64,000 bases of DNA, from NCBI GenBank assembly GCA_900128395.1, contig LT649237.1:1-64000 (forward strand), written 5' to 3'. The notes below the pieces were generated by a model. That model searched no databases and was not told where the DNA came from. It saw only the letters and a program-made list of their open reading frames with translations. Within the stretch, counting starts at the first letter, position 1, and every line of letters starts with the position of its first letter. The position numbers were made by a program, and so were the translations under genes. Below, one piece after another: positions 1 through 64,000 of this stretch. The stretch is from Stramenopiles sp. TOSAG23-2. Its lineage: Eukaryota.

Positions 1-683
1 CACTTCACTATGTGATATATATGTTTTTACAGTTGTTATTATTCATTTTTTATTCATTCTTCAGAAATTATTTTACAATTTCAAAAGTTTTTCAGTATAC
101 TTTTATATAGGATAAAACTCATCTATTTTAGCACTATTCCAGCATTGTCGTCCGCGTCTTTCAAGGAAAAACAAAGCGTCTTTTCATTGACGAGAACAAC
201 ATACAGCGACAAACAACACCTAGAATTAAAACGAAAAGGAACACGCGCGGAACGTATTCGAAGACAAGTGTCATTAGCATTCGATCAATCACTTAGTAAG
301 CCACCATTACTAGATCCTTTATTAGAAAGTAGTTTTCGAAGATCTGTAGTATTGCAATAGAAGCTGCGTGCTCCTTTACTTCGGCTATGTTCGAGATCTT
401 TGCAAATTTGATTTAATATTAATGATAGTTAAAATCTAAGTTATATATATCATGTAATTAATTTTACACTTCTCGTGTTAAGTAATATATGCTCAATACT
501 CAAGCGCAAGAATAATATTCTATCCTACTATAGTGTAGCTCTAATGCACCTCTGCAAACTAATACTCCACAAGCACGCTCACCATGTGATAATTTCCTCG
601 TACTCTTCAAAAGAATTACGAAATATCATATAAACTGAAGGCATTTTAATATCTATCTCACATCTCACACTACATCATGTGCG

Positions 684-2520
684 TTATTTTTTGTCACACT
701 CTTCTTTGTGTCCATTTTCCCAGTGTTTGATTTGGCAGAATTTATTACAATACTCACACTGCTGGCATCTAGCACATAAACTTTTTTTTATAGTATTTGA
801 TATGCCACACCCAGCACACGTGCTGAGGGGGGAATGAAAGATCTGAATGATTTTATCATGATACTTTGTATTTTTTGTAGATGCTACCTCTAGAAACGTT
901 TTACGCTGGGCTTCAAAATTTGACTTTCCAGCCCTAGCAGCCTTCTCTACTTCTTCATTCGTACATGCACCCTGCTTGATTAACCATTGTACACAATCCA
1001 AATGTCCCCAATAAGCTGCAGCATTGATTGGTGTCCAAATAGCATTCGTATTATGACCATGATCAATATCAGGGGCGCCTCCATACTTCTGAATCAGCTT
1101 TAATACAGGAAGACTACCCCCAGTAACAGCTATAAAAAAAGGAGATATTTCATCACTTCCTCCTGAATCGGGAAATAATTTTTTTACATCTGCTTTAGCA
1201 CCATAATCTAGTACCAACTTGACCATCTTTGCATTACCAGAATTAATCGCTTGAAAAAGGGGTATACGGGTAGCCCCCTTCCTGTGAGAATGTATCATAA
1301 ACTGCTTATCTAAAGGCGGTGCAACAAAATTATTCGAACCGTTTTCTTCATATAAAAAATTTAATACATCCAACCTATTTTCTTGAATAGCTTTAAGGAC
1401 AGGGGACACATCTGCCAAGTTGTATTTATCAGCACCACCACCTTGGTTGTAAAGATATTTTATTATTTCTATTGGACTCTTGCATATACTGTTTAAAAGT
1501 GCTGTTCTTCCATCAAAGCTAGGAACCAAAATGGTCTCCCGCCCACCATGATCGCATATCCATTTTATAACATCTAAGCTCAAACCAGAGCATACAGCGT
1601 TATTTAGTGGGTTTAATCCTTGACCAACTTCCTGTTCCACCCACCTCGTATCATTAACACCATGCAAAAATAACCATTCTAACAACTCTATGCTGTCACA
1701 TGTTAAACTTATATGTGCCAGCGAATAAGCTTTCGGACGTGCTATTTCAACAAAATCATCTTTTGAAATTATATTAGTGTCCCAGAGTTTTTGTAATTTA
1801 TTCACAAGAATTTTACCAGTGTTTTTCTTTTCCTGACTGAAAATGTCTTTACGTTGTAAAATAGTTTGAACAACAATATCTGATAGGACATCGTAACCAC
1901 GAGTGCTATCTTCAAGCTTGTCAAAAATTTTCCTTGCAGCATCCGACTTTTCCTTTGCAAGTTTTTTGAGCTGTTTCTTTTTTGCACGTGCAATTTTTTT
2001 GGGCATAAGTTTCTCATCAAACTTATGAAACATATCTTTCTTTATTGATTTATAAGAGGTTTTTTTAAACAATTCATCAACTAAGCCATCAAGCGTTTTT
2101 TTCTTTTTTCTTTTTATTATTTGTTGTTGTACTACTGGTACATAATTTTTTACATGCGTTTTTATGACCCTTTTTCCATGCATTCGTTTGGCATGACTTA
2201 CTACAGTAATATGTAACTTTACAACGTGAACATCGAAACATTTTACTAGATGTTTTTGCACAGTAGCCACACACTTTTGGCATTTTTTTATCTGCTTTTG
2301 ATGCTTTGTGATTATTCTCAACACAATAATTTTGCGCTTCCTTTATTAAACGTTCCTTCTCTTTGATTTGATTTTTCTTAAAAGTCTCATTATTGTAATC
2401 TGCACCACCACTTTGCATAGCATTCCATGTTGCCAACTGTTGTTTTGCAATTGGATTCCCTTGCTCGGCCGCTTTTTCCAACCAACGTCTTGCTTCGTGG
2501 TGTAACTCTGGTAACCCCAT
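684..2520 (-). CDS. Sel1-like/zf-MYND/ankyrin-repeat/zf-MYND protein, interrupted by a 1-nt frameshift near 2095-2115; true 5' end uncertain
   Basis: ORF 2089-2520 has a Sel1-like helix pair (EARRWLEKAAEQGNPIAKQQL) and a MYND finger (CGYC..CSRCKVTYYCSKSCQTNAWKKGHKNAC). The overlapping ORF 684-2324 has about 7 ankyrin-like repeats (e.g. TPINAAAYWGHLDCVQWLIKQGA) and a C-terminal MYND (CAGC..CARCQQCEYCNKFCQIKHWENGHKEEC). The frames switch in an A-rich run. Confidence 0.75.
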
Positions 2521-2864
2521 TTTAGCTAAAAAATACGCATAGGCTTGCTGGCAATCAATTTTTTTAATTTTTTATTGATCTCCAAATCTACTTCCTATCA
2601 AATATTTACAGTATATAATAGTTAAAGTGCACAACAACAATTTAAATTATTATTTTTTTTTTGAAAATTTACCTGTAATAATTAAGGACATTTTAATTTT
2701 ATTATTGTGCTATTCTAATGCTATTTATATATATTATTTTGAAATTATTATTGGTGCATTGTTGTGCTATTATTAAAATTTCGTCTAAATATATATTAAT
2801 ATATTGAAAAAAAAAGATAGAAAGAGACGAGGAATAATATATATTATGTATAAACAATCTAACA

Positions 2865-3110
2865 CTTTTTCGATTTTGTGCCTTTCTTATATATATATGT
2901 GTGTGTGTATTAAAATATATTAATATGTCAAATAAAAGAAAAAGAGGCAATGATAGTACTGGTGGTGGACAAGTCCTACCAGAAGGACTTTTTCGATTTT
3001 GTGCCTTTCTTATATATATATGTGTGTGTGTATTAAAATATATTAATATGTCAAATAAAAGAAAAAGAGGCAATGATAGTACTGGTGGTGGACAAGTCCT
3101 ACCAGAAGGA
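2865..3110 (+). repeat. Perfect 123-bp tandem duplication (2865-2987 and 2988-3110) spanning a 5' UTR and start codon
   Basis: The unit ctttttcgattttgtgcc...gtcctaccagaagga occurs twice head to tail. The period is 123 nt = 41 codons. Confidence 0.95.
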
Positions 3111-3749
3111 GGGGAAAGTAGAAGGAGTAAGAGGAGGAGCGGTGGAAGTACAATTGATAAAGAGGAACTGGAAACACAACGCTGTTGGGGTATATATCTT
3201 AAACCAACAGGGTGGAGATATGTAGCTGGAAATCTCCAAGATCACATATTTATCCCTAGTTCCTTGAAACAATACAGCACTAGAATCATAAAGAAATATG
3301 GGACAAACGGAATACATTATTTTAATGGGTATATTGGGTTGAAAGACCAGTTTATTGAAAAAAAGTTTGCTGGTGTTGTTGGTTTGAACACACCCGATAA
3401 AATTATTGATAATATGAAAGAATGGTTCAAAGTTGCATATGAGATGGCAGCATATGCTCCACCGCCAACTGCTGAAATGAAAAGGTCATTGTTATTGAAT
3501 AACACATCCCATGCATCCACCATGACCATGGTACCTGCAGTTGCTTCAAGCAGTAGTGGAATAAGTGAAGCAACAGTTAAAGATACATGTAGTTATTGTA
3601 ATAAGGATGTAACTACTCTACATTATAGAATTGGTACAACATCAAATAGATATATGCACTCCGGGTGTTACTTTAAAGAAAAATTAAATCAATCAGAGGA
3701 GGAGAATAAACATTTAAAAGCTGAATTAAAAAATCACTGGAAGAAATAA
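2925..3749 (+). CDS. Hypothetical protein, probably nuclear (basic N-terminus, C-terminal CxxC...HxxC putative zinc finger and coiled coil); alternative ATG at 3048
   Basis: Open frame beginning MSNKRKRG (NLS-like), with CSYCNK...YMHSGC near the C-terminus. No family recognised. Confidence 0.6.
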   Translation: MSNKRKRGNDSTGGGQVLPEGLFRFCAFLIYICVCVLKYINMSNKRKRGNDSTGGGQVLPEGGESRRSKRRSGGSTIDKEELETQRCWGIYLKPTGWRYVAGNLQDHIFIPSSLKQYSTRIIKKYGTNGIHYFNGYIGLKDQFIEKKFAGVVGLNTPDKIIDNMKEWFKVAYEMAAYAPPPTAEMKRSLLLNNTSHASTMTMVPAVASSSSGISEATVKDTCSYCNKDVTTLHYRIGTTSNRYMHSGCYFKEKLNQSEEENKHLKAELKNHWKK

Positions 3750-4095
3750 AAATCTTGAAAGCAAAATTGCAAGCAAAAACTGCCAAGTTAGGTGTCAATC
3801 AATCAATAGAAGAGGATAATGAGGAAACATGTGATGAAACAGAAGATTCATTTGATGTATGTATGGGAGAAAATGGTTCAGGTGTAGTGTTAATTTGAAA
3901 ATTACAAAAAGAAGGAACATGATGCACTGTGTGTGCGTATTTTTAAAAAAAAATACACAGCTGCCTACAAAAAATAGTACTCGTATGATAAATAATAAGT
4001 ATTTTATACGAATCCGTATACGAACTCGTATTATATTATACATTTTTTTTTAAAATCCTCAACTCCAAATTTCCAAGAACCTTTTTATCACCACT

Positions 4096-7000
4096 TTAGT
4101 TAAAACGATTTCGAGAATTATTTCTTCCCCATCTTCCACGGCCACCACCTCCACGTCCTCGTCCACGTCCACGTCCACGACCTCGTCCACGTCCACGTCC
4201 TCGTCCACCAGAACGTCGGTTATTGTAATTATTATTACGACGATTATTATAATTATTATTTCGACGATTATTATTATTTCGATTGTTTTTATTATTATTG
4301 TCATCTCCATCTCCTGATGTACCAATGTTCCGTGATTGCAACATATCGTCATTTAAGTTTACAAATTGTTCTATCCTACCTGCAAATTGCTCAGCGAGTG
4401 TTTGCAATTTTGTTGGCTCCGTTTGATGTAATACGATGGTTTTCGTTAACTGATCCCACTTTGCTGAAAGTTCTCTGGTAACCATCATTTTTGAAACGAT
4501 GGCATGTACCTTGTTTTCGCTCATTTGGAAAACATTGCACAATGCAGTTTGGGAAATACTGTCATAATGCGTACTGTACGTTAATAAATATACACGCAAG
4601 CCGACTTCTTTAATCAAATCTAATAAACGTGCTTTGACCTGTTCGCTATTCGTTATCAATCGCCAAACACGTTTCATTCCAAAGATATAGTTAGCACATT
4701 CTTCCCAGCTACCAACACGAAGTGCTTTGGAAGCCGCGTGTACGAATTCTTTAGTACTTTCTGGAGGACCATTGAAACCGTTGCGTTCGATACGGTCCAT
4801 CGTTGAGTAGTAATTGATATCTACACGGTCGCGTCTAGCTTGCAATGTTGGTGACGCTTTATATGGCATTTCCAACAGCATAGCAGATGTTAAATGGCAA
4901 CATTCAATCAACTCCAAATTAATATGTTGATGGTATGGGACTAACCGACGCTTTTCTAAATTTTCTTGCGCCGGGTCTTTCTCCTCGTAACGCCTATTTT
5001 TCCATGCGATACCCTGTGCCAATAACTCTTTCACACGTCCACCTTTACATACTTCACCTAAGCAACTTCTGCATTCCTTTAGCAAACCAGCGCGGAATGC
5101 ACATAAACCTACTTGTGCCAAAGTTCTGTTGTATAAAATTTGTGTAGCAACATCTGTTTTGGATATAGTATCTCCAATATGACTCATTAAAAGCATATCT
5201 CGTGCCTCATAAAAGCGATCATGGATTGCATGGTGGAAAACATGGCAGAGCACGGCACGATGTGTCGATCGAGGATCACCAACTTTGATAATATATGTCG
5301 ATAAATTTACCAATTCCTTTGAAACATTTAAATCTTCTACATCAAGAGTAGGATAGCCACTTGCAGCACCAGGGTGGCTCGTTGCAACATCAACATTTGC
5401 ATTTGGTTTTGACCCATAAGTACAAGCTGGATGGAAAAATGAACGATCGCCAAATGTTTTCTTCAACGTTTGAGCTTTGTTCAATGCATTTGCAATACGA
5501 TCATGTTTGTAATACGTGTGTTCCATTCGTAGCAAAGCCATTCGTGAAGCTTCCTTATGGTCATCTTGTCGTTCATAATACAATTGTGTACCAAAAGCTA
5601 ATTCAAGGAACATCGCCTCGTCTTCCAATCTGTTGACGTATTCGTATGTTTGAGGATCAATCTTTTGCAAAGCTTTGGTATATTGTTCCTCCAAACGTGA
5701 AACGTATGCTCCAAGGTCGCCAGGAACATGCAAGACACCATCAGCATCTAAGTCCAATTGTGTATCGTCAACTTCTGCTGCTGCTGGTTTTGCTGTCGTT
5801 GATGCTGGTTCGTCCGTTTTTTTTTCCTCTCCATCTTCACCACCATCATCAGGTTTGGCTTCAACTTTGGTTTCTTCTTTGATTTTTGGAAGCGACTTTT
5901 GAAGGATTGCTGTTGCAGCTATATCATCGGTTTTTAATGCTCCGAGTTTTATTCCACGTTCAGAATCCAAAGCGGTAACTACACGAGTTAAACAACGATT
6001 ACATTCTCTCCAAACGTCTTGAGAAAGATATGAATCAATATTCCTAATACGATCAAATTGTGCTGATACATAATGCATTAAAACAGGGATAAGTTTTTCC
6101 GCACCAAATTTATTAGCCTATACGTTTATATCAAAATGTGATGTTAGTTTATGTTTTCAATAATAAAATAAAATATAAGCAGTAGATATATATGTATGTA
6201 TGTCTAAAGATATATTTCAACAAAAGCCGGGCGCTAAAAGTTTCATCAACCATGAGAACAGCGGGTCTAGACCGCACCACAAGACTTCATTATTTTGATC
6301 ACAATTTACAAATTTAATAAATAAATTGTGTTTTTGTTCATTCTTCTGTACAATTATGGGATTTATACGGGTCATCGCTCACTTTTAATTCATAAAATTT
6401 TAATTAAAAAAAATTACGTTCAAAATGTAGCCAAAAAAATACCGAATCCATGTTTTTTAATTTTTAAATTGTACAGGGGAAAAAAGAAAAAAAGAAACGG
6501 AAAGTTTTAATTATATGTTTGCATTGGTGTTGATCAATATTTATATATATATATATGTATATATATATATGTATGTATACATACCCTATATGAAAGTTCC
6601 AAAAGTTTCTTAATTTGCGAGCCGTCTTCTGTACCACGTTTTCCTCTTGCAGCAATTATTTTTTTCATTTCTCTACGTAATACAGCCGGTGTAAATTCTT
6701 CCTCTTTTTTCTTTTCAACTTTCTTTAATAAAAGTTGTTTCTTTCTCTCTTCCGCTTGTTTGCGCTGACGGTCTTGGCGGTCTTGTCTTGACTCTGATGC
6801 TTTCTCAGGTTTGTTATTCGATGGTTTTTTCTTTAACCATCTAGCACGACCAGTCAACTGTTCACGTTCGTCCTCGCTTTCACTACTAGAATCACTATCA
6901 TCACTTCCATCCCAATCTGGTTCCCCATCAGAATCAGCTTCCACTTTTGCCTTGGATTTTGTCTTTACATCATTATCACTATCATCATCATCATCGTTAT

Positions 7001-7619
7001 CGCTATCACTATCGCTTTTACTACTGTCGCTGTCACTATCGCTATCGCTATCACTGCTACTATCACTATCGCTATCACTGTCTTCATCTGATTCCTCGTC
7101 ATCTACAGGGTTTGCACGATATTTTTCAACTTCGTCAGCAAAGGATATTATATGCTCATTTTTCTTCAAGTTATGTTTCATACGATTTAAACTTTTGCTA
7201 TTGGTTTTGCTCAATTTGGTGGTTTTATCTTTCAATGCAGCAGCTAAATCATCTTGTAAATTCATGAGAAATTTTAAATAAAAATTAGGGATACCATCGG
7301 CTTTAAAATCATTTGCTAAACTTTTTACAGTTTTTTCTAGTTTAATATTCAATTCCAAAACTTGGTTCCAGTCATTAATGCGTATTTTCTTTTTAATATT
7401 TTCGGTAGTATCTTTCAACGCTTCAAATCGTTTTGTTTTACCAGACTTCACAACTCTTCCTTCATCTTCACTATCAGAATCACTACTGGACAGGTTCCAT
7501 TGATTTTTATTGCCACCAATTTTACCTTTAACTTCCTCGTTATTATCTGAACCTGAATCCGAATCAGAACCTGAGTCAGAGTCAGATGCAGACGAGCCTG
7601 CGAAAAATCTACCTGACAT
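4096..7619 (-). CDS. EIF3C: Eukaryotic translation initiation factor 3 subunit C; join(7619..6585, 6117..4096), about 1018 aa
   Basis: N-terminus MSGRFFAGSS followed by an acidic Ser-rich tract and RVVKSGKTKRFE...KIRINDW. It also has IIAARGKRGT, ARDMLLMSHI, QILYNRTLAQVGLCAFR, KELLAQG, VPYHQHINLELIEC, a PCI domain (VSKMM..ELSAKWDQ) and an RG-rich tail. A phase-0 GT..AG intron joins the two ORFs in frame (...LSYR|ANKFGAEKLIPVLMHY...). Confidence 0.95.
6118..6584 (-). other. Spliceosomal intron of eIF3c (467 bp)
   Basis: Donor AGG|GTATGT at 6584, a CTAAC branch-point-like sequence about 25 nt before the acceptor, and acceptor TAG|GCT at 6118. Removal gives a continuous eIF3c frame. Confidence 0.9.
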
Positions 7620-8447
7620 TTTTTTTTGTGTGTGTTTGTTTGTTTTTTGGTTCTTCTTTTTCTTGTTTCTTTCTTGTTCTTGTTTATAAATGAAAACTTC
7701 TGCTCTTTCTTGTTCTTTAGTTTTTTATGTAATATGTTTTATATATATATATATATACTTCGTGTTCCATGTTTTCCACTTGTCTATCCATGGCTATTCT
7801 AGTTATAATTAATTGATATTTTAACACTATAGACTATTGAAACAAATTCATTCACTCATGTGCATTTATTATATTTGTGTGAATTTCTGGTAAATGGAGG
7901 TGGAAATTTGATAGACGTTTATACATGGTAGTATATGCTAGCATTGAATGGACCAAATGACATCGCAGACCAGAAAAATAAAGAGCGTGTAAGTATAATC
8001 ACAGCATTAAATTATAATACCTGCTATTCCCATACTATTTACATTTTTGTAGTCTTTATTGTAGTTCATCCAAAATTCTGTAGCCTAAATAATAATCCAC
8101 CAGCCAGATTTTAGATTTTAGAAAGTACGTATTATTAAAATTATATAGAATATTGTAGTTGGTAGTATATAAATAGATATTATGCGTGTTGATGTATATT
8201 TTTTTCATCCTATCATGTTAATGTTGCCATATGATGTATGTAGTATGAGTATGCAACCCACATATCACCTGTGGCGGCCATCTACATCAGTATATTTTTT
8301 TCTGAAAAATAAAAAAAACAGAAAGTTAAAAGTGTGTACGCACACTACCATGTGGCAGAAGGGCAGGATGCAACTGTGGAAAAGCTTAACAATAAAGCGA
8401 AACAACAATAGAAGAAGAGGGAATTGCGTGTATATATATGTAATATA

Positions 8448-9686
8448 ATGACCATGGAAATAGCAATTATTGGATATGAAGGATGTGAATATCATATGTC
8501 TGCAATTGAAACAGCACATGCAGCTGGCATCAAAGCTATTGTAAAAACTGTGCCAAATCCAGAAGAATTTCAACGTTTTCTTATGTCAATAAAAGCAACA
8601 ACCCATCGTACTTCACCTATTGTTTTTGATATCACTGCTACTACTGCAGTGTCAGGTGTTAATATAAATATGGAGAGTCTTCTAGGCGCTACGCTTATTG
8701 GTGGATGTGATGAATTAAAGCAAAAACTTGGATATGCAACAACAGCAGAGGAACAACAAATGGCACGTCAAATCGATACATCGTCGCGTTCACCTGATGA
8801 AATAGCATCATTCTTTCATACAACACAACGTAGTCATCGCTTTGTATTGTGGGTTTTATGGCGTGGTGTTTGGTGACCTCCATGTCAGCAGTCGCTTCGT
8901 GGATATAATCGACTGCTGGATGATGTCCATAATGCAGGCGGTGAAATTATTGGGATTACCTCTGCACCACAAAGTCAAGCCGATACTGCTGCTAAAGAAT
9001 GGGGAATAAATTTTCCACTAGTGTCCGACCCTTCCTGTGAACTTGTTCTTGCCATGAATCGTAACGGTTGGATCAACAGTGTAGTTGAAATGGATGAATC
9101 GCGTACATCATCTGAAAGTTATTTTGTTCAACAAATTGGTACACAATATGAAATTGGAATGTTGCAGCCTGGTGTTGTTGCCCTGCAAGGCGAGATCGAT
9201 GTCTATAACGACAAAGCAACTAATGAAGATAGAAAAGTTCTTGTAACGTGGGGTTCAATTCCAACACTGGATAATGCTAAGGGTGCTGCTGGAAGATTAC
9301 ATCCACGTGATGCGTGGAGTGCGGTTAAACGGAGCCTTGATGGTGATTTTTCACTTGCTAGACCAGAAACTATTCAAGGTAAAATTCCAATCAATCCTAT
9401 CGTCTTTTGTATGATGCTTATGGCAAATGGTAATTTTATCATGCCTAAAACATTTACAAATGATGTTAATACTGGCCGTGGAGCAGATATTAAAAGGCAA
9501 AGTGCCATGAGAAAAGGATTTCTTGCTCTAGGTGCTTTAGGCTTTGGTGCTGTAAAAGCTCCGAAGCAGACATCTGCACTTCTTGCAGCTTACTTATCAT
9601 ATTTTTTTTTGACACCAGGTGGTCCAGGACAAGTCTTATATACCACTCTTTTTGCTGAATCGAAGGCTGGTACCAGCAAGCTATAA
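8448..9686 (+). CDS. Selenoprotein: glutaredoxin-like domain + AhpC/TSA (peroxiredoxin-like) domain with UxxC, C-terminal SKL; 412 aa, Sec at codon 143 (TGA 8874-8876)
   Basis: Reading through TGA 8874 gives 48 stop-free codons in frame with ORF 9021-9686: VLWRGVW-U-PPCQQSLRGYNRLLDDVHNAGGEIIGITS...WGINFPLVSDP. This is a typical AhpC/TSA pattern (RGxWCPxC ... lxFPlvSDP). The N-terminus has Grx motifs GCEYH, TSPIVF and LIGGCDEL. A SECIS is present downstream. Confidence 0.9.
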
Positions 9687-9890
9687 AGATTCAACATATA
9701 TATATATATCACAAAATGTATATATATATATATATATAGATAAATGTATAAATGTAAGATGGATTACTCAAACATAGTACTTTTTTCAAATTTTTTTACA
9801 TAATTTTTTGAGAGAGAGATAGAATTTTTGTTCTTTAAATATAGTATCACACACAACAAAAACAACAACAATAAACATGTTGCGTAAAAA

Positions 9891-9955
9891 TACATATGAC
9901 GTACACTGCTACAAAATCTTGATAGTTATAGGATGTAGTAATGTACCGAGAAATA
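9891..9955 (+). promoter_or_regulatory. SECIS element (type II) in the 3' UTR of the selenoprotein
   Basis: ATGAC (9896-9900) and CGAG (9947-9950) form the non-canonical core with tandem G.A pairs. Helix II GTACACTGCTACA (9901-9913) pairs with TGTAGTAATGTAC (9934-9946) at 12 of 13 positions. AAA is unpaired at 9914-9916, followed by an apical ministem TCTTG...TAGGA. Confidence 0.9.
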
Positions 9956-10437
9956 TTAATTGTTGTTTAATTTTAAATAATACGATATCGTATGATATGC
10001 ATATCATAAATCGTAAATATATAACGCGTATGAATATTTTTTTTATGATAATATTATTGGTTAAAATCTAAGTTATAATAGTTTTACTTCTCATTGGCCG
10101 TATCAAAATTATTTTTGTTTTATTTTTTCTTTAATTTAATATCTCGCACCATATATCATTATATTATGTACGAAGTATTATATTATGGTGTATTATTATG
10201 CGTTTTGGTGATAAATGTTCTCTCTTTCTCTCTCAATTTCTTACTCTCCGCGAATTTTGCAATATACGTAACTATTTTTTTTTATTAGTTTAATATTTTG
10301 CAAAACAAATGAATGAAATATGTGTGAATCTAATATATACATGATGTGTATTATATTATTATTATATTAATATAATATTCAAATCATAATATGAAATGTG
10401 GAGCTGATCCAAGTTATTGATATCATTATCATAACAA

Positions 10438-13059
10438 TTACTCATCACCATCTGTTTTGGCGCTTTTTTTGCAACAAGGCAAACATGCGCAACAACCAAT
10501 TCCGTCTTTCTCTTCATGTTCATCGTCCTCTTTTGTTTTTTTGACTTCTAATTCAAATCCCATTTTTTGAGCAAATGCTTCACCGCCGCCATCTTCAACA
10601 TCGAAACAATAACAAAGCATGATACTATCGGTTGCAACATCGTATACACTGAAGAAAATTTCCGCAACAATATACGACATACAAAATACAACAAAGGTAA
10701 TTACGAATTGACCCATGCTACTGATGTAATTTTCAGATTGTATATTTCGAAATTCAGCATTTAATTCAATCGCGTAATATGCTGCCATAGTTGACAACAT
10801 CATAATTGATATTTTACCGAAAAGCATTACAACTGCTGAACTGACACCAGTTGCACCGAAACGAGTGAAATTGTTCCACAACATGACGAAAGATTTGTAT
10901 GATGACCAACAAAAACTAGTGCCTTTGATTGTCGAATAAATGTAAGCATTTTTACTTAAGTACTTCACACATTTCTCAAAACAGTGTACGATACACATGA
11001 CACATGCTAGTGCATATTTTAATACTTTATTATTTGGATTAGCTTGTTGAATCTCGTTTGCCATATAAGCAAGCCACCATTTAATCAATTTCACAATGGT
11101 AATGACAAGTGAGCCAAATGCCGCAGTACCTAGATGAAGATGAAAAGTATGGCAAAATGCACCACAAACGCCTTTGCTTTTCTTGCACTTATAGCAACAA
11201 GGTCGTTTTTCACCTTCTGCCAATTGTGGTTCTGGTTCTTCTGGTGCATTGTCATCGGTGAAATACCATTCAGCAACGTCACCACCAATAGTAAAGATAC
11301 CAACAGCTTGCACAAATTCACAAAGCCATACCCACATGAAAAGATCAAACAAACCTAAATATTTAACTACTTCATTTGTCTCCATCATCATTATAGAAGT
11401 TGCAGTAGTTGTATTAGCTGATAGGGTACCATTTACTCCTTTAATTCCTGCTGCGATCATTTCTCCAGAGGACATCAATAAGACCCCAATGATACAAAAC
11501 GTTGCTGAGAAAACACCAATCCAGAAAAAAGAAAATAGTGGCCACATTAATATGCTACTATTCTTAGTAACAGCTTTTGCCGAAATTCGTATCACTCTAA
11601 TTGCATCTACAATCGCGGATCTCAAAAAGAGAATAACGCAGAAAAATACGACTGCGAATAAAGTAAAAATCCACCCAGCAATTTGGTAATATTGTGATTG
11701 TGCTGCATCGACTGGTGCAAAGGTACTGCTTGCTTGAGCTGTTACTTGTCCTGGTAGTGAAATCACGCCAGCTTTTTGCAAGAATACTAGCGATCCTGCG
11801 ATGAAACATACTTCAAGAAGAATGATGCAGGACCATACAATACATCCCGCCAACTTTCCAATAATTATTAAAAAGATGAAACCGATAATCATAGGTAGAA
11901 TCAAACCACAAATAAACACTTGCAACCATGCCTTTTGAACGGAAGTCACATAATTTGAAAAAGAAGATGCAGCTTTAGTAAGTTTTTCTAACATTTGCAT
12001 TTGTGGAATATCTTCAGATATAGTCTCTTTGCGATTTTGAATTTTTGAACATGCTTTCTCTTGCTCTTCCCTGAAAACGTAGTTGCCTTCATAATCTTCT
12101 ACTGGTTCGATCGCCGGTTTAAAACCTGGTGCTGGATGCACTGAGCCTGGTACTGTCTCGATGCACTTCCAATCAAATTCGCTGGAAGTGTTACAATTAA
12201 TTGTTGTTATTGGATCTACACATCTTGCTTCTGCGTGTTTTTTGTCCACAGCAAAATCTGGAACACAACGTCCTAGAACTGATTTCGTATCAACAATAAT
12301 TCTGTCACAGCTAAAAAATACTTTCTTACAAAAGTCACTTTTACTACCAGCGAAGCCATTAGGCACTATGCCAGGATCCACCATTGCACATTTAACGTCT
12401 AGCATTGTATCTAATCCTGCCGCTAGGTTTAATTGAACACTCGCGCGATTTATATCAGAAGTTGCTTGAAGTACCGTCTTCACTTTTGCTTCTGGATCTG
12501 CAGTAGTAGTGTCCACTAAAGGGTTTCGGTCCCATGCCAAATTTGTTGTGGCGGCGAACATGTCGGCCAAAAATTCATAGTCACAAAAAACTTCACCAAC
12601 TTTAGGACATTTTTCTGCACACATTGTGGTAATCATTGGCATTGAGAGCGAACTACTATCAAGTGTGCGGTATGCTGAAGTGATAAAATCATCAATTAAT
12701 CTAGGCATAACACCTACTTTAGCTATATCATTATTGATAGCATGAGCGGAAGTGCCAGCAGCTGTGTTCTCTGCCGTTAATGCGCCACCACATATGTTTC
12801 CTTTGTAGTCTGTTGCACGATATAAAACTTCAGGCTTTCCCATACTAGCAGATACTCCAAGAATGATTAGCCATAAAACGAAGCAAAAGATCAGTATAAT
12901 TAAACACAAAACGTCACTGCAACTTCTTTGATCATATGGTTTAAAACTCTTAAAATATCCAGTACTAGACTTTCTATCTTTACTTTCTTCTCCCTCGTCA
13001 GAGTCTGATGCTTTAGCTAAAGGTAAAGGATTCTTGGATGGCATTTCAGTTTCAGCCAT
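10438..13059 (-). CDS. Choline transporter-like (CTL/SLC44 family) protein, about 873 aa
   Basis: RSCSDVLCL, DYKGNICG, a Cys-rich extracellular loop, about 10 TM helices, HLGTAAFGSLVITIV, CFEKCVKYLSKNAYI, GTSFCWS and DSIMLCYCFD. The first ATG after the AT-rich leader is at 13059. Confidence 0.93.
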   Translation of the reverse strand: MAETEMPSKNPLPLAKASDSDEGEESKDRKSSTGYFKSFKPYDQRSCSDVLCLIILIFCFVLWLIILGVSASMGKPEVLYRATDYKGNICGGALTAENTAAGTSAHAINNDIAKVGVMPRLIDDFITSAYRTLDSSSLSMPMITTMCAEKCPKVGEVFCDYEFLADMFAATTNLAWDRNPLVDTTTADPEAKVKTVLQATSDINRASVQLNLAAGLDTMLDVKCAMVDPGIVPNGFAGSKSDFCKKVFFSCDRIIVDTKSVLGRCVPDFAVDKKHAEARCVDPITTINCNTSSEFDWKCIETVPGSVHPAPGFKPAIEPVEDYEGNYVFREEQEKACSKIQNRKETISEDIPQMQMLEKLTKAASSFSNYVTSVQKAWLQVFICGLILPMIIGFIFLIIIGKLAGCIVWSCIILLEVCFIAGSLVFLQKAGVISLPGQVTAQASSTFAPVDAAQSQYYQIAGWIFTLFAVVFFCVILFLRSAIVDAIRVIRISAKAVTKNSSILMWPLFSFFWIGVFSATFCIIGVLLMSSGEMIAAGIKGVNGTLSANTTTATSIMMMETNEVVKYLGLFDLFMWVWLCEFVQAVGIFTIGGDVAEWYFTDDNAPEEPEPQLAEGEKRPCCYKCKKSKGVCGAFCHTFHLHLGTAAFGSLVITIVKLIKWWLAYMANEIQQANPNNKVLKYALACVMCIVHCFEKCVKYLSKNAYIYSTIKGTSFCWSSYKSFVMLWNNFTRFGATGVSSAVVMLFGKISIMMLSTMAAYYAIELNAEFRNIQSENYISSMGQFVITFVVFCMSYIVAEIFFSVYDVATDSIMLCYCFDVEDGGGEAFAQKMGFELEVKKTKEDDEHEEKDGIGCCACLPCCKKSAKTDGDE

Positions 13060-14149
13060 ATTTTGTATAATTGGCTTCTTGTAAAGAATGAATTTAATAT
13101 AGAGTAATCTAATATGTGTGTAATTTGAATATTTATATAATACTGAATGGAAATGTCCCTTATGCAACTTATGTTGTATACTTGTAATTATATATTTAGA
13201 GTATAGTATATATTAATATCTTCGTTTATTATTACATCAACTTAAACTACTCTTCTTTAGTGGTGCTTTACCATTATATTTGCACTGTATTTTTTTTTAA
13301 AATTAACCACGAGCTATAATATATTATGCTATCCAGGCTATCAGCATGTAATATTATCTCCAGCAGCATATATTTTAGTCCATTTAGTGATCCATATAAT
13401 ACCTGCTATTATTACTACTCCTTTTGTTTTTTTAAATTATTTAAATAATCTTGTGTGGTGTTATGCTTCTACCAGCTTACTGGCTTACCACCGGTATACC
13501 AGCTTACCAGGCTTGGTGTTGTATGTTGTTTGATGAAATTTTGGGAAAAATACAAAAAAACTGTGCCTACCTACCTACCACCTAATCCAGTAATGATGTA
13601 TTAGTATTACTTATAACTTGCCACAGGCTTTCCAGAATCCTGGCAGAGTAATTATTTCAGATTTAGATTACATATTATTATACTGGATATTGGATGCATT
13701 CTGGCATTCCAGGTAGCTAGAGCTATATATATTATACTCTGGCAAGCTGGATTGCCAGATTGACGGATTGCCAGATTGCTGGATTGCCACAGGATTAGGA
13801 TTGCTGGATTGCATGCTACAATATTTACAATTGTATTGTTGCCTGCTGGCCAGCTGGCCTGCCTATGGGCCTGTGAATTATTGGATACTACTATTATTAA
13901 AACTACTACTACCTGGTATAATAATAATATTATTAATTAATAATAATGAAAAAACAAAGATATTAATATATATATACATGATACATGATACAACATAAAT
14001 AAAAAAATTTTAAAATAGAAAAACAATACACCGATTAGCCAAACACACAAAGATCGATATATATTCTGGTAGATCCTATGTTACTCAACAGTTGCTTATA
14101 TTAGAAGATACATATATAAAGAAAATACGTTTAAGAAAAAACATACAAC

Positions 14150-15427
14150 ATGAGTACGAAACAACTTGTTAAAGCTGCTGTTTCGGTAAACATGCCAAAA
14201 GCTGCTAGAAAAAAAAAACCTGAGAAACCAGCAAAAAGTATTTTGTTTGAATTTAAAAATCCATTGAACGCAGCAGGTCCACCTATTCAAAGAGGATATC
14301 CTCATTGGACAGAAGTACTTTTCTTACTAATATTGATTACATCTATCTCTATGGTATTTGTCTCCAAGGACAATGTGGAAAGTAAGGGAGAACTTGACAA
14401 TTCATTGTTAGCTTCTGTCGGTATCTGGATGGCAACAGCTGTATCTTTTATTACTATGTATTACAACTTTGGACTGTTTGACAGAAAACGTAATGCCGCT
14501 TCTGCGGAATACCTTGAAGGTCATGTTCAAGAAATGATTAAATATAACGAAGATTTATTTTCATTGACAAATAACATGGATGAAATTAATGAAAAGAATA
14601 AGAAAACGCAAGCTAAAGCTGAAATGGTAAGAACCCAACTAAGTCACGTTGCAGAATATTTAGGAGGGGCGAAAAAAATCGTAAGCATGTTAAACTCTGG
14701 ATTAGATCAGTTCTTAAAAGAAAACATGAAACAATTAGAAAAACAAGAAAAGCAAGTTCGGGAATCGCAAATCAACATGATGGACCGTGGTTTAGATCGT
14801 ATATCTGAACTGTTAATATTTTCATTTTGTGGAATCGATAAAGATAAAAATGCAGTTTTAGAAGGTGCAGAGCTTGGTACATTTTTTAAGAAATTACAGA
14901 AATATCAATTGTGTCAAACAAAGGAAGCTTTTTTTGATCATTTCCCAATAGGTTTAGACGTTGATTTGGACGACGGGACGTTGTTAGATAAAGTATGCGC
15001 TGCTGGTGCCAAAAAAGGAGGTTTTAATAAAGATAAATTTCTCTCTGATGTTAAGGGAATATTAGCGGACGAAGATGATGATTCTGATTTAACATTTATG
15101 AAAGATGAGCATAAGCAAAAATATTTGAGTCTTTTAAAAGATCACGGGATCGTCTCGTCAGACAATGAATACTTTGATAAATTACATGGAATTGATCGTT
15201 ACTTAATCTTAGAAGGGATGAATGAGAGAACTACTGAGCTAAAAGAATTAGCCCGTACCGTACTTGTTGAGTATGATCAAGTGATGAAAGAATTAAATGA
15301 TAAAGAAGCGGAATTGAAAAAATCACATCCATCAGAAGGTACATTGACAAAAATTGAATTAGATGCTGATGTGCTAAATGCTGCAAAAGAATCTTCTGCA
15401 CCAGCGTCAAAAGGAAAAAAGAAGTAG
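14150..15427 (+). CDS. Uncharacterised two-TM, coiled-coil, EF-hand-like protein (paralog 1)
   Basis: Two hydrophobic helices, a coiled coil and the loop DKDKNAVLEGAEL. Clearly homologous to the next gene. Confidence 0.8.
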   Translation: MSTKQLVKAAVSVNMPKAARKKKPEKPAKSILFEFKNPLNAAGPPIQRGYPHWTEVLFLLILITSISMVFVSKDNVESKGELDNSLLASVGIWMATAVSFITMYYNFGLFDRKRNAASAEYLEGHVQEMIKYNEDLFSLTNNMDEINEKNKKTQAKAEMVRTQLSHVAEYLGGAKKIVSMLNSGLDQFLKENMKQLEKQEKQVRESQINMMDRGLDRISELLIFSFCGIDKDKNAVLEGAELGTFFKKLQKYQLCQTKEAFFDHFPIGLDVDLDDGTLLDKVCAAGAKKGGFNKDKFLSDVKGILADEDDDSDLTFMKDEHKQKYLSLLKDHGIVSSDNEYFDKLHGIDRYLILEGMNERTTELKELARTVLVEYDQVMKELNDKEAELKKSHPSEGTLTKIELDADVLNAAKESSAPASKGKKK

Positions 15428-16063
15428 AAAGATATATGAGTCGTATGTGTGTGTGTGTATATATATAATTTAATAAATAATAATAAAGAAAATCGAGATA
15501 AGAGAAGTAGGAAAAGAAGAGAGTGAAAGTTTTAATAATATATAATATATAATTGTACTTAAAAGGTGTATACTGCAATTACAATAATAAAATTTGTACA
15601 AATTCATTAATATTCTTTAATTAAATATACACTCTGTATCAAAAATCCAGTCTTCTAGCTTCAATAATTGTGTCGCATTCATCCAAAAGGCTGGGTGCCA
15701 GCCATGCTGTGTTCATTTATTATAGGTCTAAGTATACGTATTTAGTATAGTGTACTTTTAAAGTTCCTATAAGAAAAAAAAATTATTTTATAAAAAATTA
15801 TTATTTTGGTGCTTTGAATAATTAATAATTGTACACATTTTGGATATTATATATATTTATGTGTTGATGTATCTGGATCAACTTTCTTCCAGGTTCTTCA
15901 ATATTCGAATAATTAATAATAGTATTAGTAGTAGTATTGTTATTATTTCTTCTTTGCATTATATTGTTTTGTAGAGTCTATAGGTTGGTTCTTGTTGTTG
16001 TTTGTTTTTAACTTTTTTTATTTTTTTTTGGTTGGTCATTATATTGATAATACATTTTACAAA

Positions 16064-17338
16064 ATGAGTGATGCGATAAAAAAAGAAGCAATATCTTTGA
16101 CGGTGAAAAATAAAGCAAAACAAATTGCAAAGGTACCGGAAAAGCCTAAGAAATGGAAATTGTTTTCATTTGAAATCAATGGTGTTGTAATTGAAAGAGG
16201 GTATCCACATTGGACGGAAATTATCTTTATAATTGTCGTCGTGGGATCCATTATTGTCCTTGCTGTTATGCAGGATCCAAACAACACGGAAATGACTGCT
16301 GCGACAAAAGACTTACTTGGCACTATTGGCGGTTGGACAGCGGTTGGTATTTGCGCTATAACAATGTATTACAACTGGGGTTTGTTTGATCGTAAAAGAA
16401 ATGCACATAGCTCAGAATATTTAGCAGAATATGTTGATGAATTAATGGCACACAATGACAAGTTAAATGCAGCAGTTGATGCGCAAGAAGAGCAATTGGA
16501 AGTGGAGATGAAAAGACAAAAAGTTTCTAAAGCTACTTTAAAACAATTGACCTCAGTAGTAGATCAACTTGGTGATACTAAAAGTGCGATGCAAATGTTA
16601 AATGTTGGTTTAGATAAGTTTTTAGCGAACGCAACAAAGTCGCTAGAGAAAATGGAATTCGAAATGCGTGATTTTCAAGTTGGCATGATCGATCGTGGTA
16701 TTGATAGGTTAACGAATTTACTTATCTATTCTTTCTATGGTTTAGATAAAGATAAAAGCAGAAGTTTGGAAGGTGAAGAATTAAATCACTTTTTTTCCAA
16801 ATTGAAAGAATATCGACTTATAAATAATTTGGATGATTTTTTTGAAGTCTTTCCAATTGGTTTAGATTGTTATTGTGGTGATGCTGGCGAAGATTTAGTT
16901 GATAAGATAATGCGAAGTAAAAATGGCGCCAAAGTTGCTGATAAAGAAGGTGTGAAAGAAGCATTTAAAAATCTAAGTGATGGTGGTGAGGATGATCCTC
17001 AATTACGAACAAAGGAGAGCAAAGAGAAATTTTTTAATATTTTATTTGATAATAAAATTTCAAAAAATAAGAAAGATTACTTTGAAAACATACATACGGT
17101 AGATACCTATGTGATCAATGAAGGTATGCAATCTTTATCTGAAAAGATCAAAGATAATGGCAAAAATGTATTAAAGCAATATGATGATTTAATCATTCAA
17201 TTAGCCGCTAAAGAAGCGGAGCTGAAAGAGACTTTGCCAGATGAAAACAAAACAAAAATTGAATTTAGCAATGATATTATTGCAGCCGCTAAACGTCCAA
17301 GAGTTGCATCCGATGCTGTAGGTTCAATGAAAAAATAA
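16064..17338 (+). CDS. Uncharacterised two-TM, coiled-coil, EF-hand-like protein (paralog 2)
   Basis: Shares RGYPHWTE, YYNxGLFDRKRNA, LNxGLDxFL, DRGxDR, FPIGLD and KEAELK with paralog 1. Loop DKDKSRSLEGEEL. ATG at 16064. Confidence 0.8.
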   Translation: MSDAIKKEAISLTVKNKAKQIAKVPEKPKKWKLFSFEINGVVIERGYPHWTEIIFIIVVVGSIIVLAVMQDPNNTEMTAATKDLLGTIGGWTAVGICAITMYYNWGLFDRKRNAHSSEYLAEYVDELMAHNDKLNAAVDAQEEQLEVEMKRQKVSKATLKQLTSVVDQLGDTKSAMQMLNVGLDKFLANATKSLEKMEFEMRDFQVGMIDRGIDRLTNLLIYSFYGLDKDKSRSLEGEELNHFFSKLKEYRLINNLDDFFEVFPIGLDCYCGDAGEDLVDKIMRSKNGAKVADKEGVKEAFKNLSDGGEDDPQLRTKESKEKFFNILFDNKISKNKKDYFENIHTVDTYVINEGMQSLSEKIKDNGKNVLKQYDDLIIQLAAKEAELKETLPDENKTKIEFSNDIIAAAKRPRVASDAVGSMKK

Positions 17339-17645
17339 GTACATCTATATATGTATACTATGATGTACATGTGTGTGTGTGTGTGTGTGAAAATTTTAAC
17401 TTTCATGCTTTTTTATGCTTAGGAAAGCATGAAGATATGAAAAAGGTACTACGTAGTGATTGTGTGCGTGTGATTGGAGTGTATAACAATATGTGTATAT
17501 ATTATAAATATGATGATATTTTTTTTGACCTATGGCACTATGTGGATTATTATTATTCGTTTTACACTAATAATTAATAATATAATATATAATACATTCG
17601 TTTGTTCCATTTGGATTTTCAAGAAAAATAAAAATAGAGATATAC

Positions 17646-18146
17646 ATGACTAAACATACAAAAAAAACAAAAAAAGGTATCGCTATAACTATCATGCATA
17701 AAATAATAAAAAATAATATAAATCATTCAAAGCGATTCTTTCGTATAGCTTATAGGAGGAAAGTACCAAATCGATTTCTTGTATATAATAATAACAATAA
17801 TGATAATAAATGTTTTATAATGAAAAGTAATAATCAAAGATATTTTTCATCGAAAGATGATATTGATGAAGAAGATGATGACGATAATGATAATATGGAT
17901 ATGGAAGGTACACCTTTTCCAAAGTTAGGTTGGAGTCCAGGATCATTTGGATCTAGAGCGTTGAGAAGAAGTATAGCTAGGAAACCTGGGGAGCCGACAG
18001 GTAGAACAAAACCAAAGAAAACGGAAGAAGATTATTGGTTAGAAGCTTATGAAGCATATGGGGTTCCATCACGTGCATCTACAAGTGATGATGATAATAA
18101 TAATAATATTGTTGAGAAGAAGAAAAAGGAAGAAGAAGACGATTGA
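17646..18146 (+). CDS. Small hypothetical protein, possibly mitochondrion-targeted
   Basis: Basic N-terminus ending in QRYFSS, then a GC-richer coding-like core (PFPKLGWSPGSFG...EEDYWLEAYEAYG). Confidence 0.5.
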   Translation: MTKHTKKTKKGIAITIMHKIIKNNINHSKRFFRIAYRRKVPNRFLVYNNNNNDNKCFIMKSNNQRYFSSKDDIDEEDDDDNDNMDMEGTPFPKLGWSPGSFGSRALRRSIARKPGEPTGRTKPKKTEEDYWLEAYEAYGVPSRASTSDDDNNNNIVEKKKKEEEDD

Positions 18147-18290
18147 AAATACGAACGTAAAGTTTTAAGTTAATTATATATTGTTGTGCATATTTTTTTG
18201 TATTTTTATTAAAATAATGTTTTTTGTCGTGGTATATTTTTTTTATAATATAAATTTAATATTTTCTCATTTATAAATATATTTTTAGTT

Positions 18291-21200
18291 TTAGTTTTTA
18301 TCATCATCATCTTTACTATCATCCTCATCGGATTTGGAATCATCATTACTATCACTATTATCATCAGATTTGGAATCATCATCAGATTTGGAATCATCAT
18401 CAGATTTGGAATCATCATTACTATCACTATCTTTTTTATCGCTATCACCATCCTCCTTATCACTATCGTCATCGGATGCATCTTTTTCTTCTTTTTTACT
18501 ATCATCTACCGCATTCTCTTCTTGTTTTTGTTCTGCTTCTGCTACTGTTGCTTCTTTCTTTCCTTCTTCTTTTCCTGCTTCTTTTGCATCTTTAACAGCT
18601 TGTGCAGTAACTTCTTCTGGGCTTGCACCTTCATCGATGGCTTTAGCTTGTTCTGCTTTAGATTCATCTAAAGCTTGCTCTGCTTCTTCGGCTTTTTTAT
18701 CTTGTTCTTTTTTATTTCTTAATTCTGCTGGTGTCATATCTTTTTCTGCTTTTGCATCTTCCTCTGCTTTTTCTTTAGCCTCTTCCTTCGCTTTTTCAAC
18801 TTCTTCTTCCATATCTGCTTTAGCTTTTTCTTTATCCTCTTTTTCATTTTCTTCTGCTTGTTGATCTTGTGCAATTTCTTCCCCTGATTTAGTTTCCTTT
18901 GACATTGCTAAAATATCTGAGTTCGCATCTTTCAAAAGTTCTTTTGCTGATACACCTAACGTATCTGCTAGCATTTTAGCGACGTTGGATATTGCAGCAT
19001 TTCTACCAACACGAGCACCTTCATCCTCAGTAGCTTGTCTTGCACCTGCTGCATAACCTGCAGCTTTACCAACTGCAATAGCCCTGTCGATGATTTCTTT
19101 CCTATCGTCTTTTTTATATTCTTTCATATCCAAAATTTTAGTTACATACTTTTCAGATGCATCTAGACCGGCATCTTGGCCTGCGCGTCCAGACATCTCA
19201 TGCTTTTGATCTTCCTCTAATTGTGCTTGTGGCCTAGACAAGGTTGATTCTGCTAATGCATTTCTTGCTATTTCATTTCTTTCTGTGGTATTACCAATAC
19301 GATGTTGTGTCTCTTTCATCATAGGATCCCGTAATGCTGGTGGGATGCCAGACGTTGGTGAATTGGCAAGTACTAATGCAGCCGCTTCATCACGTGCAGC
19401 TTTGGAATTATCCAAACTACGTTGAGAATTCAATAATGCGCGTTCCATATCTTTCATACTACCAGTTTCAATATCTTCGTTTTTACGTGCCATGAAATCA
19501 GCTGCAGCGGACAATGAATCTTCATTCGCGCCTTTGGCTGCATCGGATACAGAGCGTTTCTTTTGCGCTTCTGTCATGTTGGTTCGTGATTCTGGTAATA
19601 AACGTAAAATTTCACCAGGGTCGTGCTCCTTCGTCAAAGGTTTTTCTAATATAATATTTCCTTCTGTGAGTTCTTTTATTTGTCCGGTTTCCTTATCAGT
19701 GGTATCAGCACCAACATGTACGTTCATACCAACACGGAAGCCTTTTGCTTCTGCATCATCCATTGGTATTTTATCTACACCAGGTAATAAATGTTCATCG
19801 ATTGTTACACCACGCAATGCAGCATGTGCTTTTTCTTTGTTCTTCTTCAATTTATCTTCCTCGCCATTAATAGTTGGCTCGTCTGTTTTATCCAAACGTT
19901 CACGTAACGTTTCATGTGTTGCCGCATCACCAGCTTGTGATTCATCTTTTTTTGCTTGATCAAACGCAGATTTCAAAGTGTTACTTTGATCTTGCAATGG
20001 GATACAAAGGATCGTATCTGGATCATGGTTCCAATGGCCATCCGCCATACATTGCAATACTTTAGGGCCGTCAAGTGAAAATGTATTGTGACAACGAGGT
20101 TCGATACGATGTGGGAATTCAAATTTATTACCTAACCACTCTCCATGTTCCAAATCATCTGGTTTGCCACAACTTGGTGGGACACATTGTGGTTGTTTAC
20201 CACTCCATGTACCACGACCTTTCCATCCACCAGCACCATCACCAGTCTTCCATTTATCTTGTTTACCAGTGCAAGTTCTAAATTCGCTACCTTTGATATT
20301 AAATGGTGGTTGACATAGAAAGTGCAATGTTGAATTTTCACTGTATGTTTGGCCTAAACGTACCATATGCCTTGGTGTACCTGGATCACCACACAACGCA
20401 GGTGGATGTGGGCATGGGCAAGTAGGAATGCATTGGCATTTACGTTTATTGGTTTTCTTTGGCTTGAATTTATCGCCGCAATTCTTTGGGCATGGGCATG
20501 CTGGATGTGCTAAATCATTACAACCACAACGTAATGGTTTTGGCCATAATTGTGCAGCATCGCGAGCATTGATATGGCAATGGCCTTTTCCACAAGCTAA
20601 ACAATGAGCACCAACAGTCATGGTGCGTAACTTAGTTGTCAATCCATCGACTTCACGGTTCAATTCAGCGATAATATGACGATTTTTAGTGATAGCAATT
20701 TGATTCACTAAGGCACTTAATTTCTTCATAATAGCACCTGCTTGTCCTTGTTGACTACCTGGTGTGCCATCGTCACTTACTGGCATTGGTAAATTTTTAT
20801 GTGCGAATGTATCCTCTGGTACTGGCACTTTCAATTGTTTTGCCAAGCGTTTGATTTGTCTACGCAAGCTGTATGCATGACCCTTTAAACGGCCAAATGC
20901 ACCGGCTCCAGCAGGTCGTACTTGTGGCTTTTTAGGTGGTTCTTTCACTTTTAAACCCATCATTTTCTTAACAACATTTAACTGTCCTTTCAACGCACCC
21001 AAGTCTTTCGTTAATTGCAAACGTCTTAACTCACCAAGTTGTTTCGTCAACAAGGTTACTTCTTTCTTCATTGGTTTCGTCCATTCATCGCCTGGACATG
21101 TATCTGTATGCGTGTTCAAGCATGATTTTTTCACATTGCACCAACGGAATCCAGATGTTTTCAAGACACCCATACCACAATGTGCTTTCGCTTGCGCACG

Positions 21201-21896
21201 TCCTGGTGCAAGCAATATATGGTCATAATTTGTTTTTTCAGCTTTTCTACCATCTGGAGAATCCTCATCATCCGATGCATCATCATCCATATCAATACCC
21301 ATAGCTGACATGCGCTTCTTTTGCAAGTTCAATTGTGCTTTTTGGAATGCACTGTCTTGTTTCACTTGGTTATTTGTTGCGTTCACTAATTTTTCAAGCA
21401 AGTCCGTTGGTGGACCTTTGTAAATAACTTTTGGTAAAGCTCTTGGTTCTGCTGGTGCAGCACCAGTCATACCAGTTGGTGCATTACCTTTTAATTCAGC
21501 TTTCCTTTGCTCCTCGCGAATTTTAGATACAGCTTGGCGCTTGGTCGCTAATTCGTCCAATTTGCCTTCCAGGCCACCTTGTACAGCCTTTGCTGAATCT
21601 AAATGGTCTGAAAAGTTTTTACCGTTTTGGTTTACAGCTACATCAGCTGCTTTTGCAGCACTTTCTAATGCTACGTTGACGTCGTTATGTACACCTTTAC
21701 GAGTTGATTTTAAATCAGTCACAGCAGTATTCAATTTGGCAGCGCTACCAGTTGCACTAACTTCTGCTGGTGCTGCATCGTCCTCTGCATCTTCTTGTGC
21801 ACCAGCTGCAGCTGGTTCCTCACGATGTTTTACTTCTATTGCATTTGTTAAATATAATATTGCAATGAACAATAACAATATATTAACTACTTTCAT
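18291..21896 (-). CDS. Secreted multidomain protein with coiled coils, a Cys-rich segment, two Sushi/CCP domains and an acidic repeat tail
   Basis: Signal peptide MKVVNILLLFIAILYLTNA. CCP patterns CGDPGTP..FLCQPPF.IKGS..RTC...WSGKQPQC and CGKPDDLEHG..RCHNTFSLDG..LQCMADGHW..C. C-terminal 18-bp (SKSDDD) repeats. Confidence 0.85.
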   Translation of the reverse strand: MKVVNILLLFIAILYLTNAIEVKHREEPAAAGAQEDAEDDAAPAEVSATGSAAKLNTAVTDLKSTRKGVHNDVNVALESAAKAADVAVNQNGKNFSDHLDSAKAVQGGLEGKLDELATKRQAVSKIREEQRKAELKGNAPTGMTGAAPAEPRALPKVIYKGPPTDLLEKLVNATNNQVKQDSAFQKAQLNLQKKRMSAMGIDMDDDASDDEDSPDGRKAEKTNYDHILLAPGRAQAKAHCGMGVLKTSGFRWCNVKKSCLNTHTDTCPGDEWTKPMKKEVTLLTKQLGELRRLQLTKDLGALKGQLNVVKKMMGLKVKEPPKKPQVRPAGAGAFGRLKGHAYSLRRQIKRLAKQLKVPVPEDTFAHKNLPMPVSDDGTPGSQQGQAGAIMKKLSALVNQIAITKNRHIIAELNREVDGLTTKLRTMTVGAHCLACGKGHCHINARDAAQLWPKPLRCGCNDLAHPACPCPKNCGDKFKPKKTNKRKCQCIPTCPCPHPPALCGDPGTPRHMVRLGQTYSENSTLHFLCQPPFNIKGSEFRTCTGKQDKWKTGDGAGGWKGRGTWSGKQPQCVPPSCGKPDDLEHGEWLGNKFEFPHRIEPRCHNTFSLDGPKVLQCMADGHWNHDPDTILCIPLQDQSNTLKSAFDQAKKDESQAGDAATHETLRERLDKTDEPTINGEEDKLKKNKEKAHAALRGVTIDEHLLPGVDKIPMDDAEAKGFRVGMNVHVGADTTDKETGQIKELTEGNIILEKPLTKEHDPGEILRLLPESRTNMTEAQKKRSVSDAAKGANEDSLSAAADFMARKNEDIETGSMKDMERALLNSQRSLDNSKAARDEAAALVLANSPTSGIPPALRDPMMKETQHRIGNTTERNEIARNALAESTLSRPQAQLEEDQKHEMSGRAGQDAGLDASEKYVTKILDMKEYKKDDRKEIIDRAIAVGKAAGYAAGARQATEDEGARVGRNAAISNVAKMLADTLGVSAKELLKDANSDILAMSKETKSGEEIAQDQQAEENEKEDKEKAKADMEEEVEKAKEEAKEKAEEDAKAEKDMTPAELRNKKEQDKKAEEAEQALDESKAEQAKAIDEGASPEEVTAQAVKDAKEAGKEEGKKEATVAEAEQKQEENAVDDSKKEEKDASDDDSDKEDGDSDKKDSDSNDDSKSDDDSKSDDDSKSDDNSDSNDDSKSDEDDSKDDDDKN

Positions 21897-22296
21897 CTTC
21901 CTTTTTTTTTTTCTTTTTTAATGTTTAATATAATTTCTCCCTCTCTCTCTCTCTGTTATTATCTACTTAAACAAAATACACACACACACACACAAATACT
22001 ATATATATATATATATATATGAATCTATCTATGAATGTAACACAAACTATAATTCTCTGCAGTCAAACAAAATGTATCTATCGATGTTGTTGGTCTCCTC
22101 ATGCAACTAACTGTCTATATATAGTAATTCTATATAAAAAAGGTCTAATTTTTCGTGTTTCCAAGAATTCCTCCCTCCTTTTTCTTTTTAATTTTTTCTC
22201 CTCGCCTCTTTTGGTTGGTTTATACTTGATAGACTACGTAAAAAGAAATACTATCACCTTAAAACCTGAAAAATAATTGTCAAAACTGTACATTTA

Positions 22297-22430
22297 ACAC
22301 TATTCACTATGGAAAAAATATTCATCATTTTTTCTATATTTTCGGATATTTGCTACTTTTTACAATATATGAAAAATAAAATTGGCATTTTAGAAAACGA
22401 TATAAACATATTTCCCATAGTGTAGAGTGT
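22297..22430. mobile_element. Short MITE-like element, copy 1
   Basis: Imperfect terminal inverted repeats ACACTATTCACTATGGAAAAAATA / TATTTCCCATAGTGTAGAGTGT, flanked by TA on both sides. A second copy lies at 26066. Confidence 0.7.
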
Positions 22431-23322
22431 TATTTGCTAAGTGCACAGTTTTGGGACGGTTTAGTGGTAGCACTGCGTAGCGGAGGGGGGTAGAGTCGAA
22501 AAAAAAACGTAAGTAAAAAATCAATACTGTATCGGTTTAAATTTGGAAGTTTGATGGGCGACAATGCTGTGTGTCTTTTGCTTATCGCTTACTGTACATG
22601 TACCATTATTGAAAGACACATCACCGCCAAGAATCTCATGGTATAAGGAAGGCATGCATCTCCGTCCCAAACGTCGTCCTAATCCTAGACTAGCACACTA
22701 CTGAACAATAATACATATATTTTTAAAGCATTTCCAAAAGCTACAGTAAATGAAATAACACCACCAACGCACCAACAAAAAGCAATGGCGTTCAACAGCT
22801 CCAATTTTCTGAGCTACGGATCCTATATAATAATTTCAATAATCCTATTCCGATATTATTACAAATAATACATATGTACACTAGTTGTAGACTAGCTAGC
22901 AGCCATTATCTACCATTTGCCATTACACAAGATCTCGTCTCTCTTCACACGCATCATCTCCTCTCCTTTTCCCCCCATCACATTGTATATTGGAGTACCA
23001 TGGCCATAGCATGAACAACGTGTTAATATTAGGGTTTTAAATCATTGATAGGGTTTCTACTTCAAGAACTTCTACGAATAATCAGCAGTTTAAGTATAAA
23101 AAGAGTGGAGAGAGAATATCAATCACACACAAATCCATTTTCATTTTTTTTTGAATAAACAAAACACAAATAGAAACGGAAAATACAAATTGAATTGATA
23201 AAAAAAGATAGAGGAAAGTGTATTACGACCATACGAACGAACGTATAAACAAATTAATAACAACAAAAATTAACAGCAACAAAACAAACAAAAAAACTAA
23301 ATAACAACAAACAAATAATAAG

Positions 23323-23658
23323 ATGTCAGAAGAAAACCAAGAAGCACCAGTAACTACTACTGAAGAACAAGTAAAAACGGAAGAGACTAATAATACCGAA
23401 GGTGGTGAAACAACACAAGACAAAGCACCAGCATCCGCAGTAACAACTGCGAAAGATGGTGAAGAAGCTGAAAATGCAGCATTAGCAGTACAAAATAGGC
23501 TTCAATCGCAAGCACTTCCTATCCGTGCATATCTTGACCAAACTGTCGTACCATTGTTACTTCAAGGATTGTCTGCACTTGTGAAAGAAAGACCACCAAA
23601 TCCAATTGAATATTTAGCTAATTATTTGTTAAAAAACAACCCAACATCAGGTCAATAA
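23323..23658 (+). CDS. DPY30: Dpy-30 domain protein (COMPASS subunit DPY30/SDC1 or axonemal Dpy-30 family)
   Basis: [38 protein letters not shown] is the canonical Dpy-30 motif. Confidence 0.9.
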
Positions 23659-24187
23659 AAATAATAGCGTGTAACAAAAAGAAAAGTAATCACACCAGAA
23701 TAATGCTTTGTGGTATATATATATATATATACATACATATATATGATGATATATTGTATACTTCTTGATATGGACTATGTAATGTGTGTGTAATATGTAT
23801 ATAATATATATATATATATGTTTTTATAAAGTAAGAAATGCAAGTATGATCCATATTGTTTCAAATATTTTTCTACCGAGTATAAAAAATCATTATGTAC
23901 ATGATAAATGTGATATATTACACATGTTCGTACACCACATTAATATCGGTTTTTAAAGGATCGTGATGTTACACTTCTCTTTTCGTGACACACCACACAT
24001 TATTTTTACAAGATTCATTCATATACTCTTTTACATATAATGTATTTTAAAATAATAATGTCATTTAATTTAATTCGTACGAAATTAAAAAAAGTTTTAC
24101 TCGAGAGAGATATCGCATGCCTTAGCATGAATATATTAACACCACAGCACACACCAAAGTTCTCCCTGACCACATCACACATTTTTT

Positions 24188-25549
24188 TTATGCCTCTTCG
24201 AAGAAACTATCAGGCACATTTGCACCAATCAATTTACTCAATACGAAATCTACCATTTCTTCAGCATCACGTTCTCCATCATATTCGTCTGGAACGACAT
24301 CTTTTACATTACCTGGCATATATGCAAATGTTGGAAACTTTTGAATATTAAAATCTTGACATAATTGTTCCTCCATGTCACAATCAACGGCGCCAAAAAC
24401 GGTACCTTTGAAATCAACATCCTTCCCTGCATTACCACCCGTTGATGCTAATGCAAATGTTGGTTTTACCTCGGTGCAATGTGTACACCATGGCGCATAA
24501 AACATTAAAAATAAACTTGATCGTGGATCACGTCTACTGCCAAAATTATCATTTGTAATTTTAACAACCTTACCAGAATTTTCTTTCGTTCCCCATGCTG
24601 GTAAATTTAAATTCATACTAGTAACATCTTCGTTACTACTCTTTTCTTTTGGCTTCGTCGGTCCCATTTTACTTGCTACGAATTTCGATAAGCGTGTAAC
24701 TGTAACTCTTCCTTCAAATTCAATACCAATTTTATTTTTATAAAACATAAATGTTGGATATCCATCTATTGCTTCTTCTTGACATAATGCTTTTTCAAGT
24801 TCACAATTTACAGCAATTGCTGATGGCAATGGTGAAAGTATCTCTGTTTGTTGTTGATTTTTTTTTAACAATTCATCCGCAAATGCTGAATAAATTGGTT
24901 GTGATAATTTTGACATTTCACACCATGGTGCATAAAACATAATCATTGCGCCATCTTCACGACTTCTTTTATTTTCTTCACCTGTCCATTCGTTGGTGTT
25001 GATATGTGTCACTGCGCCTTCAAATCCACCTTTTGGTAACATACTATCTTTTCCACGACTTGAAAATAGTCTACGAGGACTTGCAATGTTTTCTCCTCCT
25101 GCCGCCACCTCATTTTCTTGTAAATCTTGCTGTTGCCCCTCCTCCATTCTTTCCTCTTCTTCTTTCAATGAATCTAAATTAGCTTGTTTCATTCTCATAT
25201 CTTTTATATTTTGTAAATATGATACATAATCATCTTTACTTTTGCAGCCATTGCATACAATACCGAGTTCCTGTAATAGTCCTTTGACTTGGCCTAAGCG
25301 TAATGTTTTCAAATCTACATTTTGTATTGGATCATCCACACGTTCTGTAATTTGTGCTGATATAAACGTATCAAAATCCGTTAAAGTACGCGGTCCACCA
25401 TATGAAACAACTTCATCTAAACTATCTGAAAAATAATAAAAGGTTGGATATCCATCAATTTGATACTCATAACATAATCGTTGTTCTGCTTCACAATCTA
25501 TGCGTACATATATCCTCTCGTATATCTGCTCTTCTATTTCTTCACTCAA
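24188..25549 (-). CDS. Protein disulfide isomerase-like protein (three thioredoxin domains plus an ARMET/MANF-C-like SAP domain); 5' end incomplete
   Basis: FYAPWCTHC and FYAPWCEMS active-site regions, plus three copies of the (I/V)(D/N)C....LC....IxxxPTF motif. The ORF begins at TTG in mid-domain, just after an in-frame stop, so an upstream exon is missing. Confidence 0.8.
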   Translation of the reverse strand: MSEEIEEQIYERIYVRIDCEAEQRLCYEYQIDGYPTFYYFSDSLDEVVSYGGPRTLTDFDTFISAQITERVDDPIQNVDLKTLRLGQVKGLLQELGIVCNGCKSKDDYVSYLQNIKDMRMKQANLDSLKEEEERMEEGQQQDLQENEVAAGGENIASPRRLFSSRGKDSMLPKGGFEGAVTHINTNEWTGEENKRSREDGAMIMFYAPWCEMSKLSQPIYSAFADELLKKNQQQTEILSPLPSAIAVNCELEKALCQEEAIDGYPTFMFYKNKIGIEFEGRVTVTRLSKFVASKMGPTKPKEKSSNEDVTSMNLNLPAWGTKENSGKVVKITNDNFGSRRDPRSSLFLMFYAPWCTHCTEVKPTFALASTGGNAGKDVDFKGTVFGAVDCDMEEQLCQDFNIQKFPTFAYMPGNVKDVVPDEYDGERDAEEMVDFVLSKLIGANVPDSFFEEA

Positions 25550-26065
25550 TATTGTTTATTACTATGTTCTATTCATACATTTATAATTGTAAATACAAGA
25601 TGTGTACAAACCAGCAAATTGTAATAATAATAATAAAATTTATTCTCGATCGATCAAGTTGGTGCATTTTGGCATGCTGGGCATGTGGGATTGACCGGCT
25701 AGAATCTCATCAACGAACAAGCCAGCTGGGCCAGCCCAGCCAGCCCATCCTAATCCAGGCACACGCAGTCGCTAGTAGGTAAACCTATATCTGTATAGGA
25801 ATTGTTGACCTGAGCCCAAGTACAGTATTAGGTAAACTTATCTATAATAGGAATTTAAATTGTTGACCTGATGGATGGTACAGTAAGGTTTATACAAATA
25901 AGATGAAGTACTATTTATATAAATAAGTAGGTCGACAAATTAAAATCACACAAATCGATGAAAAACCTTAGAATGTAATAACTTTCATGCGTGCAAGATG
26001 CATGTTAGTATTATAGTATATGCTAATCTGATTTATAATAGCGTATTTACTCAGGGGATATATAT

Positions 26066-26197
26066 CACTATTCACTATGGGGGGAAATATTCAATCAATT
26101 TTTTCTATATTTTCGGATATTTGCTATTTTTTCCAAATATATGAAAAATAAAATTGGTATTTTAGAAAACGATATATTTCCCATACTCAATATAGCG
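26066..26197. mobile_element. Short MITE-like element, copy 2 (degenerate right TIR)
   Basis: Near-identical internal sequence to 22297-22430 (ctatattttcggatatttgcta...atatgaaaaataaaattgg.attttagaaaacgatata). Confidence 0.7.
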
Positions 26198-26530
26198 TTA
26201 ATTTGTTACCAAAATGACCAATGTAATTATTTTTTCTATAATAAAAAAAAAATGTAATGAATTTTTTCTATTATTTTTTTCTATTTTTTTTTATTTATTT
26301 ATTATTTTTTATATATTTATACTGAATTTATTATAGTAAAAAAAGGAATTTCTAAATTCAAAAAACATATGTTCAACATAACAGTAGATATACAAATCTC
26401 ATTCCTAATTTTCTTTTTTGTTTTTTGTTGTCAATCCCTTCATCATCCATAGATAGACATATATATCATTACTATTATTATTATTAATTTCTTAATTTCT
26501 TCTTTGTTTTTTTTTTTTTTTTACTGGAAA

Positions 26531-26830
26531 ATGGAAGAGGAATTAGCGAAACAAAAATATTTAGTAAAAAAATTAACAATAGAAAATGAAAATTTAAGAA
26601 AAAAAATTGGTGAATTAACTCGGTCATCTGAAAGTGAAGAAGAGTTTATTACTAACGCATTGTTAAAACGGATGAATAAAATGCGTGCCGAGCGTGCTCA
26701 ATTAGCAGTTGAAGTAGAGCAGGAAGAAGAACAAATGACGAATATGCTGATGAAACGTATTGCTGATCTTGAAAGTCAAGTCAAAAAATTGAATGAAAAA
26801 GTAGCAACTACAGAGGGACAATCTCAATAA
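26531..26830 (+). CDS. Short CCDC6-like (DUF2046-type) coiled-coil protein, 99 aa
   Basis: Two copies of the family repeat ExEEExxxNxLxKR (ESEEEFITNALLKRM; EQEEEQMTNMLMKRI). Confidence 0.7.
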   Translation: MEEELAKQKYLVKKLTIENENLRKKIGELTRSSESEEEFITNALLKRMNKMRAERAQLAVEVEQEEEQMTNMLMKRIADLESQVKKLNEKVATTEGQSQ

Positions 26831-27072
26831 ATTGGAATGTAAAAATAAGTGTGTGTTTGTGTGTGTGTAAATTAAAAAAATACACACTTCATCACAAAAC
26901 TCTCTTCTCGTGTAGAGATCGGTATGTGATAGTGTGTCTATATGTGTGTAAAATGTATATATAATTCTACGTAAATTAAAATTACGGTAGTAGGGTATAA
27001 AAAAATATTTAAATAAATATTAAGTATAAATATTTATAATATAATAAAAATATTTTTTTATCAACAAAAGAG

Positions 27073-27105
<33 letters not shown>

Positions 27106-27156
27106 TCTCTCTCTGTCAAATGTCTTTCTTCCCCCTCTCTCCTAAAAGAAAAATTT

Positions 27157-30100
27157 TTATGCCAATGAACTAGCAGCAAATTCTTTACATATTGCAACAA
27201 CTGCATCTGTACCAACAGATAAATCCCCAGACCATTGTGCATTAGTAGGTTTACCACCACCACGACCTCCAAATTTATCTTTTAATGCATTGCACCATTT
27301 AGATGCATCGATTTTTTCATGATGTGATTTACCAACACTACTAAAGCAACTAATATTATTTTTAGCAGTATTTACTGCTACAATCATATATGGTACATCG
27401 TGTATTTTTGTCATTGCAGTTAATACTTTTTTTGAAATTTTTCCATCTGCAGCAAAATCAAAGAAAAGTACACGGAATTTCTCACCAGATTCTTTTACTT
27501 CATTCGCAACTACATCCGCTTTTGCAAGTGCCTCTTTGCCAAGTTTAGCTGCTAAACCTTTTTTATATTTCACAACTTTTTTCGTAATTTTCTTTACATC
27601 CGTTCTAAATTGCATTTTTGCAGCTGCGGAGCAAACTATTTTGTCCAATTCTTGATTCATAGCTCTTTCCTCTGTTTCAAGATTTTCAACTGGCAATGCA
27701 TCGGCATCTTTAACACGTTGTGCAAATGCTGCACGTGTAGCGTCAGCTTCTTGCGCTAATTTACCAGTCAAACATTTCACACGTCGAATACCTTTTGCAA
27801 TGCCACTTTCCTCTACTAATACGAATTGTACAGATTCTTTTGTATTTCCCATATGTGTACCACCACAAAGCTCAACAGAATAATTCAACCATTCTGGATT
27901 CGTTGGATCGCTTAGCAATGTTTCCACTTTTTGCCCAACACTAACAACACGTACAGGGTCCGGGTACGTCTCTCCAAATACAGCTCTCAAAGTGGCAATG
28001 CTTTTTGCGCTTGCTAATGGTACAACTTTGCAATATACTTCCAATTGTTTTTTAATTTGATCATTGCAAATTTCTTCAACTTCAGCTAATTGTTCTTGCT
28101 TCAATGGTTTTTGACAATTGAAATCAAATCGTAATTTCTCTGAATCACATAACGAACCTTTTTGATCAACTTCTTTCTGTCCAGCTTTTCCTAATACAGC
28201 ACGTAAAGCAAGATTCAATACGTGTGTCATCGTATGATTTGGTAAAATTAATGATCGATATTCAGCATTCACTTGACCAGCAACATCTTCCTCCACGTTG
28301 AAGGTGCCTTCCGTAACTTCCCCACAATGGAGAACGTATGGGCCAAATCGATTTGCATGCGTCACGGCAAAATTGCCATTGCTTGCATTGGAAAATGCTC
28401 CTGTATCTGATACTTGACCACCTTGCTCTGCATAAAATGGTGTTTTATCAAGAACAAATCCATATTTATTACCTTTCGTAGCAACATCTACAAATTCAGT
28501 CCCGTTGAAAATAGCTTTGACTTTTAAACCATCAATTTTTCCAGAAACGTCACCGTATTTCAATGAATCATCTGTAGGTCCAACTTGTTTATCTTTTTCT
28601 AAAATACTAGTCTCTGCCGTTTCCAACACAATTTTTACTCCACCACTGCTACTTTTACCATCACCTTTTGATGCTTCTTGATGTGCTTTTTGAGCTTTCT
28701 CAAATGCTTGTTCATCTACGGTTAAGCCTTCCTCCTCTGCCATTAATCGTGTTAAATCTACTGGGAATCCTGCAGATTGGTACAATCTAGCAGCATCTTC
28801 ACCCGATACAACTTTACCACCTTTTGCTTTGACGTCTTTCACTATTGTTGACATCAATTTAGCACCTGTTACCCATGTCTTTAAAAATGCATCTTCTTCA
28901 TCTTTCATAATAGCCATGACATGTTCCATGTTGCCAGTTGCAGATAATTCTGGGAAAGCAGCACCATATGCTACAACAACTGTTTCAACCAATGCGCTGA
29001 AGAAACCATCAGGTAAATTTAAAAATTGTTTACCATAACGTACACCACGTCGTAAAATACGTCTTAAAACATAACCGCGGCCATTGTTACTTGGTTGAAT
29101 CTTATCCGTAATGCCAAACGTAAGCGTACGTATATGGTCAGAAATAACGCGATATGCCGTATCTGTACCATCCACATCATCAGCACCCATACGACCTCCA
29201 TATGGAATTGGCTCGGCACCTTTTTTGCCATTTTTCGTCCATTCTTTAATTCTTAAATCTAAAATTGCTTGAAAGATTGGTGCAAATACATCCGTATCAT
29301 AATTGGATGTTTTATTTTGTAAAACGGAAACAAGGCGTTCAAATCCCATGCCTGTGTCTACGTGTTTATCTGGTAATGGTGTCAATGATCTGTCTTCATG
29401 GCGAAAAAATTGCATGAAAACTAAATTCCAAATTTCCAATACATTTGGATCATCTTGATTGACTAAATCACGTGCATTACGTCCACCTATACGATCAAAA
29501 TGCAATTCACTGCATGGTCCACATGGGCCTGTATCACCCATTTCCCAAAAATTATCTTTCATATTTCCAGGTAAAATTTGATGTGGTTTTAAATATTTTC
29601 CCCACAATTCTTTTGCTTCCAAATCTGCTGGCATATTCAACGCTTCATTGCCTTCAAAATACGTTGCATACATGCGATCACCAGGCAAACCATAAACGTT
29701 TGTCAATAAATCCCATGCCCATGCAATTGCTTCTGCTTTGAAATAATCGCCAAAACTCCAGTTACCAAGCATTTCAAAGTATGTATGATGGTAATTATCT
29801 TTACCAACGTCTTCCAAATCATTGTGTTTGCCACCAGCACGGATGCATTTTTGACTATTTGCAGCGCGTTTCATCGTTTCAAATGGATGGTTTTGTGGTC
29901 TTTTACCTACAAAAATAGGTTTGTATTGTACCATACCACTATTAACAAAAAGTAAAGTTTGATCGCCACCAGGTGGTAACAATGGACATGCTCTCCAAAA
30001 CGTATGTTCACGTTTTTCTTTAAAATATTGAATAAACGTAGAGCGTACAACATCTGATGTCCAAAACCATGTCTTTGTGGTGAAATCGTCATCAGTAGTT

Positions 30101-30258
30101 TGATTGGTAGATTTACCATCAAATTTTTTCTTTAATTCATCAATTTGGGAAGATTGCTCCGCAGTTAATTTCAATAATTCTGCGTTTTTTAATACACTTT
30201 TATCTAATTCCACTTCTAGGTTTTTCAACCTAGGCATGATATCATCAATGGATGTCAT
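27157..30258 (-). CDS. AARS: Alanyl-tRNA synthetase (cytosolic type)
   Basis: TLLFVNSGM, RAANSQKCIRAGGKHNDL, HHTYFEMLGNWSFGDYFK, DNFWEMGDTGPCGPCSE, DTGMGFERL, editing-domain HTMTH and ELCGGTH, and C-Ala GGRGGGK. Confidence 0.99.
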   Translation of the reverse strand: MTSIDDIMPRLKNLEVELDKSVLKNAELLKLTAEQSSQIDELKKKFDGKSTNQTTDDDFTTKTWFWTSDVVRSTFIQYFKEKREHTFWRACPLLPPGGDQTLLFVNSGMVQYKPIFVGKRPQNHPFETMKRAANSQKCIRAGGKHNDLEDVGKDNYHHTYFEMLGNWSFGDYFKAEAIAWAWDLLTNVYGLPGDRMYATYFEGNEALNMPADLEAKELWGKYLKPHQILPGNMKDNFWEMGDTGPCGPCSELHFDRIGGRNARDLVNQDDPNVLEIWNLVFMQFFRHEDRSLTPLPDKHVDTGMGFERLVSVLQNKTSNYDTDVFAPIFQAILDLRIKEWTKNGKKGAEPIPYGGRMGADDVDGTDTAYRVISDHIRTLTFGITDKIQPSNNGRGYVLRRILRRGVRYGKQFLNLPDGFFSALVETVVVAYGAAFPELSATGNMEHVMAIMKDEEDAFLKTWVTGAKLMSTIVKDVKAKGGKVVSGEDAARLYQSAGFPVDLTRLMAEEEGLTVDEQAFEKAQKAHQEASKGDGKSSSGGVKIVLETAETSILEKDKQVGPTDDSLKYGDVSGKIDGLKVKAIFNGTEFVDVATKGNKYGFVLDKTPFYAEQGGQVSDTGAFSNASNGNFAVTHANRFGPYVLHCGEVTEGTFNVEEDVAGQVNAEYRSLILPNHTMTHVLNLALRAVLGKAGQKEVDQKGSLCDSEKLRFDFNCQKPLKQEQLAEVEEICNDQIKKQLEVYCKVVPLASAKSIATLRAVFGETYPDPVRVVSVGQKVETLLSDPTNPEWLNYSVELCGGTHMGNTKESVQFVLVEESGIAKGIRRVKCLTGKLAQEADATRAAFAQRVKDADALPVENLETEERAMNQELDKIVCSAAAKMQFRTDVKKITKKVVKYKKGLAAKLGKEALAKADVVANEVKESGEKFRVLFFDFAADGKISKKVLTAMTKIHDVPYMIVAVNTAKNNISCFSSVGKSHHEKIDASKWCNALKDKFGGRGGGKPTNAQWSGDLSVGTDAVVAICKEFAASSLA

Positions 30259-30994
30259 TGTTTTATTATTATTGTTCTTCTTCTTATTATTATTAACTGT
30301 TGATATATCAATCTAAATATATCAATCTAAATATATATATATATATATATCAATCTATTACGTATATACATGTTCTTCCTCCCCTTTCTTGATCACTTTA
30401 AATAATTAAAAAATGATTGATGGTCGGTATCTTTTTATTCATTTTTTTTATTAAGTTAGTAGGAGGAGGAGGAGTGTGAATTTTTTAATGGTGGTGCATG
30501 CGTTAGCATAGACATAGCATTACAACCCAAATTTTAGATTTTAGGGTTTAGAAATTTGAAGTTACCGAACTGACTATTTAGAGTGAGATAGGAATAATAA
30601 TATCCGATAATTTATAATTATTTATGAGTTTCATTCATTTATTTGATAATTATTTTTATATATAAAAATTCTTAAATGTTATTGATTTTTTTAAGGCGGC
30701 ATCATCGGCATCACATCGGCATCTTTTAAAGCCCTGCCTAAGGCGTGCTGCGCGGCGCTGTGCGCACGTGCGGCTTGTTCTTTAAAAATAATGTGACGAC
30801 AACAACCAGAAACCAGACAACACAAGCACACCAGCACACCACAAGGAAAAAATTTTTTTTTCTGCCAAAGAAGTGCCAAAAACTTTTTTAAAAAATTATA
30901 AGTATATATTATCGATATATATATATATATATTACTTCATTATTTATTGATATTATTTTCAATAGAAATCATATCATCCTTAGAATAAAATATA

Positions 30995-31855
30995 ATGGGT
31001 AATACATGTTGTCCACAACCTCGAAGTTATAATAAGAATAAAAACTCATATGATGCAATAAATGAAGCGGAAATAAATATGACACAAAAAGACAGGGCTT
31101 TAAAACATCGAAACATGTTCATTCGGCCTATGGGCAAAGGGACTGCAAGAGATTCTGTTCGCTTACTATCAAAGGTTGAGGTTGAAGGATTTAATAATGA
31201 AGAAATTAATACTGATGAAAATACTTTGTATAAGGTTGCAAGACAAGTTGCAAGTTTATTTAACAATGAAGAACAAGAGAAAGTAATTTCGGTTATCACT
31301 GACCTAAAGGAAAAACACGGTGTTTTAGATACGAAACAGCCAACTGCATTGCTTGATTTAATTGTACAATTTTTTGATAATTTAGGAAAAGACGAATCTT
31401 CAACTTGTCGTGTGTTCAAAATGTTTCACCAAAAGTTTGTTTTAGAAGCTGTGTGCGCACTTAAATTTCAAGGTGGTCTTCTAAACATTACCACACGTGA
31501 TTTCACATGGAATATATATATATCGAAAAGGAAGAAAACTCAAATAAATCAAACAAAAATTATTGTAAAACATATAAGGACAGAATATATAATAATAGAC
31601 AATGGCGGTAAAAATCCAGTAGGATCATTTAAAGGCAATAATGAAAACATACCGAAAATAACATACGAATTGGAATTTATTTTCGATAAAACTTTTTCAT
31701 CCATGTTAAAGGTAAAATTGTCAATAATCGAAGTAGATGACAAAGGAATGAACAATATAGATTTACCAAAAGATATTATAAAAATTAAAACTGATCTGTC
31801 GTTGAATCAACAACCTATAATCATATTTGAATCAACGACCAATATAGGAGAATAG
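30995..31855 (+). CDS. Hypothetical protein with predicted N-myristoylation/palmitoylation (MGNTCC)
   Basis: 286-aa ATG-initiated ORF with an MGxxCC dual-acylation pattern. No family recognised. Confidence 0.65.
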   Translation: MGNTCCPQPRSYNKNKNSYDAINEAEINMTQKDRALKHRNMFIRPMGKGTARDSVRLLSKVEVEGFNNEEINTDENTLYKVARQVASLFNNEEQEKVISVITDLKEKHGVLDTKQPTALLDLIVQFFDNLGKDESSTCRVFKMFHQKFVLEAVCALKFQGGLLNITTRDFTWNIYISKRKKTQINQTKIIVKHIRTEYIIIDNGGKNPVGSFKGNNENIPKITYELEFIFDKTFSSMLKVKLSIIEVDDKGMNNIDLPKDIIKIKTDLSLNQQPIIIFESTTNIGE

Positions 31856-32294
31856 ATTCTGCGTAAAATATTTTTAATATGTATCTAGACCACAGAGTAC
31901 AATATATCACTTAATATATATAAAAGTGCGCGTATTTTAATTTTTTATTCCTACCCATTTAATTTTTTCGTGAAGAGATGCATACCTGGTATTCTGGATA
32001 TCATGGACTGCATTCCTCTCTAGGTATTACATGTTTTTGTTGCACAAATAGGAAAATTTTTAGTATACGACAAAGTCTCAGATCCCGCACACAGTATTTT
32101 TTGTACTTGTTGTCTCAATATATAGTTGCTGTGAATACAGACAGTTGGAGGGGTGGTAAGTTGCACTGTCAAAAAATATTATAGAATGGTTTTTATGCTT
32201 TGTTCATTCAGTTTTGTAATACACGGAAAATAATTGTTGCGCAATAATTGTTGCATTTGACGTAGTATATACATACAATATAAATTAAAATATA

Positions 32295-33052
32295 TGACCC
32301 ACCGCTGTTAAGATCCGTACGATTTGGGAAAATACCTTAACATTAATAGGGGGTATCCCTTGATATTCCCGATATTTTCGTATACTAAGTACCTATTATT
32401 TAGTATAACATGTGTTTTACTCCCTTTTCCTGTACTCAAAGACCCAAGAAGATTACCAGCACCTATCCAATACTGTAAAAAATAATTTAAAAATTTCTTC
32501 TGCTAAATTTTTTACGTAAATTTTATTTTTGTCCAAAAAAATTTCAGGAGATGATTTTTAACATCCTAGGTTATGCAATAAAAGACAAGGCGAGACAAAA
32601 TGCAATCACACGAGCAATGAAAAAGTTTTGGGAAGTCACAAGAAAAAAATATTTTTTTTTTTGGAAATGGTGATCCATGCGCATCCATGTGAAATAAAAT
32701 TTTTTCCATTTTCAGTTTTTTCGACCTCACACTGCATAAACCGGGATAAGAGCTTTTCTATACTCGAACCTCAGGTTCAGACGACATCAGGAAGTGCCTT
32801 TAATTAGCAGAAGAAATTTTTTATTTCCATTTTACAGTGTCTACTAAATTTCCGTAGCCTTTATAGGGTCTTCAAGTACAGAAAAGGGGAGTATGGCACA
32901 TGTTGTACTAAAGAGTATACGTAAATATTACAAGTAAATACAATAAGGGTACTTAAATTTTGTATAAAATAATAGGAACGTCATACATAGGAAATTTCCT
33001 ATCATTTTGGTGTTTTTTCCAAAATCGTACGGATCTTATCAACAGTGGGTCA
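32295..33052. mobile_element. Non-autonomous long-TIR (foldback/MITE-like) DNA element, about 760 bp
   Basis: The left arm (about 32295-32507) and right arm (about 32803-33052) are inverted copies, e.g. TGACCCACCGCTGTTAAGATCCGTACGATTTGGG vs revcomp TGACCCACTGTTGATAAGATCCGTACGATTTTGG. TA-rich flanks, no ORF. Confidence 0.8.
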
Positions 33053-33158
33053 TATATATTACGAGTAGTATAGAATAATACATCATGATATAATCATACG
33101 AAGTCCGTATAATGCGACTTCGTATGATAATATCTTTTTTTATAAAACCTCCTTTTCC

Positions 33159-36100
33159 TCACGCTGTTTCCTCTTCTAAATCTTCCAAATCTTCTTCTTT
33201 AATTGTGTCGATAGCATCATGAACACCTGTATTTTCTTCAACTGGTTCATTCTTTCTATCTCCACCCTTTTGTTCATCATCCGCAACAACATCTTCTTCG
33301 TCCTCTTCTTTTACCGTCTCCAAACCTTCTTCTTCTAAAAATGCTTTTAACTCTTTAAATTCTTTACTTCCTTCTGAATCATCGTCAATCAAATCTTCCA
33401 ATAATTCAACCTTACTTCCATCGTCAAGTTTAATATCGACTACTTCGCCATCGATTTTAACAGCTATTATGTCAACTCCATCTTCTTCATCTAATTCAAA
33501 AGCAATTGCTTCAAACGGTTTTCGTTTTTCATAACTTAATAAACGAATGCGCCACTTTATTTTTATGAAATCTTCATTCCCAAGATCTTCATCTTCCTCT
33601 TCTTCCTCTTCTTCATCTTCTTCCTCTTCTTCACCAGTATTATCGCCTTCTGCTTCTTCTTTTTCCTCTTCCTCTTTCTTTGCATCTTTATTACCTCCTT
33701 TTATTGGATCTAGTGGTATGTTTTTATTTTCAGCGCTCTTATTTACTTTTTCTTCTAATTGATCCGCTTCCACACTTTCCGTCGCTGTTTCTATTTCTTT
33801 TTTATTTACATTTATTGGAGCTAATGGTTTCTTTTTTTTTGTAAGACTCAGTGGTGGCAATCCATTATTACTAATTTTTGGTATTTCTTTATCTTTTACC
33901 TTCATTGTATCGTCTACTTCTTCTTCTTGTTTCTTTTGTTTATCTTCTTCCTCCACTTTTTTCTCTTCTCCGGCTTCTTCTTCTTCTGTTCCTTGTTTCT
34001 TCACATTTTTGTTATCGTTCATTATTTCTTCATCTTTCGTCTCCTCTTTATCATTAGATTCTTTGGATTCTTCTTCATCATCATCCTCTTCGTCCATCGA
34101 CTCCTCGCCATCTTCTTCCTCCTCTCCTTCTTCGCCCTCAACACGATATTCTTCACTATCTGTACTTTCAAAATCATCTTCACTACTTTCATATACATAT
34201 TTAAACTCATGCATTACATTTTCATATATTTTTGGCGGCGCGGGATCATCAGTTCGTCTTTCCATTATCTGAAGGCCAGCATGTATTTTACTATCACTTG
34301 AATCTCCAAGGTGGAAATGCAAAGTTGGTGGATTTGAGCCTGCATTAATATCGTATCCAGAAACGAAATATCCCAATTCGTTTTTATGCATTTTTCGCAC
34401 CTCATAATACGTTAAGAGAATGTGCTTCGATACCTCACCTGGTTTTCCATGTTTTAAAGCTTTCCATCGTATTTCTAGCTTCTCAATTATTGGGAATCCA
34501 AGTCCATCGTCTTCTGCTTCTTCTTCATCATCCTCTAAATCTTCATCTTCCTCTTCTACGTCGTCATCTGACTCATCGCCTGATTTCATCTCGCCATCTA
34601 ATGCAGGTGGTTTGGCTTTACGTGAATATGCGTCAATCATTTCATCTGTTACATACATTTTATACAATCTATCAAATAGTTTAACACTGGAACGATTGAG
34701 CGGGCGAACCAATCTTATCCTTCCTGACTCTAATTGCTCTCGTATTAAAAGGCATTCTCCACAAACACAACCTAAGGCTTTCTCTCCAGCTAAAACTTTT
34801 CGTTTATATTTCAAATCTCGTATGACGCCCATATCAAAATGACCAATTTGTTCGACAAATAATGTACGGGTATAACCTTCATAACCAGTTGCACGTGCCA
34901 ATTTCCATTCTTTCTTTCCACTATCGCCATATGTATAGACGGAAACCATCCATTCAATAGACATACATGATTTCATTAAGAATTCACGTCTTTTCTTGGA
35001 TAAATTATTTCTTAATTTTAAATGTTTCTTTGCACTTTGTGTTGGTGGATTCATAACGACAATGTCTTCGAACACTCTGCAGTTTTCTGGTGGGTGCCAT
35101 GCACATTTTAAAGGTGGGCATGGTCCAAATTGAAATACTTCTATATTACTTAGACATTTTTCGCCGTATTTCAAAGCGTAAGACAAGAGTAATGGTTGAT
35201 AATTTAACGTAAGGGAATCTTGTGGGTTTGTTTCTAATACAACATCAGCAAATTCTTCAAACTCGATTTTACCATCTCCATTTTCATCAAAATATGCTAT
35301 GAAATAGTTACCAAATTTTTCATCAATTTCTTCCATAAACAATTTCAAAACGCTTTTAAACTCATCAATATTGACCATACCAGTACCAGTTTTGTCAAAT
35401 AACTTAAATATTTGCTCTAATTTTTTCCTTGTGTCAGTGCCAAATTCTTTAAATTTCTGTTCTATGAGTTGTTTTTGCGATAGTGTTTTTGAAGGTTTTT
35501 TCTTCTTCTTTTTATCATTCAAAGTATCACTTTTTTTTTCATCGTCCCCATTTTCACTTTTTAACACTTCTTCCACAACATCATCCAAAAGATCATCTAT
35601 CCATTCTTGTATGACTTCATGCTTTCTTCGTTCTTCCTCCTCTGGCGTTATCATTAAACGATCTTCAAAAATTTTCTTTTCAACAGCATTTAATAAATGT
35701 TCGTCACTATGCTGTAATTTTTCGCGTAGTTTGTGCAATAATTGTAAGAATATTGTTGCATTTGCAGTTGGCCAATCCTTCACTTTTTCAAGTAATGTTT
35801 TATGTTTTGTTACCGTGTAATCGATATTCATAAGACGGTTATCTAGAGTATATTCATCAGGGTACCATGTTGCTTGTTTGCTCAAACCCATAGTTCCTCT
35901 ACGTTTTTTTACTTTCATTTCTGCGGTTACGGGTGATCTTAATGCAATTCGACGACTGTATGCATCTTGAAATGGTGGTGGTTGTTGTTGTTGCTGCTGC
36001 TTTGGGTTTTTTGCTGGACTTGGAGTCACTATTTTTTGGTTTTCCGCATTGCTAAGACCATACCTAGAACATATAGCGGCTAAATATTTTGCCCACCGTA

Positions 36101-38498
36101 CCCAATTATCATTTTTTCTTTTAAAATCTAATATATCATGTTGCAAGGTAACATATTGCCTTGAAAGCTCTTTATCATCAGCTGAAACGAAGTCATTTCC
36201 ATCTACGATATATACATATCGTACCTCATCCTCCCCTGGATCCTCCGAGGCTGATACGAGTATATTAATAACTTTTTTCTCTTTTTTTCTCGCAGGAACT
36301 AAAATGACAAAACGTGCCATATTTCTTCCAACGTATATTCTAGTTGATAATGTAACTTGTTTCATCCCGTTCAATCCTTGCGAAAGTGCTTGTAGACATT
36401 TTTTCGTGGATGGTTTTTTTTGATATTTTTTTGGTATCATTTTTGCTAAGCCATTTGGTACAAGCACACTTAAATCACAAATGGTTTCATATGCTAAAAG
36501 TGTCGTTGTCAAAGACATTTCTTGTAAAACTTCTTGTTTCTTTTCTACGGCAAGTCTATCTACTTTATCAATTTCCTGGACTGGTATGTACGTAGCATTT
36601 TCTCTTCTAGTTTCTTTGATAACTTCCTGTTTTCTCCTTTCTTGTATAGCGAGCCATTCTTTATCTTCCTCATCATCACTCTCAAATGTTACTCGTTTGC
36701 CATCTCCCTGTGCTCCTTCCTCCGATACTTTTTTATCGTTATCTTCATCATCTTCCTCTTTTTCTTCTTTTGGTAGTGGTGGTGGAACAAACTCAACTTC
36801 TTCCTCATCAAAACGTTTATCATCATCATCATCATCATCTTTCATTCCTTTCTTTTTTTTACTAGCAACGCTTTTTGATTTTTCTTTCTTTCCAGATGAT
36901 TTTCCTTCCTCTTTTTCGTCCTCTTCTTCTTTTTCAAATTCTAATTTTTTCTCAACTTTACTAGCTGCTTTTTTCAGTTTTGCCATATGTTTACGATGTT
37001 TCTTCTTCGCTTTCTTAGCTGATTGCTTTTGTTTCTTCACATGTTTTAAAAGAGCATCTATTCCTCCAGCTTGTATATGTTTTCGATAAATGTATCCCCT
37101 ATAGTTATGTGTGATCATATTCGCAGCATTGATTTTTTTCTCTTTAAATGAGGCGTAAGATTTTCTTTCGTTCACACCTCTAGCTCTTGCTTGTATTTTT
37201 GTAGCAGCATAATAACGTTTTCTCCTAGCTGCCCTTTTTTTCTGTTGTTCAATTCTTTCTTGTCTTCTACGTTCTCTTTCTTCGCGTAATTTACTTATTT
37301 CTTTTTTAAATGTTTTTCTAGTCACATATCCTTTATATGCGGATTGGATCTTTATTGTACTGCGTAAACGTTTTCGTTCTAGACGTAATGCTTTTAATTT
37401 TGGTTCCGTTTGTGATCGTATATTGAAAAAACGAAAAACAGATTGTATTTTTGCAGCGCAACGATGTTGTAATCTTTCATAACCAATTAAGCGTTTCCGC
37501 AAGCGTCTATATATTTCATCTTTCCTTCTACCAATTTTTGTTCCAAGCAATTTAAAATCATCTAATCCTATTGATAAATGAGATGTACGTCCAGATGGCA
37601 AACGTATCATTAAAATACCATCTAATTCATTGTATAAATATACTTGACATTTTAACTTATATGAATGATCTTTATCATTTTTATCCTTTAAAACTGAATG
37701 TTTTTTTAATGGTATTGCTACCATCCAATCAACGGAATGGATGACTCTATTTTGTTTTGTTGCTAAGCCTTGATATTTTATATTTAAAAATCGGTTCTTT
37801 GAACGTTTTGCAACTACTGATATTTTTTTATTATTTACATTTTGTTGTTTGGAAGAATTAGATTTTTCTGCTGTTGTCTTTTTCTTTTTGTTTTTATCTT
37901 TGTCGTTATTTTTTGTTGGTGGTGGCAAAAAATTACCATTTCTATCACGTTTCCAACCTTTTCTTTCAAGTTCAGGCCATGTATTATTCCAAAACATTTT
38001 GCTTTCATTTTCATTGCTGTGGATATTTAGACGTTGTTTTTTTATTCCTTTCTTTCTTAAACTCTTTAAAAAATTCCGTTTGGAACTTTTAGTATAATTT
38101 GACATAATTTTTTTCTGTTTCTCTGCATCTTGTAATAACCATGACGGTACACGTGGTGATTCTAATATATTTGAATGGTTTAACGATGCTAATACTTCTT
38201 CTGGCAATCTATTTACACTTTTTTTAATATTATTTTTTGAATTATTCTTACTTTCTACTGATGTATTGTTATTGTTATTATTATTGTTTTCATTGTCATG
38301 ATGATGATGATTATGTTTATTTATATTATGATGGTGTCCAGTTGACATGGCTTTTCCTTTCTTTTTTTTTCTATGTAATTTTTGTATTTTCTTTGCTGCA
38401 TCTATTTGTTCATCTTTTTCTTTTCTTACTTGTCTACCACGATGCAATGCTTGCATTTTCGTCGCTGCATTTATTTCATCTTCCGTTGGTTTATTCAT
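33159..38498 (-). CDS. Large IQ-motif and EF-hand protein with acidic low-complexity regions
   Basis: Multiple IQ motifs (AATKMQALHRGRQVR, AAKIQSVFR, TIKIQSAYKGY, ATKIQARARG) and an EF-hand pair (FDKTGTGMVNIDEF, FDENGDGKIEFEEF). Confidence 0.85.
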   Translation of the reverse strand: MNKPTEDEINAATKMQALHRGRQVRKEKDEQIDAAKKIQKLHRKKKKGKAMSTGHHHNINKHNHHHHDNENNNNNNNNTSVESKNNSKNNIKKSVNRLPEEVLASLNHSNILESPRVPSWLLQDAEKQKKIMSNYTKSSKRNFLKSLRKKGIKKQRLNIHSNENESKMFWNNTWPELERKGWKRDRNGNFLPPPTKNNDKDKNKKKKTTAEKSNSSKQQNVNNKKISVVAKRSKNRFLNIKYQGLATKQNRVIHSVDWMVAIPLKKHSVLKDKNDKDHSYKLKCQVYLYNELDGILMIRLPSGRTSHLSIGLDDFKLLGTKIGRRKDEIYRRLRKRLIGYERLQHRCAAKIQSVFRFFNIRSQTEPKLKALRLERKRLRSTIKIQSAYKGYVTRKTFKKEISKLREERERRRQERIEQQKKRAARRKRYYAATKIQARARGVNERKSYASFKEKKINAANMITHNYRGYIYRKHIQAGGIDALLKHVKKQKQSAKKAKKKHRKHMAKLKKAASKVEKKLEFEKEEEDEKEEGKSSGKKEKSKSVASKKKKGMKDDDDDDDKRFDEEEVEFVPPPLPKEEKEEDDEDNDKKVSEEGAQGDGKRVTFESDDEEDKEWLAIQERRKQEVIKETRRENATYIPVQEIDKVDRLAVEKKQEVLQEMSLTTTLLAYETICDLSVLVPNGLAKMIPKKYQKKPSTKKCLQALSQGLNGMKQVTLSTRIYVGRNMARFVILVPARKKEKKVINILVSASEDPGEDEVRYVYIVDGNDFVSADDKELSRQYVTLQHDILDFKRKNDNWVRWAKYLAAICSRYGLSNAENQKIVTPSPAKNPKQQQQQQPPPFQDAYSRRIALRSPVTAEMKVKKRRGTMGLSKQATWYPDEYTLDNRLMNIDYTVTKHKTLLEKVKDWPTANATIFLQLLHKLREKLQHSDEHLLNAVEKKIFEDRLMITPEEEERRKHEVIQEWIDDLLDDVVEEVLKSENGDDEKKSDTLNDKKKKKKPSKTLSQKQLIEQKFKEFGTDTRKKLEQIFKLFDKTGTGMVNIDEFKSVLKLFMEEIDEKFGNYFIAYFDENGDGKIEFEEFADVVLETNPQDSLTLNYQPLLLSYALKYGEKCLSNIEVFQFGPCPPLKCAWHPPENCRVFEDIVVMNPPTQSAKKHLKLRNNLSKKRREFLMKSCMSIEWMVSVYTYGDSGKKEWKLARATGYEGYTRTLFVEQIGHFDMGVIRDLKYKRKVLAGEKALGCVCGECLLIREQLESGRIRLVRPLNRSSVKLFDRLYKMYVTDEMIDAYSRKAKPPALDGEMKSGDESDDDVEEEDEDLEDDEEEAEDDGLGFPIIEKLEIRWKALKHGKPGEVSKHILLTYYEVRKMHKNELGYFVSGYDINAGSNPPTLHFHLGDSSDSKIHAGLQIMERRTDDPAPPKIYENVMHEFKYVYESSEDDFESTDSEEYRVEGEEGEEEEDGEESMDEEDDDEEESKESNDKEETKDEEIMNDNKNVKKQGTEEEEAGEEKKVEEEDKQKKQEEEVDDTMKVKDKEIPKISNNGLPPLSLTKKKKPLAPINVNKKEIETATESVEADQLEEKVNKSAENKNIPLDPIKGGNKDAKKEEEEKEEAEGDNTGEEEEEDEEEEEEEDEDLGNEDFIKIKWRIRLLSYEKRKPFEAIAFELDEEDGVDIIAVKIDGEVVDIKLDDGSKVELLEDLIDDDSEGSKEFKELKAFLEEEGLETVKEEDEEDVVADDEQKGGDRKNEPVEENTGVHDAIDTIKEEDLEDLEEETA

Positions 38499-39316
38499 CC
38501 TGTTGTTTCTATATATGTTGTGTGTGTGTATATATATATATATTTGTAGAGAGAGAGAGATGTTGCTGTCATCGTTCTGGTTGTAAAAGGATATAGATAT
38601 CTATGTTTTTATATTATTGCTCATCATATTAGGATTTGATTGCCTTGTTGGGATTCCAACAAAAAAATAACGTCTGATGATGAAGCTGTCGTGATGCTTC
38701 GAACTAACATGTGAATAATAACATTGTATCATAAGGCATATTTTTTCAATCCGGAGTGGAGTGTGTAAGGCTTGTAAGGCTTTGTATCTCCCTAAATCCT
38801 TTTTCGTTCCATTTCCATATATGCCTAACTACGGTATTTTATATACTAATAATTCTTGAAATTTCCTACCTTATTGGCCCTCCGCGGGCAGTTTGCAAAA
38901 TTGAAAATTGAGATTAGTATTCTAATTTCCATTTCAAGTATATTGTATTACCTATGTATGTCTTGATTAAAATGTGGTTATTGACAGTTATTTCCATTAC
39001 CGTTGTTACGTTAAAAACAGCTTGTTGAAAACCAATGATATTTACACCGTAAACAGGAGGAATCAAAATTGTAGCGAAGAAATAATACCACACACAAATA
39101 TATTTACATACATATTTGCAATGTACATATTGTAAACAGTGAGATACATTCTTTTCATATTATATAACATTGAATCAAAGATTACAGTATTAATATATCT
39201 CATATTTGTACAAACAAGCTTTTCTTGTTTTGGAATTAAGAAGAGTACTTTAATATATATATAAAGGTAAAAGAGTTATATTAACAAAATATATTAATCA
39301 TACATCGTAATATTAG

Positions 39317-39348
<32 letters not shown>

Positions 39349-39388
39349 GGAATAGGAATAATAATAATAGGAATATAACAACAAGAAG

Positions 39389-42300
39389 ATGTCGCATTCA
39401 ACTACCTCGAAACGAAAGACATTAAAGAGTAAATCCACTAGAAATAATAATAGTTCAAAAGGACCTGCTACTGATGTTCCTCCACATAAAAATATACCGT
39501 CTCACTTGAAATATCCCAATTATCGCAAAGTTGATGAGGCAACTGTTTTAGCTATGGCAGAAGGGACGCATTCAAAAAGTGACTTAAGAAAAACAAAGCC
39601 AAGTTTAATGTTAAAAGACTTACGTGCTACAAGGGATCCAGCTGAAGATGGGGAATTGGTACGACCAGCTCCGCCAGAGATATTGGAGTTTTTAAATATT
39701 GAAGATTACAGTGCACAGAAACAATGCACCGTGCCGTTGGAATATCCACTTTTTCAACCATATCCAGCAGATTTAGTGTTTCGTAATTTTGAACCGTTTG
39801 GCACATACCATCAAAGACTTTATTTTCGCAATAACGACTCGTTTGCAAGACGTGTACGTATATTGTCGCCAGACTCTCCATTCTTCACCGTAAGGCCTGT
39901 ATTTGATGATCCTTCTTTAGCCGTTCCAAAAAATGGTAAAGTTGCAGCTGGTATGGAAGTTTGCTACATCGTTACCTTTCGACCTAGAGAGAAACGTGAT
40001 TATAATTATAGTTTAATATGTGTTACGGAACGTGAAAAATTTGCTGTTCCAGTACGAGCTATTGGTACGAGGGCGTGTTTAGACTTTCCAGATAATGTTG
40101 AAATGGGAATGGCGCCAGTGAAACATACGGCAACAAAAACTTTTTTAGTGCGTAATGTTGGTGAGAAAGCAACTAAATTTGCTTTATCTGCGAGCCAACC
40201 ATTTGATGTAGAACCAAGAAATGGTTTTGTTGCACAAGGTGCTAGTATACAAGTAACTGTTATGTTCACTCCAGATGTTGCACGTTCATATGAAGGAGAA
40301 ATGACATTGGAATATGAAAATGGACAAGTAGCCGTTGTTGGACTTACCGGGGACGCACAAAATATCAATGTGCATCTAGGATCTCAAATTGTTGAAATTG
40401 ATCCTGCATACATATCATTATCATCCCAAAAAACTGTGAAAGTTTATAATCGTAGTGGTGTTCCAGTACAATTTAGTTGGAAAGCATTTGGCGCGACGGA
40501 GGAAGAGCAACATGAAAGGAACAGATTGCACAATGAGTTAAATCGCATGGAAGAGATGGAACGACGCCATTTAGATTCTCAACATTTTGAAGATGAAGAT
40601 GGGGATGAAGATGATTATAGTGAAGACGAAGGGAACAATATGCCAGCAGCAAAACGACGTGAAATTGCAGCATTGTCACGTAAATATAAACATTTAAGGC
40701 GTGCAGTGCAAGAAGATTCATTATTATTTGCAGATGAAAATTTCTCAATAGAGCCTATTCAAGGAGAAGTGTGGGCAAATAGTGAATTGGAATTCACGAT
40801 TACTTTTTCCCCAGAACAAGCTGCTGATTATGCATGTGTTGCATTCTTATCAACCACTGGTAGGGAACAATGCTTGCCATTGAAAATCCAAGCAACTGGT
40901 ATTGGTCCACAAGCATCTTTTACCTACGATGTGTTAGATATAGGTGATGTGTTTGTTAATAGTGTTCATACATACGAGCTTGTGATGGAAAATAGCGGTG
41001 AAATCGATGCGGAATACGATTTACAACCATCCGATACGCCATTTGGTCCTAAATTTAAATTTTCACCTGAATCTGGTAAATTAGCCGTAGGTGAAGCGCA
41101 TAAAATTGAAGTTAGTTTTTGCTCAGAAATTCTTGGAGAATTTTCTGAACATTTTCATTACAGTTTAAAAGGCAGTCAAATTCCTCTTAGCGTACATTTC
41201 AAAGGTCATGTAGTAGGCCCAACTTTTCATTTTAATGTGGAAGACATTGATTTTGGCATTGTTTCGTATGAATTTGTCAATAACCGAAGCTTAACTTTGT
41301 ATAATACTAGTGAAATTCCAATGACATATACGTTAAGAGTACCTCAAGATGGCAAATTTCTTCAAAAAGAGTTTGACATCAACCCATCAAGTGGAACTAT
41401 CGTTCCGGATGGTAAGGTGGACATCCAAGTTGATTTCATTTCAACAACTGTTAGAGTTTATGAAATGTATTTAACAGTAGATGTTGAAAACGTAGGCGAA
41501 GGATTGCTTTCCATTCCTATTAAAGCAGAGTGCCGATTACCAGACGTAACGTTGGGATCTGAGGAAATTGAATATGGATCATGCTTTTTAAGATATCCAT
41601 ATGTAAAAACATTGGAATTAATTAATGACAGTGATCAAAAAGCAAGGTATGAATTCTTACCGCAAGAGGAGCATACGATGATACTTGGGACGTATGAAAC
41701 GGAAGAGACAAAAGGTACCATTGATGCGAGAAGTCGTGTTGAAGTACCAATAACTCTTACATGTGAAAAATTAGGCAAAGTAAATCTTCCAATGTTTGTT
41801 AAAATATCAGGCCAAGAAAGGCCACCAATGAATATTGCATTAAATGCAAATGCAACAGGTCCAAATGTAATCTTAGATCAAAACGATGGAATCAACTGGG
41901 GGCCAACAACATGTTTAATACCATCCACCAGAGAATTAAAAGTAACAAATGATTCTCTTATTCCAGCTCCATTCCGCACATTTATGAAAACCCAAGGTTC
42001 TGTTTTCTCCGTTGATTTAAACGAAGGTATGTTAGCACCAGGTGAAAGTGTTGTTTTGAAGATTACTGCTAAACTTGATGATACGATTGTTCATAAAGAT
42101 CAATTACAAATCATAGTACATGAAGGTGGAAATATCATTGTTCCATTGGTAGCCAAAGGGGAAGGTACTACACTATCATGTGATGATGATATCTCCTTTA
42201 TCGAATATGATTATCAATTTACCAGCGTTACCTGTGAAAAAAGATTCTTCATTAAAAATTTAGGAAGGCGTGCGCAAGATATCACATGGGTAAATAAAAC

Positions 42301-45300
42301 TGTAAAAGAAAATGATGAAAAAGCACAAACGGAGTTTATACATGCTATGCGTGAATTTAAAGAGAAAGGTGATGATAAAAAGAAAAAGAAAAAGAGAAAG
42401 GCGCCAGTTGAGCCAAGTCCATCAACCGCAGTGTTCACAGTGGAGCCGGAAACAGTTACTTTAAAACCTAATACAGGTTGTGAATTTAGTTTTTATGGCA
42501 ACACGCCGTTAACTGATAATTTCTTAGAGGAATTAATATGTGAAATTAAACAAGGAAAAGAAAAAAATGGCCGTCCAATGTTGTCTTGCAAATGCCATGG
42601 TATTTTCATTAACCCCGTGCTTGAACCTTCTGTAAAAGAATTATCGTACGTATATACGTGGCGGGATGGCATGCCATTGACTCAACAAATTCAACCTATT
42701 ACATTAAGAAACGTTGCTGAATTGCCATTAGATTTTGTTTTGCGTACTCAATTACCATTTAGTATCGATACGTACGAATTTAAATTAATGCCTAATGAAA
42801 CGACTACAGTAAATGTTTCATTTGATCCTGGCTACAGAGACGATCGTGTTTCCCACGTAGCTGAAAGTGCCCTTACTGCTGTTTATAGAGATCACCCTAA
42901 ACGTGATTCCATTCCATTAATTGGGGAAATCAACTTTCCAAATTTACAATTCGATTACACTACTGTTGATTTTGGTACCGTCTTAAACGATACCACGCAA
43001 ACGGTTAGCGTCAAAGTTACCAATATTAGTAAAATTGATACAGATTTAAGCTGGACATTTGAAGCTGATGAAGAAGCTGCACGCAAAAAAGCTACAGCTG
43101 CGCGTCCATATATTCCTGTCAATCAGGTATATGACGTTCTTCCTATTCGTAGTTTGTTGCGTCCTGGTGAAACGGAAGTTGTTGAATTTGCGTTTTACGG
43201 CCATGCAAATCGTAAATTCCGCACTACGGCTGTTGGTATAGTTCAAGGAGGACCAGAATATCCTGTTGTATTGCAAGGGGAAGCATCGACGATAGCACAT
43301 AGAATGGATCAGTCATATCTAGATTTTGGAAAGGTTCCATATGACGTGGAAGATGAAGTGAAAGAATTTAATATTATTAACCCAGGACGCGTACCTTTTG
43401 ATTACCGTTTGCGCCTTGATGAACTTTCACGACCGGATATTATAGTAGCTCAGCCAACTAGTGGCAGAGTATATGCAGGAGACAAACAAAAAATTACCAT
43501 TAAATTTATGCCAGGTGTTCCAGATAGAATTATGGAGCAAGTAAAAGTAGATATTGCCCATTTTGAACCAATTTTGTTCCCAATATATGGACATGGTATC
43601 TTTACAAATGTTTTTGTTCAGCTTCCACGGGAAGATGCTGATGATGAAGTTTGGTTAGCAACATTAGAGGAAGCTCGAAGAGCGATTGAGGGGGCTAAGA
43701 ATGGAGAGACTATGGAAAATCAACCACCACTTCCACCTGCAATAGTTCCACCATCCCAAGATGGTTCTCGTCCAGATACTAAGCAATCAACATTGACAAC
43801 AGGCCGTAAAATGATAGCACAGCGAGGAAAAGATGCCGGTGTTGAAAATAGTGGCGAATCTGGACCACCAAAAACTGCTCCTGCAATGTTAGCAATACCT
43901 ATTACATCCAGAAAAGCTTCTGTTGAAACTGTTGATGAGGATCAACTTCCACCAGCAGAAAAAGACGAAGCAATAGCCATTCAAAATGAGGCAAATCGTA
44001 TTGTTTTTATGAGATATTTGTTAAAACAATTAGAAAATAATGCAAGGGCATTTGATATGGAAAATGACGGGTATGAAGATGATGATGGCGATGATCCATT
44101 TTCTGATACAAAATCAAAAACATCAAAGACTTCTAAATCCAATGTACAAGTTCCAAAATTACCAATTGCTGTAGTTGAAGCCCCTAGTAAAAATGCAATG
44201 TCAAAAGCAAAGCCGATTGAAACGGAAGATGGTGGATTATTAACTGTTAGAAGTCAATTTACACCGGATTTTGTTCTAGCAAAATACGTGTGTGATTTTG
44301 GTCATGTAGTAGCTGGTACCGTGCGCAAAAAGAAATTTGTAGTTTCAAATACTGGATATCTTCCTGTAACATTTACCATCGATTCCGGTGGTGCTTCGTC
44401 GAAAGGGTTCCATATGGACCCAGAAAAAGTTAAGAATGTTCCTGAAGGTGAGGATATTAATTTCAAAGTTACATTTAAATCAAAACGTAGTCGATTAGGT
44501 CCAATTCAAGTAGAAGTTCCAATATTTTTGAAAGATGGTCCAGCTATTGTCTTAATCTTAAAAGCTAATGTGACAATACCAGACGTATCTGTTACTCCAG
44601 AGCAAGGTATTGACTTTGGTACAGTTCTATTGGGCAGAACTAAGATTATCAATTTCCAATTGAAAAATTTAGCTCCTGTTCCTACAACTTGGAGCCGTGC
44701 AAAACAAACGAAAAATGCTCAAGACGAAAACTATTTTATATGTACACCAGATGTTGGGACATTAGCGCCAGGAGAAGCGCAAAATATTCAAATACATTTC
44801 ACACCAACTGGCAATCGTTCATATGAATTTAAATTGCCAGTTAAGATTGTTTCAAATCCTAGAGTCAAAACGATTGATTTGAAAGGTCAAGGTAAGGAAT
44901 TGTCCATTATGTTTACACCGTCAAGAGTCAGCCAAGTCCCTGTATTACCATTCGCAGATCCAACTTCTGTTATTGTTAATGCAATCAATGAAAACGATTA
45001 TGACGTTGAATTTTATAGTCTAGATTTTGATACCCAATATGGGGAAGAAGAGAAAGTATTGCGAGAAATAGATGAAGCGATTTGGACTGGTCATATTCAT
45101 GGTGATAGTGTTGTAAAGGGATTGAGTAATTACAATTCTACAATGGTTGTTGAACCTAGAAATGTTGGCGGCGGTTTGCCAGAGAAAGTTTTAGAAAGCA
45201 AAGCTAGAAAGGAGAGAAAGCAACTTCGCAGGGAAAAGCGTGCTGCAAGAGAAGCAAAACGTAAAGCCCGCGAAGAGGCTGTTAAAAAAGCAGAAGAAGA

Positions 45301-48300
45301 AGGTACTGATCCACCAGCTGAGGAGGAAGACGCGGGTGAAGAGGAGAATTTAGATAGCACCGACGATGAACAAGGTGAAGTTGGTGAATTGGAAGTTGAA
45401 GAAATCCCACCAACAAAACGGGAGGAAGGCTTAGCATTAGATGTAGTGTTCCATGGTGCTCCATTTACAAGTTCGGAGGATATTGCTAGAAAATATGCAA
45501 ACGAAATGGGTTTCTTCCCATTAAATCTAGATGAAGTAGTTCAAGAAGCTATTGATAATAATACATTGGGTGGGCGTGCAGCGAAAGAAAAGCTTGGATA
45601 TTCCCCTGAAGGAGAAAAACCGGATGAAATTGAAGATTATACGCTATCAAATGAGCTTTTAATAGCTATTTTACGTGATCGTGTAAATAGTCGTGAATGT
45701 GGAGATGGTGTTGTAATTGTTTCGCTTCAAAGTAAATATGCGAATGAAGTAGAAATCGCTAAAGCTGTGAAAGATGCTTTGTCTACGGAAGCCGTAGTGC
45801 CGGCACTGGAAGAAGAAGGAGGAGGAGAGAAGGCAGAAGATGCAGTCGAAGAGCCTGTAGAGGTTCCTTTACTAGAACAAGCCGTGAAAGATGCAAGTAA
45901 GCTAAAAGTAAAATCAGGAGATTTACGCCTTATCAACTTTACCTCTACGAGTGAAGATGAATTTGCTGAGTACATCAATAATCGTCGCCTAGCCTTAATA
46001 GAGGCCTCAAAAGAACCAGAAGTAGTTGAAGAAGAGGGGGCAGATACCACAGAGGCTGAAGGTGAGAAAGAAGAAAAAAATGATGAAGAAGTTCCTGCCG
46101 AGTTTGATAAAGATCCATTTGAAGAATTGTCTGAGGAAGATATTATGAAAATGTCTGACGAGGAAAGGGCCGATTATGAGAAGGAAAAGAAGAAGAACGA
46201 TGATATGAAAGCTAAAGAGGCTCGTGAATTTGCTTCAAATTTATTGATCAAGTTGGAATCTACACTTAAATCAGTTGGTGAGGATTTACAAAAAACTGAT
46301 GAAGAAGTTGCAGAGATGGATGAGGATGCACAAGCAGAATATTGTAAAACAAGAGGTAAAGCATTATATGGAAGTGCAACACAAAATGTAGATGAAATCA
46401 AAGTGACCTTTGGTTTTGTTGCTGAAGTAGAAACAATCGAGGGAGAATTTGTCGAACTATCAGAGGAAGAAGTTGAAGCATTGTCGGAAGAAGAGAAAAC
46501 AGCATATTTGGCTAAAAAAGAAGCATTAAATGCGGAAACGGCTGGAGAAGAAAAGGATGAAGATGACGAAGACGAGGAAGATGAAGGGGAAGAAAAGGAG
46601 GAAGTGGAAAATTCAGAAGAAAAGGTTGAAGCAAAAGAGGGAGATGCTGAAGAGACTACGGAAGAAGCAACTGAAGAAGAGGAAGCGAAAGTTGAAGAAA
46701 AAGTCGAATTCGTCCTGAATGTGTTGGTCGGTGGTGAATCAACTGAGGATTCGTTATATGATGATTTCTCCAATGTGATTCCTTCGCCGCCTGAACCACC
46801 AGAGTTCGTCCTTCCAATTCCAGATCCAATTGAAAATCAAATTTTGATCAAACCTCATGAACGTAAACAGCGGAGAAAAATTAATTCTTTCAAAATTGTT
46901 ACAATCAGTAAACCATTTAAAATTGGTGAAACTGATACTTTCAAAGAATTAAGCGAGGAGGACATTGCCAATTTAGAAGATGATGCAAAAGCGAATTATG
47001 AAGCTGAAGTGCAAGAAAGACAAGCTTTGAAATCTGCTTCTCGTTGGATCTTGCCTGCAAAGTCACAAATGTCATTAGCCATTGAATTTGCTTCGAAACA
47101 AACTGGTAAGAGTAATTCTATATTGGACTTTGAAATAGTTGGCAATACTAGAACATTTTCCGTGTCAGCTGATGGTGTGTGCGCTGTACCAGCTATTAAC
47201 AAACAACCTATGGTCGTATTTACAAGACGTGCTAGAGGCAGACCGCCTATTGAAAAAGTGCATAAACGTTACGTAGATGGGCGCTCTGCATATGAATTTG
47301 GCCCATTGTTAATTAACAAACCTAGAAGCCTTATAGATGATATTAAAGCAGAGTTTGAAGGAATGGATGCAGATGCGGAGGAAAAGGTAAAGGTGGCGCA
47401 AACGATGGCAATGTTTGACAAACTTTCTAAATTAGACAATGCTGATACATTAAATATTTCAAATAGTGGTGTTTTTGATACTCGTGTTGACTTTACGTTC
47501 AAAGTTGGGGATAATGAGGCACCTTCTCCATTTGTCGTGTGGCCACCATTTATTGAATTGCCTCAAGGGGAAACCAAACAAGTTTCCATATGGGCGTTCC
47601 CTGAAACGGCAGAGCTGCATGAAGATACGTTGGTTTGCAGCATTCAAGATAATCCAGCTGTAGAAACATTCCCAATTGCATGTTTAGGTGCAACTCCAAT
47701 GATTGAAATTCATGGTCCATGGGAGAAAATGCAAAAAGAAGCCAAAGAGGAAGGGGAAGAGGGAGAAGATGCTCCGAGTGGTCCTATTATTGATTTCGAT
47801 AGATTGTTATTGAAGCGTAGAGAGGCAAAAGACTTTTCCATTAAAAATACTAGCTCGATTCCAGTCGCATGGAGACTTAAATTGAGTGATAATTTGATGA
47901 ATAGAAGCGAATTTGAAGTTGGGCCAAGGGAAGGTGTCCTAGCACCAGAAGGTGTGGAATATGTTACCATTAACTTCGAAGCTGTTGAGCCATTTAAATT
48001 TGATGCAGAAAATATAATTATTGAATATTCTGATACTGAAGGTGGCTTGCCTACAGTTGAGGAGCAGGAAGGTGGAGCAGAAGGCCGTATTGAATCTACT
48101 AATATTGACGTACGTGCAGAAGCTTATGATATTAAATTCGTGATTCCGGAATTTGGTAAAACTGCACCAAGCAAACCAGGTAAGAAAGTGGAAGAACTTG
48201 TTGAACCAGTTTCAGATGAAGAAATGGCTGAATTAGAAGGTGGTGTACTGAATTTTGGTGCATTGAGAGTATTTGAACAGGCAGAAAAAACATTTACATT

Positions 48301-51300
48301 GCGCAATGCGGGAGATTATCAAATACGATTTGAATTTGAAATACGAAGACGCTCATCCGCAAAATTATTTTCTATTACTCCAGAAAATGGTGTTTTAGAT
48401 AGTGAAGGCGAAGTTCAAATTACATTGACGTTTAACTCGGAAGCTGAAGTTAACTTGAAAAACAATAAAGACATACGTTGTAGTATTTATGAACCAAAAA
48501 CTGATGAATTTTTTGAAAGCTTTGATCTTACAACAACAGTACGATCACTTTTCTCTACTTTCCGTTTACAACCATTACGTGGTGTCAATTTCAGTGCTGT
48601 GAAATTCGGACAAACCGTGACCCGCATGATTGAACTAAGGAATGACGGTGAATTTGATTTTGTTTTTAGAATTGTAGATGTAAAAGCAGATGACGTAAAA
48701 ATTGCCGATGAAAACAAAGAAGCGCAAGAAAAAGGCGAAGAAGCAGTTACAGAATTGAAAAAAGCAAGAGAAGATGAACAAAAATTATGGCTAAGCAATT
48801 TATTAAATCCGGATGATGTTCTGAATGATGCTCCTCTAAAAACTGGGCCATTTACGATTGAACCGGCGAATGGTGTTGTTCACCCTGGATCTACTGCGAG
48901 AGTGACGTTGAATTTTGATGCTGAGGGTAATCAATTGTACAGAACTCCACTTCGTTTTGATATTTCTGGCCGTGCGTCAACTAATGCATCTGGTCGTTCC
49001 TTTGAAGTCGTTGGGGAAAGTTGCATTCCTGGTATCGATACGAAAACATTCGAGTCAATATTTGAGGAACAGTCTGTTGTGCCACGCCTTGAATTCAATG
49101 AAGTGGAGATGGATGATCCAGATTACTTGGATGGACCAAAACGCATTGCTATGTTTGCTGAGGAAAATAAAATATTTTCATTTGGTGCTGTTGTACCATC
49201 TCAAGCCCCAAAATTGGGTGTCGCTGAACGTTTCAAAATTTCAAATCATAATAAAATCAAGTGCGTCGTAAATTTTGAGTTATCCATGCAAGGTGTGGAT
49301 GAAGGTAAGACAGCGGATGATGGTGCGGCGTTTAAAGTTCAACCGTCAAGTATTGAACTTCCTCCTCATGAACATCGTTACATAACAGTTTATTTCAAAC
49401 CAACTGAAATGCGATCGTACACGGCAGCGTTTGAAGCAAATGTTGAAGATGGTACAGAGCCGCAAACAAAACAGCTACGTTTTGATTTAACTGGGGAAGG
49501 TACTTTACCATGCGTCACTGTTGAAAATCCAACATCAGTTGATGCAGATGGAGCGTTGTTGATTGATTATTCAAGAGCTAGAGCTGGAAAATCGAAATCT
49601 CAAACCATAGTTTTGAGAAATGCAGGTACCGTCCCAGCAACTTTGTATTTTGATATGGAATTGAATAAAGCATTTTCTTTCCCATCAAGAGGACATTCAA
49701 TCACACTTCCACCTCGTGCAACTGAAACACACACGGTAATCTTCAGTCCACCAAATGCACAGGAAGAACCATTTGAAGGCATGATCAAAATGACTGTAAT
49801 GCAAAATGAATATGAATCTACTCGTATCCGTTTGCGTGGCGTCGGGTATTTGGAAGATTTATCCATAGAAGGTCTTCCAGGTGGTAGCTCAGATGAAATT
49901 GACTTTGGTCAATTAGATGTGCTTCCAAATGCAAACGGTAAACAAGTTAGTTTCTCCTTACAAAATGACCAAGCTGAAGTTCAGCGCTATGAATTTCCAG
50001 AACACGATGATTTCAAATTCGTACCATCTGTTGGTCATATTTATCCAGGCCAACGAGCGGAGATTATTGCCGAATTTCTTCCGGCTGCAGTACGTGCACT
50101 TAGTGCTGATATGGGTGAAGAAGGTGGAGAAGAAGCAGAGGAAACGCCATTTGAAGCAATTAAACATTCCAAGGTACCAATACAAATACAAGTCACTAAA
50201 ATTGAGCATAAAGGTAAAAAAGTTGGTGAAAAAGATGAAGAAGCCATTGCTGCAATGTCTGAGGAAGAAAAGGCAGCATACGAAGCAGCTATGGAAAAAG
50301 CACCTATGGAAACTGTGCCAGTATGGGATAATTCCCAAAGATCTGTTGTCTACAACGATGAAGGCGAAAAATCTGAAGAAATTGCACCAGAGCCAGAGCA
50401 TGAAGTATTAGGTGATGCAAAAGAAATTGTACTTAATGTAACAGGTTGTGCAGATGTCGTAAGGTACGAATGTGCGACTAATCAAATTGTTTTCCGTCCA
50501 ACAATGATGTTCCAAACAAGAGGTTATAAATTCACGGTTAATAATACGGGTGGCAACACAATATCTTATGATTGGGCATTAAAAAATAAAAATATCAAAG
50601 GAAGCACGTTGCAGCTAGGCAAAGCTGATCTGGATAAAGGTCCTGCATCTATTGATTGTCCATTTAAATTTACACCGCAACGTGGCAACATACAAGCTGG
50701 TGCAAGTGAAACATTTGTTGTAAGATTTGCACCTATGGAAGTGCCTGTTACGATGGGTGGCGTATTTAATTATGAAGCAAGGGCAAGTATTGAAAATTTG
50801 CCATTCGGTACTAACGATTTAATGCTTGATATTCGTGGTGCAGCACAGCGTCCGGTTTGTCACTTTGAATTACCTGGCTCGGATTATTTAGAAAGACGCC
50901 CTGCTGACATGCCAGGTCCAAGCGGCAATATTGGTCCATTAGATCCTTCCATTAAAGTTATTTTCTTTGAATCGTTGGGTACAAATATTAAAAATACACT
51001 TCGTTTCAAAGTTATTAATCCAACAAATATGGGATATGACTTCATGTGGGAAGCTATTGGAAATCCACATCCTGCATTTAATAATGCAATTAAGAGCGGT
51101 ACAGTGCTTCCAGGTAGACGACATGAGCAGATTTTTGAATACACACCTAGTAAAAATGATATTAGTGGTTTCCAAGAGTCATTTTTCAGATTCATGATCC
51201 CAAAACAGGGCGTGGATCAATTATTTTTGATTGCAGGTACAGTTGTAGATCCACGAGTAACATTAGACCGTACATTTGTTAACTTCGGTAGTATTTTACT

Positions 51301-54300
51301 TGGAAATCCAGGTACAGAAATTGTGAACTTTATTAACAGGGAAGATTTACCATTTGCATTTAATTTCGATCGCAATGTTCTTAGACCAAGAGGTGGCAAA
51401 ACGGTTATGTCAATTGAACCAATGAGTGGTGTAGTTCCGGCAAATTCGAAATTGCCATTGAAAATTGTGTTCGATCCAGCCGATGAAAAACCTGAAAATT
51501 TAAGTGTTAGCTGCTTAGTGCGTCGTAAACCAACAAAATTGTCATTAAATTTGAAAGGAGAGGGTGCTGGAGTACACGATACCTTGACATTGTTTGACGA
51601 TAGTAGTGAAGGTGATGATAATGGACTACCACAAGGTGTGGAATTAGCTCCAACTGGTGTGAACTACGTTGACTTTGGACAAGTACATATTAATGATACT
51701 GTTTACAAACGTGTTGTCATACATAACTCTGGCAAATTCAATTTAGATTTCCGATGGAAAAAACCAAAGAATCCTCAAGTCAAAATTGAACCGTTGCAAG
51801 GCATGGTGCGTATTGGGGATCGTCTTGAAGTTAAGATTTCATACCATCCAATCAATGAACAACCATTGGGTGGTATTAAATGTTCCTGTGATGTCGCTGG
51901 AACTCATAAATACAATTTAAGTATCAACGGTCGTGGTGCAAAACCAATGCTTGATTTCTCCTTTATTGAACACAACTTCGGCCCATGCTTTGTTCCTGAG
52001 CGTGGTGGTGCGCCAATGGCAGAAACGACTATGTTACGTTTAACCAATAACGAGTTTGAAAATGACGTTGCGTTTGATTGCTTATTCGAGAAAACGCCAC
52101 ATCTGGAAGTTAAAACCCAGCCGACCATGCTTCGTCCAAACGAATCTATTGATATTCCAATTATCTTTACAGCAAGAGAGGTGAAGCAATACAATGAGAT
52201 TATTAAATTTGAATTGAATGGTCTATACACAGTTAATGTGATAATTAAAGGAGAAGGTTGCTTATTGAAAGTAGAACTTGCAAACCCAACGCAGTCATTA
52301 GTTGCACTAGGATCCTTACGTGTTGGACAAGAAGCTACTAGAAAGGTATTGTTGGTGAATAAGTCAAAACGGGCAGCGTTATTTACGTTGGAAGATGTTG
52401 TTGAAGCTGGGCATGGGCGCTTGGAAGAAAGGGCTGTTACGTTCTTCCCTCGTGGAGAAGTATTAATAGGGGCCAGATCTAAAACAAACATAGAAATAAG
52501 ATTTAACCCATTGAAACGTTTATCTCCATTTAAAGAAGATTTGAACTTGTCTGTAGTTGGGAGTAAACGTAAACTTCTTACCATTACTGGATCATGTCAA
52601 GGAATTGAAGTTACATTGGAATCGGATGCTGTGCCATTTGGTAGTATTTGCGAAGGGTGCCGTATATCAAAGAAATTGCAGATGGAAAATTCAGGAGATC
52701 TTGGTACGAAATTCAAATGGGACAATAGCTCCTTCGGGCCAGACTTTTCCATTTCGCCAGCGGAAGGATTCCTTGCGCCACATTCTGGAGTGGTTTTTGA
52801 AGTTATGTTCCATCCTACACGTGTATTCGATGACTTTAGACGAGATCGACTTATGTGTATGGTTGACGGTGCCCCACCATTGTTTTTAACTTTATCTGGT
52901 GCATGTGAAAGACAGCCATCTGACAATATTAAAGAAATGGAATTCAATGCGCGTGTACGTGAAGTTGAGAAACAAAGCATCACAATTAATAATCCAACTA
53001 ATTCAACATGGGTTATTAAACCGGCAATTACAAATAATTATTGGAGTGGCGATACACATCTTCGTATTGAAGCCAAGTCAAGTGGTGATTATGAAATAGC
53101 ATATAAACCACTGACGATGACGCTACCTCAAACGAAAACGGAGACAAACGAGGAGGGTGAGGAAGTGACAAGTGAACCGTTCACTGTACGCCATGAAGGT
53201 TCAGTATTCTTTCCTTTACCAGATGGCACGGCATTGCTGTACAATTTACTTGGTACAGCGGATGAGCCGGCAGAGCAAGATAATTTCGAGAAAACTGCTG
53301 CAGCGAAGGAGAAAATGATATTCGAATTCCCAGTCAAGAATTGGTTAAAGAAAGCACAGCGATTCCGTGTAGAATGGGATGATGATAATGATAGATTCAG
53401 AGGTGGACAAACGTTGGATGTTCCTGCGAATGGTTTAAGAACTTATAAACTAAGTTTCTTTGGACTGAAAGAAGGAGAATCTTTTGAGACCAAAGTTACA
53501 TTTACTAATCCGGAGAGTGGCGAGTATGTATTTTACAACATCAAAGCAAATGTCACTGCGCCAATTATCATGGGTAAAGTGAAGATGAATGCACCTGTAC
53601 GGCAAACCATGCAGCATGTCTTGTCTATTGAAAATCCATTGTCGATGGATAAGGAAGTGACATTTGAGGAAGGTACATGGTGGACATGCGAGGATCCATG
53701 TGTACGTGTACGTCGTTTGGGTGAAATGACTGGAAATCCAGAGTGCAATTTCGAAGTTGAGTTCCGTCCACTTGTTGCTATTTCTGAACCTAAAGAGGTT
53801 AGATTAACCATACAATCGGTTGAGTTGGGCGATTATCACTATACATTGATATTGACTAGCGAAGCAGCTGCAAGTGAGCGCGCTTTGCAATTTAAGGCAT
53901 CACTCGGTTCATCCCATGTACAAACATTCCGCTTCAAAAATATGGTACAAGAGCCAACGGAATACAAATGTATTTGTGGTAATCCAGATGCATTTGAAAT
54001 GGAAGAGAAAATTATGGCACCAGCTGCCGAAGATTGGGAAGGAACGGATGTTGAAGTATCAATATCTTTCGAACCGATCGCGCTTGGAGAAGTTCGTGAC
54101 ACATTACGTATTGTATCCGATGTTGGTGGCGAATTCGTATGCTCGCTTTACGGAAATGGTGTTGCACCACGTCCACAAGGTCCATTTATGATCGCTCCAG
54201 GTGAAACCACATCCATTGAATTCAAAAACGTTTTCAACGAGGCTCGTGAATTTTCGTTTGTTGTCGATAATCCATTGTTTAGTGTTAATGTAGCATCACA

Positions 54301-54460
54301 AAAATTGGATGCAAATAAACCAATTACGTTGACAGTTAAATTTGAGGGTCCTAGTGAAGAAAACAAAGACGAAGCTGTTAGTGGAAAATTGTATGTGTCA
54401 TGTCCAGAGCTCAAAGAACTACCTCCATGGGTATATTACCTTAGTTCCAAAAGCACGTAA
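39389..54460 (+). CDS. HYDIN: HYDIN, axonemal central-pair protein (5023 aa, single exon)
   Basis: Very long array of ASH/Ig-like repeats (LFQPYP..VF.NFEP, LICVTEREKFAVPVRAIG, FKGHVVGPTFHF), a central degenerate adenylate-kinase-like segment and a C-terminal WVYYL. Confidence 0.95.
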   Translation: MSHSTTSKRKTLKSKSTRNNNSSKGPATDVPPHKNIPSHLKYPNYRKVDEATVLAMAEGTHSKSDLRKTKPSLMLKDLRATRDPAEDGELVRPAPPEILEFLNIEDYSAQKQCTVPLEYPLFQPYPADLVFRNFEPFGTYHQRLYFRNNDSFARRVRILSPDSPFFTVRPVFDDPSLAVPKNGKVAAGMEVCYIVTFRPREKRDYNYSLICVTEREKFAVPVRAIGTRACLDFPDNVEMGMAPVKHTATKTFLVRNVGEKATKFALSASQPFDVEPRNGFVAQGASIQVTVMFTPDVARSYEGEMTLEYENGQVAVVGLTGDAQNINVHLGSQIVEIDPAYISLSSQKTVKVYNRSGVPVQFSWKAFGATEEEQHERNRLHNELNRMEEMERRHLDSQHFEDEDGDEDDYSEDEGNNMPAAKRREIAALSRKYKHLRRAVQEDSLLFADENFSIEPIQGEVWANSELEFTITFSPEQAADYACVAFLSTTGREQCLPLKIQATGIGPQASFTYDVLDIGDVFVNSVHTYELVMENSGEIDAEYDLQPSDTPFGPKFKFSPESGKLAVGEAHKIEVSFCSEILGEFSEHFHYSLKGSQIPLSVHFKGHVVGPTFHFNVEDIDFGIVSYEFVNNRSLTLYNTSEIPMTYTLRVPQDGKFLQKEFDINPSSGTIVPDGKVDIQVDFISTTVRVYEMYLTVDVENVGEGLLSIPIKAECRLPDVTLGSEEIEYGSCFLRYPYVKTLELINDSDQKARYEFLPQEEHTMILGTYETEETKGTIDARSRVEVPITLTCEKLGKVNLPMFVKISGQERPPMNIALNANATGPNVILDQNDGINWGPTTCLIPSTRELKVTNDSLIPAPFRTFMKTQGSVFSVDLNEGMLAPGESVVLKITAKLDDTIVHKDQLQIIVHEGGNIIVPLVAKGEGTTLSCDDDISFIEYDYQFTSVTCEKRFFIKNLGRRAQDITWVNKTVKENDEKAQTEFIHAMREFKEKGDDKKKKKKRKAPVEPSPSTAVFTVEPETVTLKPNTGCEFSFYGNTPLTDNFLEELICEIKQGKEKNGRPMLSCKCHGIFINPVLEPSVKELSYVYTWRDGMPLTQQIQPITLRNVAELPLDFVLRTQLPFSIDTYEFKLMPNETTTVNVSFDPGYRDDRVSHVAESALTAVYRDHPKRDSIPLIGEINFPNLQFDYTTVDFGTVLNDTTQTVSVKVTNISKIDTDLSWTFEADEEAARKKATAARPYIPVNQVYDVLPIRSLLRPGETEVVEFAFYGHANRKFRTTAVGIVQGGPEYPVVLQGEASTIAHRMDQSYLDFGKVPYDVEDEVKEFNIINPGRVPFDYRLRLDELSRPDIIVAQPTSGRVYAGDKQKITIKFMPGVPDRIMEQVKVDIAHFEPILFPIYGHGIFTNVFVQLPREDADDEVWLATLEEARRAIEGAKNGETMENQPPLPPAIVPPSQDGSRPDTKQSTLTTGRKMIAQRGKDAGVENSGESGPPKTAPAMLAIPITSRKASVETVDEDQLPPAEKDEAIAIQNEANRIVFMRYLLKQLENNARAFDMENDGYEDDDGDDPFSDTKSKTSKTSKSNVQVPKLPIAVVEAPSKNAMSKAKPIETEDGGLLTVRSQFTPDFVLAKYVCDFGHVVAGTVRKKKFVVSNTGYLPVTFTIDSGGASSKGFHMDPEKVKNVPEGEDINFKVTFKSKRSRLGPIQVEVPIFLKDGPAIVLILKANVTIPDVSVTPEQGIDFGTVLLGRTKIINFQLKNLAPVPTTWSRAKQTKNAQDENYFICTPDVGTLAPGEAQNIQIHFTPTGNRSYEFKLPVKIVSNPRVKTIDLKGQGKELSIMFTPSRVSQVPVLPFADPTSVIVNAINENDYDVEFYSLDFDTQYGEEEKVLREIDEAIWTGHIHGDSVVKGLSNYNSTMVVEPRNVGGGLPEKVLESKARKERKQLRREKRAAREAKRKAREEAVKKAEEEGTDPPAEEEDAGEEENLDSTDDEQGEVGELEVEEIPPTKREEGLALDVVFHGAPFTSSEDIARKYANEMGFFPLNLDEVVQEAIDNNTLGGRAAKEKLGYSPEGEKPDEIEDYTLSNELLIAILRDRVNSRECGDGVVIVSLQSKYANEVEIAKAVKDALSTEAVVPALEEEGGGEKAEDAVEEPVEVPLLEQAVKDASKLKVKSGDLRLINFTSTSEDEFAEYINNRRLALIEASKEPEVVEEEGADTTEAEGEKEEKNDEEVPAEFDKDPFEELSEEDIMKMSDEERADYEKEKKKNDDMKAKEAREFASNLLIKLESTLKSVGEDLQKTDEEVAEMDEDAQAEYCKTRGKALYGSATQNVDEIKVTFGFVAEVETIEGEFVELSEEEVEALSEEEKTAYLAKKEALNAETAGEEKDEDDEDEEDEGEEKEEVENSEEKVEAKEGDAEETTEEATEEEEAKVEEKVEFVLNVLVGGESTEDSLYDDFSNVIPSPPEPPEFVLPIPDPIENQILIKPHERKQRRKINSFKIVTISKPFKIGETDTFKELSEEDIANLEDDAKANYEAEVQERQALKSASRWILPAKSQMSLAIEFASKQTGKSNSILDFEIVGNTRTFSVSADGVCAVPAINKQPMVVFTRRARGRPPIEKVHKRYVDGRSAYEFGPLLINKPRSLIDDIKAEFEGMDADAEEKVKVAQTMAMFDKLSKLDNADTLNISNSGVFDTRVDFTFKVGDNEAPSPFVVWPPFIELPQGETKQVSIWAFPETAELHEDTLVCSIQDNPAVETFPIACLGATPMIEIHGPWEKMQKEAKEEGEEGEDAPSGPIIDFDRLLLKRREAKDFSIKNTSSIPVAWRLKLSDNLMNRSEFEVGPREGVLAPEGVEYVTINFEAVEPFKFDAENIIIEYSDTEGGLPTVEEQEGGAEGRIESTNIDVRAEAYDIKFVIPEFGKTAPSKPGKKVEELVEPVSDEEMAELEGGVLNFGALRVFEQAEKTFTLRNAGDYQIRFEFEIRRRSSAKLFSITPENGVLDSEGEVQITLTFNSEAEVNLKNNKDIRCSIYEPKTDEFFESFDLTTTVRSLFSTFRLQPLRGVNFSAVKFGQTVTRMIELRNDGEFDFVFRIVDVKADDVKIADENKEAQEKGEEAVTELKKAREDEQKLWLSNLLNPDDVLNDAPLKTGPFTIEPANGVVHPGSTARVTLNFDAEGNQLYRTPLRFDISGRASTNASGRSFEVVGESCIPGIDTKTFESIFEEQSVVPRLEFNEVEMDDPDYLDGPKRIAMFAEENKIFSFGAVVPSQAPKLGVAERFKISNHNKIKCVVNFELSMQGVDEGKTADDGAAFKVQPSSIELPPHEHRYITVYFKPTEMRSYTAAFEANVEDGTEPQTKQLRFDLTGEGTLPCVTVENPTSVDADGALLIDYSRARAGKSKSQTIVLRNAGTVPATLYFDMELNKAFSFPSRGHSITLPPRATETHTVIFSPPNAQEEPFEGMIKMTVMQNEYESTRIRLRGVGYLEDLSIEGLPGGSSDEIDFGQLDVLPNANGKQVSFSLQNDQAEVQRYEFPEHDDFKFVPSVGHIYPGQRAEIIAEFLPAAVRALSADMGEEGGEEAEETPFEAIKHSKVPIQIQVTKIEHKGKKVGEKDEEAIAAMSEEEKAAYEAAMEKAPMETVPVWDNSQRSVVYNDEGEKSEEIAPEPEHEVLGDAKEIVLNVTGCADVVRYECATNQIVFRPTMMFQTRGYKFTVNNTGGNTISYDWALKNKNIKGSTLQLGKADLDKGPASIDCPFKFTPQRGNIQAGASETFVVRFAPMEVPVTMGGVFNYEARASIENLPFGTNDLMLDIRGAAQRPVCHFELPGSDYLERRPADMPGPSGNIGPLDPSIKVIFFESLGTNIKNTLRFKVINPTNMGYDFMWEAIGNPHPAFNNAIKSGTVLPGRRHEQIFEYTPSKNDISGFQESFFRFMIPKQGVDQLFLIAGTVVDPRVTLDRTFVNFGSILLGNPGTEIVNFINREDLPFAFNFDRNVLRPRGGKTVMSIEPMSGVVPANSKLPLKIVFDPADEKPENLSVSCLVRRKPTKLSLNLKGEGAGVHDTLTLFDDSSEGDDNGLPQGVELAPTGVNYVDFGQVHINDTVYKRVVIHNSGKFNLDFRWKKPKNPQVKIEPLQGMVRIGDRLEVKISYHPINEQPLGGIKCSCDVAGTHKYNLSINGRGAKPMLDFSFIEHNFGPCFVPERGGAPMAETTMLRLTNNEFENDVAFDCLFEKTPHLEVKTQPTMLRPNESIDIPIIFTAREVKQYNEIIKFELNGLYTVNVIIKGEGCLLKVELANPTQSLVALGSLRVGQEATRKVLLVNKSKRAALFTLEDVVEAGHGRLEERAVTFFPRGEVLIGARSKTNIEIRFNPLKRLSPFKEDLNLSVVGSKRKLLTITGSCQGIEVTLESDAVPFGSICEGCRISKKLQMENSGDLGTKFKWDNSSFGPDFSISPAEGFLAPHSGVVFEVMFHPTRVFDDFRRDRLMCMVDGAPPLFLTLSGACERQPSDNIKEMEFNARVREVEKQSITINNPTNSTWVIKPAITNNYWSGDTHLRIEAKSSGDYEIAYKPLTMTLPQTKTETNEEGEEVTSEPFTVRHEGSVFFPLPDGTALLYNLLGTADEPAEQDNFEKTAAAKEKMIFEFPVKNWLKKAQRFRVEWDDDNDRFRGGQTLDVPANGLRTYKLSFFGLKEGESFETKVTFTNPESGEYVFYNIKANVTAPIIMGKVKMNAPVRQTMQHVLSIENPLSMDKEVTFEEGTWWTCEDPCVRVRRLGEMTGNPECNFEVEFRPLVAISEPKEVRLTIQSVELGDYHYTLILTSEAAASERALQFKASLGSSHVQTFRFKNMVQEPTEYKCICGNPDAFEMEEKIMAPAAEDWEGTDVEVSISFEPIALGEVRDTLRIVSDVGGEFVCSLYGNGVAPRPQGPFMIAPGETTSIEFKNVFNEAREFSFVVDNPLFSVNVASQKLDANKPITLTVKFEGPSEENKDEAVSGKLYVSCPELKELPPWVYYLSSKST

Positions 54461-54635
54461 TAAGAGAGTTTTATATTAAAAAACTGGAGTGTAATGTAGT
54501 GTAAAAAAAATATATTTTTTACGAGTATATGCATATCTTCTCATGGTTAATATCTTTTACGAAGCCGTATGTAACACGTATCATACGAACTTCATATATA
54601 TATGATTTATTTTCGCGCTTTCATCATTATTTTTT

Positions 54636-57581
54636 TCAACCTCTATTGAAAATTTTTCCAAGTGTTGTACCTTGTTTATTGGCCATTTTTCTAATAATAG
54701 GATCCATATTCTTCAATTTATCGTAGAATCTATTTTTTCCATGTTGTATTAATGTCTGATTTGCTTCTTTTTCAACTTTTAAGTTTGCTGCTACTGACTT
54801 TATTTTTTCAACCCATTGATCCCTATTGCTTTTGTCAGTGCATTGAAAAATGGCTGATTCTTCTTTTAAAAACAGCTTATCAACCAGTAAATCCCCAAAT
54901 TTGAACTCAATTTTAAGTTCATTGTCAAGTAAATTATTATCTTGCTCTTTCGTTTTCACCCTTGTATCATGTTCCACTTGGAAAATATGCTGTGGAGAAC
55001 CTTGCCCAGTTTCGCCTCTTCCTGAATTATATATGCAAATTGCACCATGGACAAAGATGACAAACTTATTTTTTAATGGAGTTGTTCCTCCTAATACAAG
55101 TTTCTTGATTTTACCCCGTATTGAATTTTTCTTACTATATATAATATTGTCTTCAACCGTATCTTCCTCATTTAAGAATAGGGAATAATGCAATGCGTGG
55201 TATATTTTCAAACATTCTTCCTGTGTCTCAAATTCTAAATTTACAGTCTTCGCGCTGCTTTCAAAGAAACCAACCAATGACATACATTGTTGTGGGTGTC
55301 GCGTCCAATGCATCATCGGATCCAAATCTGTGCCATGTCCAATTTTTGTAACTTCGCCTAAAATGGTACCTTTGTCCATGTGGTGTTCTTTAGCCTCTTC
55401 GCCAATGACTTCTTTATCGCTGAAAAACATTATCCCTTTAGACTCGTTTACGAAGAAAAATTTCTTTTTGGTTTTCGCACCTTTGTTCCGTTTGTGTTTG
55501 TATGCCCAAAACCCTTCTTTCAAGATTTTAATAGCTTCTGCAAGGTTTTCTTCTGCATTATTTTTTGCCTCACTCTTTTTTCTATATTCAACCTCAGTTT
55601 TCCGTTTTTTGATACTTCTTCTATCCATTTCTCTTTTAGAATTCTCCTTTTTCTCCTTTTTCTTTGTCTCATTTTGCGAGTTAACAACTACATCTTTTGT
55701 AATTAGTGGAAATACATATTGCTCCTCTCTGCCAGATAATTTTTCCTTTATCTTCTTTTCCGCTAGTTCTTTATAAGACAAATCGATGTCATCAAGAATT
55801 TTATTCGGGTCAAAACTTTCGTCCGCAATTTCTGTTTGGTTGTCATTCAAAGATGTTTCTATGAAGTCTAAGGTTATATTGTGCAGTCCATTTGTCTGCT
55901 CATCTTTAACTATTTCTAAATTTTGCTTAATTTCTTTTACCATAAGTAGCAATGGATTTTGGCACAAGTAAAATGACAATGCACGAAAGGCTATTTCTCG
56001 TTGTTCTTTTGCAATAAACCCTGTTTTTATTTGTTTCTCACCACCTTTTACTTTTATTTCTAACATATATAATCTATATGAATCACTATTTGACTTGCCA
56101 AATTTAACCCTTTTAGGTTTCCGCCCTAAACCAATATTCTGTCCTTTTAATAAACTGAATCCATACGAAATTCTTGATGTGTCTATGTCTATATTACCAC
56201 GATGGGTATCATCAACAACTAGTTTCCATGTATTATTCGATGCATTTTCATCTTCGCCAATATTGACAAATATCCTACGTATTTCTGGTAATCGCTCGTA
56301 TTTAGCATCTAAATTGTAACCAATAATACCATTTCTTAATAACGTATTTATACCGTCGCGTTGCTTATTATTTTCCATCATTCCTAGCCGAATTCCCTCA
56401 TCGTCAGCTAATTTCTCATTTTCATAACTAATGCATGGAACTAGGTCATCTTGCACATTCCAATTCCTACTTTCGGAATCTAAAACGCCTTTAATTTTTT
56501 GAATAGATGCTGCATAGATTTTTTCATATTTCTGTTGATTTTGAATGATAAATTCATGTATCTTTACTGTATTCATACTTTTAGGGAATGAATCTGCACT
56601 TGTACATAATAATATCTTTACAGGGTTGTCATCACCATCACTTGTCTTTATTCCTTTATCAACTGGCCATTCGATCCAATTTTCGGAATCATCATCTTTT
56701 TTATAGTAAAGATTCATATTAGACAATCCTACAAATTTATTTTTTAAGCCTAATTCATCTAAAATTTCTTGTTTCAAGGCATTAGCAGATAATGTTATAT
56801 TTAATGCCATGGCATAATAATCATCGTTACTTTTATCATCGTCTTTGTCATTTGGATCAAAATTTATATGATCCCATTTAATCTCTACAAGTGCTTTGCT
56901 TTGCACATTGAAGACGCCAGCACTTTCCCAAGTAAACCATTTTTTCTCAAAATCTAACAATAATGATGAAGGAAACCAATAAGAATTACCAGATAATCCA
57001 CCAAAGAAACGACTACCCCATGTGAAATCAACATTGGATCTTGAACTAGTAGTAAAATCACGCCACGTAACGCCAACTAATAGAGTTTCTGATTTTGGCC
57101 AAGTTGTTACTTTCTTGTTTTCGTAAAAATTGTCGCACTGGCCAATTTCTGTTTTAAAATATTCTATGACAACGTTACTGGGTTTTCTTACGTGGCTGGA
57201 AATGGCAAAACATACTGTATTTGGTTTGAACGTAGGTCCGTTCGTTGATCCTTTAGTATTCATCACCTCGTTCAAAGACTCCCATTCTTCTGGTGTTGGT
57301 TTTGCTCTAACAGATAATTGTTCACTTCTGCGTTCCGGTGGACAGTCACGTGAAATACATATTTTCAACCGCTGATTGCCTTTACCTAAATAAAAATTAT
57401 TTAAAAGGAACAAGCAGTCTGCTACACCAGGTAATGCTTTTCCAGTTGTATGATGAAACAACGCATTCCATTCAAATATAACCAGTTTATACTTCTGCAA
57501 GTTTGCATATGCTTCAGTTGGTGCCCAATAGCCATAATCTTGTAGATTCTCTTGAACAACTTGATTAGTCACTACTGGCAT
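54636..57581 (-). CDS. Multidomain protein: degenerate HAD-like N-terminus plus 2-3 PH domains
   Basis: N-terminus LVIFEWNALF..ALPGVAD..RKPS..LLVGV..RD. PH-like segments LKEGFWAYKH..KKKFFFV..NLEFETQEE and IRGKIKKL..KNKFVIF..IFQCTDKSNRDQWVEKI. Confidence 0.75.
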   Translation of the reverse strand: MPVVTNQVVQENLQDYGYWAPTEAYANLQKYKLVIFEWNALFHHTTGKALPGVADCLFLLNNFYLGKGNQRLKICISRDCPPERRSEQLSVRAKPTPEEWESLNEVMNTKGSTNGPTFKPNTVCFAISSHVRKPSNVVIEYFKTEIGQCDNFYENKKVTTWPKSETLLVGVTWRDFTTSSRSNVDFTWGSRFFGGLSGNSYWFPSSLLLDFEKKWFTWESAGVFNVQSKALVEIKWDHINFDPNDKDDDKSNDDYYAMALNITLSANALKQEILDELGLKNKFVGLSNMNLYYKKDDDSENWIEWPVDKGIKTSDGDDNPVKILLCTSADSFPKSMNTVKIHEFIIQNQQKYEKIYAASIQKIKGVLDSESRNWNVQDDLVPCISYENEKLADDEGIRLGMMENNKQRDGINTLLRNGIIGYNLDAKYERLPEIRRIFVNIGEDENASNNTWKLVVDDTHRGNIDIDTSRISYGFSLLKGQNIGLGRKPKRVKFGKSNSDSYRLYMLEIKVKGGEKQIKTGFIAKEQREIAFRALSFYLCQNPLLLMVKEIKQNLEIVKDEQTNGLHNITLDFIETSLNDNQTEIADESFDPNKILDDIDLSYKELAEKKIKEKLSGREEQYVFPLITKDVVVNSQNETKKKEKKENSKREMDRRSIKKRKTEVEYRKKSEAKNNAEENLAEAIKILKEGFWAYKHKRNKGAKTKKKFFFVNESKGIMFFSDKEVIGEEAKEHHMDKGTILGEVTKIGHGTDLDPMMHWTRHPQQCMSLVGFFESSAKTVNLEFETQEECLKIYHALHYSLFLNEEDTVEDNIIYSKKNSIRGKIKKLVLGGTTPLKNKFVIFVHGAICIYNSGRGETGQGSPQHIFQVEHDTRVKTKEQDNNLLDNELKIEFKFGDLLVDKLFLKEESAIFQCTDKSNRDQWVEKIKSVAANLKVEKEANQTLIQHGKNRFYDKLKNMDPIIRKMANKQGTTLGKIFNRG

Positions 57582-58268
57582 TTTGCTGATATATATTATA
57601 TATATTTAAAGAATATAATATATATATATATATATAGTGTAAATTAGGAAGAAATGTTTTTTTCAAAGAAGGAAATAGATCATATAGCCTTTATTAACTG
57701 TTTACAAACTTTGTAAAGTCTTCATAATGATACTATTAGTAATTGATATATGATAAATACCAACATAAACTCCAACTACTTTTTACTATTAATATTAGTA
57801 CAGGTATAATTAGAATAATACTTTAACTTGACATATAATATTAATAGCAAAACCAGAAAACACAACTCACTATTACTATACTTACTATTAATATTAATAT
57901 TAATAATGTACTCACTATCACTAAACAACACCAAATTTTTAAGTTGCTCTTCTTTTTTTTCACTCCTCCTCTTACTCTGCTGCTGCTCTGTGCTGCTGCT
58001 CTGCTCAGAGAGAGACATTTTAATTTGACCAGAGAGAAGTGTGATAGGAAAATAGATTGAAGACAAGCTAAAGCAGCAAGTACAAACATTTTTTTGTTGA
58101 GCATAATAAATGCATTATTATTAGCATAAATTAAAGCATTATTATTAATAATAAGAAAAAGATACATCATCTACGAGTCGTAAGTGACAAATATATATAT
58201 ATATATATATATATAGACATATACATGTAAATATTTTCAATCAACAATACAAGATCAATATAAAAATC

Positions 58269-59282
58269 ATGGCAAGCATTGTATATAATGATCGTCCGAA
58301 AGTGACCAAGAAGAATAATAATAATGTACAACAAATAAAAACGGTTTTACGTGGTTATGCCAATGAAATATTACCTAATTTATATCTAGGTTCCAAAGAG
58401 TCTTGTAATAATTTGGAAATGCTAGGTGAACTAAATAAACTTAATATAAAAGCTATTGTAAATTGTACTAAAAGTAAAGGAGTATTTGAAAAAAACAATA
58501 ACATTACATATTGCAATATACGAATAAATGATGAATCTGGTGCTGATATTGGTACATACTTCCCTGATTCGACAGAATTTATACATACAATAATTATGAA
58601 TGGTGGCTCCGTTTTAGCTCATTGTCAACAAGGTATTTCACGTTCTTCAACCATTATTATTGCTTATCTCATGAGATATCATAAAATGAAGCGAGATGAA
58701 GCATATTTAAAGGTCAAGATATTAAGGCCGGTAATTGATCCTAATATTGGTTTTTATCAACAACTTGCTGTTTTTGAATATTTTCTTTTTTCAGATGAAC
58801 AAGATGAGACCTTATCTTCCTTCGTAAAAAAAAGTATTGATAATAATAATATTATGGAAGAACAAGAAGAAGAAGACATCGTTGATTTGAAAAAATGGCC
58901 ACGTATGTCATCTGCAAAATTTGGTATGCTTCAATCTTCCATTAAAGATTTTAATCATTTTTTTCAAGATATTTTTAAATTATTACCAAAAAATAATGAT
59001 AAAAATGAAAATATTAATAATGTTGACGAAATGATAAACAAAATTTTTGATGCGGCATTAGATTATATTTTTGGAAGAGGATTCGACACGACTGATTTAT
59101 TATGGTTAAAATATCTTTTTGAAACATTATGCAATTATAATAATGATTATTATAAGAAAATTGTAAGGAATGTAGTGAAAGGACAATTATCTGAAGGTTC
59201 TACTTTATTAATAAATTGGGAAGGTGAATATCGCCCACGACATATGAAAGCATTGTTTGATATTTTATCATTACATGAATAG
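58269..59282 (+). CDS. Dual-specificity protein phosphatase
   Basis: EILPNLYLGS, the general-acid D in INDE, the catalytic loop VLAHCQQGISRS, AYLM, and RPVIDPNIGFYQQL. Confidence 0.95.
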   Translation: MASIVYNDRPKVTKKNNNNVQQIKTVLRGYANEILPNLYLGSKESCNNLEMLGELNKLNIKAIVNCTKSKGVFEKNNNITYCNIRINDESGADIGTYFPDSTEFIHTIIMNGGSVLAHCQQGISRSSTIIIAYLMRYHKMKRDEAYLKVKILRPVIDPNIGFYQQLAVFEYFLFSDEQDETLSSFVKKSIDNNNIMEEQEEEDIVDLKKWPRMSSAKFGMLQSSIKDFNHFFQDIFKLLPKNNDKNENINNVDEMINKIFDAALDYIFGRGFDTTDLLWLKYLFETLCNYNNDYYKKIVRNVVKGQLSEGSTLLINWEGEYRPRHMKALFDILSLHE

Positions 59283-59531
59283 TGTGGATGTAAAAATGTA
59301 AAAAATATACGAGTACCATATCTGATGAAGAGAGAGAGAGGTCATATCCTCGTATATATATGTGTCATTGTCGTACGATTAAATATGAAATATAAAAACA
59401 ACAGTGAAGGGATATATACGAAATTTTACATCTTGTCACAATGTTTTTATTTTTTACAAAAAATTTAAAAGCATTTTCACCGCCGTATAAAATTTTTATA
59501 TGTAATCAAAATTCTCTCCTCTCTCTCTCTC

Positions 59532-62500
59532 TCACATCAAATGTACACCTTTTCGTTTCCTACGCCTTAATCCATTTACAGCATGTATAGATGCTCTCAT
59601 TCTCCCCCATTGCCCGCTTACGCTTAAGCTAGCGCTAGTTTCACGTCCTAAATTATCTCCACTAACACTTCTTCGCAAATTGTCTTCACTTTGATTAAAA
59701 CTATTGGTAAATGCATCATCTTCTTCATCCAATGTTTCCATTACAGAAATCAATCTTTCTTCTTCATCAATATTTTCTTTATAACCCTTGGTTACAGAAG
59801 CTGTATCACCGACACGTAAAAGATAAAGCTCATTTTCTAATCGGTCCGATACGGATAAACATAAAGCTTGGCAAATACTTCGATGGCGCTTTGTTAAACT
59901 CAATAACGATCTGGCAGAAAATTCTAAAACAGTTACTTTTCCATTTGGGCTATTTTTAGTAGCATATAAAGAATTCAAACGAGTTGCTTGTGGCAACAAT
60001 GCTATTTCTCCATATAATTGTCGTTGTGCATTTCGATTATCATTTGAATGATAAGATGTATTGGCATTAAATGATATACATGCATCTTCTGCAATAAATA
60101 ATGTCTCTGCACTATCACCTTCATGAAAGATGATATCACCAGGGGCATACACACGCTCAACAGCAATAAATGCCAATGCTTCAATATATTTGTGATCTAA
60201 AGTTGCAAATATGCGCGAACGTGACAATTTAATGCATTTCTGTAAATTCGAACTGTTATTTATATAGCTATTTTTACCAGAAAATCCATTGGAACCCTCT
60301 TGTGTCTTTGCATTCATTACATGCCGCTTTAAAATTCCATGCAAAGCACTATCTTCTTCAGCTACAGATTGTGCTTTTTTATTTGTACCATTCACCCTAC
60401 TGTTACGCAATAATGTACAATCGCGCATATTTATCAACAATGTTCTTAATATACCATTTAAAACTCTTGAATTCACCTTCAAAAGCTGCTGTAAAGATAT
60501 ATGTGTAATCTTAATAACTAATGAATCTTCCATTGCTTCAGCTGATACTTTTGACGCAGCTGCCATTCTCTCAAATTGACTTATATTTAAATTCGTCGGT
60601 GTTGCAGTTGGAGATGTATAATTTGAAAAAAAAGCTCTAAGTGGTGGGTCACCAATTGAATGACCCTCCTCTGCAATAATTGAATCATCCCCTTCTTTGA
60701 TAGAAAATTTTCCACTTACTACAATACATAAAACTTCCTCCTCAATCAAAATGTCGCCTTTTTTGACAAATTTGAACGTGACAACATTTGAGACATCTTT
60801 CAACTCGCGTAATCTTAATCCCTCAAACAATTCAGAATTTTCTAACGTTTGCACCTTTGCTAGCATTTCATCGTCATCGTCCTGGCTATTGATCTCATTT
60901 GCATTGCCCTTATTACACAATCGCAATGAAATTCGATTGATGCTTTCTTGTAACTTTCCTTGTAATTTGTTCTCCAAAATAGTTTCTGATTCTAGTAATT
61001 TTAATAAGATTGCCTTAACTTTGTCTTTTAAAGTGCCTTGCAATAAATTTTCCAACACTTCAAATGTCGCTACTCGGACTTGTTCATTCTGTGAACTAGC
61101 TGCTTCTAATAATAAATCGATGCTTAAACCCATTGGAAAATGACTAACAGCAACAATTTGCAATAAAAAATGTACTTCATCTCTTGTAAGTATATTACTA
61201 TCTAACATCTTTGTTGAAAATGGATTATTTTCCCCAGAGACCATTGTAAAAAATTCAGAAAGATTTTTATCAACATGTTTTAATGTTTTATTGATCAAAT
61301 CACTTAAATCTTTTTGTAAATGTTTCTTCAATTCTACATTTACATGATCGTGCAATAGCTCTGCAAACGTTTTCGATACGGCGCCCATGTGCAATAATTC
61401 CTCTAATGCATTTAAAACCAATTGCGTAATTTTCAACGTTGCTTTCACATCGTTCAATTCGTATATATATCCAAGATAACGTGAAATTCCAATGAAAAAA
61501 TTTTCACTTTTAAAATGTTTTTTCTTCGTATCTTTCTGTTCTAATCGTTTTTGTAAAGTTTCTAGCTCTTTCTTCAAAATTTTTTCAATCACTTCAATTG
61601 TGTCTTTAACATCAAAATGCAGCAATGCTTCGCAAACGAGATCCACAACAACGGAGACCGCTAATTTTTTAACCAGAGATGGTATTAATATTTTTGAGCG
61701 TCTTCCATTACAATTTTTTAATGCTGCTGTAAGTAGATGAACATTGTTTCGAGTATTTTCACTATTCAAAATAAAGATCAAGTACCCATCGGATATCATT
61801 TCACTTAAATGCATTCCAATCAAAGACAACGCTGCAACTTGACTCTTTTCATCACTTGCCCTATTGTGTAACATGCTGTATAAAAATATGTGCGATGATT
61901 CGTGTATCCAATCAGTCAATTTTAAAAGGCAAATAGCAGCTGATACTCTTAATGTCCTTGGATTACTTGGATATTTCACGAATCGTTCTAGTGCCCTTAT
62001 TAATGCTGTACTGCTTGCTGCATTTAATTTTTCATTATCTCCGCATATATGTATAGCTGCAATTCGCATTTCACGTGCCAAAGCGGTATCGCATATAATC
62101 ATCAGTAAATCATCTACCGTTAAAAGACCTGCACGACCAGCAACTTCTAATGCTTTTAAACGAATAGCTGTATCTGGAATGTCGGAAGTATTACCATTAC
62201 TTCGCCCATTACTACTATTAGTCCAAACGGGTCTTCCTCTTCCACCACCATTATCTAGATTATTTTTTTTTATCGATGATGATGATGGTGATGAGAAATT
62301 TGTATCAACAGAAAGCATTGGCAATCCATCATCAAACGATGTATTTAATGCATCGCTAGAGCCAACTGAACCAGCGATTTTCTGTCTAGAGCGTCTTTTA
62401 ATACTTTTCTTAGTACTACTCATACGAGGTGACATGGATGTTGAATTTCTACGATTTTTATTTGGTGTGCTGGTCGCTCGTGCTGGTGATTGCAGTCGTA

Positions 62501-64000
62501 TTAATGGAATATCATGTGGAGCATCATCATCTGTTTTACTTTTATTCAAATTACTTCCGCTACTACTACTACTACCTGCAATAGTACTCATACGTTTTTG
62601 GCTATTTTTATATTGCAAATTTTTTTTCTCTCGAACATGATTTAATTCTGTCCATATTAATGCTCTTAATTCTCTACTAAAATCTACTACAACATTTGGT
62701 GGTAAACTATCTAATATAAATATACGTTGGCTTATTTTACCATTCAATAACGTTTCTTTAATAATACGTTTTGAAACAGGATCGGCCATATTTAAATGAT
62801 GAACATCAGCCCTAATATTATCCGTTGTTGAACTTATTGTTCCATCTAACGTACCAATCATATTATAAAATTCTTTTGCATATGCAACTCTGGCTCTTAT
62901 TACTTCCACTAAAAAGCCGATTGCAAGTATGACAATACAAATTCCAATGATTTTTGCATCGCTATTATTACTACTGTGTTGTTGTTCTTCACTATCCATC
63001 AAAACTGGATTATTCTTTGCAATTTCTGATTGGTATTTTTGTATATATTTTAAAAACATCGATAAAAATGCAGCGCCAGCTCGTGCTACGGAGCGAAAGG
63101 ATCCAGTAATAATTGGTTTTGCCTTAAGACGGTCTTCAATGGATAATGGTAACCATAATAATTCTCTAGATGTACCAAAAATGGTATATGTAACAGCATT
63201 GTAAATAGCGCGTGTGGAAACTAACATGAATATACTTGGTGTGGCAGCTGTGAAAAAACCAAATAATATCATAGAAATCGGCATAAATGCAAGACCATAT
63301 AATACACCAAACTGTCTATTGATGTATGATGTCGATGCTTGTAATGGAATCATCAGTAAACTTTGAAAGCCATTGATAGATCCAAGTTTGTTTTTCATTT
63401 CCGCTTCCGGTAACTTGGACAATATAGCCAACATTTGTATATCGCAAAGCACACGACCTATCGTTGCAGCTACTTCAAATACGCACATGTGTATATAATA
63501 TGGTTTACTTAATATTATTTTCATTGCTGATGCATTTTTTTTGTTGGAGGAATTTTGTTCCGCATTGCTATCATTGCTACTATTGTTATTATTGGAATTG
63601 TTTGGAGTATTCTTGTTTTTTTTTGATCCAACAGGTGATGGTGATATAAGATAACCAATAGTAAGAAACATTGCAAAGCCAGATAATATTATCAAATTTT
63701 GAATTGTTGTTATTTTCCACTCGTTCAACTTTTTAATAAATCCAAAACCAATAAATAAAGATGCAAATGTTGATCCATAATTAATAGAGTTGACCGACAT
63801 TTTCTTATCGGATAATAAAAAACTACTAGATACAGATTCCCAAAATATTTGTAACATGATACCGACAATAATATCTGAACAAACATAAAATGCTCCTGCT
63901 ATGTATTTCGCATATTCTTGAGAGTTATTATTTTTACTATTATGACTAGTTGTTGAATTATCATCTTCATGCAACGAACTAATAATACTATAAAATAAAA
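59532..64000 (-). CDS. NTT/TLC-like MFS transporter fused to HEAT-like repeats and two cyclic-nucleotide-binding domains; 5' end beyond the window
   Basis: The frame is open to base 64000. The TM region has TRAIYNAVTYTIFGTSRELLWLPLS..RLKAKPII (NTT-like), followed by helical HEAT-like repeats. The cNMP domains are LENSELFEGL..VKKGDILI and SRIFATL..YAPGDIIFHEGDSAETLF..YGEIALL...R. Confidence 0.8.
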   Translation of the reverse strand, partial: LFYSIISSLHEDDNSTTSHNSKNNNSQEYAKYIAGAFYVCSDIIVGIMLQIFWESVSSSFLLSDKKMSVNSINYGSTFASLFIGFGFIKKLNEWKITTIQNLIILSGFAMFLTIGYLISPSPVGSKKNKNTPNNSNNNNSSNDSNAEQNSSNKKNASAMKIILSKPYYIHMCVFEVAATIGRVLCDIQMLAILSKLPEAEMKNKLGSINGFQSLLMIPLQASTSYINRQFGVLYGLAFMPISMILFGFFTAATPSIFMLVSTRAIYNAVTYTIFGTSRELLWLPLSIEDRLKAKPIITGSFRSVARAGAAFLSMFLKYIQKYQSEIAKNNPVLMDSEEQQHSSNNSDAKIIGICIVILAIGFLVEVIRARVAYAKEFYNMIGTLDGTISSTTDNIRADVHHLNMADPVSKRIIKETLLNGKISQRIFILDSLPPNVVVDFSRELRALIWTELNHVREKKNLQYKNSQKRMSTIAGSSSSSGSNLNKSKTDDDAPHDIPLIRLQSPARATSTPNKNRRNSTSMSPRMSSTKKSIKRRSRQKIAGSVGSSDALNTSFDDGLPMLSVDTNFSSPSSSSIKKNNLDNGGGRGRPVWTNSSNGRSNGNTSDIPDTAIRLKALEVAGRAGLLTVDDLLMIICDTALAREMRIAAIHICGDNEKLNAASSTALIRALERFVKYPSNPRTLRVSAAICLLKLTDWIHESSHIFLYSMLHNRASDEKSQVAALSLIGMHLSEMISDGYLIFILNSENTRNNVHLLTAALKNCNGRRSKILIPSLVKKLAVSVVVDLVCEALLHFDVKDTIEVIEKILKKELETLQKRLEQKDTKKKHFKSENFFIGISRYLGYIYELNDVKATLKITQLVLNALEELLHMGAVSKTFAELLHDHVNVELKKHLQKDLSDLINKTLKHVDKNLSEFFTMVSGENNPFSTKMLDSNILTRDEVHFLLQIVAVSHFPMGLSIDLLLEAASSQNEQVRVATFEVLENLLQGTLKDKVKAILLKLLESETILENKLQGKLQESINRISLRLCNKGNANEINSQDDDDEMLAKVQTLENSELFEGLRLRELKDVSNVVTFKFVKKGDILIEEEVLCIVVSGKFSIKEGDDSIIAEEGHSIGDPPLRAFFSNYTSPTATPTNLNISQFERMAAASKVSAEAMEDSLVIKITHISLQQLLKVNSRVLNGILRTLLINMRDCTLLRNSRVNGTNKKAQSVAEEDSALHGILKRHVMNAKTQEGSNGFSGKNSYINNSSNLQKCIKLSRSRIFATLDHKYIEALAFIAVERVYAPGDIIFHEGDSAETLFIAEDACISFNANTSYHSNDNRNAQRQLYGEIALLPQATRLNSLYATKNSPNGKVTVLEFSARSLLSLTKRHRSICQALCLSVSDRLENELYLLRVGDTASVTKGYKENIDEEERLISVMETLDEEDDAFTNSFNQSEDNLRRSVSGDNLGRETSASLSVSGQWGRMRASIHAVNGLRRRKRKGVHLM

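Follow-up and report, generated by a model that had tools for sequence, protein, structure and literature searches.

Selenoproteins that have a UxxC box and are related to AhpC or the peroxiredoxins are already in print. The prokaryotic Prx-like UXXC selenoproteins show distant peroxiredoxin homology and carry selenocysteine (Sec) in a thioredoxin-like UXXC box, not in the TXXU box of Sec-peroxiredoxins; as described, they are bacterial, have a single domain and carry their SECIS within the coding region (Zhang et al. 2005, PMC1088965). Eukaryotic 'AhpC' UXXC selenoproteins were reported with Seblastian from protists and basal metazoans (Mariotti et al. 2013, PMC3753652), and AhpC_b of Thalassiosira oceanica combines an AhpC_TSA domain, UxxC and a SECIS (Jiang et al. 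2020, PMC7539508). The predicted product of the gene considered here, which lies on the forward strand of a window of 64,000 nucleotides (the whole stretch of DNA that was analysed), resembles AhpC_b, as described, as a eukaryotic algal selenoprotein with an AhpC_TSA domain, UxxC, a SECIS and prokaryote-type CxxC homologues (PMC7539508). With the published Seblastian group it shares the thioredoxin-fold AhpC family, Sec in UXXC, occurrence in protists and Cys forms elsewhere (PMC3753652).

Taken as a whole, the locus is best explained as an intronless nuclear selenoprotein gene of a marine protist, encoding ~410 aa at 8448/8454-9686 (+), and we consider this explanation likely. At the level of the gene alone, we are highly confident that TGA 8874-8876 is a real Sec codon and that it is accompanied by a real SECIS. 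A type-2 SECIS at 9896-9950, within the 3' untranslated region, would direct the insertion of selenocysteine at the UGA, and the protein would have four parts. The first would be a glutaredoxin-fold domain with a single active-site Cys (C-x-Y-H), replaced by Sec in one lineage, and the second a PrxQ/BCP-fold AhpC/TSA domain with the redox box U-P-P-C, in which Sec would stand where a thioredoxin-type CxxC has its first, attacking Cys. A conserved helical extension and a flexible tail ending in SKL would follow. The features are as follows.

8448-8873 (+): coding part 5' of the Sec codon, residues 1-142; likely start at the second ATG, 8454
8448-8741 (+): glutaredoxin-fold domain, residues ~1-98, with GYEG-C-EYH, HRTSP and IGGCDEL (AF2, Foldseek, VIA; no Pfam match)
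8484-8486 (+): TGT for Cys13, the presumed active-site residue; TGA at the same codon in loci L002, L003 and L004
8766-9347 (+): PrxQ/BCP-fold (AhpC/TSA) domain, residues ~107-300 (Pfam, VIA, Foldseek)
8874-8876 (+): TGA, probable selenocysteine codon, residue 143 (141 from ATG 8454), first of U-P-P-C (conservation, Cys in homologues, RNA)
9348-9653 (+): conserved helical extension, residues ~301-402, with LMANGNF and a Gly/Ala-rich hairpin at 346-388 (alignment, AF2, hydropathy)
9675-9686 (+): C-terminal Ser-Lys-Leu (PTS1-like) and TAA stop (translation, related loci)
9692-9753 (+): (TA)n-rich low-complexity stretch of the 3' region, where RNA contigs break (sequence, RNA contigs)
9896-9950 (+): type-2 SECIS-like hairpin with AUGA core at 9896-9899, helix, AAAA, ministem and GA (covariation, leave-one-out model)

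The TGA lies inside ggtgtttggTGAcctccatgt, at the first position of RGVW-U-PPC; the read-through translation thus places it where the original prediction had put it, at the position of the first Cys. The program-made list of open reading frames (ORFs) cuts the gene in two, 8424-8876 and 9021-9686, and the frame indeed runs on from the TGA into the second piece, as had been claimed. When TGA is read as U, 8448-9686 (+) gives 412 residues with one U (residue 143) and a TAA stop at 9684-9686, and the motifs GCEYH, IGGCDEL and RGVW-U-PPC are all found in the read-through protein. Because a G>A change at 8450 turns the first ATG into ATA in two of four RNA runs (X3 and X4), the true start is more likely the second ATG, 8454 (accATGg), which yields 410 aa with Sec at residue 141. 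The predicted length of 412 aa is therefore correct for the full frame, and 410 aa is correct for the likelier start.

It might be argued that the family has already been described, as T. oceanica 'AhpC_b' or as the eukaryotic 'AhpC' UXXC proteins of Seblastian, and that only more members are added here. We take this to be a serious alternative, if not the probable one. AhpC_b has an AhpC_TSA domain, UxxC, a SECIS and a diatom host, its Cys homologues are described only from prokaryotes (PMC7539508), and UXXC AhpC selenoproteins are on record from protists and basal metazoans (PMC3753652). However, the published descriptions, which are all that was compared, name no glutaredoxin-like domain, second Sec or SKL, and the strings 'peroxisom' and 'SKL' have 0 occurrences in PMC7539508. 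AhpC_b comes from one species, whereas the present family is spread over at least six divergent lineages, and the 19 public proteins found for it are all named 'hypothetical protein'. Moreover, vertebrate CXXC homologues are described for the Seblastian group (PMC3753652), whereas no full-length homologue with Cys replacing Sec was found for the present family, a difference that again compares descriptions.

The preferred reading, a multi-domain selenoprotein, depends first on the domain around the Sec codon. Pfam AhpC-TSA (PF00578) matches residues 132-200, spanning the TGA, with 41.6 bits against a cut-off of 26, and Redoxin (PF08534) reaches 37 bits against 26.6; no other Pfam family matches. 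The AhpC/TSA domain with Sec in UxxC that had been proposed from the sequence is supported by this match across the TGA, by conservation of the TGA and by Cys homologues. The AF2 model of the full protein has a pLDDT of 91.4 and a pTM of 0.76, and in fold residues 107-300 are nearest to the BCP/PrxQ peroxidases (VIA Z 14.8-13.4; 5epf_A at Z 14.8, rmsd 2.4 over 138 residues), with ResA at Z 10.7; Foldseek also returns PrxQ (E 3e-5). The box does not show PxxxTxxC, the sequence context of a peroxidatic Cys: it is W-U-P-P-C, and since Sec stands in place of the Prx Thr of TxxC, classical Prx chemistry is not implied. Assignment to SelL or SelL-related proteins finds no support in the box, which is UPPC and not UxxU, or in NF040769, which gives no match to the window protein at E <= 1e-3; Cys relatives score 23-50 bits against NF040769, far below its cut-off of 120.

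These features leave some room for another function, which we judge possible and rather less than probable: the protein could be a ResA/TlpA-like thiol-disulfide oxidoreductase for a specific protein or small-molecule disulfide instead of a peroxidase, with the N-domain as a substrate-binding or regulatory module and not as the reductant that recycles it, and it would still be a selenoprotein. By sequence, the solved structures that match best are ResA chains (E 1.6e-5), whose WCxPC falls on W-U-PPC in the alignment, and NCBIfam yields ResA alone for the window protein, at an E of 2.4e-4 that is far under the family cut-off. In addition, Sec takes the attacking place in a CxxC box that lacks the Prx Thr, and the top structural match of the N-domain is non-enzymatic. 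On the other hand, the fold is nearer to BCP/PrxQ than to ResA, and in L002-L004 the N-domain has Sec in place of its Cys, which argues that this residue is redox-active. Furthermore, a Prx-glutaredoxin fusion has a solved precedent in the Haemophilus influenzae hybrid Prx5-glutaredoxin (1nm3), in which the glutaredoxin (Grx) domain recycles the Prx domain. The Prx-fold domain matches this hybrid at Z 12.8 (rmsd 3.2, 147 aligned) and the N-domain at Z 9.6 (rmsd 2.5, 74 aligned).

The N-domain itself has a glutaredoxin fold without a glutaredoxin sequence signature. Its AF2 model follows the order beta-alpha-beta-alpha-beta-beta-alpha, with Cys13 just before helix 14-25; the top Foldseek matches are glutaredoxins (E 7e-4 to 1e-2), and VIA gives Z 8.0-9.6 with Grx domains. 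The best structural match is the MDH1B N-domain (9d2f_F, Z 12.0), a domain of a non-enzymatic ciliary protein and not a classical Grx. Pfam Glutaredoxin matches 0 of 18 family members at E <= 1, and the best Grx in a profile search of the PDB is Grx3, at an E of only 0.23. Neither a CPYC nor a CGFS site is present in the N-domain: the window protein has C-E-Y-H, and the family has C/U-x-Y-H/Y. The glutaredoxin-like domain of the original prediction thus holds as a fold and fails as a sequence family, and the atypical CEYH site and IGGCDEL that it listed are both present in the translation. The cis-Pro loop and the GG motif that belong to a glutaredoxin fold are present as well, and the TSP and GGCD motifs are conserved across the family. 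The Cys13 codon is TGA, a second Sec candidate, in L002, L003 and L004, which represent one lineage.

At the other end of the protein, the helical hairpin 346-388 is moderately hydrophobic (Kyte-Doolittle 19-residue maxima of 1.3-2.3), which fits a membrane-associated protein as plausibly as a matrix protein. The C-terminus is [SPA]KL in 11 of 13 loci, and the tail residues 407-412 have a pLDDT under 50 in the AF2 model. The PTS1 consensus is a C-terminal tripeptide of the [SAC]-[KRH]-[LM] type, and in sequence and model the protein carries such a tripeptide on an accessible tail. A peroxisomal location, predicted from these residues, appears to us evenly balanced between right and wrong. No relevant report of a selenoprotein with a PTS1 or a peroxisomal location, or of an MMETSP-based selenoproteome, came up in the literature searched.

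The case for the Sec codon itself begins with its conservation. Thirteen related metagenome loci were fetched (L002-L013 among their labels), 12 of which span the TGA site, and the TGA is unchanged in all 12 at protein identities of 36-60%; the Gly, Val, Pro and Cys codons that flank it differ synonymously between loci. Coding conservation is unbroken upstream and downstream of the TGA (alignment A4). Among 75 aligned stretches of stand-alone relatives, the residue at the Sec site is Cys in 68, Trp in four, Asp in two and Ser in one, and a Cys is found at +3 of the site in 72 of the 75. The check proposed at the outset, whether homologues have Cys or Sec aligned to codon 143, thus comes out positive. 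It had also been foreseen that standard annotation would miss or split the gene, and the public gene calls found for the family are all fragments, which either stop at the TGA or begin after it. Ten gene-called fragments terminate precisely at ...WRGxW, just before the TGA (two from the window itself and eight from other 50%-identity clusters).

The SECIS-like hairpin lies beyond the stop codon. Its ATGA begins at 9896, 210 nt past the TAA, and its helix pairs 9901-9912 with 9935-9946 (11 of 12 standard pairs and one C.A). The apex consists of AAAA at 9913-9916, a 5-bp ministem (9917-9921/9929-9933) and a 7-nt loop, and the GA is at 9948-9949. A strict SECIS pattern ([AG]TGA, a helix of 12 or more pairs in which no more than one mismatch is tolerated, AA after 10-14 nt, and a final GA) has a single match on both strands of the window, at this hairpin, and a mean of 0.05 matches in 20 composition-keeping shuffles; it was used instead of a looser pattern whose 24 matches in the window were too unspecific. 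The same AUGA...AAA...ministem...GA hairpin occurs 3' of the orthologous stop in L002/L003, L005, L008, L009/L013 and L012, with stop-to-hairpin distances of 62-105 nt in these five other species. Across the six hairpin sequences, the ATGA, AA and GA columns are invariant, 85.7% of cells pair as opposed to 32-46% with the partners slid, and in 12 of the 17 pairs both partners vary; the observed values were reached by 0-1 of 500 shuffles.

A leave-one-out covariance model, built from the hairpins of the five other species with the window excluded, was run on both strands of the window, L010 and L011 (69,272 bases) and gave one match, at 9892-9954 (+) of the window, with 38.3 bits and an E of ~9e-8. 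Among the 4227 families of Rfam, no SECIS family matched at E <= 10, whether in window 8000-10600 or in the eight related loci scanned; given the positive results of covariation and of the leave-one-out model, we treat this null as a limit of the Rfam models. Taken by itself, the hairpin of the window has only a modest folding advantage over shuffles (z -1.04 when flanks are included, -2.38 when trimmed). The covariance models R1 and R2 detect no SECIS in L010; to judge from its missing KL end, this locus may lack the 3' exon. They give no match in L011 either, and this locus ends inside a possible element of which the start is cut off. The SECIS proposed ~210 nt past the stop, with its ATGA, AAA and ministem, is thus found in place, and covariation and the leave-one-out model back it; the SECIS identity of 9896-9950 is supported by this comparative evidence.

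The gene is real and expressed. RNA contigs of four studies span 8338-9691 without a joint and without a letter change at 8874-8876, so the TGA is bridged unspliced and unaltered, but the contigs reach only ~9691, where the (TA)n-rich stretch begins. No RNA contig covers 9741-10008, and the repeats 9692-9753 and 9847-9880 were skipped, so the contigs are silent on the 3' end of the transcript. The gene is present in RNA runs of several studies (11 rows recorded as RNA) and, given these runs and the coding coverage from four studies, may be a common transcript in the sea.

Two readings without selenium have very little left in their favour. That TGA 8874-8876 is a genuine stop or an error, leaving two ORFs or a pseudogene, would agree with default gene callers, which end there, and with the Rfam null, but is highly improbable and already contradicted by conservation, Pfam span and RNA: the TGA falls within the Pfam match and the active-site box, is kept in 12/12 loci of different organisms and in RNA contigs of four studies, conservation continues across it, and no start codon lies close to the break in the downstream part. 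It is just as improbable that TGA is an ordinary sense codon (Trp or Cys): W is printed at the aligned site in four representative homologues, as a code-4 gene caller would do, but a covarying SECIS-type hairpin is conserved 3' of the gene in six lineages, and in L009 and L013 a TGA also stands in the stop position directly after the C-terminal ...PKL. Within the window, four of the 16 long ORFs terminate in TGA, and none is contained in the ORFs that run for 1000-5000 codons (the longest open ORF, with TGA as stop, has 5023 codons), which argues that TGA is not a general sense codon here. The 64-kb window contains no tRNA genes, and a PDI-like ORF at 24188-25549, read through its upstream TGAs, gave no Sec reading.

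With TGA read as Sec, a catalytic scheme can be proposed. Sec143 would attack a peroxide or disulfide, Cys146 would resolve it to an intramolecular selenenylsulfide, and the Cys or Sec of the glutaredoxin-like N-domain would recycle the selenenylsulfide together with glutathione, while the SKL tail may direct the enzyme to peroxisomes. Such a redox relay between the two domains, by which the protein might be its own reductant as the original prediction suggested, is conceivable and, in our estimate, slightly more likely to be wrong than right. The most far-reaching version, in which an undescribed family widely transcribed in marine protists operates a self-contained two-centre selenol/thiol relay and is the first peroxisome-dedicated selenoprotein via PTS1, is speculative and on balance unlikely.

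The gene is invisible to standard annotation, and since every public gene call found is a fragment at the TGA, the family is absent from marine-protist protein catalogues. The UxxC Prx-like selenoproteins gain with it a member of several domains, in which Cys and Sec replace each other naturally at a second redox centre; this swap would mark both centres as catalytic and provides thiol and selenol versions whose chemistry can be compared as they stand. Should the SKL tail be functional, the use of selenium would be tied to the peroxisomal metabolism of peroxides or disulfides in the plankton of the ocean, and this would matter for the influence of selenium supply on the physiology of phytoplankton and protists.

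Several known systems combine some of these properties. The hybrid 1nm3 likewise unites a Prx fold and a glutaredoxin in one chain, but it lacks Sec and its domain order is reversed, the present protein being Grx-first; it has its peroxidatic Cys in a TxxC box of the Prx type and a Grx site of the CPYC type, whereas the corresponding boxes here are UPPC and CxYH. PrxQ/BCP proteins (5epf, 5iow) are the best structural matches of residues 107-300 at an identity of 11-18%; their peroxidatic Cys is the second position of the box, whereas the predicted Sec is at the first. In ResA/TlpA, WCxPC matches W-U-PPC residue for residue, but these are extracytoplasmic bacterial proteins of ~140 residues without Sec, at Z 10.7 as opposed to 14.8 for BCP. 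Compared with the prokaryotic Prx-like selenoproteins, the present protein is eukaryotic, with a putative SECIS in the 3' UTR, two extra domains and SKL. AhpC_b, as published, is known from one species and is described without a glutaredoxin-like N-domain, second Sec or SKL (PMC7539508). The original prediction had not recognised the architecture among eukaryotic selenoproteins; this was too broad for the UxxC AhpC-type core, which is in print, and still applies to the glutaredoxin-like domain, which those descriptions do not include (PMC3753652, PMC7539508). UxxC AhpC-type selenoproteins are thus already described, and what appears to be new here is the multi-domain variant, set apart from them by their published descriptions.

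Read with the TGA at 8874-8876 as selenocysteine (Sec, U), 8448-9686 encodes a 412-residue protein whose only U is at position 143, followed by TAA, whereas the ORF list, which uses the standard code, cuts the gene into 8424-8876 and 9021-9686. The frame therefore runs on as originally predicted, and the TGA (...cgt ggt gtt tgg TGA cct cca tgt...) lies in RGVW-[TGA]-PPC. The read-through protein also carries GCEYH, HRTSP and IGGCDEL, and its AhpC-TSA Pfam match (41.6 bits against a cut-off of 26, residues 132-200) and its Redoxin match both span the TGA. A general sense reading of TGA is ruled out, as TGA terminates four of the 16 long ORFs in the window and ORFs there run to 5023 codons without it.

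One scan of public metagenome contigs yielded 13 related loci (L001-L013), of which L001 is an identical contig and the others share 36-60% protein identity with the window. L013 begins downstream of the Sec site and is not counted; all 12 loci covering the site have TGA there, while the surrounding codons vary synonymously (Gly ggt/ggc, Val gtt/gtc/gtg, Pro cct/ccc/ccg, Cys tgt/tgc). Searched with HMMER, 1.84 billion cluster representatives yielded 257 matches (E <= 1e-3), and the best 150 of these were realigned. Among those 150, ten fragments terminate precisely at ...WRGxW, two of them the window's own, and many further matches start at query residues 150-170. Gene callers treat an in-frame TGA by just such breaks, leaving fragments that end at it or start past it, so the expectation that standard annotation would miss or split the gene was borne out. 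In 75 aligned stretches from the same 150, the residue at the Sec site is Cys in 68, Trp in four, Asp in two and Ser in one, and 72 of the 75 have Cys at +3. Relatives with Cys at the site all lack the N-terminal domain, and no full-length Cys version of the fusion is found among the public protein matches. The four Trp cases are stand-alone homologues (P0059, P0101, P0111 and P0132; e.g. RGVW-W-QWC), in which Trp may be a TGA rendered by a code-4 gene caller; if so, they represent more hidden Sec forms.

The stretch is present in 18 rows from nine studies, 11 of them recorded as RNA, and contigs from four RNA runs, one from each of four studies (X1-X4), were placed on the window.

RNA contigs over the gene
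8414-9691, X1 RNA contig
8397-9139, X2 RNA contig
8338-9365, X3 RNA contig
8392-9680, X4 RNA contig

All four cross the TGA with its letters unchanged and without a joint, and the TGA is therefore kept in the transcript rather than removed by splicing. The contigs end at a (TA)n stretch that is skipped in contig placement, thus coverage stops 5' of the predicted SECIS; a transcript over 8448-9955, as proposed, is confirmed across the TGA but followed only to 9691. Very short RNA contigs (31-41 nt, depth up to 380, both ends loose) at 10058-10094 in X1, X3 and X4 are probably a repeat or a fragment common to another transcript. Since an A at 8450 (G>A) in X3 and X4, from two studies, destroys the first ATG, translation probably starts at ATG 8454 (accATGg), in agreement with the orthologue N-termini MKVAIIGY and MLAIIGY. 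The predicted length of 412 residues thus holds from ATG 8448, but the probable protein has 410. Further variants (8656 G>A, G70D; 8919 G>A, D158N; 9154 T>C, I236T; 9369 A>T, T308S; two synonymous changes) are differences between marine populations or strains.

An ATGA at 9896, 210 nt past the stop, opens the SECIS-like hairpin that the original prediction had placed there.

Predicted SECIS
9901-9912 / 9935-9946, +, helix of 12 positions, 11 standard pairs and one C.A (predicted fold)
9913-9916, +, AAAA above the helix, then a 5-bp ministem and a 7-nt loop (predicted fold)
9948-9949, +, GA on the 3' side of the hairpin

A strict pattern ([AG]TGA; 12 or more pairs, one mismatch allowed; AA after 10-14 nt; then GA) matches only this site on both strands of the 64-kb window, against a mean of 0.05 in 20 shuffles. 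Folding energy by itself does not single the hairpin out (z -1.04 with flanking sequence, -2.38 when trimmed), and Rfam reports no SECIS at E <= 10 in the window region and eight loci, which counts against the SECIS reading. Five other lineages with usable 3' sequence (L002/L003, L005, L008, L009/L013 and L012) all have AUGA, a 10-13 bp helix, AAA and GA 62-105 nt past their stops, at a G+C of 0.35-0.63 versus 0.28 in the window; the ministem appears in four of the five MFE folds, the apical part being less clear in L012. In the six-sequence alignment, 85.7% of cells are paired, versus 31.6-45.9% with the 3' partners slid by 1-3 columns, and 12 of 17 pairs show changes on both sides, values reached by 0 or 1 of 500 shuffles. 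A covariance model of all six finds no additional match in the window or loci (E <= 10). The model built without the window, from the five other species, served as an unbiased check; it was searched against both strands of the window, L010 and L011 (69,272 bases), and its sole match is window 9892-9954 (+; 38.3 bits, E about 9e-8). Neither model finds a SECIS in L010, and the L011 contig terminates within a possible one. At the level of sequence, comparative support for the SECIS is strong. With the TGA kept in 12 of 12 loci, the covarying hairpin and the leave-window-out match, we are highly confident that 8448-9686 is a real selenoprotein gene.

The genes around it are of the ordinary eukaryotic nuclear kind, namely eIF3c, alanyl-tRNA synthetase and genes for a choline-transporter-like, an ankyrin/MYND and a PDI-like protein; G+C is 0.30-0.41, and the 64-kb window contains no tRNA genes. 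An unbroken ORF of 5023 codons occupies 39389-54460 (+). eIF3c lies in two ORFs, 4096-6078 and 6534-7619 (-), carrying the Pfam eIF-3c_N halves about 455 nt apart; the upstream one terminates in TGA, and the split is an intron or frameshift. The PDI-like ORF 24188-25549 (-) has two thioredoxin domains (WCEMS and WCTHC), and reading its upstream TGAs through gives no sign of a Sec codon.

The predicted N-terminal glutaredoxin-like (Grx-like) domain is upheld as a fold but not as a named family: none of 18 members matches any Pfam family. Modelled alone (pLDDT 86), it retrieves glutaredoxins in Foldseek (E 7e-4 to 1e-2). The top VIA-align match of the model (8448-8792) is 9d2f_F (Z 12.0, rmsd 3.3, 91 aligned, 20% identity; profile E 0.96), specifically residues 1-103 of 'putative malate dehydrogenase 1B' (MDH1B) of mouse ciliary radial spoke 3. 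The axonemal chains 8j07_S and 9e5c_3i also rank high, and these chains and our domain may form a common unnamed Grx-like family. The H. influenzae Prx5-Grx hybrid ranks second, through its Grx domain (Z 9.6, rmsd 2.5, 74 aligned), followed by other glutaredoxins and GST N-domains. The family keeps H-x-[TS]-S-P and GGCD, and in the model Cys13 sits ahead of helix 1, like a Grx active site. In one lineage the Cys13 codon is itself TGA (GYAG-U-SYH; L002 1462-1464, L003 2561-2563, L004 90-92), and this natural Cys/Sec exchange marks Cys13 as a redox residue; such orthologues would depend on a single SECIS for both of their Sec residues. Not every member seems to carry the fusion: the orthologue in L012 (38-895), of 286 aa, has U-PPC, a SECIS and the C-terminus AKL but apparently no Grx-like domain, a tentative absence given only 37 nt of contig upstream.

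The full-length AlphaFold2 model (78-row alignment) has pLDDT 91.4 and pTM 0.76. Residues 107-300 best match BCP/PrxQ peroxiredoxins (5epf_A, Z 14.8, rmsd 2.4, 138 aligned; Foldseek to PrxQ, E 3e-5), and the closest solved chains by sequence are ResA (E 1.6e-5). Because the ResA WCxPC aligns with W-U-PPC, Sec occupies the attacking-Cys position of a thioredoxin-type CxxC; glutathione peroxidases carry Sec at this same first position of the box, whereas the peroxidatic position of peroxiredoxins differs. Residues 301-402 form conserved helices in the model, with the motif LMANGNF and a hairpin that is rich in Gly/Ala and borderline hydrophobic, before a disordered tail ending in SKL; 11 of 13 loci have a [SPA]KL end. 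Strand 1 opens the sequence directly, so there is no N-terminal presequence. Peroxide would oxidise Sec143, or Sec143 would attack a disulfide, and a selenenylsulfide would form between Cys146 and Sec143. Together with glutathione, the Cys or Sec of the Grx-like domain would then regenerate it within or between subunits, for which the Prx5-Grx hybrid offers a possible model by analogy, and SKL would direct peroxisomal import. A serious competitor to this peroxide/relay mechanism is that the protein acts as a disulfide reductase like ResA.

Public gene calls name the family 'hypothetical protein' only. UXXC Prx-like selenoproteins are known from marine bacteria (PMC1088965), and basal metazoans and protists have a UXXC 'AhpC' family (PMC3753652). 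Thalassiosira oceanica is the only species from which 'AhpC_b', with its UxxC, is reported (PMC7539508), and peroxiredoxin and thioredoxin-fold selenoproteins are listed for diatoms and Ostreococcus (PMC2375036). The gene belongs with these UxxC AhpC/Prx-like selenoproteins and may be AhpC_b, as compared by published description. The novelty originally claimed for the architecture therefore does not extend to the Sec domain, but the accessible text of PMC7539508, PMC3753652 and PMC1088965 describes no Grx-like domain or second Sec. 'Peroxisom' and 'SKL' have zero occurrences in PMC7539508, and nothing relevant on a selenoprotein with a PTS1 or in peroxisomes emerged from literature searches. 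Set apart by description, the features that distinguish this protein from the known families are the fusion to a Grx-fold domain whose centre varies between Cys and Sec, the helical extension and the PTS1-like end.

Follow-up and report, generated by a model that had tools for sequence, protein, structure and literature searches.

A candidate peroxisomal selenoprotein with glutaredoxin-like and Sec-x-x-Cys domains, a hydrophobic hairpin and a C-terminal SKL in Stramenopiles sp. TOSAG23-2

The window, that is the whole stretch of 64,000 nucleotides analysed from contig LT649237.1 of Stramenopiles sp. TOSAG23-2, carries on its + strand a single intronless gene at 8454-9686, which was read as 410 codons with the end ...AESKAGTSKL-TAA. 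The gene product is best explained as a cytosolically synthesised thiol/selenol oxidoreductase of two domains, lacking an N-terminal presequence. On balance, the sequence features favour a candidate peroxisomal selenoprotein, a membrane-associated thiol oxidoreductase addressed by PEX5. The window protein qualifies well as a candidate natural selenoprotein of peroxisomes, the location being putative, and the peroxisomal reading presupposes PEX5, and even peroxisomes, in the source organism, which was assumed here.

The reading frame was found to be open from the ATG at 8454, or from an alternative start ATG at 8448 (+), and is interrupted by one TGA only, at 8874-8876. The AF2 model of the whole window protein showed a pLDDT of 90.7. 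All the full-length orthologues begin 0-13 residues ahead of the first beta-strand, so that a signal or transit peptide has no room. The RNA libraries (metatranscriptome runs on polyA RNA or cDNA, from four studies) contained single contigs spanning 8392/8414 to 9680/9691, and the TGA was unchanged in the metatranscriptome contigs bridging 8874-8876; an mRNA-like contig is present in RNA libraries, which by itself is no proof of transcription. These contigs break off at a TA repeat and leave 9703-10007, including a SECIS-like hairpin, uncovered, and hence they are uninformative on the 3' UTR. All 7 matches of one database search and most close matches of another were halves of family members split at the TGA. 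As gene callers split the family members in this way, the targeting signal falls on an unannotated fragment. The protein-atlas search with the database fragment P0004 gave AhpC/TSA-like leads only, all sub-threshold (scores 0.81-0.84).

The in-frame TGA (8874..8876, +) was taken to encode selenocysteine, U141 of W-U-P-P-C, on the basis of conservation, Cys alignment and the RNA contigs. It is kept in every related locus covering the site, eukaryote-like and bacterial-like alike, and in 76 matched stretches from more distant homologues the U141 position fell on the first Cys of WCxxC (mostly C, with a few W or other residues). The preliminary description had called the protein a selenoprotein, and the conserved TGA, the Cys of the distant homologues and the SECIS-like hairpins make this claim credible; insertion of Sec at U141 is thus the probable outcome of decoding. 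Elsewhere in the window TGA acts as a normal stop, ending 4/16 of the other long ORFs, some of which ends may be exon ends. The reading of TGA as reassigned to an ordinary amino acid was rejected.

The 3' UTR was analysed by our own scan and folding. The SECIS-like hairpin of the window gene lies at 9891..9957 (+), 210 nt 3' of the stop, and consists of ATGA at 9896-9899, a 12-13 bp helix, AAAA, a mini-stem and GA at 9948-9949. SECIS-like hairpins were also seen 3' of nine other distinct loci (L002/L003, L005, L008, L010, L012/L015, L013, L014, L016 and L020). The alignment of 10 of the 3' UTR hairpins revealed an invariant ATGA and compensatory change in 11/14 consensus pairs, its members having been chosen by eye after the motif scan, a choice biased toward the structure. 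The first ungapped SECIS scan gave hairpins for window/L001, L012/L015, L013 and L020 only, and a looser ungapped scan gave no further ones; the hairpins of the remaining loci have a one-base bulge and were spotted by reading the UTRs. As a single sequence the window hairpin showed an ordinary folding energy (z -0.16), and the Rfam scan of the window 3' UTR and 11 loci returned no SECIS, only chance-level miRNA and snoRNA rows. A convincing SECIS-like hairpin was not found in the 3' UTR of L011; the 3' UTRs of L004, L006 and L007 are shorter than 35 nt, and the L009 sequence breaks off within a possible ATGAC core. Subject to the hand-picking and the null Rfam result, these sequences point to a hairpin of the AUGA ... 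AA ... GA type characteristic of SECIS in the 3' UTR.

In glutaredoxins the active-site Cys lies at helix 1, and a cis-Pro loop and a GG motif are further marks. The N-terminal domain of the window protein (residues 1-105, 8454..8768, +) was modelled by AF2 as beta-alpha-beta-alpha-beta-beta-alpha with a pLDDT of 88.6, and its matches in VIA-align included the N-domain of MDH1B (9d2f_F, Z 11.5), the Grx domain of the H. influenzae hybrid Prx5 (1nm3_B, Z 8.9) and T4 Grx (Z 8.2), the Grx structures overall ranging over Z 7.2-8.9. The residues C11, H51, S54, P55, G83 and G84 are invariant across 13 sequences; Cys11 (8484-8486, +) stands in G-Y-x-G-C-x-Y-H, where the active-site motif C-E-Y-H is monothiol and the dithiol C-P-Y-C type is absent. 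Cys11, T-S-P55 and G83-G84, taken with the fold matches of the model, indicate a glutaredoxin fold, and the earlier assignment of the N-terminal part to Grx was borne out by the structure comparison. Pfam Glutaredoxin gave no match for this domain, the only hit being a weak DUF7391 (E 0.0032-0.062, below cut-off), and a PDB search with its sequence profile yielded no significant match (best E 0.099). The MDH1B N-domain is the best structural match (90 residues aligned, 20% identity); its sequence-profile match is the weak one at E 0.099, spanning the C-x-Y-Y and H-R-T-S-P motifs, and MDH1B differs in being a radial-spoke protein of ciliary context. In L002-L004 the codon of Cys11 is a second in-frame TGA (GYAGU, at the Grx active site), and the Grx domain is absent in L013/L014 and probably also in L011.

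The middle domain (residues ~114-298, 8793..9347, +) was assigned by Pfam, profile and VIA-align to the thioredoxin-fold oxidoreductases of the AhpC/TSA-Redoxin superfamily, with U141-P-P-C144 as its redox centre. Pfam gave AhpC-TSA at E 1.4e-10 and Redoxin at E 3.6e-9, and the top match of the PDB sequence profile was ResA (E 9e-6). The VIA-align matches were BcpB (5epf, Z 14.3), PGFS/PRXL2B (9us9, Z 12.1) and ResA (2f9s, Z 10.6), which were clearer than the modest Prx/ResA matches of Foldseek against the PDB (E ~1e-4). The canonical peroxiredoxin active site holds the peroxidatic Cys in P-x-x-x-T/S-x-x-C. Such a site was rejected for the window protein, in which R-G-V-W-U-P-P-C lacks T/S three residues ahead of U; with the Prx fold and the Pfam AhpC-TSA match in the absence of the Prx motif, the domain is therefore a superfamily member and not a canonical Prx. 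The W-U-P-P-C motif aligns with W-C-E/P-P/H-C of ResA in the manner of the ResA/TlpA type, and U141 precedes helix 142-152, at the N-terminus of which it is placed in the AF2 model.

The C-terminal part begins with a hydrophobic helix (9396..9443, +; AF2 helix 315-325), which bears the most conserved motif of the family in the alignment, P-I-V-F-C-M-M-L-M-A-N-G-N-F-I-M-P. In P0001 numbering G327 and F329 show no variation and A325, N328 and P332 hardly any; this helix is also the top Kyte-Doolittle 19-residue window of the protein (1.45). It is followed by an Ala/Gly-rich helical hairpin (9483..9611, +), modelled as helices 344-368 and 370-386 with a block pLDDT of 94-98 and a conserved Pro at the joint, in which the hydrophobic moment is low (0.1-0.3) and the mean hydrophobicity positive. 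The hydrophobic runs are GFLALGALGFGAV (~9514-9552) and ALLAAYLSYFFL (~9577-9612), of 12-13 residues each. The classical transmembrane threshold is a Kyte-Doolittle mean of at least 1.6 over ~19 residues. By this measure no classical TM helix was found in the window tail, the maximum being 0.96 in the tail and 1.45 in the whole protein; the tail maxima (KD19) are 0.96-2.34 in the PTS1-bearing relatives and 2.2-2.56 in the bacterial-like ones. The hydrophobic segment is conserved as a hairpin of two helices, and its membrane-like character is clear in the bacterial relatives. The hydrophobic stretch which the preliminary description had placed before SKL, starting from 9560, is indeed present, with a part of it lying upstream of that position. 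A short helix (391-400) and a variable low-confidence spacer complete the tail (9624..9674, +; AF2 and alignment), the spacer differing in length and sequence between the orthologues (alignment columns 501-538). At residues 405-408, where the spacer runs into SKL (408-410) about 25 residues downstream of the hairpin, the pLDDT is below 50, and hence the C-terminal end is probably exposed. A hydrophobic hairpin beside a PTS1 could carry a protein to a different membrane or hide the signal, and several orthologue tails exceed a KD19 of 1.6-2.0.

The 3' end of the + strand reads GCT GAA TCG AAG GCT GGT ACC AGC AAG CTA TAA, that is A-E-S-K-A-G-T-S-K-L-stop, which confirmed the C-terminus reported earlier; the PTS1-type tripeptide S-K-L occupies 9675-9683 and the stop TAA 9684-9686 (+). 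The window SKL fits the PTS1 consensus (S/A/C)-(K/R/H)-(L/M) quoted in the available excerpt of PMC3178647, a paper in which GFP-SKL is the peroxisome marker for Phaeodactylum tricornutum. A comparison of orthologue ends had been proposed in the preliminary description, and it marked SKL as a conserved PTS1-type end: 15/17 eukaryote-like loci end in [SAP][KR][LM], the exceptions being L011 (YTE) and L015 (KKN), and a PTS1-like end was seen in 0/4 bacterial-like loci. Within the well-supported clade of the window, 20/23 rows end in [SAPC][KRH][LMI], and the three rows without the signal are L011/P0016 (one gene) and P0014. The pattern occurs in only 6/17 rows of the more distant eukaryote-like clades and in 0/11 rows of the bacterial-like clade, although the hairpin is common to the latter. 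When the PTS1 label was placed on a tree built with the last 12 residues left out, 7 changes were counted against a shuffled mean of 17.3, and 0/500 shuffles were as low; the set includes near-copies, so the number of independent cases is lower. The codons of the tripeptide vary synonymously across the loci (Ser AGC/AGT/TCC, Lys AAG/AAA, Leu CTA/CTG/CTC/TTG), the GC of the CDS being 0.41-0.72.

The favoured peroxisomal reading suggests the following course. Glutathione would reduce the Grx-like domain at its monothiol Cys11, this domain would recycle the selenenylsulfide of the U-x-x-C domain, and the latter would reduce a peroxide or disulfide, possibly a membrane lipid hydroperoxide. The 70 C-terminal residues, with the predicted hydrophobic helical hairpin, flexible spacer and SKL, would govern the location: SKL would act as a working PTS1, by which PEX5 would carry the finished protein to peroxisomes, and the hairpin would hold it at the peroxisomal membrane, the catalytic domains and the C-terminus being on the same side, most likely the matrix.

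The alternative that survives best, though we consider it unlikely, is that the hairpin dominates the targeting and anchors the protein from the cytosol side in the ER, the outer membrane of mitochondria, lipid droplets or the outer surface of peroxisomes, with SKL weak, masked or auxiliary, so that it is not a matrix protein. The hairpin is an ancestral feature with a membrane-like character in the PTS1-less bacterial relatives (KD19 2.2-2.56), it reaches a KD19 of 2.0-2.3 in some eukaryote-like orthologues, and its Ala/Gly-rich composition and low hydrophobic moment are consistent with an anchor. Members of the paralogue clade, moreover, have polybasic tails (RRRRRAKL, KKKKL), which resemble peroxisomal tail-anchor signals. 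Against this, a useless tripeptide would not have been kept in 20/23 rows of the window clade with synonymous codon turnover; in the window protein itself the tail value of 0.96 is far under the usual transmembrane threshold, and both hydrophobic runs have just 12-13 residues.

A further possibility is a selected switch by selenium supply, in which termination at the UGA would give a cytosolic Grx-only product and read-through the peroxisomal full-length enzyme. As claimed earlier, the sequence limits SKL to the product read through the UGA, and a complete Grx-fold domain would be contained in the truncated one. The length of 142 aa given for the truncated product holds from the 8448 start only and becomes 140 aa from 8454. 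The proposal that selenium switches the localisation through a Grx-only isoform fails as a conserved function: in L002-L004, which carry the extra TGA at the Grx active site, termination there would leave ~20 residues, and L013/L014, being without the Grx domain, have no Grx-only product, which makes a conserved truncated isoform impossible family-wide. Truncated selenoprotein products are, besides, typically by-products that are degraded, and the switch is considered highly improbable. The probability that S-K-L was kept for another reason, such as a class I PDZ-type ligand (S/T-x-hydrophobic-COOH), or by chance is negligible, since SKL and SRL match the ligand pattern but PKL (L009, L012, P0006, P0008) and AKL (L013, P0020) break it, every variant has the basic residue at -1 and the terminal L/M of the PTS1 pattern, and chance was rejected by the clustering of the label on the tree (0/500 shuffles).

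If the peroxisomal reading is true, peroxisomes join the compartments served by selenium. Peroxisomes are large producers of H2O2. The upkeep of reduced peroxisomal protein thiols and peroxiredoxins is an open question. A Grx-plus-UxxC selenoprotein with a conserved PTS1 is a concrete candidate. As far as the available part of PMC10565873 goes, no thiol-disulfide or lipid-hydroperoxide reductase activity has yet been assigned to mammalian peroxisomes, nor is a membrane redox relay known from them, and it is asked whether any glutaredoxin-like protein is present in the mammalian peroxisomal matrix. Full-text literature searches revealed no natural selenoprotein with a PTS1. We tentatively put forward, as a possibility with somewhat less than even prospects, a selenoprotein family, widely distributed among marine protists, that would be the first natural one of peroxisomes, in which a glutathione-fed Grx-like domain and a Sec-x-x-Cys domain would be fixed to the peroxisomal membrane through a monotopic hairpin derived from bacterial membrane enzymes, PTS1 having been added in eukaryotes, and which would act as a peroxisomal thiol-disulfide or lipid-hydroperoxide reductase.

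The closest described selenoproteins are AhpC-like with a UxxC redox box. The available excerpts report them from Monosiga, Emiliania, sponges and bacteria (PMC3753652), with 'AhpC_b' of Thalassiosira oceanica being of the same kind (PMC7539508). The likeness, as far as these excerpts describe it, comprises an AhpC/TSA domain in Pfam, a UxxC that opens with Sec, the existence of Cys forms, bacterial relatives and occurrence in marine protists; these excerpts speak of neither a Grx fusion nor a hydrophobic tail (PMC3753652, PMC7539508). The text of PMC7539508 holds no mention of peroxisomes.

Other likenesses lie among Cys enzymes. PMP20 and PRDX5 carry C-terminal PTS1 signals. They are thiol peroxidases that share the thioredoxin fold, the middle domain matching S. 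cerevisiae Ahp1 at Z 13.1 and human PRDX5 at Z 11.2; unlike the window protein, they have Cys in place of Sec and a Prx active site in place of WUxxC, and they lack both the Grx domain and the hairpin tail. In the excerpt available, both are listed in peroxisomes of yeasts and mammals, and PMP20 of Candida boidinii is a glutathione user (PMC10565873). A natural Prx and Grx fusion is provided by the H. influenzae hybrid Prx5-Grx (1nm3), which matched residues 114-296 at Z 12.6 and residues 1-93 at Z 8.9; it differs in its reverse domain order and in being a bacterial, soluble Cys enzyme with no targeting tail. The ResA/TlpA/DsbE enzymes, which are extracytoplasmic and anchored N-terminally, include the best PDB sequence match and have the W-C-x-P-C context in common (fold Z 9-10.6), whereas the tail of the window protein is C-terminal and Sec takes the place of Cys.

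Translation of 8451-9686 on the forward strand, with TGA taken as selenocysteine (U), gave a single unbroken frame from the ATG at 8454 (an alternative ATG lies at 8448) to the TAA at 9684-9686, with one TGA at 8874-8876. The C-terminal residues were AESKAGTSKL, in agreement with the preliminary description, and the SKL tripeptide is encoded at 9675-9683 (+). The neighbours of the gene are eIF3c, a choline-transporter-like protein, alanyl-tRNA synthetase and a 5023-codon ORF. The flanking genes are of ordinary eukaryotic type with long ORFs free of introns, and the GC content around the gene is about 0.30-0.41.

The conservation of the tripeptide was analysed in 21 related loci from a metagenome scan (L001-L021), of which L001 has the sequence of the window gene, and in database proteins (P numbers). 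SKL had been proposed as a peroxisomal import signal of the PTS1 type, and SKL-like ends were found in the orthologues. The pattern [SAP][KR][LM] fitted 15 of the 17 eukaryote-like translated loci, with SKL in L001-L008, L014 and L020, PKL in L009 and L012, SKM in L010, AKL in L013 and SRL in L016; the exceptions were L011 (YTE) and L015 (KKN, a variant of L012). None of the four bacterial-like loci had such an end (e.g. ...EGEPG), and [SAPC][KRH][LMI] was found in 25 of the 155 database proteins compared. A tree of 51 rows was built with the last 12 residues removed, comprising the window protein, 16 loci and the 34 of 155 database proteins reaching the tail; L001, L003, L007, L015 and L021 were omitted as duplicates or fragments. 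The signal was carried by 20/23 rows of the window's well-supported clade, by 6/17 rows of intermediate eukaryote-like clades, where the near-variants RKL, KKL and SRF also occurred, and by 0/11 rows of the bacterial-like clade, the independent count being smaller because of near-copy rows (L014/P0028, L010/P0011, L002/L004, L011/P0016). The PTS1 label changed 7 times on this tree against a shuffled mean of 17.3, and none of 500 shuffles was equally low. The codons of the tripeptide differed synonymously among loci with coding GC from 0.41 to 0.72, which indicates selection on the peptide in diverse organisms, and the aligned spacer ahead of it was variable in length and sequence. Full-length orthologues have at most 13 residues ahead of the first strand, which argues against an N-terminal targeting peptide. 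The window SKL matches the diatom PTS1 consensus (S/A/C)-(K/R/H)-(L/M), and GFP-SKL was imported into diatom peroxisomes (PMC3178647). A paralogous eukaryote-like clade (P0020, P0085, P0080, P0034, P0076) showed a polybasic run followed by a PTS1-like end (RRRRRAKL, RRRRAAKL, RKKRKL, KKKKL, RRSKM).

The reading of the TGA at 8874-8876 as selenocysteine is well supported, though short of proof. The codon lies in the context R-G-V-W-U-P-P-C. A word-based search returned seven relatives, all fragments of 227-274 residues starting just past the TGA, and an exhaustive search returned 257 proteins (E up to 0.001), among which were many post-TGA halves and also N-terminal halves ending exactly in ...W-R-G-x-W; these halved models are explained by gene callers terminating at the TGA. 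Every locus covering the site, translated through the stop, had W-U-P-P-C with an in-frame TGA, namely the eukaryote-like L002-L014 and L016 and the high-GC bacterial-like L017-L019. In more distant homologues U141 aligned with the first Cys of W-C-x-x-C. Four distant homologues (P0061, P0102, P0113, P0134) have W at this position (R-G-x-W-W-x-x-C), which may be TGA called as Trp and hence further selenocysteine forms. Of the 16 further long ORFs in the window, 4 have TGA as their stop codon. In RNA libraries of four studies, single contigs run from 8392/8414 to 9680/9691 and retain the TGA; they break at a TA repeat and are therefore uninformative on the SECIS. Public models of the window's own gene (P0009, P0010, P0013, P0015, P0055; 92-100% identical) are TGA-split fragments without selenoprotein annotation, and in one model, 96 residues long, the N-terminus runs straight into the final 30 residues.

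Rfam reported no SECIS in the window and related-locus sequences. Motif scan and folding gave a SECIS-like hairpin at 9891-9957 (+), with the layout ATGA-C, a helix of 12-13 bp, AAAA, a mini-stem and GA. TA-rich simple repeats (9692-9753 and 9847-9880) lie between the TAA and this hairpin. Hairpins of the same layout were found in the 3' UTR of L002/L003, L005, L008, L010, L012/L015, L013, L014, L016 and L020. Among ten aligned hairpins, picked by eye in a selection that favours structure, ATGA was invariant and 11 of 14 consensus pairs showed compensatory change. The window hairpin alone had an ordinary folding energy (z -0.16).

The structure of the window protein was modelled by AlphaFold from a 38-row alignment (mean pLDDT 90.7). 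Residues 1-94 formed a beta-alpha-beta-alpha-beta-beta-alpha domain. Modelled alone, it matched best the N-terminal domain of MDH1B, a ciliary radial-spoke protein (9d2f_F, Z 11.5), which resembles the residues encoded at 8454-8768; a weak profile match to MDH1B (E 0.099) spans the common C-x-Y-Y and H-R-T-S-P motifs. Glutaredoxin structures ranked next: the corresponding domain of the Haemophilus Prx-Grx hybrid at Z 8.9 (1nm3_B, 72 aligned residues, rmsd 2.3), T4 glutaredoxin at Z 8.2, and the plant and human proteins at Z 7.6-8.1. Since the Pfam Glutaredoxin model did not match, the domain was assigned to a separate family of Grx fold with a monothiol C-E-Y-H motif; DUF7391 matched below threshold only. 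Cys11, H51, S54-P55 and G83-G84 were invariant in 13 sequences. The Cys11 codon is TGA in L002:1405-2655, L003 and L004:51-1283 (G-Y-A-G-U-S-Y-H vs G-Y-E-G-C-E-Y-H in the window), which argues that Cys11 is redox-active; these orthologues are predicted to contain two selenocysteines served by one SECIS-like hairpin. Residues 114-298 adopted a thioredoxin fold, with residues 131-199 (numbering of P0001) assigned to AhpC-TSA/Redoxin by Pfam. BCP/PrxQ-type peroxiredoxins were closest by structure (5epf, Z 14.3), followed by PRXL2B (Z 12.1) and ResA (Z 10.6); ResA was closest by sequence (E 9e-6), its W-C-x-P-C aligning with W-U-P-P-C. The canonical Prx motif has Thr or Ser three residues before the peroxidatic position, and neither precedes U at that distance in the window protein. 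The best-conserved motif of the family was L-M-A-N-G-N-F-x-x-P, C-terminal to this fold. P0067, an AhpC-TSA protein of 165 aa with W-C-G-F-C, lacks the hairpin tail and also ends in SKL.

The hydrophobic stretch reported before SKL was present, but its onset is upstream of 9560, the runs being GFLALGALGFGAV (about 9514-9552, +) and ALLAAYLSYFFL (about 9577-9612, +). These runs are of 12-13 residues each, and the Kyte-Doolittle 19-residue mean reached 1.45 at residues 312-330 (P0001 numbering) and 0.96 in the tail; hence a classical transmembrane helix is not indicated in the window protein. In the model, helices 344-368 and 370-386 meet at a conserved Pro and are followed by helix 391-400, and the low-confidence end (405-408) overlaps the tripeptide. 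The tail helices are rich in Ala and Gly, with a low hydrophobic moment and a mean hydrophobicity above zero. The two-helix tail was also present in bacterial-like relatives, with tail means of 2.2-2.56 vs 0.96-2.34 in PTS1-bearing sequences. Bacterial-like L017:2162-3301 (71% GC, zinc-dehydrogenase neighbour), L018, L019 and L021 have the in-frame TGA in F-W-U-P-P-C, a differing N-terminal region and a strongly hydrophobic two-helix tail without a PTS1-like end. The tail may be an ancestral monotopic membrane hairpin, rather than one packed against the globular part, and would then keep the catalytic domains on the same side as the C-terminus.

In the most likely scheme, the Grx-like domain would be reduced by glutathione and would recycle the U-x-x-C centre, which would reduce a peroxide or disulfide at a membrane; PEX5 would read SKL and deliver the folded protein to peroxisomes, with the hairpin holding it at the membrane. 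The chief competing reading, which stays plausible, is that targeting follows the hairpin, either to a different membrane or to the cytosolic side of one. A further idea was a selenium switch of localisation through a conserved Grx-only isoform. By sequence, SKL is carried only by the full-length UGA read-through product, as claimed. A Grx-only product is impossible in L002-L004, because the second selenocysteine lies earlier, and in the short forms L013:38-895 (ends AKL), L014:36-881 (ends SKL) and probably L011:36-953 (ends YTE; 12 or so in-frame upstream residues, none Grx-like), because the Grx domain is absent; these forms contradict a conserved isoform.

In architecture the nearest precedent is the Haemophilus hybrid 1nm3, a bacterial protein that matches both domains; in cell biology, PMP20 and PRDX5 come nearest (PMC10565873). 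AhpC-like UxxC-box selenoproteins are known from protists, sponges, fungi and bacteria (PMC3753652, PMC7539508, 10.1101/314781); these may include the family of the window gene. For 'AhpC_b' of Thalassiosira oceanica, Cys homologues are prokaryotic only (PMC7539508), and peroxiredoxin and thioredoxin-fold selenoproteins are listed for Thalassiosira and Ostreococcus (PMC2375036). 'Peroxisom' does not occur in the text of PMC7539508, 10.1101/314781 and PMC2375036, and a full-text literature search for a selenoprotein with PTS1 or peroxisomal location gave only readthrough, review or unrelated papers. The window protein was rated a selenocysteine oxidoreductase of known type, new in its Grx fusion and hairpin tail architecture, and the conserved peroxisomal address predicted from the SKL end was rated as previously unremarked.

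Elsewhere in the window, the 5023-codon ORF is uninterrupted (39389-54460, +), and a redox-type ORF of 453 codons (24188-25549, -), 15 kb from the selenoprotein gene, encodes a thioredoxin domain (Pfam E 1.2e-34) and matches OST3/OST6 weakly.
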